Shown: in pieces, positions 1 through 34,037 of the stretch | Layout: each line of letters starts with the position of its first letter | How positions within the stretch are numbered: the first letter of the stretch is position 1 | NCBI GenBank assembly: GCA_045656205.1 | Contig: JAZOQS010000064.1 | Span: 1 to 34,037, forward strand | Direction: 5' to 3' | Source of the DNA: Clostridia bacterium | GTDB lineage: Bacteria; Bacillota; Clostridia; RUG12999 | Length of the DNA stretch: 34,037 nt | The notes under the pieces: generated by a model | Database searches by the model: none | What the model was told of the DNA's origin: nothing | The model's input: the letters and a program-made list of their open reading frames with translations, nothing else | Position numbers and translations under genes: made by a program

Positions 1-711
1 AAGCACAGGAAGTGCAAGTTTTAAAACATCTTTAAACCCTTCATCTGCAAATCCCTGTTTAAGGCTGTAGGAAAAACCGCGTTTTTTTGCCGGATAAACA
101 AGTATTGTAAACTGCAGGCCCCAGCCGATTAAAAGTGCAGCAGACAGACCGTAAATTCCAAATCTGTCGTTCATGGTGAACAGATACACTATACAAATCA
201 GGTTGGAGATAAGGCTCATAATCGCAGGGATTTTAAACTCGCCGAGCGACTGCAGAATTCCCACAAGTGTGAACGCAAGTCCTGTAAAAATAACAAGCGG
301 GAACATTATCCGCAAAAGCTGAGCTGCAAGCGATGCCGCCTGCTCATCAAGTCCGCCACCCATTACTTTTATAATCTGCGGCGCAAACAAAATGCCAAGC
401 GCAGAAATTAAAATTGTGACAACAAGGATTACATTTAAAAACCTTGATGCAAAAGAGTCCGCACGTTTTCTGCCTTCCCCCTCGGAAAATCTGTTGTAAA
501 CAGGGATAAAAGCAGAGGAAATTGCCGACCCGAGTATCATATCAAAAAAGTTCACCGGGAGTTGGGAAGCCATTGAATAGGCACTGGCAACATAGCCCGT
601 ACCATAAAAAAGTGCAACAGCCGTACCTCTTAAAAGTCCCAGCAATTTTGACAGCAGGATAGCAACAAAGATAAAGCTGACCATTCCTGCGCCCTTTTCT
701 TTTCTGTCCAT
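1..711 (-). CDS. murJ: Lipid II flippase, MurJ/MviN family; 5' portion only (237 codons, gene runs off the window start)
   Basis: The minus-strand frame is open from ATG at 711 to position 1. It is absent from the ORF track because no stop lies in the window. My translation, MDRKEKGAGMVSFIFVAILLSKLLGLLRGTAVALFYGTGYVASAYSMASQLPVNFFDMILGSAISSAFIPVYNRF..., matches the conserved MurJ N-terminus and is polytopic and hydrophobic throughout. Confidence 0.7.
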   Translation of the reverse strand, partial: MDRKEKGAGMVSFIFVAILLSKLLGLLRGTAVALFYGTGYVASAYSMASQLPVNFFDMILGSAISSAFIPVYNRFSEGEGRKRADSFASRFLNVILVVTILISALGILFAPQIIKVMGGGLDEQAASLAAQLLRIMFPLVIFTGLAFTLVGILQSLGEFKIPAIMSLISNLICIVYLFTMNDRFGIYGLSAALLIGWGLQFTILVYPAKKRGFSYSLKQGFADEGFKDVLKLALPVL

Positions 712-712
712 A

Positions 713-1345
713 TTATTTCTGTTCCTTTTTAGCTCCAAGCTTATTTTCAGTACCTTTTATAAGTCTTTTAATGTTTGCTGAATGTCTGATAACAAGCATT
801 GAACCCATCACGAGAGCAAACACTATTTTTGTCACATCAGTTGTATAATAAAGAATTATCCATATAGGATACATTACTCCGCCGGTGATTGAACCGAGCG
901 AAACATATTTAGTCAGTGCCATAACAGTAAGACATGTGAGAACCGTCACACTGCCTATGAGCGGACTCATCATAATAATGATAACTCCCGATGTGAGAAC
1001 ACCTTTTCCGCCTTTGAATCTGAAAAATATGGGGAAATTGTGTCCGAGTGCTATTGAAAATGCGGAAATATAAATGCTGAGCTGTGCAACATATGCCGAA
1101 CCGATGAATTTTGCAAGAAATCTTGCGCAAAGTACACCGATAACTGTTTTGAGCACATCTCCGATCACGGTGAATATTGCCGCTTTTTTGCCCAATACAC
1201 GAAGCGTATTTGTTGCTCCGGCGTTGCCGCTGCCATGCTTTCGTATATCCTTAAGTCCGAACATACGTCCGACAAGTATTGATGAACTGATGCTTCCGAG
1301 AAGATAACAAATAACTGCACTTATAATTAAAATAATGATGTCCAT
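713..1345 (-). CDS. plsY: Glycerol-3-phosphate acyltransferase PlsY
   Basis: 210-aa multi-pass membrane ORF with the PlsY signature region KHGSGNAGATN. ATG at 1345 is preceded by GGAGG. It lies downstream of der, as in many Firmicutes. Confidence 0.9.
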   Translation of the reverse strand: MDIIILIISAVICYLLGSISSSILVGRMFGLKDIRKHGSGNAGATNTLRVLGKKAAIFTVIGDVLKTVIGVLCARFLAKFIGSAYVAQLSIYISAFSIALGHNFPIFFRFKGGKGVLTSGVIIIMMSPLIGSVTVLTCLTVMALTKYVSLGSITGGVMYPIWIILYYTTDVTKIVFALVMGSMLVIRHSANIKRLIKGTENKLGAKKEQK

Positions 1346-1357
1346 ACTGACCTCCGA

Positions 1358-2683
1358 TTAATTATTTTTTTCTCCACGTTCTCTGATAATAAATCTGACA
1401 GGGGTCCCCTCCAGTTCAAACGCGTCCCTTATCTGGTTTTCAAGATATCTGATATATGAAAAATGTGCCAGATCCTTGTTGTTAACGAAAACAACAAATG
1501 TGGGCGGTTTGGTGGAAGGCTGTGTTCCGTAATAAATTTTGAGTCTTTTACCTTTGTCTGACGGTGGCTGAACCTTAAGTGTTGCTTCGTTGATAATATC
1601 GTTGAGCGCACCCGTCTTGATTCTTGTTGCGTGCATTTGGGCAACCTTATCTATTATGGGATAAATTTTATCCACTCTTGACCCTGTTTTCGCCGAAATA
1701 AATTCTATGGGCGCATAGGTCATAAATGAAAGCTGCTCCTGCACACGTTTTTTATATTCGTTCATAGTTCCTGTTTCTTTTGAAACAAGGTCCCATTTAT
1801 TAACAAGAACAATACTTGCCTTGCCCTCTTCGTGAGCATAACCGGCAATTTTCGCGTCCTGCTCGGCAATACCTTCATTGCCGTCTATAACTATAAGACA
1901 GACATCTGCTCTGTCAACCGCTGCAAGTGCACGGATAACGCTGAATTTCTCAATTTTCTCGTCAACCTTGCTTTTGCGTCTGATACCTGCGGTATCAATA
2001 AACAGATATTTTTTTCCGTCCTTTTCAACATATGTGTCAACCGCGTCTCTTGTTGTTCCGGGAATATTACTTACAATAACTCTTTCCTCCCCGACAACAC
2101 GGTTGATGAGCGAAGATTTTCCGGCATTCGGACGGCCTATTACCGCAACGCGGATAATATCGTCATCCCCGTCCGCTTCTTCCTCTTCGGGGAAATAGTT
2201 AAATGCTTCGTCAAGAAGGTCACCAAGTCCCAGACTCTGGAGTGCAGAAACTGCAACCGGGTCACCGAGACCGAGATTGTAAAATTCATAAAAATCGGGA
2301 GGAAGTTCGCCGACCTTATCCGTTTTGTTAACCGCAACAACAACAGGTTTTTTTGACTTCTGCAGCATTGATGCAATTTCCGCATCCGCCGCGGTAACAC
2401 CTGTTTTAAGGTCAACAACAAAAATGGTAACATGGGCAAGTTCAATTGCCGCTTGTGCCTGACGGCGCATGTTTACCAGTAGCTCGTCCGATTCCTTGGG
2501 TTCAATACCACCCGTATCTATCATAAGAAACTGCCTGCCCCGCCATTCCGCGTCCGCATAAATCCTGTCACGCGTTACGCCGGGAGTGTCCTCAACAATG
2601 GACACTTTTTTGCCGACAAGTCTGTTAAAAAGGGAGGATTTTCCTACGTTAGGTCTCCCTACAATTGCAACTATTGGCTTCAT
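1358..2683 (-). CDS. der: Ribosome-associated GTPase Der/EngA
   Basis: Two tandem GTPase domains with P-loops GRPNVGKSSLFN and GRPNAGKSSLIN, plus a KH-like C-terminus. The start was trimmed from the track value 2719 to ATG 2683 (MKPIVAIVG), which has GGAGG 5 nt upstream. Confidence 0.93.
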   Translation of the reverse strand: MKPIVAIVGRPNVGKSSLFNRLVGKKVSIVEDTPGVTRDRIYADAEWRGRQFLMIDTGGIEPKESDELLVNMRRQAQAAIELAHVTIFVVDLKTGVTAADAEIASMLQKSKKPVVVAVNKTDKVGELPPDFYEFYNLGLGDPVAVSALQSLGLGDLLDEAFNYFPEEEEADGDDDIIRVAVIGRPNAGKSSLINRVVGEERVIVSNIPGTTRDAVDTYVEKDGKKYLFIDTAGIRRKSKVDEKIEKFSVIRALAAVDRADVCLIVIDGNEGIAEQDAKIAGYAHEEGKASIVLVNKWDLVSKETGTMNEYKKRVQEQLSFMTYAPIEFISAKTGSRVDKIYPIIDKVAQMHATRIKTGALNDIINEATLKVQPPSDKGKRLKIYYGTQPSTKPPTFVVFVNNKDLAHFSYIRYLENQIRDAFELEGTPVRFIIRERGEKNN

Positions 2684-2764
2684 AGAAACCTCCAATCTGC
2701 CGGACCTTTTCCGGCTCACTGTTTTAAGTAGTAGCTTAGGTTTTTTCCAACTTATAATTATACC

Positions 2765-4081
2765 TTATTTTCCCTCATTTGTCAACTTTTGTACAAGTAA
2801 TACACCATCGCAGTCCACAGCCTCAATTTTTACATTTAAAGCCTTCGCAAGGTCATCGGTTGACACATCATCCAGCATGACATTTTCACCGTCACGGAGC
2901 ATTGAACTTGAGATGTAAAGTGTGTCGCCCAGCTCTTTGCCTTCAAGCTGCGAAATGAGGTCTTTTCCGCATAAAAGTCCGGCAACGGTTATTTTTTCTC
3001 CGAACACATTGTTTTTAATCTCATACACGTTTATTTTAAGGCCTTTTGCCTTTTCTTCCAGTCTTTTTGCAAGTCCTGATAAAAACTCGTATGCCGCAAC
3101 TCCCGTTGCCATGCTGACCGTTCTTTCTTTCTTTAACGGTTTAACATTTTCTATCTCAAATTCAAACTCATCTTTCATTGACGAAATAAGACCAACACCA
3201 TTTTCAATCTGCGGAAAATCTTCATATTCTTCCACATCGGGAATGGGCATTTCCGCATTCAGATAAAATTCGTCCGCAAGATAAATTATTCTTGTACCAA
3301 AGTCTTTCAAGAACTTATTCTGCCACACGGAAACCTGATTGATAACTTCCGCAGAGGACTCTTTGTCAAAAGGTTTCAGGTCAAAAAGGTCTTCCCTGTG
3401 GTCGGTAAGACCGACGGGAACAACTGATACAGAATATATGTGCGGATAAAGTCCGCCAAGCGTTTTTATTGTATCATCAAGGACTTTTCCGTCATTTATT
3501 CCGCGGCAAAGGACTATCTGGCAGTTCATAACTATCCCTGCTTCGGCAAACCTTTTCATTCTGTCAACCACATTGCCGGCATTTTTGTTGCCCATCATAA
3601 ACTTTCTGACCTCGGGGTCTGTTGCGTGGACAGATATGTTAACCGGGCTAACTCTCGTTGCGCAAAGTCTTTCTATATCCGCGTCACTTAAATTTGTGAG
3701 CGTAACATAGTTGCCGTGCAGAAAAGAAAGTCTTGAATCGTCGTCTTTGAAATAGAGAGTTTTTCTCATCCCCTCGGGCAACTGGTCAATAAAACAGAAA
3801 ATACATTTATTGGCGCAGGCACGGGCAGGTCCAAGCAAGGGATATTCAAACTCAATGCCCAAATCCTCATATTCATCTTTTTCTATTTCAATAATCTCGG
3901 TATCCCCGCCGGCTTTTAAAATTTCAACCTCAAGCTCTTCGGCGGCACAAAGAAATTTATACTGAAGTATATCTTCCACTGCCGTCCCGTCTATTTTATC
4001 AAGGATATCTCCCGGCATAATGCCTGCTTCCTCGGCAATACTTCCCTGTTCAACACCGATAATTTTATTATATTTTCTCAT
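2765..4081 (-). CDS. DUF512-family protein with an N-terminal PDZ-like domain and a radical-SAM CX3CX2C motif
   Basis: PDZ-like N-terminus (GSIAEEAGIMPGDILDKIDG). The motif C-ANK-C-IF-C is encoded at nt 3794-3817. The gene sits immediately upstream of der, the usual DUF512 context in Clostridia. The start was trimmed to ATG 4081 (MRKYNK), with GGAGAA 7 nt upstream; the track ORF extends to 4120. Confidence 0.75.
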   Translation of the reverse strand: MRKYNKIIGVEQGSIAEEAGIMPGDILDKIDGTAVEDILQYKFLCAAEELEVEILKAGGDTEIIEIEKDEYEDLGIEFEYPLLGPARACANKCIFCFIDQLPEGMRKTLYFKDDDSRLSFLHGNYVTLTNLSDADIERLCATRVSPVNISVHATDPEVRKFMMGNKNAGNVVDRMKRFAEAGIVMNCQIVLCRGINDGKVLDDTIKTLGGLYPHIYSVSVVPVGLTDHREDLFDLKPFDKESSAEVINQVSVWQNKFLKDFGTRIIYLADEFYLNAEMPIPDVEEYEDFPQIENGVGLISSMKDEFEFEIENVKPLKKERTVSMATGVAAYEFLSGLAKRLEEKAKGLKINVYEIKNNVFGEKITVAGLLCGKDLISQLEGKELGDTLYISSSMLRDGENVMLDDVSTDDLAKALNVKIEAVDCDGVLLVQKLTNEGK

Positions 4082-4092
4082 AGCAATCTTCT

Positions 4093-4130
4093 CCAAAACA
4101 AAAGGGGTTTTGCGTCCCACAAAACCCCTC
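4093..4130 (-). terminator. Rho-independent terminator downstream of rpmF
   Basis: The minus-strand RNA reads AGGGGUUUUG-(7-nt loop)-CAAAACCCCU, a perfect 10-bp stem at 4103-4112 / 4120-4129, followed by UUUUGUUUUGG. Confidence 0.8.
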
Positions 4131-4136
4131 TGTTAT

Positions 4137-4322
4137 TTACGCTTCTTCAGCAGTTTTAACAACTTCTTTGCCGTTGTAATATCCACAGGCTTTGCAAACT
4201 CTGTGCGGCATTTTGTACTCGTGACACTGCGGACATTCTACCATGCCCGGAATCAGGAGCTTCCAGTTAGCTCTTCTTTTGTCTCTTCTTGCTTTAGATG
4301 TTTTTCTCTTCGGTACTGCCAT
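4137..4322 (-). CDS. rpmF: 50S ribosomal protein L32
   Basis: 61-aa ORF starting [22 protein letters not shown], with a CPxC...CxxC zinc-ribbon pattern. GGAGG lies upstream. Confidence 0.95.
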
Positions 4323-4359
4323 GCCCGAACACCTCCTCGTAAAATTTGAACTATATTAT

Positions 4360-4854
4360 TTACCTGAACAAATTGTTAAGTACATCGAACCTTGGGTCTG
4401 TCACATCATCGTCACATCCGCAATCGACGTTGTTCCTGTCTGCACCGCAGTGCGGGCAGAGACCCTTACAGTCTTCTTTGCACAGATATTTCATCGGAGA
4501 TACTGTAATAAAATTGTTCAGCGCCAGGTCCGCAACATCAACCACCGAGCTTTCAAGGAGTATAACGTCATCCTCCTCGGCTGCGGCTTCCCTGCTGACT
4601 CTTTCGGAAAACTTAAAGTCCACATCTTCAAATATTTCCTTGGTGCATCTCGCACAATCAGCTGAAATCCTCGTTGTAACATGTGCCGATATTTCTACCT
4701 GACCGCCAATATTCTCCGCTCTGCCTTTTATATGCACGGGACAAACAAAGGTCACATCAAGCCCCGACAGGCTTTCCCTGTCAAACTCTGTGTCTCCTTC
4801 AAAATCCATCGCAGCTCTGCTGCCGCTTAAAATATCAATAAGTTCGAGCTTCAC
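4360..4854 (-). CDS. DUF177 (YceD/YlbN family) protein, the usual rpmF-upstream partner
   Basis: 164-aa acidic ORF with a C-terminal CxxxCxGLCxxCGxxxN cluster typical of DUF177. It starts at GTG 4854 with GGAGG 6 nt upstream and has conserved synteny with rpmF. Confidence 0.8.
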   Translation of the reverse strand: MKLELIDILSGSRAAMDFEGDTEFDRESLSGLDVTFVCPVHIKGRAENIGGQVEISAHVTTRISADCARCTKEIFEDVDFKFSERVSREAAAEEDDVILLESSVVDVADLALNNFITVSPMKYLCKEDCKGLCPHCGADRNNVDCGCDDDVTDPRFDVLNNLFR

Positions 4855-4895
4855 TGCCTACCTCCGCTTATAAAAGTTCACAGACATATAGATAT

Positions 4896-4924
4896 ATTAT
4901 ATCTTCAATTTACCCTTTTGTCAA
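4896..4924 (-). promoter_or_regulatory. Consensus sigma-A promoter for the DUF177-rpmF operon
   Basis: The minus strand reads TTGACA (4924-4919), an exact 17-nt spacer, then TATAAT (4901-4896). This is about 40 nt upstream of the GTG start. Confidence 0.7.
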
Positions 4925-4982
4925 TACAAAATTAAACAATTTTTATCAGCCGTTGCCATCTTATTTTTATAATCTTTGCCAA

Positions 4983-5897
4983 TTATTTGATTTTATCCAT
5001 ATTATAAGGCGTAATCTGATATACATAGTAGTTGAGCCAGTTAGAAAACAAAAGCGCCGAATGACTGCGCCAGGACACAACCGGTTGTTTTGCCGGATTA
5101 TTGTCCGGATAATAATTTTCCGGCATGTTTATATCAAGTCCTTTGTCAAGGTCACGCATATATTCTTCGTGAAGCGTGAGGGCATCATATTCCGAATGCC
5201 CCGTTACGAAAAACTGTTTTCCGCCTTTGGAGCCCGCAATATAAACACCTGCTTTTTCGCTTTCCGCATAAATGCGGAGTTTGGCTTCAAGAACATCCTC
5301 TCTTTTAACAGTTGTATATCTTGAATGAGGAGCAAAAAACTCATCATCATAGCCGCGCAAAAGCTTGGAATTTTTCCTCGCAACCCTATGTTTGTAAATG
5401 CCCGAAAGCTTCTGCTCAAGCGGAAATTTGTTTATACCATAATGATAATACATTGCCGCCTGCGCTCCCCAGCAGATGTGGAATGTGCTTGTTACATTTG
5501 TTTTTGTCCATTCAAAAATTTCACAAAGCTCGTCCCAGTAATCAACCTCTTCAAAAGGCATTTTTTCAACGGGCGCACCGGTGATTATCATTCCGTCATA
5601 TTTATTGTGTTTAACATCGGGAAAAGTATTATAAAAATGAAGAAGATGTTCTTCGGAAGTATTTTTAGACTGATGTCCGCTCGGACGCACAAGGTCAATC
5701 TCCACCTGAAGCGGAGTGTTACTGAGCAGTCTGAGAAGCTGGGTTTCCGTCGTGATTTTTTTCGGCATAAGATTTAAAATCAAAATCCTCAGCGGACGGA
5801 TATCCTGACTCGCGGCTCTGCGCTGGGACATGACAAATATATTCTCACTCTGAAGAACTTTTCTGGCAGGTAACTCATTTGAAATTGTAATTGGCAT
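4983..5897 (-). CDS. metA: Homoserine O-acyltransferase, MetA family (acetyl versus succinyl specificity cannot be decided from sequence alone)
   Basis: Classic MetA N-terminus: [23 protein letters not shown]...[14 protein letters not shown]. The start was trimmed to ATG 5897, with GGAGAGG upstream; the track ORF starts at 5906. Confidence 0.9.
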
Positions 5898-5941
5898 TTG
5901 CCGCACCTCTCCTTCTTTTAATTTTAATGAATATATTTGAT

Positions 5942-5970
5942 ATTATATCAAAAAATAACCGGGATAGCAA
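5942..5970 (-). promoter_or_regulatory. Predicted sigma-A promoter of metA with an extended -10
   Basis: The minus strand reads TTGCTA (5970-5965), a 17-nt spacer, then TGATATAAT (-10 at 5947-5942). The leader to the ATG is only about 40 nt. Confidence 0.6.
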
Positions 5971-6004
5971 TAGATAAAAAAATTTTATTTTAAGGAGTGA
6001 AAAA

Positions 6005-6682
6005 ATGTCTGAACACAACGAAAATAACGAAAACAAAAATTTAAAAGATTTCGGGTCAATGAACATAAAAGGCAAACACGGAAATATTTTCTGCATTTCA
6101 ATCATTGGTCAGATTGAGGGGCATATCGAACTGCCGGGCGACAATAAAACAACAAAATATGAACATCTTATCCCGCTTATCGTCGCAATCGAAGAAGACG
6201 AAAATATTGACGGTGCTTTGGTTCTTTTAAACACTATGGGCGGTGATGTTGAGGCAGGGCTTGCAATTTCCGAGCTTATCGCCGGGATGAGCAAACCCAC
6301 CGTTTCTCTTGTTCTTGGCGGCGGTCACAGCATCGGAGTCCCTCTTGCCGTTGCCGCAGACTATTCTTTTATAGCCCCGTCTGCCACGATGACAATCCAT
6401 CCGGTCAGGACTACCGGTACGGTAATCAGCATTTCCCAGTCTTTTGACTATCTTTTAAAAATGCAGGAGCGTGTGCTTAATTTTATCGTAGAGCATTCGG
6501 ATATCAAAAAAGAAAAGTTGACCGAGCTTATGCTTGCGACCTCAAACCTCGCCAACGACGCCGGAACAGTCATTTACGGTTCGCAGGCGGTGGAATACGG
6601 GCTTATGAATGAAACCGGAAAGGTGTCTGATGCACTGGATAAACTTCAGCAGCTTATAAAGGAGAAAAAGAGCGAAAATTAA
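6005..6682 (+). CDS. tepA: ClpP-family protease-like protein, TepA (translocation-enhancing protein) type
   Basis: The 225-aa ORF has long blocks that I recognise from B. subtilis TepA/YmfB: [72 protein letters not shown] lies upstream. Confidence 0.8.
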
Positions 6683-6694
6683 TTTCGCTCTTTT
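6666..6694. terminator. Possible bidirectional terminator between the convergent tepA and HAD genes
   Basis: 12-bp stem AAAAGAGCGAAA / TTTCGCTCTTTT with a 5-nt loop. It spans both stop codons and has an A-tract on one side and a T-tract on the other. The GC core is short. Confidence 0.45.
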
Positions 6695-7335
6695 AATATT
6701 ATTTCAGCAACATCTTCCGGAGTTTGTGCTATAAAATCCGCTCCGGTATTTTCAAGTTCGTTTCCCTGGGCATAGCCGTATTTTACGCCGATGGATAAAA
6801 TTTCCGCCTCTTTTGCACCTTCTATATCCTGATACCTGTCCCCCACCATTACAATCTGATGTGGCAAAGCCGGAGGAAGTGCCGCAAGGGCATCGTCTAT
6901 AATTTGTTTTTTTGTATGTTTTGTTCCCTCAAGGTCGCTTCCGCAAATTGCCGAAAAGTACTTTTTAAGTTCAAACCTTTCAAGAATCTTGTCCACAAAA
7001 ACAAGCGGTTTTAAACTTGCCACAGCAAGTGTGCATCCTGCACTTTTTAAACTCTCCAGCATCTGCACAACCCCGTCATACACCCTGTTTTCAAACATAC
7101 CGACGGTGGAAAATCGCTCCCGGTATTTTTTCAGGGCAAACTCCGCCTCTTCCTTTGTCATATCAAATCTGCGGATAAAAGAATCAACAAGCGGCGGACC
7201 GATAAAATCCAGAAGTTTTTCCTTTTCCGGAGGTGTTATATCCATACATTTCAGCGCGTGCTGAACACAGCCCGTTATTCCCTCTTTCGGGTCTGTGAGT
7301 GTCCCGTCAAGGTCGAACAATACATATTTAAACAT
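6679..7335 (-). CDS. HAD-IA family hydrolase (phosphoglycolate phosphatase / 5'-nucleotidase-like)
   Basis: HAD motif I is FDLDGTLTD at the N-terminus. Motif IV is [13 protein letters not shown] near the C-terminus. Length is 218 aa. Confidence 0.85.
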
Positions 7336-7336
7336 A

Positions 7337-8599
7337 TTATTTCTCCGTTACAATCATATCTTTCATTCTTAAAAGAGTGAGTCTTCTTCTCATATATGGC
7401 GAATAGTTCATGCAGTCAAAAAAGAGCTTTTCGTCTTTTCCTATATCAGCTACCGTCAGTTTGCATCCCGCTTTTTTCATAGCCTCAAGGCACTCCTGAT
7501 AAGACGGTACACTGCGGATAATTTTCACAATCTCGCCCCAGCTTTCCTTAAGTTTTACGGGGTCAACCAAATCGGTTATTGTGTCGGGAGTGTTGAGTTT
7601 TTTAACATCTTCAGCCATATTGCCGTAAAATGCATAAATATCTTCCCAGTCAACATTTTCTTTTTTCGTGTCGATTGTTTCATTTTTCGCAAGAGCATTG
7701 TAATATTTCAATGTTTCAAGCGTTCCAACGCCAACATCGTCACCATGATAGTTCGGGATTATGTTGTCGCGGAGCTCAACACATTCCATAAGGTGTGAAA
7801 TTATATGCTCCGCTCCACTTGCAGGACGGGAATTCTGCGCAAAGCTCATACCTATTCCCGTTTTTAAAAGTGCTTCAAATATTTTACCGGCAGTATGCTC
7901 GTCGTTTACGGTTACCTTGTCTGCCAGTTCCATAAGTTCGTCAACGGCAGTTCTTGTCAGCGAAGCTATTTTTTCGCAGTAATATTCTCCGGTTAAAAGG
8001 GTTGAAATTTTCCAGTCAACAAGACCCACATATTTGGCAATCATATCTCCAAAGCCTGCCGATTTAAGCTCAGTCGGTGCATTTGCCAGAATTTTCGTGT
8101 CACCGATGATAACTTCCGGGCTTTTTGCGTCATAACTGAGTTTGAAACCATTAGCTACGATTGGCGCTCCGTAAGACGCAAACCCGTCCATTGATGGAGC
8201 TGTCGCAAAAATGCAGAGCAGCTTGTCCTGTCTTGCAGCAGCAAGACGGCAGGGGTCGTTAACACTGCCGGAGCCGACCGACAAAATAGAAATATCTCTG
8301 CCTCTTACAAGAGCTTCAAGTTCTTCAACGTGCTCAATTGTAGCAACACGGATGTTGTCATAAATTTTATATTCAATGTCAAATCCGTCAAGGCTTTCCA
8401 CAATGCCCTCGGAAGCCTTAAGTGTATTTTTATCTGCAACAAGAAGCAACTTTTTTGAAAAGTTGTTTTTCTTTAAAATTTCACCCACACTATTTACAAG
8501 TCCCGATGCAATTTGCACATCACGTATAGCGGTTTGATGCACCTTTCCGCAGGAACATGGCTTTTTAAAATCTTCAATTATATTAAGTATATCAGACAT
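7337..8599 (-). CDS. Iron-containing alcohol dehydrogenase superfamily protein, sn-glycerol-1-phosphate dehydrogenase-like (AraM/EgsA-type)
   Basis: About 420 aa with the family Gly-rich nucleotide region (SVGSGSVNDP) and a His cluster (GAEHIISH...YHGD). The overall layout resembles bacterial AraM-type proteins. The start was trimmed to ATG 8599 (MSDILN), with GAGGTG upstream; the track starts at 8620. Confidence 0.55.
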   Translation of the reverse strand: MSDILNIIEDFKKPCSCGKVHQTAIRDVQIASGLVNSVGEILKKNNFSKKLLLVADKNTLKASEGIVESLDGFDIEYKIYDNIRVATIEHVEELEALVRGRDISILSVGSGSVNDPCRLAAARQDKLLCIFATAPSMDGFASYGAPIVANGFKLSYDAKSPEVIIGDTKILANAPTELKSAGFGDMIAKYVGLVDWKISTLLTGEYYCEKIASLTRTAVDELMELADKVTVNDEHTAGKIFEALLKTGIGMSFAQNSRPASGAEHIISHLMECVELRDNIIPNYHGDDVGVGTLETLKYYNALAKNETIDTKKENVDWEDIYAFYGNMAEDVKKLNTPDTITDLVDPVKLKESWGEIVKIIRSVPSYQECLEAMKKAGCKLTVADIGKDEKLFFDCMNYSPYMRRRLTLLRMKDMIVTEK

Positions 8600-8665
8600 T
8601 TTTGTCACCTCGGTATACATTATAACACCAATTCAGCCCGATATCAACAATCCTTTTTACTTTTT

Positions 8666-8700
8666 ATAAAAAATCCGGGGCGTCATCTGACACCCCGGAT
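8666..8700 (-). terminator. Rho-independent terminator closing the phage-like operon
   Basis: The minus-strand RNA reads AUCCGGGG-(12-nt loop)-CCCCGGAU followed by UUUUUAU. The 5' arm and loop overlap the last endolysin codons and its TGA (8683-8685). Confidence 0.8.
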
Positions 8701-9306
8701 ATAATTTGCACACTTTCTCGCAAGCCAGTATGCGGTTTCGTCCTCTTCGAGCTTTTTAATCCAAAGCCCCTTATCGGATATAATGCCTCTTTCAGAAAGC
8801 TCACGCACAATATCATTAACTACCGTAAGTTCCATATAGCCTTCCACTTTCTTCAAAAACCGTTCCCAGCCCAGATCAAGTGTTCTGTGCGGACAGTATT
8901 TGCCCGAAAAATCCTGATGTTTTTTCACACGGTCGGTTGTCCAGCCACGTTCCGTCAGAAGCTGTGCCGTAAGTTTTGCCGCATTTTCTTCGGCTTTCAA
9001 AAACTTCTCTCCGCCCGATTTGGAATAGCAGATTTCTATTGCTATTCCCTTGCGGTTTCCTCTTCCATTCACCCCGTCTCCTGCGTGCCAGGCGTTGCGT
9101 TCAAGCGGAATTGCCTGCCGAACTTCAATATCATCTGCCGCAAAATGAAAGCTTGTTGACAAACCGTTATTTTTCATATATGAAACTTCCGCTTTTGCAG
9201 ATGCGTCATTTGATGTGTTATGTATCACAACAAATTCCGCTTCCATAGCATAAGGACATTTTATGCCATATTTTTCCGGTGATACAAAATCAATAACTTT
9301 TTTCAT
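8683..9306 (-). CDS. N-acetylmuramoyl-L-alanine amidase endolysin (Amidase_2/PGRP fold with a short CwlA-type C-terminal domain)
   Basis: Contains HNTSNDA...SFHFAADD...NAWHAGDG...GIAIEICY...HQDFSGKYCPH, the zinc-amidase motifs of Amidase_2. The last 55 aa or so (ERGIISDKGLWIKKLEED..YWLARKCANYI) resemble the Amidase02_C tail. It lies directly after the holin. Confidence 0.88.
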   Translation of the reverse strand: MKKVIDFVSPEKYGIKCPYAMEAEFVVIHNTSNDASAKAEVSYMKNNGLSTSFHFAADDIEVRQAIPLERNAWHAGDGVNGRGNRKGIAIEICYSKSGGEKFLKAEENAAKLTAQLLTERGWTTDRVKKHQDFSGKYCPHRTLDLGWERFLKKVEGYMELTVVNDIVRELSERGIISDKGLWIKKLEEDETAYWLARKCANYIRGVR

Positions 9307-9721
9307 TTATTTCATTTTCCTTTTTCCTTAAAACTTCAATTGCGCGGGTGATAACAGCAGGAACAGGTATGCCCATAAGCCCGGCATTTTCAATGATACT
9401 TATCAGTTCGTTTACTATGTAGGCAATTATAACCGCATCCCGTACAAGGCTCGTCCCCATAATTAAATCAAGTCTGCAGGCAATCAGAACAATCAGTATC
9501 GTCACACCTTTCCTGCAAATTCCTTTCCAGCCTGCCTTGGATTCCAGTGCCCCCGTTTTGGTTTTAGGGCTTTTATGAAACACCCCGGCTACAATGAGTC
9601 CTGTCACATAATCAATTCCCATAAAGACAATCAATGTTGTAAGAGAAGAATCCCATCCGCCGAAAAAAGATGCCAAAAGCCCACCGGCAGCACCGATAAA
9701 TGTTAAAATACTTACTTTCAT
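9290..9721 (-). CDS. Holin, phage_holin_4 / toxin-secretion holin family (TcdE-like)
   Basis: 143 aa with 3-4 hydrophobic helices and a charged C-terminal tail (RKKENEINEKSY). The central block GIDYVTGLIVAG...KGICRK is typical of this holin family. It overlaps the endolysin start by 17 nt. Confidence 0.8.
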   Translation of the reverse strand: MKVSILTFIGAAGGLLASFFGGWDSSLTTLIVFMGIDYVTGLIVAGVFHKSPKTKTGALESKAGWKGICRKGVTILIVLIACRLDLIMGTSLVRDAVIIAYIVNELISIIENAGLMGIPVPAVITRAIEVLRKKENEINEKSY

Positions 9722-9819
9722 TTTATATTTCTCCCAGTGTTTTTTTTACATCCTCTCTGTACTTTTCGGGGATTTGTTCAAGTTTTATTTTTTCCATCCT
9801 TATTTGTAACACAAGAAAT

Positions 9820-9975
9820 TTAATCACCCAAAAGCACCCCCTCTAAAAGCACCGCCTCGATTGCTTCAAGCCTTTCGAGCATTGTCGGCTCTACTACAAC
9901 AGTGTCTGTTGCTTTAAGCTCTTCCATTTCCTCTGCGGTCAGCTCTATGTATTCACCATTTACATACTTTTTCAT
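9820..9975 (-). CDS. Small 51-aa phage protein of unknown function (not in the ORF track)
   Basis: My translation is MKKYVNGEYIELTAEEMEELKATDTVVVEPTMLERLEAIEAVLLEGVLLGD. The ATG at 9975 overlaps the TGA of the upstream gene (ATGA). GGGGGA lies 8 nt upstream. Confidence 0.5.
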   Translation of the reverse strand: MKKYVNGEYIELTAEEMEELKATDTVVVEPTMLERLEAIEAVLLEGVLLGD

Positions 9976-10757
9976 TTTCTTATCCCCCATATTTCATAGG
10001 TTGTGCCTGCCGGCAGATATCTTACACTTCCGTCAGTAATACCGCCATTTGTCATAAATATAAATTTAAGTCTGTCAATATAATCTCTTACCATTGGCAC
10101 GCTTGGAGCAACCGTGCCACTATAAGTTTCTGCTTTTTGCATTTTAGCATAACCACCTTTACCATACTCCGCTTTATCGTGCCATAATTCAGTTCTGCAA
10201 TAAGTACCAATTACTTGAATATGAATTGTTGTATACCACTCGTCGGTATAATCTGTTATAAATTGATTTCCCATATTATAAATTTCTTTATTTAAATTAC
10301 TACCGCTATCGTTAAGAGTTTGCACTCTAAAACGTGCTTTCTCTGTACTTGCAGAGCCAGTAGCAGCTTCTTCGCTAGGTGGAATTACAAACCTTATATA
10401 AAGCTCTTTGTATTGATTAGGAAAATTCAACTGAATTGTGCTGGCTTTTTCTGTAAGTGTGTCAGCCTTAACAATTTCAAAATCCCCACATTCATTCATC
10501 GCATGGTAAACCGCTTTTGCAGAGGGGTATTGCTCATGAGTGTTTTTGTCCGATATAGCCGTTACTCTGTTTGAAACATCCTCTTTATTTTTCACTTTTT
10601 CAATAAGCTCCAGTTGTTCTTCCGTAAGCTTTTTCTGAAATCCTCTGTGTCCGCTTTCTTCAAACCCAAGATGTTTCAGATGACTGTGACTTGTTCTTTC
10701 ACCCAACTCCAACTGAAAATTTTTCTGTCCTCGCGCAGATAATTTTATTTCTGCCAT
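9972..10757 (-). CDS. Phage tail fibre / receptor-binding candidate (hypothetical)
   Basis: 261 aa, the last large ORF before the lysis cassette. The N-terminus has a His-rich stretch (SHSHLKHLGFEESGHRGF) and the C-terminal half looks beta-rich. The start was trimmed to ATG 10757, 1 nt after the upstream TAA; the track uses GTG 10766. The function is assigned by position only. Confidence 0.4.
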   Translation of the reverse strand: MAEIKLSARGQKNFQLELGERTSHSHLKHLGFEESGHRGFQKKLTEEQLELIEKVKNKEDVSNRVTAISDKNTHEQYPSAKAVYHAMNECGDFEIVKADTLTEKASTIQLNFPNQYKELYIRFVIPPSEEAATGSASTEKARFRVQTLNDSGSNLNKEIYNMGNQFITDYTDEWYTTIHIQVIGTYCRTELWHDKAEYGKGGYAKMQKAETYSGTVAPSVPMVRDYIDRLKFIFMTNGGITDGSVRYLPAGTTYEIWGIRK

Positions 10758-10758
10758 G

Positions 10759-11073
10759 TTATACACCCCATTTCACCATAAGTTCACCGCTTTTACGGGT
10801 TGATATGATGCCGCCCGGATCAATAACTGTAATCTTGTATATGTAATTCCCTATCGGAAGTTTTTTTATCTCTTCCTCCGAAAGTGTGATTTCAGAGCCG
10901 TCGGAACTTAAATCAAATCTCTTTTCTATAAGAGATTCGGCCTGTTCATTTTGCGCCACCTGAAATTCAAGAGTTGTTCCCGGTTCAAATCCATCTGCAG
11001 TTGTAATATCAATGCTGAAAGTATCTCCTGCCGTATAGGTAATATTTTCTCCGCCACAATAAATTTTTATCAT
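10759..11073 (-). CDS. Small phage tail-associated protein, probably Ig-like/beta-sandwich (hypothetical)
   Basis: 104-aa ORF with GGAGGG 5 nt upstream. It is embedded in the tail-tip gene block. I recognise no family motif. Confidence 0.35.
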   Translation of the reverse strand: MIKIYCGGENITYTAGDTFSIDITTADGFEPGTTLEFQVAQNEQAESLIEKRFDLSSDGSEITLSEEEIKKLPIGNYIYKITVIDPGGIISTRKSGELMVKWGV

Positions 11074-11082
11074 ATTACCCTC

Positions 11083-11841
11083 CTATCTCATGCACACACC
11101 GTCAATGGTAATACTATATGTGTTTGTGCTTACGCTTCCGGAAATTGACATATGTCTGAGTATCAGCTTGTTTCCGCTTACTTCAAATTGTGTTTCTCTG
11201 GTTTTCCCGAAAGCCGGAACAGTTAATGTTTTCCCCGAATAGAAGACACCGTTTGCAAAACACCATGAAATATGTCCGTCTTCCCTTGGAAAAAGCCGCA
11301 CCTTTATAAATGTTTCCGTAGCAAATGTATAATCAAATTCTATATAACTGCAATTGCTTTTCGGAAGCTCGATTTCGCCTATTATTTCACCTGCCGGCAA
11401 ATTATCACGCATTAATAAAGTTCCCGAAAAACTTGCAGCATACCTTTCCGTATCGGCAGTCTTAAGCTGTGCAAACTCTCTTTTGTCCGACACATCCCCG
11501 TTTTCATCAATCTCTGCCAGAAGAACATAATCTCCCGTCGGGAAAAGGGTATCCGCTTTCACTTCACAAACGCCCGCAAGTGTGTTGTTGTAAAAATAAA
11601 TATAATTTTTTGTTCCTGACGTTACATCAACCGTAGTGCCTTCATCATCAACCTCAATCCTGCATCCGTCTTTAAACACAGCCTGTCCCTTGCAAATTTT
11701 AAATACACCGTCTGCCACTGTCACCATGCAGCTTGACTGTGATTCCTCAATAACCCCTTTAGTCAGAATGCTCGCCCGGATTGCATTGATATCATCCGCT
11801 CCGTAAACCACATTATCCTTAAAATCATAACTGTACGCCAT
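11083..11841 (-). CDS. Phage tail-tip / fibre protein (hypothetical)
   Basis: 252-aa ORF with GAGGTG upstream, immediately after the hub-like gene. The function is assigned by position only. Confidence 0.35.
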   Translation of the reverse strand: MAYSYDFKDNVVYGADDINAIRASILTKGVIEESQSSCMVTVADGVFKICKGQAVFKDGCRIEVDDEGTTVDVTSGTKNYIYFYNNTLAGVCEVKADTLFPTGDYVLLAEIDENGDVSDKREFAQLKTADTERYAASFSGTLLMRDNLPAGEIIGEIELPKSNCSYIEFDYTFATETFIKVRLFPREDGHISWCFANGVFYSGKTLTVPAFGKTRETQFEVSGNKLILRHMSISGSVSTNTYSITIDGVCMR

Positions 11842-11853
11842 TTATCTCACCTC

Positions 11854-12840
11854 TTAAATATTTTTTAAAATAACCTGACTTGTTTTAATCCCGTCTTCCC
11901 AACCAAGACTTATTCCGGAAATCTGTTTTCTTTCCGTTCTTGCTATTTTCCCGTTGACATACTGCACACGCACAATATCCCCCGGCATAAAGTCCTTGCC
12001 TGCTTCAAGTCCCCAAACATCTGTGACAATTTCAGACTTTATATTTTTACCTTTTATAAAACTTTCCGCTTCACTCTCAACCGTTGCATATGATACACAT
12101 TCCGAGCTGAAGATTCCTTTCTTTTCATCCCTTACATATCTGGTCCATACGGGATCTGGAAATTCACCATCTTTAAAATCCTGCTCCTGTTCATACCAGC
12201 AGGAAGAATAATAGTCATCAATGCAATAGGTATATTCTGTATTAAATGCGTTTTTGTTCGCCTCGGACAAAATAAGGTTTGTATGCCTTGGCGAAAAAAC
12301 TTTAAAGACCCACTGTTTTTTAATTCTGTCAAAAAACAGGCTGTGTCCGGCATTTTTTCTTAAAAGCAGGTCGGAAACCACTTCTGATAACGGATTATAT
12401 GTATTCCTCCAGAAAGTGTCCATATCTTCAAGACCTGCTTTTTCACCAAGCACAAAGTTTTCCTGCTCCGAAAAAGCATTGCTCACGATATATCTTGCAA
12501 CCTCTTCCGGATTGCATTTTACCGGCAAATCGCTTGTGATAAATTTGGGAACCACCTTTCTGGACAAAAGCCAGTTGCATGTTTTTCCGTAAATGGCAAC
12601 ATCCTCGCCAAGCCTTATTCCCGTTACAATCCCCTGCAAATCCCCCTGAACAATGACCGGGATTTTATCATTTTCCCAGTCCATATTGTCAAGTATTATT
12701 TCCGCCGTAGCCCTATCTGCAAGGGTGTGGATTTCAAATGTCCCCACCGAGTTGAAATATACCGTCCAGTTGGAAGAAATCACATTATTATCAATATGTA
12801 AAAGCTCGAAATCGGTATTGTATATCCTGATATCCTCCAT
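11854..12840 (-). CDS. Tail hub / Tal-like protein (Siphovirus Gp37-like / minor structural protein N-terminal type)
   Basis: 328 aa. The N-terminus (MEDIRIYNTDFELLHIDNNVISSNWTVYFNSVGTFEIHT) follows the pattern I associate with Gp37-like/Tal N-domains. The ATG overlaps the Dit stop (TGATG at 12838-12842). It lies directly after Dit. Confidence 0.55.
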   Translation of the reverse strand: MEDIRIYNTDFELLHIDNNVISSNWTVYFNSVGTFEIHTLADRATAEIILDNMDWENDKIPVIVQGDLQGIVTGIRLGEDVAIYGKTCNWLLSRKVVPKFITSDLPVKCNPEEVARYIVSNAFSEQENFVLGEKAGLEDMDTFWRNTYNPLSEVVSDLLLRKNAGHSLFFDRIKKQWVFKVFSPRHTNLILSEANKNAFNTEYTYCIDDYYSSCWYEQEQDFKDGEFPDPVWTRYVRDEKKGIFSSECVSYATVESEAESFIKGKNIKSEIVTDVWGLEAGKDFMPGDIVRVQYVNGKIARTERKQISGISLGWEDGIKTSQVILKNI

Positions 12841-13685
12841 CAGTATATCCCCTCCCGGTAGTTACTGTAATAAGTGCAGATAATACTTATATTTTCACCC
12901 TCATTTGTGTGAGATGCACAAATGTGATTTTTCCCCGGAGCAAGCCAGAATTTGTTCAAAAAAGTGTCATCGGATATAAATTGAATGATATTTCCCCGTT
13001 TTGAACTTGTCACCCTTCGTTCCGATATATCTATGGTAATAATTTCGTCTTTAACCGTATCAGTCTCAAGTTTCAGACTTTGCCCGGTAGTATTGTTGAG
13101 AATCACAATTTCTCCTGCCGCATTGCCACCATCACCGCAGTTGTAAATTTTTATTACCGGTTCAACATTTATTTCGCCCATATTTTCAACAAATGCCTGT
13201 GTGGTTTTCTCTGTAAACACACACGGAAAAATTATATTTCCCTCCAGCAGGTCTTTTCTTTCAAACGCGGATATTTCGGTCGGCTCGGTATCGGTAAAAT
13301 ATACTCCGTCGGCTGTAAGGGTTAATATAAAATTCATAAACCCTCTGTTTCTTGAGCCTTCTTCAAAATCCACCTGACTGCAATATATCATTCTCTTTTT
13401 ATTATCAAAATCCAGAACAAGTTTTCCCGGATCATGAAGAATTTTCATCATATTCTCTGCCCGTCCTTTGCCCTCCAGACTGATGTCACCGCTTATGATA
13501 ATTGTTCTTGACTGAGTAACTGCCGACAACGTTTTTTGTCCGTCACGCCCGGCAAAAGTAACCGTGTTATATTTTTTCTGCGGATTTCCCAGACCGGAAA
13601 GGGCAGTAACCCTCACCGGCCCGGCACCGCTCAAAGACATTTCAACACTGCCCTGTGCATTTTCAAAAAAAAGTTTTTTATTCAA
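12840..13685 (-). CDS. Distal tail protein (Dit, phage tail family)
   Basis: 281-aa ORF directly downstream of the tape measure. It starts at TTG 13685 with AAAGGGGG 7 nt upstream. Size and synteny fit siphovirus Dit. Confidence 0.6.
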   Translation of the reverse strand: MNKKLFFENAQGSVEMSLSGAGPVRVTALSGLGNPQKKYNTVTFAGRDGQKTLSAVTQSRTIIISGDISLEGKGRAENMMKILHDPGKLVLDFDNKKRMIYCSQVDFEEGSRNRGFMNFILTLTADGVYFTDTEPTEISAFERKDLLEGNIIFPCVFTEKTTQAFVENMGEINVEPVIKIYNCGDGGNAAGEIVILNNTTGQSLKLETDTVKDEIITIDISERRVTSSKRGNIIQFISDDTFLNKFWLAPGKNHICASHTNEGENISIICTYYSNYREGIY

Positions 13686-13708
13686 ACAAGTGCCCCCTTT
13701 CTGATGAT

Positions 13709-14380
13709 TTAAGGTCTTCTCATGGCGCTTATCGCCTGAACTTTTCTCGCTTCGCTGAGCTGTTCGCTTACCGTCTGCTTACTGCTGTAAAAATTATAGC
13801 TCGGGTTCGAATAAGTAATGCTTGAAGAACTTGAGAATGCATTCCCCGATGATATGGCAGAATTAATTTTTTCCGCAGATGAAATCACCATTTTCCTTAC
13901 TTCTTCCATACAGGAATTTATGCTGTTTCTAAATCCGTCTCCAAAGGTTGCTCCGCCTGTTTTTCCATAAGCAAAAAATTCGTCTTTAAGCCCGTCAAAT
14001 TCTGCTCTTATGGCATCCTCAATGCCAAAATAAATCTGCCCGGCGTTATGTGTAAGTGCATCTCCGACGCTGAAAATATCACGGATAATTTCATCTTTAT
14101 AATTCATCAGATTGCCAAGACTTGTATTTAAAAATTTTTCCTCCGCCTTTGCGACCGCGTCATAATAGCTTTGATAATTTTCCTCGGGCAGCATACTGCC
14201 GGAAGCCCCCTGCCACGCCGCAGTATTATCCAGTACAGCAATTTTTGAAGCAATTGACGTAACCGTCGAAATAATCTGTTTTGCAACAGAAGTAATTGAG
14301 TTGTATCCTGATTTTGCAAGTCTTGAAATTTTTGTAAGATTTGCTTTGAATCTTTTCATAGAAATGGTGTTTTTAGCCAT
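13709..14380 (-). CDS. Tape measure protein, unusually short (223 aa)
   Basis: It occupies the slot between the Gp15-like chaperone and Dit. By eye it is helical and Ala/Ser/Ile-rich, with a Ser-rich tract near the C-terminus. GGGGGTG lies upstream. The call rests mainly on synteny. Confidence 0.5.
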   Translation of the reverse strand: MAKNTISMKRFKANLTKISRLAKSGYNSITSVAKQIISTVTSIASKIAVLDNTAAWQGASGSMLPEENYQSYYDAVAKAEEKFLNTSLGNLMNYKDEIIRDIFSVGDALTHNAGQIYFGIEDAIRAEFDGLKDEFFAYGKTGGATFGDGFRNSINSCMEEVRKMVISSAEKINSAISSGNAFSSSSSITYSNPSYNFYSSKQTVSEQLSEARKVQAISAMRRP

Positions 14381-14394
14381 AAATTACACCCCCT

Positions 14395-14961
14395 TTAAAA
14401 AAGCTGACCGACTGTCTGCGCAAATTCACGTTCCTTTTCTTCACGGCTTCTCTGGTCCGGAAGCTGCCATATTTTTTTAAGTTCATGGCATCTGTTTTTA
14501 ACTTCTCTGTCCTTTATTTCAGACAAGTCAATACTTCTTATCTGCATAACCTCCGCAAGCTTACTGTCAGCATTAAGCCCTTTAAAAAGAGCTTTGAATT
14601 TATACCAGTGCATATCCTCAACCGATAAATCAATGCCATACTGACTCATAAACGCCGAAAAAATAAGGTCTGCATCATACAAAAAGCTGTAAACCGGTTT
14701 TTCTGCTAAACCGCCTTCTACTGTTTTTTTATCATTCCCACGGTAAAATTCCCGGCACGCTTTTATTGCTTTTTCCATACTGGACGGCATCTTTTTAAGG
14801 CAAACAGGCAGAATAACTGCCGGCTTGTCCTCATCTTTTATTCTGCCATCAGTTAAAACAGTTTCGAAAATTATCCATCTTTTAAAATCTGTATTAATCA
14901 GACATTCTTCTCCGTCAACAGTTACCCTGTCGGGCAGACGGTCGGTCAGTATACTAAACAT
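14395..14961 (-). CDS. Tail assembly chaperone, bacteriophage Gp15-like
   Basis: 188 aa starting MFSILTDRLPDRVTVDGEECLINTDFKRWIIFE, the motif style of Phage_Gp15 proteins. The ATG at 14961 overlaps the end of the major tail gene by 8 nt. The track ORF extends to 15135 in an overlapping frame. Confidence 0.6.
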   Translation of the reverse strand: MFSILTDRLPDRVTVDGEECLINTDFKRWIIFETVLTDGRIKDEDKPAVILPVCLKKMPSSMEKAIKACREFYRGNDKKTVEGGLAEKPVYSFLYDADLIFSAFMSQYGIDLSVEDMHWYKFKALFKGLNADSKLAEVMQIRSIDLSEIKDREVKNRCHELKKIWQLPDQRSREEKEREFAQTVGQLF

Positions 14962-15442
14962 TTTCGGTAAATACGCAGGTCTGCCAGCCGTCCTGGGTTG
15001 AAACGGTGCCAAACACCTTTTCACCTGCAGCATTAAGCGTCCCCGAATAGGTATATGTATATCCCGAATCCCCCTCTTTGTCGGGAATAAGCGTAAAATC
15101 ACGTCTGACCGCACTGCACACACCATTTTCTTCACTGCTTAAATCAACCATCACAATGCTTCTCAGCGCCCCGTCGCCTACTTTTTCGCTGTTGAAAATG
15201 TCGGCAATATCGGCGTGAACCGCGTTATCTTTGAATAAATCAAAAGAAAAAACAAGAGAGGTTGTATAACCAACCACGTCATTTCTTTCAAAATCCTCGT
15301 CAACATACTGACGTTTATGTTCAATTGGATTTTTGTTTACCGATATCTCGGTAAATCCTGTCATTCTCGCAAAAATGACTTTGCCGTCAGCTGAAATTCC
15401 GTAAAACGGAATTTTTTCGCTTCTTTTAACAATGTTACTCAT
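14954..15442 (-). CDS. Major tail (tube) protein
   Basis: 162-aa ORF between the completion proteins and the chaperone. It has an ATGA overlap with the upstream gene (15439-15442). Size and position are typical of A118/SPP1-type tube proteins. Confidence 0.6.
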   Translation of the reverse strand: MSNIVKRSEKIPFYGISADGKVIFARMTGFTEISVNKNPIEHKRQYVDEDFERNDVVGYTTSLVFSFDLFKDNAVHADIADIFNSEKVGDGALRSIVMVDLSSEENGVCSAVRRDFTLIPDKEGDSGYTYTYSGTLNAAGEKVFGTVSTQDGWQTCVFTENV

Positions 15443-15828
15443 ATCCTTACTCCTTTCTCGTAATAAACAAGAGTGAACTTCATATCATAAATACCCGCAC
15501 CCACTTCCGTTTTGATAAGTGCAGGTCCTTCCGTAATGTCAATATACTGGGCAATTTTATCTCCACCCAGACAGGGCAGATTTCCTTTGGCGACCCACTC
15601 GGAGAATTCCCTGAAGATGCTGCCCGCCTGCCCTGTGAAATTTTCGCGCACCAGTAGCTTGAAATTATACTGCCCGAGCATATCTCCGGAAGTATATCTT
15701 TTTACAATCTGTTTGCCGCCGTCCGGCACTATCGCGGCACTACCCGACACGGGCGAAAGAAAATCTTCCCGCAGAGCGATGCCCGAAAATGCAGGACATT
15801 TCTTTAAAAAATCCACCATTTCTTTCAT
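15439..15828 (-). CDS. Tail completion / head-tail joining protein (minor capsid protein-type)
   Basis: 129-aa ORF, third of three small genes between the capsid and tube genes. GAGGGA lies upstream. Confidence 0.45.
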   Translation of the reverse strand: MKEMVDFLKKCPAFSGIALREDFLSPVSGSAAIVPDGGKQIVKRYTSGDMLGQYNFKLLVRENFTGQAGSIFREFSEWVAKGNLPCLGGDKIAQYIDITEGPALIKTEVGAGIYDMKFTLVYYEKGVRI

Positions 15829-15829
15829 A

Positions 15830-16147
15830 CTATCCCTCGCATATAAGCTTTATGTGACGCACATAACTTGTGCCTCTGCTGTTATCTCTGACACCGGTTA
15901 CGGTAAGTGCATCAGGCGGACAATCCCCAAAATGACGTCCTATCGCAACCTTGTCCCCACAGTAAACATCCTGCGGATTTTTCACACTTACCCTGATGAT
16001 GCTCTGCCCGGAATATTTTACTCCGCGAAAGCCCTCATTAATGGCTCTGCAGTAGTGAATCATTGCGTTTTTCAGAATAAAACTTTCCCATTTTCCGCTA
16101 TCGCCGTCAAATCTGAATATTGTTATTTCCTGTTTTCCTCTCAGCAT
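15830..16147 (-). CDS. Head closure / stopper-like head-tail joining protein
   Basis: 105 aa starting from ATG 16147 (MLRGKQEITIF), 1 nt after the upstream TGA. The track ORF starts at 16189, inside the previous gene. Confidence 0.4.
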   Translation of the reverse strand: MLRGKQEITIFRFDGDSGKWESFILKNAMIHYCRAINEGFRGVKYSGQSIIRVSVKNPQDVYCGDKVAIGRHFGDCPPDALTVTGVRDNSRGTSYVRHIKLICEG

Positions 16148-16148
16148 A

Positions 16149-16487
16149 TCATTCACCTGCCCCGGCATACATAAGTCCGCTGTCAGCAAGATAAACCGCT
16201 ACCGCGTCATATATGTTTTTTGACACATCTGCCCCCGAGTAGCTTACACTGTATCCGTCCGCATTTTCACTTGAAATTCCGAGTCTGCAATTATCAAGCC
16301 ACAAAAGCTCCGCCACGTTGCAAACCGCAAGTTTTACGCTTTCTGTTCTGTCACCCGGATTTCTGCCGAAAATGAGTCCGTCCACATAGCTTTGCGCTTT
16401 TCTTATGTACTTTTTAAACTCAGAGGCCGGAATCAGTGTTCCCCTGTACTCATTGCTGTAATAATCATAATCTATTGTAATTGTCAT
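16149..16487 (-). CDS. Head-tail connector (gp6/gp15-like adaptor)
   Basis: 112-aa ORF, first after the capsid gene, with GGGGTG upstream. Size and position fit adaptor proteins. Confidence 0.5.
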   Translation of the reverse strand: MTITIDYDYYSNEYRGTLIPASEFKKYIRKAQSYVDGLIFGRNPGDRTESVKLAVCNVAELLWLDNCRLGISSENADGYSVSYSGADVSKNIYDAVAVYLADSGLMYAGAGE

Positions 16488-16504
16488 ATTTTCACCCCTT
16501 TATG

Positions 16505-16532
16505 GCAGATGCCGCAAAAATGCGGCACCTGC
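16505..16532 (-). promoter_or_regulatory. GC-rich stem-loop immediately after the capsid gene
   Basis: The minus-strand RNA reads GCAGGUGCCGCA-UUUU-UGCGGCAUCUGC, a 12-bp stem with one G-U pair. It is preceded rather than followed by a U-run. It lies between the capsid stop (16542) and the next start (16487). Confidence 0.55.
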
Positions 16533-16541
16533 AAAAAAAGA

Positions 16542-17504
16542 TTATCCCACTTTGATTTTTCTTAAAACACCTGCCGCACGGGTAGCTTTAAGTGCAACGG
16601 CTGAAATCATTTCAACCTCACCTTTTTTAACCGCACCCGGTTCAGCCATATTGGGAAGATATGTATTTACAATGTTGTTACCTTCGGGAGACACAGCGTG
16701 AACACCGTCAAGACCGATTCTTACGGCATAAAGTGATGTTTCGCCCTCATCGGAAACAGAAATAATAGGAGATTCGCTGCCTGCTCCCTGACCCGGTTTG
16801 TCGCCGAGAGAAATGATTGGAATACCTGCATATTTTGTAACAGGAGCGCCAAAAGCATCTGCCTCATTTGTTGAGAAATAACCGCTTCTTCTTGCAATAC
16901 CGTTGATAACCGCCGCAAGTTTTCTGTTAACTAAAATTGCAGTAGGAGTACCATCAAGGGCGGACAGCATTTTGTCAAGCTCGTCCATGAAAAGATTGCC
17001 GTTAGCAGTGATGTTTGCAGAAGTTGAAAGGTCTATAGCCGCATCGGGAATATATTCTGTATTGCTGTCTTTAAGTGCAGTATCAATACCGTCAAAAGCA
17101 TTGCCGCTGTCAGCATCACCGTTGATGAATGTGTCGGTGAAAAGTGCTTTTGTAGCTTTGATTTTCTGTGAAAGCTCAAACTGGATAAGATCCATAATCT
17201 GCTGTTCATCGCTCTGAAGAATTCTGTCCACTTCAAAAGAACCGCCAAAGGGTTTGAGTGTAACGGAATACTGAGTTGTTTTAGCCTCCTGAGCAGTATA
17301 GTCAGAACCGATACTTCTGAACGCTGCTGTGGGCAGAGTTGTCACCCTGTTATAAACATAAGTGAGAGATTTACCTCCCTGTGCTTTTGCGTTGTTGTCA
17401 AACAACATAAGGTCAAAAAGCGGGTCATGTCTGAATTCATCAATCACCTGCGCCGCAAGTTTACTGTCTGATAATGTCTGTGCATCTGAAAGTGTTAATG
17501 CCAT
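16542..17504 (-). CDS. Major capsid protein (HK97-fold, SPP1 gp13 / A118-type)
   Basis: 320-aa ORF directly after the scaffold gene. The N-terminus is MALTLSDAQTLSDSKLAAQVIDEF. The C-terminal half, ...LYAVRIGLDGVHAVSP...GEVEMISAVALKATRAAGVL, is typical of this capsid family. GGAGG lies upstream. Confidence 0.8.
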   Translation of the reverse strand: MALTLSDAQTLSDSKLAAQVIDEFRHDPLFDLMLFDNNAKAQGGKSLTYVYNRVTTLPTAAFRSIGSDYTAQEAKTTQYSVTLKPFGGSFEVDRILQSDEQQIMDLIQFELSQKIKATKALFTDTFINGDADSGNAFDGIDTALKDSNTEYIPDAAIDLSTSANITANGNLFMDELDKMLSALDGTPTAILVNRKLAAVINGIARRSGYFSTNEADAFGAPVTKYAGIPIISLGDKPGQGAGSESPIISVSDEGETSLYAVRIGLDGVHAVSPEGNNIVNTYLPNMAEPGAVKKGEVEMISAVALKATRAAGVLRKIKVG

Positions 17505-17526
17505 AATAAATTACCTCCAAAAATTT

Positions 17527-18015
17527 TTAATTTTTTCCGAAAAGTTTCTGCCTGAGTTCATCTTCGGCAGAAACCTCTCTTTTTGCACTGCCCTGTCTCA
17601 TTCCGGTTGCCGCCGGAGACAGGGGTTTTTCAAAAAGATACTCATTTTCACTGCGAATAATTTCAAGCTGTTTTTCAACCGATGCCGCATCCTGATTTTC
17701 AAGGTTCAAAAGAGCTCTTACCGCAGTGAGATTTTTTGCTCCCGAGCTTTTAATTAACATATCAACGGCGTGTCTGTTTTCAGCATCCGCCATCTTCAGT
17801 TTAAGCTGCTCAATCTCCTCTTTATAAACTTTTGCAGATTCTTCACCGATTTTTTCCATCTGCGAGCCCAGAGCATCATACTTATCCCTGCTTACATATC
17901 CGCCGTCTGCAAGATTTGCAAGTTTGAGCGGTGTTTCGCTCTGTTTGTTGTAGCTTTCGATTTTTTGTTTAAACACCTCAAAATCTTCGCCGAGAGCGTC
18001 TTTTAAAAAATCCAT
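17527..18015 (-). CDS. Capsid scaffolding protein (phage GP20-like)
   Basis: 162 aa, highly charged and coiled-coil-like (EEIEQLKLKMADAENRHAVDMLIK). The GP20-style core is ...LANLADGGYVSRDKYDAL. It lies immediately upstream of the capsid gene. Confidence 0.7.
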   Translation of the reverse strand: MDFLKDALGEDFEVFKQKIESYNKQSETPLKLANLADGGYVSRDKYDALGSQMEKIGEESAKVYKEEIEQLKLKMADAENRHAVDMLIKSSGAKNLTAVRALLNLENQDAASVEKQLEIIRSENEYLFEKPLSPAATGMRQGSAKREVSAEDELRQKLFGKN

Positions 18016-18132
18016 TTTCCCTCCGATAAATGCAAGAAGTTTATATCCCGTTCTGCAAGGGAATATGACGGTTTATATGTCCCGCCGCGACAAAAATTCA
18101 GTTAACTGATGAGCTGATTATACAATGTAAAA

Positions 18133-18384
18133 TCAGCTACTACTATCATTATTTTTAAGTCCGCTTATAAGCTCTTCAAGCATACCGTTATCCCCGCTGT
18201 CAGCAGTATTTTTGGTAAACTTTTCAATCAGCACCCCCAGCGCGGACGCAATCTGGTTAATGGGTGCATTTTCAAGCTTCTCCCTGCTCGAAAGCTCGGA
18301 CAAATACATGTCCACAACATCGCACAGTTTTCCCTGCAGTTCTTCTATATGAAGCCGCAGATTTTTCTGTTTCTTTTTCCTCAT
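18133..18384 (-). CDS. 83-aa basic-N-terminus protein translationally coupled to the portal (hypothetical)
   Basis: The ATG at 18384 overlaps the portal TGA (ATGA). The sequence starts MRKKKQKNLRLHIEELQGKL... It occupies the slot where SPP1-like phages carry a gp7-type minor head protein but is far shorter. Confidence 0.45.
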   Translation of the reverse strand: MRKKKQKNLRLHIEELQGKLCDVVDMYLSELSSREKLENAPINQIASALGVLIEKFTKNTADSGDNGMLEELISGLKNNDSSS

Positions 18385-19718
18385 ATACCGCCCCGGCTTT
18401 TAATTTCGTTTACCTTGCTCAGCGCCTGATTTTCCGTCATACCATAAACTCTGACAAAATATTCCGCACTGTCTATGAGACCGTGTTCAAGTTCTCTTAT
18501 TGCTCTGTCCGACAGGGTCTGCGTATCTTCAATAATACTGTCATCAAAAAATACGCTTATTTCAGCATTTTCAAATCCACCCATTTCAAGCACTTTTGCC
18601 GCAAGCTCGCAGATAGCCTTTCTCAGTATAATTTCATGCTTTTTAACACTTCTGAAAAGCTCGTTTTTATCGCTCATAACCTCGGTAGCAGTTTTTAAAG
18701 CTCCATTTTCATAACTGTATCTGCCCGCACCAAGACCGCATTTTGCAGAAAGCAGGTCAAGATTTTTCTTAAGCGCTTTTTCATGAGGCTCGGCACGAAG
18801 TTCCATATTAATCTCTCTAAGTTCTCCCAGCGACTTGTCGCTCATAACATAAAACTCTGTGTCGTTATCATCAAAAATAGGCATTATACCATTGTCCGAC
18901 CTCTGAATATGTGCCATCCCCGCTGGAATGAGTATTCTCTTTTTACCGAGTCTGAACTCGTTCTGATAACTGTCATACACCAGGTCAATCCCCTGCAGAA
19001 CATCAAGTGCGTTTGCAAAAACCGATATGCCCATAGGGTTGTCCGGGTCAAAATTATTGACAACATTAGGAGTAATAATCTGGAACATAGGCTTGTCGCT
19101 GTCTGTAAAAAATTCTGCCGTAACTCCATCGGGCAGCTCCGTTTCCGTAAGTCCGCCGTTTTTCTTTTTTTCAAAGAGCTTGTTGACAATTTTGTACATG
19201 CCCTTTTCTTTCAGATGCATATTGAGGTATATATACCTTTTACCGCCAAGCACCTTTTCGCTCGCAAAAGCACATTCCGTTATCTCTCCGTTGTCCCACG
19301 AAAGAGGGTAAATCATATCCGCTCTGATATAATCTATCGCAACATCCCCCTCGTCATAATATTCCACAAATGCACCCGTTCCCATAGCGTAGGTTATCTC
19401 AACAAGACGGTTGCTTCGCACACGGAAATTGTTTTTGTCAAGGACAGACTGTAAAAACAAATCCGCCTCCTTGTCATAAGCACGGATGGTTGTCTTTTCG
19501 TTGAGTAGCAGGTCAGCCCAGTCCTCACACACCTTTTTGCTCATCCCCAGAGAATACCTGTTTCTCTTAACTGCACGTTTCCCGTTAAACTGACTGTACT
19601 GGTGAAAGCTGGGAACTTTCCCCGAATACCACTTGAGCCATAAGTTTATACAGTTGTAAAACTCACTGCTTATCAGTCCGTATCCCATTTCGGACAGTTT
19701 TTTTCGGATTGTATCCAT
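18381..19718 (-). CDS. Portal protein, SPP1 Gp6-like
   Basis: 445 aa from ATG 19718 (MDTIRKKL), with AAGGAG 7 nt upstream; the track starts at 19739. The conserved region ...YSGKVPSFHQY...KRNRYSLGMSKKVCEDWADLLLNEK... is characteristic of SPP1-type portals. Confidence 0.85.
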   Translation of the reverse strand: MDTIRKKLSEMGYGLISSEFYNCINLWLKWYSGKVPSFHQYSQFNGKRAVKRNRYSLGMSKKVCEDWADLLLNEKTTIRAYDKEADLFLQSVLDKNNFRVRSNRLVEITYAMGTGAFVEYYDEGDVAIDYIRADMIYPLSWDNGEITECAFASEKVLGGKRYIYLNMHLKEKGMYKIVNKLFEKKKNGGLTETELPDGVTAEFFTDSDKPMFQIITPNVVNNFDPDNPMGISVFANALDVLQGIDLVYDSYQNEFRLGKKRILIPAGMAHIQRSDNGIMPIFDDNDTEFYVMSDKSLGELREINMELRAEPHEKALKKNLDLLSAKCGLGAGRYSYENGALKTATEVMSDKNELFRSVKKHEIILRKAICELAAKVLEMGGFENAEISVFFDDSIIEDTQTLSDRAIRELEHGLIDSAEYFVRVYGMTENQALSKVNEIKSRGGI

Positions 19719-19854
19719 GTTTTTTCTCCTTTCCGGCATTTTTTGTAAATATTTACCGACCTATAATACCCCCTGCCTAACTCCTACTACTATCAACACT
19801 TTTGTTCATTCTTGCAAATTTGCCATATTTTTCATAAATATTTGTCACATTTTA

Positions 19855-19883
19855 TTGACAAAATGCGCATACTTGTATATAAT
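19855..19883 (+). promoter_or_regulatory. Consensus sigma-A promoter of the rnf operon
   Basis: TTGACA (19855-19860), an exact 17-nt spacer, then TATAAT (19878-19883). This is about 40 nt upstream of the rnfC ATG, which has an AAGGAG SD. Confidence 0.75.
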
Positions 19884-19923
19884 TATAATATTATATTTAT
19901 AAATACAAGGAGCAGGTGTTATT

Positions 19924-21231
19924 ATGAAAACAACCGCTTTCAGAGGTGGAATTCATCCGCCTTATCAGAAATCACTTACAAACAGCTGTGAAACAGTTTT
20001 TTTAGACCCCGGTCAGTATGTGTACATACCACTTATCCAGCATATAGGCGCACCACTTAGCCCCATCGTTTCGGTGGGCGATGAGGTTCTGTGCGGTCAG
20101 AAAATCGGTGATGTTGACGCTTTCGTGTCCTCTCCCGTTCATTCCAGTGTGTCGGGAACGGTTAAAGAAATCAAAAAATATCTCCATTCAAACGGCACCA
20201 TGGTGGATACAGTCGTTATTGAAAATGACTTTAAGTACAAAACCATCCCCCAGCAAAAGAAAAACTTCCGCAAAACCCCGTCGGATGAAATTCTCCACAT
20301 CATCCGCGAGGCAGGTATTGTGGGAATGGGTGGCGCAGGCTTCCCTGCACATATAAAGCTCAACCCGCAAAAACCCATAGACTGCGTTATTATAAACGGT
20401 GCAGAATGTGAGCCCTATCTTTCTTCCGACCACCGCGCTATGGTTGAACAGCCGGAGGATCTCATCCGCGGACTTGAAATTGTTATGAAAACCGTCCGCG
20501 CAAAACAAGGTGTAATTGCAATTGAAGATAATAAACCCGATGCAATAAAACGTATTGGTGAGCTTATCGGCAAAAAACCAATTGATGTTGCAGTTCTTAA
20601 AACAAAATATCCTCAGGGTTCGGAAAAACATATTATAAAATCCGTCCTCGGCAGAACAGTTCCCTCGGGAAAACTCCCCGCTGATGTGGGTGTTGTGGTA
20701 ACCAATGTGGACACAGCCATTTCAATCAAAAATGCTATGGAAACGGGCATGCCAATCATACGCCGCAGGGTTACCGTGTCAGGGCTTGGGATAAACAAAC
20801 CCACCGTCTTTTCAGTACGCATCGGTACACCGTTTGAAGAAGTAATCGCTGCAGCAGAGGGTCTGACCGACGATGTTTTAAAAATCGTTAGTGGCGGCCC
20901 TATGACAGGCACACAGATTTTTGACACTTCCGTTCCCGTTATTAAAACCACTTCGGGAATTCTCGCACTTTCCTCAAAAGAAACTGCTCTTTTTGAAGAA
21001 GGTCCCTGCCTGAGATGCGGCAAATGCGTGAGCGTATGTCCTATGGGACTTTTGCCACTTAACATATCAAGAGCAGGCAGAACAAATGATTCTGACAGTG
21101 CTGTTAAATTAAACGCCGCCGACTGTGTAGAATGCGGCTGTTGTTCATACATCTGTCCTGCGCGCAGGAATTTGCTTGAAAGTATACGTCTCGCAAAAGC
21201 ACAGGCACAGCTTCTTATGAGAAAAAAATAA
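19924..21231 (+). CDS. rnfC: Rnf electron transport complex subunit C
   Basis: 435 aa with GMGGAGFP (NADH/FMN site) and two 4Fe-4S motifs, CLRCGKCVSVCP and CVECGCCSYICP. Confidence 0.95.
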   Translation: MKTTAFRGGIHPPYQKSLTNSCETVFLDPGQYVYIPLIQHIGAPLSPIVSVGDEVLCGQKIGDVDAFVSSPVHSSVSGTVKEIKKYLHSNGTMVDTVVIENDFKYKTIPQQKKNFRKTPSDEILHIIREAGIVGMGGAGFPAHIKLNPQKPIDCVIINGAECEPYLSSDHRAMVEQPEDLIRGLEIVMKTVRAKQGVIAIEDNKPDAIKRIGELIGKKPIDVAVLKTKYPQGSEKHIIKSVLGRTVPSGKLPADVGVVVTNVDTAISIKNAMETGMPIIRRRVTVSGLGINKPTVFSVRIGTPFEEVIAAAEGLTDDVLKIVSGGPMTGTQIFDTSVPVIKTTSGILALSSKETALFEEGPCLRCGKCVSVCPMGLLPLNISRAGRTNDSDSAVKLNAADCVECGCCSYICPARRNLLESIRLAKAQAQLLMRKK

Positions 21232-21270
21232 GTCTGCACTTTTTATTTTGCAGACAGAAAGGCGGACTTT

Positions 21271-22254
21271 ATGAAATTTGAATCTACAATAACTTCATCA
21301 CCTCATATAAAACAAAGCGAAGGAACAGGTTCAGTAATGCTTGACGTTATAATAGCCCTTGTTCCCGCAGGCCTTGGTGCCCTGTTCTTTTTCGGCATTT
21401 CGGCACTGCTTGTAATTCTGACATCGGTTGTGAGCTGCATTCTCGCGGAATACATATGGTGCAGACTTATGAAAAAACCTACCTCAACCGGAGACCTTTC
21501 AGCAATAGTGACAGGCATTCTTCTTGCCTACTCACTCCCCCCTTCAACTCCCCTCTGGATTGTAGTGATAGGCGCATTCTTCTCAATTATAGTTGCCAAA
21601 CAGCTTTTCGGCGGACTGGGTCATAACTTTATGAACCCTGCTCTTTGCGGCAGAGCCTTTATGCTTGCCTCCTGGCCGGCAGTTATGACAAAATGGACAG
21701 CACCATCGCTCTTCGGTGCAGATGCCGTAACATCCGCAACTCCTCTTGCCGCACTCAATGCCGGCAACCTTTCAGAACTACCTCCTCTTTCGGCAATGAT
21801 TTTCGGCAACATCGGCGGATGTATTGGTGAAACTTCAGGCATCCTTATTCTTCTTGGCGGACTTTATCTTATCGTCCGCAAAGTAATTACCTGGCGCATC
21901 CCGGTATTTTATATTCTTACATCATTTGTACTCGGATTTGTGTTCTCGGGCGGCAGCCTTGCAGAAAATTTCACCGTTGGCGCAATGCACATTATGACGG
22001 GCGGACTTCTTTTAGGTGCAGTTTTTATGGCGACAGACTATACAACCTCCCCGGTTACACCGGTAGGCCACATTATTATGGGTGTTGGCTGCGGACTTTT
22101 AACCAGCCTTATCCGTATGGGCGGCGGCTATGCCGAAGGCGTTACATATGCAATTCTTGTTATGAACGCACTTACTCCTCTTATTGACAGGTATGTAAAA
22201 CCACGTACCTTTGGTCACTTCGGTAAAAAGAAGGAGGCTGAAATCAATGGTTAA
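21271..22254 (+). CDS. rnfD: Rnf complex subunit D
   Basis: 327-aa polytopic membrane protein with the FMN-attachment region FMATDYTTSP. Confidence 0.93.
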   Translation: MKFESTITSSPHIKQSEGTGSVMLDVIIALVPAGLGALFFFGISALLVILTSVVSCILAEYIWCRLMKKPTSTGDLSAIVTGILLAYSLPPSTPLWIVVIGAFFSIIVAKQLFGGLGHNFMNPALCGRAFMLASWPAVMTKWTAPSLFGADAVTSATPLAALNAGNLSELPPLSAMIFGNIGGCIGETSGILILLGGLYLIVRKVITWRIPVFYILTSFVLGFVFSGGSLAENFTVGAMHIMTGGLLLGAVFMATDYTTSPVTPVGHIIMGVGCGLLTSLIRMGGGYAEGVTYAILVMNALTPLIDRYVKPRTFGHFGKKKEAEING

Positions 22255-22786
22255 AAAAATAGTTAAACTGAGCGGCATACTTTGTGCCATAGCAGTTGTG
22301 ACATCGCTTCTTCTTGCTCTCACAAACGAGCTTACCGCAGGAACAATCGCCCTGCGTCAGCAGGAAGCAAAAAGTGCGGCAATGATCTCGGTTCTTCCCG
22401 CAAAAAGTTACAATATGCTGAAAGCTGCTGACGACTATGAAGTTTACGCCGCTTTCAACGATTATGAAAAAGCGGGCTACACCATTTCCCTTTCGGAATA
22501 CGGTTATGGCGGCGAAATCAAACTTATGATAGGTATTGATAAAAACTTCAGGGTAGCCGGTGTTTCCATCATAGAGATGTCTGAAACGGCAGGTCTGGGT
22601 GACAATGCAAAAAAACCTGAGTTCACCTCAATGTTTGCCGGCCTTGAAGAGAAAGAGATTGCACTTACAAACAGCGGTGGAAAAATCCACGCTATCTCAG
22701 GTGCAACAGTTACATCAACCGCAGTAACAAACGGCGTCCGCCGTGCAGTTGAAATTGCAAAGAAAACATCAACAGGGGGTAATTAA
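22247..22786 (+). CDS. rnfG: Rnf complex subunit G
   Basis: FMN_bind motif ISGATVTS and a single N-terminal TM helix. The start was trimmed to ATG 22247, with GGAGG upstream; it overlaps the rnfD stop. The track uses TTG 22211. Confidence 0.9.
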   Translation: MVKKIVKLSGILCAIAVVTSLLLALTNELTAGTIALRQQEAKSAAMISVLPAKSYNMLKAADDYEVYAAFNDYEKAGYTISLSEYGYGGEIKLMIGIDKNFRVAGVSIIEMSETAGLGDNAKKPEFTSMFAGLEEKEIALTNSGGKIHAISGATVTSTAVTNGVRRAVEIAKKTSTGGN

Positions 22787-22787
22787 A

Positions 22788-23402
22788 ATGGATAACAAAT
22801 ATTTAAAAACCGTTTTGAATGGCATTATAACCGAAAACCCTGTTCTTGTACTTTTGCTCGGTATGTGTCCCACCCTCGCGGTTACAACCTCGGTTAACAA
22901 TGCAGTCGGCATGGGACTTGCAGTTACATTTGTTCTTACATGCTCAAACGTTGTAATTTCCCTGCTCCGCAAAATAATTCCGGATGAAATCCGTATCGCT
23001 TCGTTTGTTGTAATCATTGCAGGTTTTGTGTCTGTTGTTCAAATGCTTCTTGCGGCATATCTTCCCGATCTTAACGAAAGTCTGGGGGTTTTCATTCCAC
23101 TTATAGTTGTTAACTGTATAATCCTTGCCAGAGCAGAAGCATTTGCTTCCAAAAACGGAGTGCTTCATTCAGCTCTTGACGGAATTGGTATGGGCGTGGG
23201 ATTTACTCTCGCACTTGTTGCAATATCCACCGTGCGCGAGCTTCTTGCCAAAGGAAGTTTTTACGGGATTTCGCTTTTCGGCGAAAATTTCCCCGGAGCA
23301 AGCGTTATGACTATGGCTCCCGGCGGATTTTTGACTCTGGGCATTATAATTGCCCTTTTGGGAGTTTTGAAAAATCGCAGAAAGGACGGTGATTCCAAAT
23401 GA
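22788..23402 (+). CDS. rnfE: Rnf complex subunit E
   Basis: NPVLVLLLGMCPTLAVTTS is typical of RnfE/NqrD. The start was trimmed to ATG 22788 (MDNKYL), with GGGGGT 8 nt upstream. Confidence 0.92.
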   Translation: MDNKYLKTVLNGIITENPVLVLLLGMCPTLAVTTSVNNAVGMGLAVTFVLTCSNVVISLLRKIIPDEIRIASFVVIIAGFVSVVQMLLAAYLPDLNESLGVFIPLIVVNCIILARAEAFASKNGVLHSALDGIGMGVGFTLALVAISTVRELLAKGSFYGISLFGENFPGASVMTMAPGGFLTLGIIIALLGVLKNRRKDGDSK

Positions 23403-23977
23403 TTTTACACTTTATCGCTATCGCATTTACCGCAATGCTTGCTGAAAACTTTGTCCTTGTAAAATTTATGGGAATCTGCCCGTTTCTCGGTGTATCAAAA
23501 AAAATAACAACCGCTTTCGGTATGGGTATGGCAGTACTGTTTGTAATAGTGCTTTCATCAATTTTCACCTGGTTTGTTCAACTTGCACTCAACGCACTTG
23601 GTCTTCAGTATCTGCAGACCATCGCGTTTATTCTTGTAATCGCCTCCCTCGTTCAGTTTGTTGAAACAGTAATGAAAAAATATCTTCCCGCACTTTATAA
23701 ATCCTTAGGAATTTATCTTCCTCTGATAACAACAAACTGCGCGGTTTTAGGTTCGGCAATTCTCATTCAGACCAATGGCTACAACCTTGCAGAAGCTATA
23801 GTATTTGCAATTTTCGCATCTCTCGGATTCACCCTTGCAATAGTAATTTTTGCAGGAATCAGAGAACGGCTTGAGGAAAGCGACATCCCCGAATTTATGA
23901 AAGGTCTTCCCATTTCACTGGTGTCCGCTTCCCTGCTTTCACTTGCATTTTTAGGTTTTCAGGGATTTAAATTTTAA
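23399..23977 (+). CDS. rnfA: Rnf complex subunit A
   Basis: ENFVLVKFMGICPFLGVSKK is typical of RnfA/NqrE. It has an ATGA overlap with rnfE. Confidence 0.93.
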   Translation: MILHFIAIAFTAMLAENFVLVKFMGICPFLGVSKKITTAFGMGMAVLFVIVLSSIFTWFVQLALNALGLQYLQTIAFILVIASLVQFVETVMKKYLPALYKSLGIYLPLITTNCAVLGSAILIQTNGYNLAEAIVFAIFASLGFTLAIVIFAGIRERLEESDIPEFMKGLPISLVSASLLSLAFLGFQGFKF

Positions 23978-23989
23978 GGAGGCATGGAT

Positions 23990-24781
23990 ATGAATATATA
24001 TAACATCATCTGGGCTGTAGCAGTGCTTGGTGCACTGGGCCTTGTTTTTGGAATAGCACTTAGTCTTGCCTCTGTTTTCTTCCACGTTAAAGAGGATGAA
24101 CGGGTTGAAAAAATCATAGAAATTCTGCCCGGAGCAAACTGTGGCGCCTGCGGATTTGCAGGTTGTGAATCTTTCGCAAAGGCTGTTGTCGAGGGAACTG
24201 CAAACCCCGGCGGATGTGCTCCCGGCGGAGAAAAGGCTGCAGAGAAAATATCTGAAGTCATCGGCAGAGAGGTAAGCTTTACAAAACAGGTTGCCCGCAT
24301 AAAATGTGCAGGTGACTGCGAAAAAGCTCCTGCCAGATTTGAGTTCAGCGGACTTAACGATTGCCGCTCCGCAGCAAGACTTGGTGGCGGCAACAAAGCT
24401 TGCAGCTACGGTTGTTTGGGACTTGGCACTTGTATTTCAGTATGTTCGCAGAATGCAATTTCCATTGTAAACGGAATAGCAGTTGTTGACGAAAATCTTT
24501 GCGGCGGATGCGGCGCTTGCGTTGCTGTCTGCCCCAAAAAATTAATTGAAATTGTTCCGGCAGAATCAAAATATTTTGTTGCGTGCGCCTCAAAAAACAC
24601 AGGTCTCGAAATGAAATCGCTCTGCTCGGCAGGTTGTATAGGATGCAAAATCTGTCAGAAAAACTGCCCCGAAGAAGCGATTGACGTTGAAAACAACCTT
24701 GCGGAAATTGTTCAGTTCAAATGCAAAAGTTGTGGCATCTGCGCAGAAAAATGCCCCAAGAAAATCATTAAAGAATATTAA
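23990..24781 (+). CDS. rnfB: Rnf complex subunit B (polyferredoxin)
   Basis: N-terminal TM helix, the CGACGFAGC motif, then several CxxCxxCxxxCP clusters. I prefer ATG 23990 (7 nt after GGAGG) over the track start 23984 (1 nt after the SD). Confidence 0.92.
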   Translation: MNIYNIIWAVAVLGALGLVFGIALSLASVFFHVKEDERVEKIIEILPGANCGACGFAGCESFAKAVVEGTANPGGCAPGGEKAAEKISEVIGREVSFTKQVARIKCAGDCEKAPARFEFSGLNDCRSAARLGGGNKACSYGCLGLGTCISVCSQNAISIVNGIAVVDENLCGGCGACVAVCPKKLIEIVPAESKYFVACASKNTGLEMKSLCSAGCIGCKICQKNCPEEAIDVENNLAEIVQFKCKSCGICAEKCPKKIIKEY

Positions 24782-24793
24782 TTTTACACACCC

Positions 24794-24826
24794 GCTCCCG
24801 GCTTTACGTCCGGGAGCTTTTTTTAT
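24794..24826 (+). terminator. Rho-independent terminator of the rnf operon
   Basis: GCTCCCGG-(8-nt loop)-CCGGGAGC followed by TTTTTTTATTT, starting 13 nt after the rnfB stop. Confidence 0.85.
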
Positions 24827-24836
24827 TTAAAAACCC

Positions 24837-24865
24837 TTGCAAAATCTGTCGGTTTGTTATATAAT
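24837..24865 (+). promoter_or_regulatory. Predicted sigma-A promoter for the XRE-cupin/MATE pair
   Basis: TTGCAA (24837-24842), a 17-nt spacer, then TATAAT (24860-24865). Confidence 0.65.
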
Positions 24866-24902
24866 ATAGGTTGGATTATTTTGATAGACAGAAGGTGCTG
24901 AC

Positions 24903-25442
24903 GTGAATATAGGCCGAAAGATTAAAAGACTCAGACAGGAAAAAAATCTCACTCAGGATGAACTTGCACTTCGTTGCGAGCTGTCCAAGGGATTTATTTC
25001 CCAGCTTGAAAGGGATTTAACCTCCCCAAATTTGTCAACTCTTGCCGACATTTTAGAGTCGCTTGGCATAACGCTGAGTGAATTTTTCAGTGAAGATGTT
25101 GATGAAAAAATTGTTTTCAGCGAAAATGACTATTTTGAGGCAGAAAACGAAGAAATGGGCTATTCTGTCGAATGGATAATTCCCAATGCACAGAAAAACG
25201 AAATGGAACCCATAATGCTCACCTTAAAGCCGGGCGGTGCCTATAAAGAAGAAACCGCTCACAGCGGTGAGGAATTCGGCTATGTAATCTGCGGAAGCAT
25301 TACTTTGCACCTTGGCGGCAAAAAATATAAAGCCAAAAAAGGTGAATGTTTCTGTTATAAACCAAACAACAACCACTACATTTCCAATAGCGGAAAAACG
25401 GTTGCAAAGATACTCTGGGTGTCTTCACCACCGTCATTTTAA
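24903..25442 (+). CDS. XRE-family HTH transcriptional regulator with a C-terminal cupin domain
   Basis: N-terminal HTH_3 region (IKRLRQEKNLTQDELALRCELSKGFISQLERD) and a cupin_2-like C-terminus (HSGEEFGYVICGSITLHLGG). It starts at GTG with AGGTG upstream. Confidence 0.85.
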   Translation: MNIGRKIKRLRQEKNLTQDELALRCELSKGFISQLERDLTSPNLSTLADILESLGITLSEFFSEDVDEKIVFSENDYFEAENEEMGYSVEWIIPNAQKNEMEPIMLTLKPGGAYKEETAHSGEEFGYVICGSITLHLGGKKYKAKKGECFCYKPNNNHYISNSGKTVAKILWVSSPPSF

Positions 25443-25458
25443 TATTCAGGAGAACTAA

Positions 25459-26832
25459 ATGTTTAAGGAAATACTTCTTCCGGGCAGCGCCTTTACAAAA
25501 CATGCAGTAAGTCTTGCTCTCCCGGTGTTTTTACAGAATTTTATAACCTTTGTCCTCGGTATGATGGACGTTATTCTGCTTCAGGGCAAGGGCGATGTTG
25601 CCGTTGCATCTGTAAGTATGGCAAACCAGGCATTCTTTTGCGTCAACCTTTTAATTTTCGGTATCGCAAGCGGAAGTTCGGTTCTGATATCTCAATTCCG
25701 CGGCGGAAAAGATTTGCCATCCATGCGCAAAGTCGTAATTATCGCAATGGGTGCTATGCTTATTCTGATGTTACCGCTTGTGACTTTCTTTACAGCCTTT
25801 CCCGAAACTGCACTTAAAATAATGACTTCCGAGGCGGAACTTGTTCATGCAGGCAAATCCTACGTAAGAATTGTCGCACCGTCATTTATTTTCAGCGGGA
25901 TATCTTATGTTTTTGCATCTCTTTTAAGATGTACTGACAGACCAAGACAACCTCTTGCGGCAAGTGTAACCGCAATAACCATAAACACAACATTAAACTA
26001 CATACTGATCTACGGAAAACTGGGACTTCCCGAAATGGGTATTAACGGTGCAGCAATTGCAACAGTTATCTCCAGAGTAATCGAAACACTTTTAATCCTC
26101 TCCTTTGTCTATATGAGCAAAGACAGGGAAGCAAAAGTAACCCCTCGCGACCTGAATGGTTTTTCAACCGCACATATCAGGAAATTTTTTGTAATATCAC
26201 TCCCCATCATCATCAGCGAATTTTCGTGGGGACTTTGCAATACTGCATACTCTGCCATTTACGGCAGAATGGGAACAGCTACGGTGGCTGCCATGAGCGT
26301 TGCGAATGTTATCTATCAGGCATTTGCTACTCTCCCCAACAGCATCGGCTATACTTCGGCAATCATTCTCGGTCATCTTCTGGGTGCAGAGAAATTTGAT
26401 GAAGCCAAAAACCGCGCACACACACTTTCAGTTTATTCCATACTGCTGGGTATGGTAATGGGCGGAGTAATGATTGTTTGCGCTCCATTCTTCACCGGAA
26501 CACTTTTTGGTGCTCTGAGCGTTGAGGTAACATCTCTTGCAATATCTTTTATTGTGGTTTTTGCTTGTTACCTTCCTCTGCAAACCTACCTGTTCACAAT
26601 GATATCGGGAATCCTCCGAAGTGGCGGAGACACCACTTTCGGTGCCTTCTTGGACCTTCTCCCAATGGTATTCATCGGTATTCCTGCCGGAATAATTTTC
26701 GGCATTGTTTTAAAGCTTAACCCCGTTTTTGTGGTTGCCCTTATGTATACAGACGGTATTGTAAAAGGTATTGTCGGATTTTTCCGGGTAATGAGATATA
26801 AATGGGTCAGAAAAATAGAATCAGCAAAATAG
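25459..26832 (+). CDS. MATE family efflux transporter
   Basis: 457 aa with about 12 TM segments and the typical MATE N-terminus (LALPVFLQNFITFVLGMMDVILL). AGGAG lies upstream. Confidence 0.85.
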   Translation: MFKEILLPGSAFTKHAVSLALPVFLQNFITFVLGMMDVILLQGKGDVAVASVSMANQAFFCVNLLIFGIASGSSVLISQFRGGKDLPSMRKVVIIAMGAMLILMLPLVTFFTAFPETALKIMTSEAELVHAGKSYVRIVAPSFIFSGISYVFASLLRCTDRPRQPLAASVTAITINTTLNYILIYGKLGLPEMGINGAAIATVISRVIETLLILSFVYMSKDREAKVTPRDLNGFSTAHIRKFFVISLPIIISEFSWGLCNTAYSAIYGRMGTATVAAMSVANVIYQAFATLPNSIGYTSAIILGHLLGAEKFDEAKNRAHTLSVYSILLGMVMGGVMIVCAPFFTGTLFGALSVEVTSLAISFIVVFACYLPLQTYLFTMISGILRSGGDTTFGAFLDLLPMVFIGIPAGIIFGIVLKLNPVFVVALMYTDGIVKGIVGFFRVMRYKWVRKIESAK

Positions 26833-26840
26833 GTGATTAA

Positions 26841-29800
26841 ATGTATTTCAAAAGCATAACACTTCAGGGTTTTAAATCTTTTGCAGACAAAACCGTCCTT
26901 GACTTCAAGGGCGGTGTCACTGCTATTGTCGGACCTAACGGAAGCGGCAAAAGTAACATTTCCGATGCAATCCGCTGGGTAATGGGCGAAATGAGCGCTA
27001 AATCTCTCCGTGGTTCCAAAATGGAAGATGTTATTTTCTGCGGAAGTGAAAAGCGTAAACCTCTCGGATTTGCAGAAGTTACCATTACCATGGATAACTC
27101 GGACAAGTCTCTTAAACTTGATTTTGACGAGGTAAGCGTTACCCGCCGTGTTTACCGTAGCGGCGAAAGTGAATATTACATAAACAAAGCGGCCTGCAGA
27201 CTCAAAGATATCCACGAGCTTTTTATGGACACAGGTCTGGGCAAGGACGGTTATTCAATTATCGGTCAGGGTAAAATTGACGCTATCTTAAGTGCAAAAT
27301 CGGACGAACGCCGTCACGTTTTTGACGAAGCGGCTGGTATATCCAAATTCCGTTACCGTAAGATTGAAGCCGAACGCAAACTTGAAACCACAAATGACAA
27401 TCTGCTCCGCGCAAATGATATTATTGCAGAGCTTGAGTCACAGCTTGAGCCTCTTAAAAAACAGGCAGAAAAAGCCAAGGAATATCTTGAACTGCGCGAA
27501 ATACTCAAGAAAAACGAAATCAACCTCTGGCTGATTGACATAGATAAAAATAAAGAACTTTTATCCGTCGCAAAAAAAGACCATAACATTGTTGCAGAAA
27601 ACATTGCTTCCCTTGAAGAAAGCATAAAGTCAACAGAAGAGAAACTCGCTCAGCTTAAAGAACAGAGCCGCAAAAACGACTCGGCTATTGATGCACTCCG
27701 CGCAGAAATTTTCAGAAAGCGCGAAGAAATCACAAAATCGGAAAGCGAAGCTGAAATTATAAAATCAAACGTTGAACATTCATCTCAGGATGCGCTTCGC
27801 ATTTCGGGTGAAATTGACCTGCTTAAAAATCAGCTCTCCGAGCTTAACCAGTCTCTTGAAGAAAAAACTGCTCAGCACCTTGAGTTCACCGCCCGCTATG
27901 ACAAGGCTAAAGAAAAAGTGGCGCTCTGCCGCTCAAAACTTGCTGAAATTTCAGGTAAAATCAGCGCCGCAAGAGAGGGCGCATCAACCGCTGACGCGGA
28001 TTCCGATTCAATAAACCAGCAACTTTTCGACCTTGGCGCACAGGTAGCGGCTAAAAAGCAGCTTGTTATGTCGCAGGCGGACCGTATTGCCGAGCTTAAA
28101 AAAGAACTTGACGACGCAAATAAAAAATATGCGGAGAAAAAGGAAGTTTCCGATATGCTCAAAGGCAAATCTTCCCGCCTTGCAGACCGGATGTCATCTC
28201 TCCAGCAAACATTTGATTCCGCCAAGACTCTTGCAGAAAAAACTGCAGGGCAGCTGGAAAACTTTAAAAACGAAATATCGCAGGACGAAACCCGTCTTGC
28301 TACTTTAGAAAACCGCAAAAAAATCCTCACCGACCTTGAAAATAACTTTGACGGGTTTGCAGGCAGTGTAAAAGCTGTTATGAAATCCCATCAGGCAGGT
28401 GAACTTAAAGGAAGTAAAATTTTCGGTCCCGTATCATCTCTTATCAATACGGACGGAAAATATGTCCACGCCATAGAGGCAGCTCTTGGTGCGGCAAACA
28501 ACCATATTGTCACACAGACCGAGGAGGATGCCAAATCCGCAATCGCATACCTTAAAAAATCCTCAGGAGGCAGAGCAACTTTTCTGCCCATGTCGGCAAT
28601 GAACCCCAAACCCTTTGAGGATAAAGGCGTATCCTCCATGAAAGGCTACATTGGCATAGCATCAGACCTTGCATCCTTCGACAAAAAATTCTCCCCAGTA
28701 ATAGAACATCTTCTGGGCAGAGTGGTTGTTGCCGAAAACATAGATGCGGCAGTTGATATAGCAAAAAAACATTCATACTCTTTTAAAATAGTGACACTTC
28801 AGGGTGACACTGTAAACGCAGGCGGCAGTATCTCGGGCGGCAGCGTTTCAAAATCGGGCAGTCTGTCCAGACGTGACGAGATTGAAACCATCTCCTCACA
28901 GATTGTTACTCTTGAAAAAGAACTCAAAGAAAAACGTAGCAAGCTCGAAAGTATCATTTCCTCATCGGAAAAAGCTCAGGCAGAGCAGGAAAGTGCTTCA
29001 AGGCTTTTATGGGATACCCGTCGTGAGCTGGCAGAACATTCTGCTGCTGTGAAGCACACACAGGAAGCTCTTGATGAATCTGAAAATCATCTCAAAATAT
29101 TAAAAGTTGCCCTTGACGATGCCGAGAGAATAAAATCAGATGCAGAGGCTTTTGAAAAAACAGTTGCCGAAACATCCGCATCGCTCAACTTAAAACTTGA
29201 AGAAAATGCAAAACAGCGCAGCGGCGCAGAATCCACCTTAACCGCACTTCAGGATGAATTCACAGCCCAGACGGAACTGCTCAACCAGCTCACCGCAAAC
29301 GCAGTTTCCACCGAAAAGGATGTTGAAATGTGTTCTGCACTGCTCAGCAGTGTGAAAGCAGAAATTGCTTCCGCTACGGCACTTGTTTCGCAGAAAACAG
29401 CATCAATTGAAGAATGCAGTAAAAACAGTGGTGCGCTTCTTGAAAAAGCTGAAGAATTAAAATCCCGCGCACAGTCTCTCCGCGAGGAAATAGCAAAAGA
29501 CGAAAAAACTCTCGAGGACTTAAGCGGCCTTAAAGAAAACAGCAACACAGCCATTGACGATGCACAGGCACTTTTAAAATCGCATAACGAAACCGCTTTT
29601 AGACTTCAGGGCGAAGAGGGAAGACTTATGTCCCGCGTGACAAAGCTTGAATCGGAAAGCGAAAATATCCTGGCTCGTCTCTGGGAGGGATATGAGCTTA
29701 CATATTCAACCGCACTTCCCTACCGTGATGAAAATGTGGATTATTCTGCTTTGCAGAAAGATGTTGCATCCCTTAAAAATAAAATGCGCTCAATGGGTAA

Positions 29801-30392
29801 TATTAACATTGGTGCTATTGAGGACTATAAAAACACAAAAGAACGGTATGATTTCCTGACCGAACAACGCGAAGACATTTTAAAAGCAAAATCTCAGCTT
29901 GAACAGCTTATTGAAGAAATGGTCAAAGTAATGACCGAAATGTTCAAACAGAATTTTGAAGTGCTGAGCAAAAATTTCTCGGAAACTTTCCGCGAGCTTT
30001 TTGGCGGCGGACGGGCATCACTCTCCCTTTCAACGCCTGATGATATTTTAGAAAGCGGTGTCGAAATTGAGGTTCAGCCTCCGGGCAAAAACCTCCAGAG
30101 TATAACACTTCTGTCGGGTGGAGAAAAAGCATTTACCGCAATTGCACTTATTTTCTCAATCCTTAAAATCTCGCCAACTCATTTCTGCATCTTTGACGAA
30201 ATCGAGGCGGCGCTTGACGATGTAAACGTGTTCAGATTTGCAGAATTTTTGCGCAAACTTTCCAAAAAAACACAGTTTATCGTTATTACACACCGTAAAG
30301 GTACAATGGAATCCGCCGATACTCTCTATGGCGTAACCATGCAGGAAAAAGGTATCACACGCCTGCTTTCCCTTGAACTTGATAAAATTTAA
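26841..30392 (+). CDS. smc: Chromosome segregation protein SMC
   Basis: 1183 aa. Features are Walker A GPNGSGKSN, long coiled coils, a hinge, the signature LSGGEK, and Walker B FCIFDEIEAALD. Confidence 0.96.
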   Translation: MYFKSITLQGFKSFADKTVLDFKGGVTAIVGPNGSGKSNISDAIRWVMGEMSAKSLRGSKMEDVIFCGSEKRKPLGFAEVTITMDNSDKSLKLDFDEVSVTRRVYRSGESEYYINKAACRLKDIHELFMDTGLGKDGYSIIGQGKIDAILSAKSDERRHVFDEAAGISKFRYRKIEAERKLETTNDNLLRANDIIAELESQLEPLKKQAEKAKEYLELREILKKNEINLWLIDIDKNKELLSVAKKDHNIVAENIASLEESIKSTEEKLAQLKEQSRKNDSAIDALRAEIFRKREEITKSESEAEIIKSNVEHSSQDALRISGEIDLLKNQLSELNQSLEEKTAQHLEFTARYDKAKEKVALCRSKLAEISGKISAAREGASTADADSDSINQQLFDLGAQVAAKKQLVMSQADRIAELKKELDDANKKYAEKKEVSDMLKGKSSRLADRMSSLQQTFDSAKTLAEKTAGQLENFKNEISQDETRLATLENRKKILTDLENNFDGFAGSVKAVMKSHQAGELKGSKIFGPVSSLINTDGKYVHAIEAALGAANNHIVTQTEEDAKSAIAYLKKSSGGRATFLPMSAMNPKPFEDKGVSSMKGYIGIASDLASFDKKFSPVIEHLLGRVVVAENIDAAVDIAKKHSYSFKIVTLQGDTVNAGGSISGGSVSKSGSLSRRDEIETISSQIVTLEKELKEKRSKLESIISSSEKAQAEQESASRLLWDTRRELAEHSAAVKHTQEALDESENHLKILKVALDDAERIKSDAEAFEKTVAETSASLNLKLEENAKQRSGAESTLTALQDEFTAQTELLNQLTANAVSTEKDVEMCSALLSSVKAEIASATALVSQKTASIEECSKNSGALLEKAEELKSRAQSLREEIAKDEKTLEDLSGLKENSNTAIDDAQALLKSHNETAFRLQGEEGRLMSRVTKLESESENILARLWEGYELTYSTALPYRDENVDYSALQKDVASLKNKMRSMGNINIGAIEDYKNTKERYDFLTEQREDILKAKSQLEQLIEEMVKVMTEMFKQNFEVLSKNFSETFRELFGGGRASLSLSTPDDILESGVEIEVQPPGKNLQSITLLSGGEKAFTAIALIFSILKISPTHFCIFDEIEAALDDVNVFRFAEFLRKLSKKTQFIVITHRKGTMESADTLYGVTMQEKGITRLLSLELDKI

Positions 30393-30405
30393 CGAGGTAA
30401 ATCAA

Positions 30406-31308
30406 ATGGCATTTTTCGATAAGTTAAAACAAAGTCTTACAAAGACAAAAAATTCTTTTACAGAAAAAATTGACAGTGTCTTAAGTGCATTCCACAAGGT
30501 GGATGAAGACCTTATGGAAGAACTTGAGGAAGCGCTTATCTGTGCCGATGTAGGCGCAGTAACATCCATGGAAATTATTGACCGTCTGCGCGACAAGGTC
30601 AAAGAGGACCGCATAGCTGAGGTCTCCGAAGTAAAAAATGCACTCGCAGACATTATTTCGGATATGATGACCAAAGAAACGGAAGAACCCTCTTCGGCTA
30701 AAGAGCTTATTCTGGTTATTGGTGTAAACGGCGCAGGTAAAACCACCTCTGCCGCAAAGCTTGCTTACAGATTTAAAGAAGAAGGTAAATCTGTTCTTCT
30801 TGCCGCTGCCGACACATTCCGTGCAGCTGCAATAGACCAGCTTCAGGTCTGGGCGGACAGATGCGGTGTTGACCTTATAAAGCAGGCAGAAGGGTCCGAC
30901 CCTGCAGCAGTTGTTTTTGATGCACTTGCAGCAGCAAAAAGCCGCGGCACCGACGTGCTTATAGTAGATACTGCCGGCAGACTCCATAACAAGAAAAATC
31001 TTATGGAAGAGCTTCGCAAAATTCTTCGTATAGCTTCGGAAAAATTCCCCGAAGCCAAAAAAGAAGTTCTTTTGGTTTTAGATGCGGGTGCAGGTCAGAA
31101 TGCACTTTCACAGGCAAAGCTTTTCGGTGAGCTTGGTGAAATTACCGGCATAATACTCACAAAGCTTGACGGTACAGCCAAAGGCGGCGTTATTATCGGA
31201 ATAAGCAGTGAACAGCAAATTCCCGTTAAATATATCGGTCTTGGCGAAAGCATTGATTCTCTTGAAAGATTCAAACCGGACGAGTTCGCAAAAGCACTTT
31301 TTGAATAG
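30406..31308 (+). CDS. ftsY: Signal recognition particle receptor FtsY
   Basis: GVNGAGKTT, DTAGR and TKLDGTAKGG motifs. The start was trimmed to ATG 30406 (MAFFDKLK), with GAGG upstream. It shows the classic smc-ftsY synteny. Confidence 0.94.
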   Translation: MAFFDKLKQSLTKTKNSFTEKIDSVLSAFHKVDEDLMEELEEALICADVGAVTSMEIIDRLRDKVKEDRIAEVSEVKNALADIISDMMTKETEEPSSAKELILVIGVNGAGKTTSAAKLAYRFKEEGKSVLLAAADTFRAAAIDQLQVWADRCGVDLIKQAEGSDPAAVVFDALAAAKSRGTDVLIVDTAGRLHNKKNLMEELRKILRIASEKFPEAKKEVLLVLDAGAGQNALSQAKLFGELGEITGIILTKLDGTAKGGVIIGISSEQQIPVKYIGLGESIDSLERFKPDEFAKALFE

Positions 31309-31319
31309 GCGGTGTTAAT

Positions 31320-34037
31320 ATGACAAAACAAAAGAAAAAAGATTATATCGGCTCTGTTAAAATCAAACACAAAGGTCTCTGGATTACACTTCTCGTCCTT
31401 TTTCTTTTAGGATGTGCAGCAATTGCAGGTGTAAATATTTATGCAAACGCCTTAAATATTACAGAAATTGGCGAAAAATACCTTTCCACTTATATTAAGG
31501 ACATAAAACTTGGTGCGCTCTGCTATGCTGTTGCGTTTATTTTCAGCATGATATGTTTCTCGGCGACCAGCTTTATAATTAAACGCAATTTGTTAAAATG
31601 GGAAAATTCAGCAACATTCCTCACCTCAAAAACCGGATTTTTGGGGCTGAATGCAACTCTCTCATTTATAATAACCTGCGCTCTTCCCTACAATCTCCCC
31701 CGACTTATAATGATGGCTGCAAATCCGACTTGGTTTATTCATGCTGACCCGGTTTTCGGGAAAAATGTGGGATACTATGTTTTCCAAAGACCGCTGTTTG
31801 TTGAGATTTCAAATTGGTCATTTATGTTTCTTGCCCTTGTTCTTATATACATGCTCACTGTGTATTTTATGTTTTATGCAAGAAACGGTGCCGGCGGATT
31901 TAAAGTATTTTTAAAACAGCCTCAGATAGTGGGCCATGTTGGTCTTGTTATCCTCTCTATTTACATTTTAACTGCCGTTTCCGCAGGTTTCTCCTCGGAA
32001 TATATGCTTCTTGACAACACTCTCACAAAATCTGGCGGCGGATTTACTGATGTGATGGTGTGGGCAAACTTCTATAAATTCCTCCCCTTCCTGGTAGGAA
32101 TCATTGTGATAACCGCAATTGTATTATTAATAAAAAAACGACCCGTTCAGCTTATTTATACATTGCTTTCCTACCCTGCGGTATGGATTCTTATTACAGT
32201 TTATGCCCTCGGAGTTCAGTCTTTTTATGTAAGCCCCAACAAAGCAACAATTGAAAGACCCTACATAAAATATCGCATTGAGGGAACAACTCAGGCATAC
32301 GGGCTTGACGCTGTGGACGAAAAAACTTTCTCCCCCGATGGCAAAATAACTGCTGAAACCGTTTCAGCCAATTTGGAGCAAATTGAAAATATTATTGTTA
32401 CAGATGAGCAAAGCGCTCTTAATATGTTAAACCAGCTTCCCGATTCAAAACAGTTCTATCTGTTTAAGGATGCTGACCTTGTTCCCACAACCTCTCGTGA
32501 CAATCTGTCTGCAAAATATTCTTCTGCAAGAGAAATTTTCCTCCCTGCAGAAAACAAAACCTTAAATGAATACAACAACAGAAAAATGAGATATACCCAC
32601 GGGTTTGGTGTTGGCAAAGTCGCTTCCGCCGCTCCCGAAACCCATGTAATATATGACAGTAACCAGGCTCCCGGCTCACAGCCGAGAATTTATTTTGGCG
32701 AAAGCGAAAAGGATTTCAAAAAAGATTATATAATCACAGGCACCTCTCTCGGTGAGTTTGACGGATTCAAAGATAACGGAAGCTATGTTTATGACGGCCC
32801 TGCCGGAGTAAAACTGAATCTTTTCAGTCGCATTTTATATGCTTTCAGATATCAGGACCCCTCCATTCTCTTCTCGGGCAATATAACGGAAGATTCAAAA
32901 ATTCTCTTCAACAGAAATGTTATTGAGCGTGCAAAAATCGCGTTGCCATTCCTTTCGTTTGACAATGACCCCTACCTTGTAGAAGCGTCTGACGGAAGCC
33001 TGAAATGGATTCTGGACGGATATACAACAACCAACAATTATCCCTATGCAGTAAAACTTTATAATATTGACGAAGACTTTGGCACAAACTACATCCGCAA
33101 CTCGGTGAAAGTAACTGTCGATGCCTATACAGGCGAAGTCCTTGCTTATATTACCGACTGGGATGACCCCATCATAAGAACAGTAAGCAATATCTATCCC
33201 GAAGCATTCCTCACAGGTCCGCTTCCCGAAGAAATTGCTTCACACCTGAAATATCCGAAAACGCTGTTTGAAATGCAGTCAAACATTTATAAAACTTACC
33301 ATGACACAAATCCGGCAGAGTTTTATACTGGCGAAAACGCCTGGGAATATGCAATGAGTAAATCGGGCGAATCTTCAACCGTAAAAAGTCTTACTCCCTA
33401 TTATCAGACTTTAATAAATGATGCCGGCACAAAAGAACTTGTTTTGATTGCTCCATTTACCCCGGCAGGAAATTCAGAAAATCTGACTTCTCTTCTGATT
33501 GCATCATCAGGCTCGGAAAATTACGGAAAACTTTCGCTCTACACTTTCCCGAAAAACACCCGTATTTCCGGCACAATGCAGATTGAAAGCCGTATTGAAG
33601 CTGACAAAGTTATAGCCGAAGAAATTGAACTTTTAAAATCTGAAGGTTCCGTCATATACGGTCCTCTTACCGTACTTCCGGTTATGGATACTATTTGCTA
33701 TATAAAACCCGTATATGTTAACAATGGCTCACTTCAGCTCAAACGTGTTATGGTAATCTGCGGCGAAACCATCGCGATGGATGTCAGTTTGCCTGCTGCT
33801 TTCCGTAAACTTGCTTCTCTCAGCCCCAAATCAGACTATTCTTTCCTCCCTTCGGCAAATGAGCCTGAAGAGGAAGAAACAACAACAGACCAGTACAATT
33901 CCCTTGTTGTTTCCGCACTTGATAAATACAGTGAGGCAAAACAGTTCCAGGCAGAGGGTGACTGGGTTAACTACGGTAAAGCAATGGAAGATTTTGAATA
34001 TATTTTAGATGAAATACGCTATGATATAAATTATCCG
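31320..34037 (+). CDS. UPF0182 (COG1615) family large membrane protein; 5' 906 codons, gene continues past the window end
   Basis: The frame is open from ATG 31320 to 34037 and is not in the track because it has no stop. The N-terminal third has multiple TM helices with the family-like motif HADPVFGKNVGYYVFQRPLF, followed by a long soluble region. Spot translations at 32460 and 33960 showed no stops. Confidence 0.7.
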   Translation, partial: MTKQKKKDYIGSVKIKHKGLWITLLVLFLLGCAAIAGVNIYANALNITEIGEKYLSTYIKDIKLGALCYAVAFIFSMICFSATSFIIKRNLLKWENSATFLTSKTGFLGLNATLSFIITCALPYNLPRLIMMAANPTWFIHADPVFGKNVGYYVFQRPLFVEISNWSFMFLALVLIYMLTVYFMFYARNGAGGFKVFLKQPQIVGHVGLVILSIYILTAVSAGFSSEYMLLDNTLTKSGGGFTDVMVWANFYKFLPFLVGIIVITAIVLLIKKRPVQLIYTLLSYPAVWILITVYALGVQSFYVSPNKATIERPYIKYRIEGTTQAYGLDAVDEKTFSPDGKITAETVSANLEQIENIIVTDEQSALNMLNQLPDSKQFYLFKDADLVPTTSRDNLSAKYSSAREIFLPAENKTLNEYNNRKMRYTHGFGVGKVASAAPETHVIYDSNQAPGSQPRIYFGESEKDFKKDYIITGTSLGEFDGFKDNGSYVYDGPAGVKLNLFSRILYAFRYQDPSILFSGNITEDSKILFNRNVIERAKIALPFLSFDNDPYLVEASDGSLKWILDGYTTTNNYPYAVKLYNIDEDFGTNYIRNSVKVTVDAYTGEVLAYITDWDDPIIRTVSNIYPEAFLTGPLPEEIASHLKYPKTLFEMQSNIYKTYHDTNPAEFYTGENAWEYAMSKSGESSTVKSLTPYYQTLINDAGTKELVLIAPFTPAGNSENLTSLLIASSGSENYGKLSLYTFPKNTRISGTMQIESRIEADKVIAEEIELLKSEGSVIYGPLTVLPVMDTICYIKPVYVNNGSLQLKRVMVICGETIAMDVSLPAAFRKLASLSPKSDYSFLPSANEPEEEETTTDQYNSLVVSALDKYSEAKQFQAEGDWVNYGKAMEDFEYILDEIRYDINYP

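Follow-up and report, generated by a model that had tools for sequence, protein, structure and literature searches.

BhGTA/VSH-1 of Brachyspira hyodysenteriae (Brachygtaviriformidae) has been proven experimentally to package 7.5 kb and to transduce. Its head-tail-lysis cluster of 16.3 kb has no terminase, integrase or replication genes; terL, single-copy and highly conserved, is located elsewhere in every genome with the capsid gene, and the BhGTA "genome" is spread over several loci (PMC9662315). Gut Clostridia harbor a GTA-like element, FpGTA of Faecalibacterium prausnitzii, made of two operons 125 kb apart, with lysis genes in the element and conservation across the genus (PMC12946183). FpGTA looks podovirus-like and has TerL and a small TerS with no obvious DNA-binding domain beside the portal in operon I; its heads measure 40 nm and take up 8.4-8.9 kb (PMC12946183). 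[quoted passage not shown]

The locus analyzed here lies in a 34,037-nucleotide window (contig JAZOQS010000064.1 of Clostridia bacterium assembly GCA_045656205.1) and probably represents the main structural operon of a GTA-like (viriform) system that is inherited vertically, spread over several loci and derived from a siphovirus. The ORF listing gives 18 uninterrupted ORFs, all co-directional on the minus strand and spanning 19739/19718 to 8683 (Table 1); an earlier note on this DNA had rightly described the run as intact and unidirectional but had counted about 19. The order is portal, 83-aa ORF, scaffold, capsid, connectors, tube, Gp15, short tape-measure candidate, Dit, Tal-like hub, fibre candidates and holin/amidase, closed by the clean intrinsic terminator that the note had recognized. 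Of the 18 ORF roles, 14 are backed by family, profile or homology searches; this count takes in the 83-aa ORF, for which there is pairwise homology only, and the 104-aa ORF, whose PHROG is of unknown function. The roles of the portal, scaffold, capsid, adaptor, completion, tube, Gp15, Dit, Tal-like, holin and amidase proteins were upheld; the tape measure was left without a family match. Pfam/PHROG/NCBIfam-type searches also gave no family match for ORFs of 252, 264 and 56 aa and for ORF119. The 223-aa protein matched nothing in Pfam, PHROG, NCBIfam or PDB, and its position and constant length (223-224 aa across all relatives) suggest that it is the tape measure. A profile built from tail tube orthologues picks up the solved structure 11ok_A of the PDB, named "phage tail tube protein", at E 5e-8. 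The Gp15 start was placed at Met59 of the mechanical ORF, in agreement with gene calls in relatives.

Core genes flank the module on both sides: plsY, der, DUF512, yceD, metA, ClpP-like, HAD and G1PDH-like genes on one, rnfCDGEAB, HTH-cupin, MATE, SMC and ftsY on the other. The portal start at 19718, which gives a 445-aa product in agreement with database entry P0001, lies 205 nt from the rnfC ATG at 19924, as first reported. Tblastn found no TerL in the window, and family searches of the ORFs revealed no integrase, repressor or replication gene. There was no tRNA or Rfam match in the window and no att-like flanking repeat around the module. Thus, the recorded lack of integrase, repressor, tRNA and att repeat was borne out.

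Table 1. Features of the module and its boundary (window coordinates).
Feature	Position	Strand	Basis
Divergent rnfC promoter TTGACA-17-TATAAT	19855..19883	+	12/12 consensus match; element boundary, outside element
P1 element TGATAGTAGTA, putative -35 region of portal promoter	19785..19795	-	invariant in 7/7 genomes
P1 -10-like hexamer TATTAT	19763..19768	-	16 nt past TGATAGTAGTA; TAnnAT conserved at this spacing in alignment
Perfect 12-bp palindrome GTAAATATTTAC, between P1 -10 and SD	19745..19756	-	invariant in all relatives
Portal, 445 aa, SPP1/A118 type	18381..19718	-	PF05133 5.6e-23; phrog_533 5e-107; TIGR01542
83-aa TerS-like protein, ATGA-coupled to portal	18133..18384	-	pairwise homology
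P2 element TGATAGTAGTA	18138..18148	-	exact second copy, inside last codons of 83-aa ORF
Perfect 12-bp palindrome TCAGTTAACTGA, directly past P2 -10	18098..18109	-	invariant in 7/7 genomes
Conserved leader before scaffold gene	18016..18097	-	two short candidate hairpins; repeated (A/G)ATATAAAC
Scaffolding protein	17527..18015	-	PF06810 8.6e-9; phrog_24130, phrog_194
Major capsid protein, HK97 fold, epsilon15 gp7-like	16542..17504	-	phrog_212 1e-64; NF045672 214 bits (cutoff 75)
Head-tail adaptor	16149..16487	-	phrog_541 2.5e-22
105-aa connector-region protein	15830..16147	-	no family match; position and length kept in all relatives
Tail completion protein	15439..15828	-	phrog_3266 3.7e-15
Tail tube protein	14954..15442	-	phrog_3099 9e-35; NF047353 weak
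Gp15-family protein, chaperone position	14395..14961	-	PF06854 2e-41; phrog_706 9e-47
Candidate tape measure, 223 aa	13709..14380	-	position between Gp15 and Dit; length
Distal tail protein (Dit)	12840..13685	-	PF22768; PF05709; phrog_33 7e-19
Gp37/Tal-like baseplate hub	11854..12840	-	PF14594 6.6e-13; phrog_538
Variable receptor-binding region, ORFs of 252/104/264/56 aa	9820..11841	-	comparison with relatives
Holin (Phage_holin_4_1)	9290..9721	-	PF05105 1e-38
Endolysin, N-acetylmuramoyl-L-alanine amidase	8683..9306	-	PF01510 9e-19; phrog_3088 9e-69
Intrinsic terminator, operon end	8673..8700	-	12-bp stem, 8 G-C pairs, 4-nt loop, T-run

The rnfC-portal junction and the gene order, with the module divergent from rnfC, are common to at least seven species-level genomes or assemblies (the window, L001/L002, L003/L016, L005/L013, L010, L011 and L012). 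The carriers are a clade of Monoglobales-like gut Clostridia. All genomes compared are MAGs or metagenome contigs, so that contigs are tied to one organism by binning; the module-bearing assemblies are independent (NCBI, ENA, Logan), differing in samples, pipelines and repositories. Protein divergence in the module keeps step with that of the flanking core genes, identities to relatives being 80/78/72% for the portal, 80/76/65% for rnfC and 74/73/62% for SMC. Co-divergence of the flanking rnf and SMC genes excludes a single recently transferred segment as the source of the shared contigs. The comparison across relatives that the note had suggested found 14 shared genes in synteny and intact in every genome, with dN/dS of 0.06-0.32 for each, as against 0.02-0.31 for core genes, and dS above 1 (saturated) throughout both sets. 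The portal (72-80% identity, dN 0.14-0.21) and the major capsid protein (85-92%, dN/dS 0.06-0.10) illustrate this pattern; the latter is among the region's most conserved genes, with rnfA and the HTH-cupin gene comparable. The receptor-binding region varies: the 252-aa ORF is kept at 44-56% identity, and the ORFs past it, where phrog_1084 to the 104-aa ORF is the sole family match of the region, are swapped between species for proteins of 442, 440 (with LRR_5) or 328 aa. The holin is just 27-31% identical to that of relatives, in which the holin/amidase order is swapped, and the endolysin is 67-74% identical. No close relative was present among 50,697 phage records, where the portal matched at 48% at best, or in IMG/VR, where the best figure for the MCP was 47%. 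In our view the element is very likely domesticated and kept by selection, not decaying.

The search for an orphan TerL, also suggested in the note, was successful in sister genomes. An intact PBSX-family TerL (TIGR01547, 170 bits) stands alone at a second conserved site in three sister assemblies that also carry the module: GCA_041678125.1 (TerL L018, module L011), GCA_045648785.1 (L022, L003) and GCA_045577655.1 (L024, L005). The same TerL locus occurs in a fourth lineage (L025-L028), counted for this locus alone. Its layout is hom-apgM-[ppa]-TerL-hrcA-grpE-dnaK in all cases, and it is presumably found in the window's own genome as well. The description "terminase-less" thus holds for the rnfC locus and fails for the whole system. 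In TerL, the Walker A (GSVRSGKT) and Walker B (AYCDE) motifs, TTNPD and the nuclease Asp are invariant, and dN/dS is 0.03-0.11. TerL diverges congruently with the portal, the grouping ((G1,G2),G3) being identical for portal, TerL, rnfC and hrcA. Moreover, L008 has a contiguous TerL-portal pair to which portal and TerL each show 58-61% identity, an equidistance which, at the sequence level, indicates that the portal operon and the orphan TerL derive from one ancestral element, split later. At least about 13 kb separates TerL from the module in GCA_045577655.1, and for the window the distance is at least 8.7 kb; this lack of linkage is the sole argument for saying that the module cannot package itself. 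The hairpins ahead of TerL have folding energies of -16 to -23 kcal/mol, with z from -3.6 to -6.4, and stay paired through differing sequences.

The 83-aa ORF, anonymous in the first description, is 44% identical (E 2e-18) to an 89-aa gene of L008 that overlaps the start of TerL, and also matches a 133-aa gene ahead of TerL in L006 (Faecalibacterium was ruled out as the identity of L006, GC 0.456). Homology to these genes in TerS position suggests that the product is probably TerS-like; the claimed absence of both terminase subunits was therefore correct for TerL within the window and probably wrong for TerS. The structure model is all-helical but weak (pLDDT 64), dN/dS is 0.18-0.30, and Pfam, PHROG, NCBIfam and PDB returned no match.

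The sequence TGATAGTAGTA, followed after 15 or 16 nt by TAnnAT, lies upstream of portal (P1) and scaffold (P2) in all seven genomes, with two exact copies per module. The intergenic region around the P1 copy is otherwise diverged among these genomes, and the P2 copy, which has TATAAT (18117-18122) 15 nt past it, is kept in all relatives, synonymous positions included. The same 11-mer, with 0-2 mismatches, is found about 45-55 nt ahead of each orphan TerL start (P3). Position and conservation suggest that these blocks act as promoters. No standard sigma-70 -35 element occurs at 16-18 nt from the P1 hexamer, and scanning the minus strand at P1 for the consensus gave no sigma-70 type promoter. 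The palindromes that follow the -10 at P1 and at P2 probably serve as repressor sites, GTAAATATTTAC being a candidate operator. With at most one mismatch, GTAAATATTTAC occurs twice in the window, as the exact copy and as a one-mismatch copy inside coding sequence (31431-31442), against a chance expectation of 0.09. The scaffold leader, non-coding and carrying its (A/G)ATATAAAC copies at 18071-18080 and 18039-18049, is near-invariant while dS of the neighboring genes is saturated; its RNA structure stays a candidate because there is a single compensatory pair. Together, rnfC synteny, purifying selection, the unlinked cognate TerL and the common upstream motif support the note's proposal of a domesticated locus with packaging and regulation supplied in trans.

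In our working model, the system would be split over at least two chromosomal sites, the operon next to rnfC and the lone TerL between apgM and hrcA-grpE-dnaK. The former would supply portal, TerS-like protein, scaffold, capsid, connectors, a short non-contractile tail, receptor-binding proteins, holin and endolysin. A trans-acting factor, sigma-like or an activator, would recognize TGATAGTAGTA in the -35 region and jointly turn on three units: P1 for the portal and TerS-like genes, P2 for scaffold, capsid, tail and lysis genes, and P3 for TerL, which a species-specific hairpin and U-run would shield from read-through. Procapsids would assemble on portal and scaffold; TerL and the small TerS-like protein, with no recognizable DNA-binding domain, would pack the heads with DNA, in all likelihood taken from the host and by a headful mechanism; and tails of about 30-35 nm would then join the heads. 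Holin and amidase would lyse the producer cell, and the variable distal genes would decide which cells the particles bind. Co-regulation of P1, P2 and P3, as well as particle production, DNA content and delivery, we infer from the genes and their signals.

All of the genomic evidence for a GTA would fit equally a PBSX-like defective-phage bacteriocin, whose tailed, DNA-filled particles kill or inhibit related strains on adsorption and deliver no genes; retention of capsid and terminase suits either kind of particle. TerL is of the PBSX family, the module ends with a lysis cassette, and the fast turnover of the receptor-binding region between species is what strain-level antagonism predicts. 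However, the tail is predicted to be non-contractile, very short and without sheath, whereas PBSX is myovirus-like, and no immunity or toxin gene is seen in the locus. Capsid, portal, TerS-like protein and TerL are all under strong purifying selection, which shows that filled heads matter, while a pure killing device (F- or R-type tailocin) does without heads. We consider this alternative unlikely, although with an appreciable chance of being right.

Dependence on, or exploitation by, a co-resident helper phage, the module being a satellite-like "parts store" and the apgM-hrcA TerL an unrelated orphan, appears improbable. Packaging functions are indeed not in cis, and satellites that form capsids are proof that an incomplete set of virion genes can be kept, but the site is fixed, no integrase, att, replication or interference gene is present, and the helper would have to persist across genera; furthermore, the module's promoter motif is also at TerL, and TerL and portal share both their distance from the contiguous pair and the host's branching order. 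Even less credit can be given to a decaying prophage whose left arm (terminase, early genes, integrase) was recently deleted next to rnfC. The absence of TerL, integrase, repressor and replication genes from the window, and truncated relatives elsewhere (head-only L014, TerS-TerL-portal-only L008), would suit such a remnant; the identical junction in at least seven species-level genomes with core proteins just 62-80% identical, the intact shared genes with low dN/dS at saturated dS, and the invariant non-coding promoter blocks refute it. The same findings dispose of the very recent truncation, or strain-specific deletion from a full prophage in relatives, that the note had envisaged. Mis-assembly of phage and chromosomal reads at 19719-19923, suggested by nothing except the abruptness of the junction, is refuted too, as that junction, with conserved motifs within it, is repeated in independent assemblies.

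Returning to the GTA-like reading, A118/SPP1-like temperate siphoviruses are, judging from the A118-type portal, Gp15, Dit and Tal, the ancestral source of the module genes. The nearest portals in phage collections, 31-48% identical, lie directly after TerL; these phages, however, are complete viruses with terminase, replication and lysogeny modules, and their tape measures are several times longer than the candidate here. PBSX of Bacillus subtilis, a defective prophage that this Firmicutes species retains in its chromosome, shares TerL family TIGR01547 but is myovirus-like and forms a single contiguous element of about 28 kb that encodes a repressor and a sigma factor of its own as well as TerS and TerL. 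Its late genes are under a dedicated sigma-like factor, release depends on lysis, and the particle kills and does not transduce. RcGTA (Rhodogtaviriformidae) resembles the present system in being siphovirus-like, with a multi-locus "genome", vertical inheritance and host co-divergence; in an unrelated lineage, it shows the reverse split, TerS and TerL heading the main cluster and lysis/fibre genes lying elsewhere, and it has a head maturation protease where the module has a scaffold only. FpGTA shows that a GTA-like element is now described in gut Clostridia; compared by description, the module differs in its siphovirus-type tail set (tube, Gp15, tape-measure candidate, Dit, Tal), in the displacement of TerL alone and in having the TerS-like gene after the portal. 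By analogy of gene layout, the closest architectural precedent is BhGTA/VSH-1, even though it comes from another phylum, Spirochaetota, and most of its proteins have no detectable viral homologue. We know of no report of a promoter motif joining cluster and terL in BhGTA. The note was aware of no described locus of this kind in Clostridia; the architecture does have a precedent, as BhGTA/VSH-1 has the same layout, with terL outside a head-tail-lysis cluster (PMC9662315).

Eighteen co-directional open reading frames (ORFs), none of them interrupted, make up the phage head-tail-lysis operon (the module) that diverges from rnfC on the minus strand. Pfam, PHROGs and NCBIfam searches with the window ORFs recognised an SPP1/A118-type portal, a scaffold and an epsilon15-gp7-like HK97 capsid protein. 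The same searches identified a head-tail adaptor, a tail completion protein, a Gp15-family protein, Dit, a Gp37/Tal-like hub and, for lysis, a Phage_holin_4_1 holin and an Amidase_2 endolysin. A profile of orthologues of the 162-aa “tube” protein, run against the PDB, matched a solved phage tail tube protein (E 5e-8). Family searches gave no match for the 223-aa “tape measure”, for ORF119 or for three of the four distal ORFs, and PDB sequence searches with the capsid protein and the tape-measure candidate gave no useful match. Hence, the complete, uninterrupted operon described in the earlier note was borne out by both the ORF listing and the family searches, and most of the roles proposed there were upheld; those of the tape measure, ORF119 and the three distal ORFs derive from position only. 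The clean terminator said to close the operon was found as a strong intrinsic one. Core genes lie on both sides: plsY, der, DUF512, yceD, metA, a ClpP-like gene, a HAD gene and a G1PDH-like dehydrogenase gene on one, rnfCDGEAB, an HTH-cupin regulator, MATE, SMC and ftsY on the other. As the note had it, searches of the 34-kb window returned no tRNA, att-like flanking repeat or large terminase (TerL) gene, and no integrase, replication gene or repressor. Rfam gave no match anywhere in the window at gathering thresholds, and none at permissive thresholds in 17950-19950 (which holds the candidate promoters before the portal and scaffold genes and a leader) or in 31250-34037. The seemingly ORF-free 2.7-kb right end of the window is a single long membrane-protein ORF, and a non-coding right end is rejected on this ground.

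All data come from metagenome-assembled genomes (MAGs) or metagenome contigs, the window being one whole 34,037-bp MAG contig. Portal homologues (72-93% identity) are present in many assemblies. The rnfC-divergent operon recurs with its gene order unchanged in contigs L001 and L002 (ENA, Logan), L003 and L016 (GCA_045648785.1), L005 and L013 (GCA_045577655.1), L010, L011 (“Monoglobales bacterium”, GCA_041678125.1) and L012, and its synteny is fixed in at least seven genomes. Identity to three relatives is 80/78/72% for the portal, 80/76/65% for RnfC and 74/73/62% for SMC, the module thus paralleling its core neighbours; the capsid protein (89/91/85%) is among the most conserved products of the region. 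Synonymous sites are saturated (dS >1) and dN/dS lies between 0.06 and 0.32 for every shared module gene, a range also seen for the rnf, MATE and SMC genes. The shared site, together with module identities that track those of core genes, indicates that the module was already there before the split of lineages whose core proteins today are only 62-80% identical; judged by substitution patterns, it has been under purifying selection ever since. The very recent truncation of a prophage, one of two readings in the earlier note, is excluded by the shared junction, the co-divergence with core genes and the saturated dS with low dN/dS. So is an assembly error at 19719-19923, since contigs of several assemblies have the identical operon-rnfC arrangement. 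Comparison of this locus across relatives, which the note had named as a check, comes down on the side of domestication: the locus is shared and syntenic, with dN/dS no higher than 0.32. We consider the module a real feature, well supported by these comparisons.

The distal end is plastic. Receptor-binding ORFs are exchanged between species (442 aa; a 440-aa LRR_5 protein; 328 aa). In the lysis cassette the holin gene precedes the amidase gene in the window, whereas the order is reversed in the relatives; the window holin is 27-31% identical to theirs, the amidase 67-74%. By this comparison, the cassette was remodelled in the window's own lineage. The neighbour beyond the distal end is a G1PDH-like gene in the window as against a UDP-glucose dehydrogenase gene in L001 and L005. 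At the opposite border, the rnfC promoter lies in an approximately 20-nt stretch missing from the relatives, which accounts for a spacer of 205 nt in the window versus about 160 nt elsewhere. A lone ClpP-family gene (Pfam CLP_protease, 3e-21) is found 2 kb past the lysis end. Its matches to phage head maturation proteases are all sub-threshold (NF045542, 44 bits for a cutoff of 120; PHROGs 53, 1684 and 94 at 1e-9 to 1e-11), and upstream from it lies GGATAGCAATA, three mismatches away from the module promoter element. Its product might be a prohead protease that has been displaced, or an ordinary protease of the cell.

The 83-aa ORF following the portal gene, to which it is ATGA-coupled, is 44% identical (E 2e-18) to an 89-aa gene that overlaps the TerL start in contig L008, and also matches part of a 133-aa gene preceding TerL in contig L006. 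Homology to a gene in the canonical small terminase (TerS) position leads us to call it TerS-like. The AlphaFold model is all-helical with three main helices and weak (pLDDT 64); it gave no Foldseek match against the PDB. Pfam, PHROGs and NCBIfam returned no helix-turn-helix (HTH) or other family match for the ORF, and neither it nor its L008 homologue matched anything in these databases or in the phage collection. GTA-type TerS proteins (GTA, gene transfer agent) are short and helical, and retain the oligomerisation and TerL-interaction parts without the N-terminal HTH DNA-binding domain (PMC6854486). The 83-aa ORF recalls the short TerS of RcGTA (Rhodobacter) and FpGTA (Faecalibacterium), which have no DNA-binding domain (PMC6854486, PMC12946183), a resemblance only. 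The statement that the locus has neither TerS nor TerL is thus correct for TerL within the window; it probably does not hold for TerS, if homology is the guide, and TerL is found at a second locus in sister assemblies.

This second locus was reached with the L008 TerL as query, which returned a clade of 407-410-aa PBSX-family TerLs, 71-81% identical among themselves. Such a TerL and the module occur in the same assembly in three cases: L018 and L011 (GCA_041678125.1), L022 and L003 (GCA_045648785.1), L024 and L005 (GCA_045577655.1). In all three the gene stands alone amid core genes (hom-apgM-[ppa]-TerL-hrcA-grpE-dnaK-dnaJ-prmA), and an identical locus occurs in a fourth lineage (L025-L028). 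Judged by contig flanks, a minimum of about 13 kb separates it from the module in GCA_045577655.1; it is absent from the 34-kb window. Packaging functions supplied in trans, which the earlier note had envisaged, thus find a candidate in the module-bearing sister assemblies. The Walker A, Walker B and TTNPD motifs and the nuclease aspartates are all invariant, dN/dS is 0.03-0.11, similar to that of the adjoining hrcA, and the orphan TerL proteins look functional. For portal, TerL, rnfC and hrcA, pairwise distances among 3-4 taxa give one and the same grouping of the three genomes, and portal and TerL alike show 58-61% identity to their L008 counterparts, which form a contiguous pair. The shared grouping and equal distance indicate that orphan TerL and module portal derive from a single ancestral element that had them side by side. 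In L018 and L022 a CIRCE operator lies between TerL and hrcA, indicating that the heat-shock operon keeps its own control and that TerL is not merely its first gene.

The rnfC-portal spacer has diverged save for three blocks: the 11-mer TGATAGTAGTA, a TAnnAT box 15-16 nt downstream and a perfect palindrome, GTAAATATTTAC, directly preceding the Shine-Dalgarno (SD) sequence of the portal. A second exact TGATAGTAGTA occupies the final codons of the 83-aa ORF, where synonymous positions are fixed too, and is followed after 15 nt by TATAAT, the palindrome TCAGTTAACTGA, a near-invariant leader of about 80 nt and the scaffold gene. The module of every genome has exactly two copies of TGATAGTAGTA, and the element recurs with 0-2 mismatches 45-55 nt upstream from each orphan TerL start. 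Downstream from the latter copy is a strong hairpin whose sequence varies by species and whose pairing is kept; its right arm contains the SD and leads into a U-tract. No standard sigma-70 -35 was found at proper spacing, and the conserved blocks do not match the LexA/Cheo, Rex or sporulation-sigma consensus sequences. From position and conservation, we infer that the elements before portal (P1), scaffold gene (P2) and TerL (P3) are co-regulated promoters served by a putative dedicated factor, with GTAAATATTTAC and TCAGTTAACTGA as operator candidates. On the same grounds, the TerL hairpin would terminate and mask read-through from apgM; transcripts from P3 would begin inside it, exposing the SD. 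RNAalifold found one compensatory pair only in the P2 leader, for which no RNA element is claimed. Of all proteins in the region, the HTH_3-cupin (PuuR-like) regulator encoded downstream from rnfB shows the strongest conservation (84-94% identity, dN/dS 0.02-0.04, syntenic in all relatives). A role as module repressor is unsupported, its best match being PuuR-like and neither palindrome recurring nearby.

Coordinates of the module, its neighbours and related loci in other assemblies
Feature	Contig	Position	Strand	Remark
Head-tail-lysis operon	window	19718-8683	-	
Intrinsic terminator	window	8700-8673		
Holin gene (lysis cassette)	window	9290-9721		
Lysis cassette	L001	20816-21253		
Lysis cassette	L005	20418-20852		
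rnfC promoter	window	19855-19883	+	perfect TTGACA-17-TATAAT
HTH_3-cupin regulator gene	window	24903-25442	+	
ClpP-family gene	window	6005-6682	+	
Membrane-protein ORF	window	31321-34037	+	starts at 31321, runs past contig end
CIRCE operator	L018	4024-4070		TTAGCACTC-N9-GAGTGCTAA
CIRCE operator	L022	7265-7310		TTAGCACTC-N9-GAGTGCTAA
Compact cluster	L006	7720-19404		also in L007
TerS-like/TerL/portal mini-locus	L008	8482-11761		also in L020, L021
TerS-like/TerL/portal mini-locus	L019	9742-13009		
Head-only set	L014	6178-10025		

If these elements act as proposed, a signal would lead the factor to switch on P1, P2 and P3. Portal and scaffold would nucleate procapsids of the capsid protein, which TerL would fill with the help of the small TerS-like protein; the cargo is probably host DNA taken up by headful, as no DNA-recognition domain is recognisable. 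Connectors and then a short, non-contractile tail would be joined to the heads. Tape measures scale at about 1.5 Å per residue, and the constant 223-aa candidate ruler predicts a tail of some 30-35 nm. Holin and amidase would lyse the producer cell, and the fast-evolving distal proteins would choose the target. TerL being unlinked, self-transfer of the element as a whole would be impossible unless the capacity of the heads greatly exceeded the element's length.

Related gene sets were observed elsewhere. One is a compact cluster of about 12 kb found in at least 24 contigs from many gut assemblies (L006 type). It runs from a DUF1492/phrog_36 regulator through a 133-aa TerS-like gene, TerL, portal, scaffold, capsid, connectors, tube and Gp15 to a 399-aa tape-measure candidate, Dit, a Gp37-like gene and a 280-aa ORF. 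It contains no lysis, integrase or replication genes, sits between a LexA-like gene and ETF genes (GC 0.456), and carries a repeated promoter-like motif, TTTCCGAnTTTTCCGnTTTCGG-N4/5-TAT(T)AT, before the regulator and before the TerS-like gene. By its content it looks to be a further GTA-like element, from a gut Clostridia lineage other than the module's. The L008-type mini-locus, whose position downstream from hydABC-type hydrogenase genes is fixed, comprises no more than an 88/89-aa TerS-like gene, TerL, portal and a pair of very small ORFs, of which one is CDIF630_02480-like. It is conserved between one NCBI MAG and three metagenomes from JGI (TerL 85%), and may be either a relic or the part of a further split system that serves packaging. 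A head-only set in contig L014 consists of portal, a 92-aa TerS-like gene, scaffold, capsid (71% identical to the window's), adaptor and DUF6751. Its chromosomal site differs from the module's (GlpP/HAD/DAO genes before, barstar and GH38 mannosidase genes after), no tail genes lie within 6 kb of the set and TGATAGTAGTA is absent. Among 50,697 phage records there is no close relative of the module; the best portal match (48%, MT835524) belongs to a record having only TerL and portal in common with it. IMG/VR, searched with a capsid alignment, likewise held no close relative, only two 47% matches on short contigs.

Very few lineages are known to have GTAs, and telling these from dead prophages is difficult; here comparative evidence by itself separates the two. 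A temperate prophage has an integrase and att sites, lysogeny control, replication genes, a terminase contiguous with the structural genes and strain-specific presence. An intact or recently truncated one is rejected, as integrase/att, lysogeny control, replication and a contiguous terminase are all missing and the same site is occupied across species. F-type (flexible-tail) tailocins, such as monocin, consist of tail and lysis genes only, without capsid, portal or terminase; such an origin is at odds with a portal, scaffold, capsid protein, TerS-like gene and unlinked TerL all kept under purifying selection. Satellites of the PICI type, including those forming capsids, depend on a helper phage and have an integrase with its att site and their own replication and repressor genes. 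None of these genes or sites accompanies the module, whose place in the chromosome is fixed and whose tail genes form a full set. Production of PBSX-like killing particles is a role less probable than that of a GTA: the orphan TerL is of the same family as that of PBSX, the defective phage of Bacillus subtilis, but PBSX itself, a killing particle, is contiguous and myovirus-like, unlike the split, siphovirus-type module.

Synteny, co-divergence, purifying selection and the orphan TerL support the domesticated, GTA-like or killer-particle-like locus that was the other reading in the earlier note. Three of the six GTA criteria of Kogay et al. 2022 (PMC9662315) have a counterpart in sequence. In the terms of that paper, there are caudoviricete-derived tailed-particle proteins (portal, scaffold, capsid, adaptor, tail completion, tube, Dit and Tal, recognised as genes only); full endogenisation over multiple loci without autonomous replication or integration (separate TerL locus in three sister assemblies); and mostly vertical inheritance with host co-diversification (synteny in at least seven genomes, identity paralleling rnf, SMC and hrcA, dN/dS not above 0.32) (PMC9662315). 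The others listed there are an element not fully packageable in its own particle, mostly random host DNA inside, and delivery to other cells (PMC9662315). In our judgement the module is probably an independently domesticated, previously undescribed GTA-like system in Monoglobales-like Clostridia; a search of the available literature library found no publication linking Monoglobales with GTAs.

The related gene set exists in three states, each with a fixed place in the chromosome: the Monoglobales type, which combines a structural operon with an orphan TerL, the L006 type and the L008 type. A dedicated promoter motif of its own seems to serve each of them. That the module represents a wider and so far undescribed family of GTA systems, siphovirus-derived and dispersed, among gut Clostridia is a tentative proposal. 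On this proposal, TerL set apart behind a hairpin that insulates it from read-through would make DNA packaging subject to its own licensing step in the Monoglobales type. If true, such systems could be one source of the GTA-like packaging signal that is so far unexplained in stool viromes. Long reads from these viromes revealed GTA-like packaging in several Clostridia with no locus assigned (PMC12946183), for which the module's element family is an obvious candidate. The comparison provides a concrete system in a mostly uncultured order of gut Clostridia, with two loci, a TerS-like gene, an 11-bp candidate promoter element and invariant candidate operators, and the 11-bp element can be used to locate remaining loci and the regulator.

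The earlier note knew of no described locus of this kind. Precedents do exist: terL lies outside the cluster in BhGTA/VSH-1 of Brachyspira (Spirochaetota; PMC9662315), and GTA-like FpGTA occurs in gut Clostridia (PMC12946183). The overall type is already known; what is new, as read from these genomes, is the orphan-TerL locus, the relocated TerS-like gene and the putative promoter element tying the loci together. BhGTA/VSH-1, with a head-tail-lysis cluster and a conserved single-copy terL outside it (PMC9662315), is the closest system in architecture. A second, independent split of this type suggests that phage domestication has repeatedly proceeded by displacement of the motor gene. FpGTA, closest by host biology, is likewise made of two operons, 125 kb apart (PMC12946183), but, compared by gene content, it differs in having TerS and TerL beside the portal and a podovirus-like morphology (PMC12946183). 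RcGTA is split the opposite way: its main cluster includes the terminase, and its lysis and fibre genes are found at other sites.
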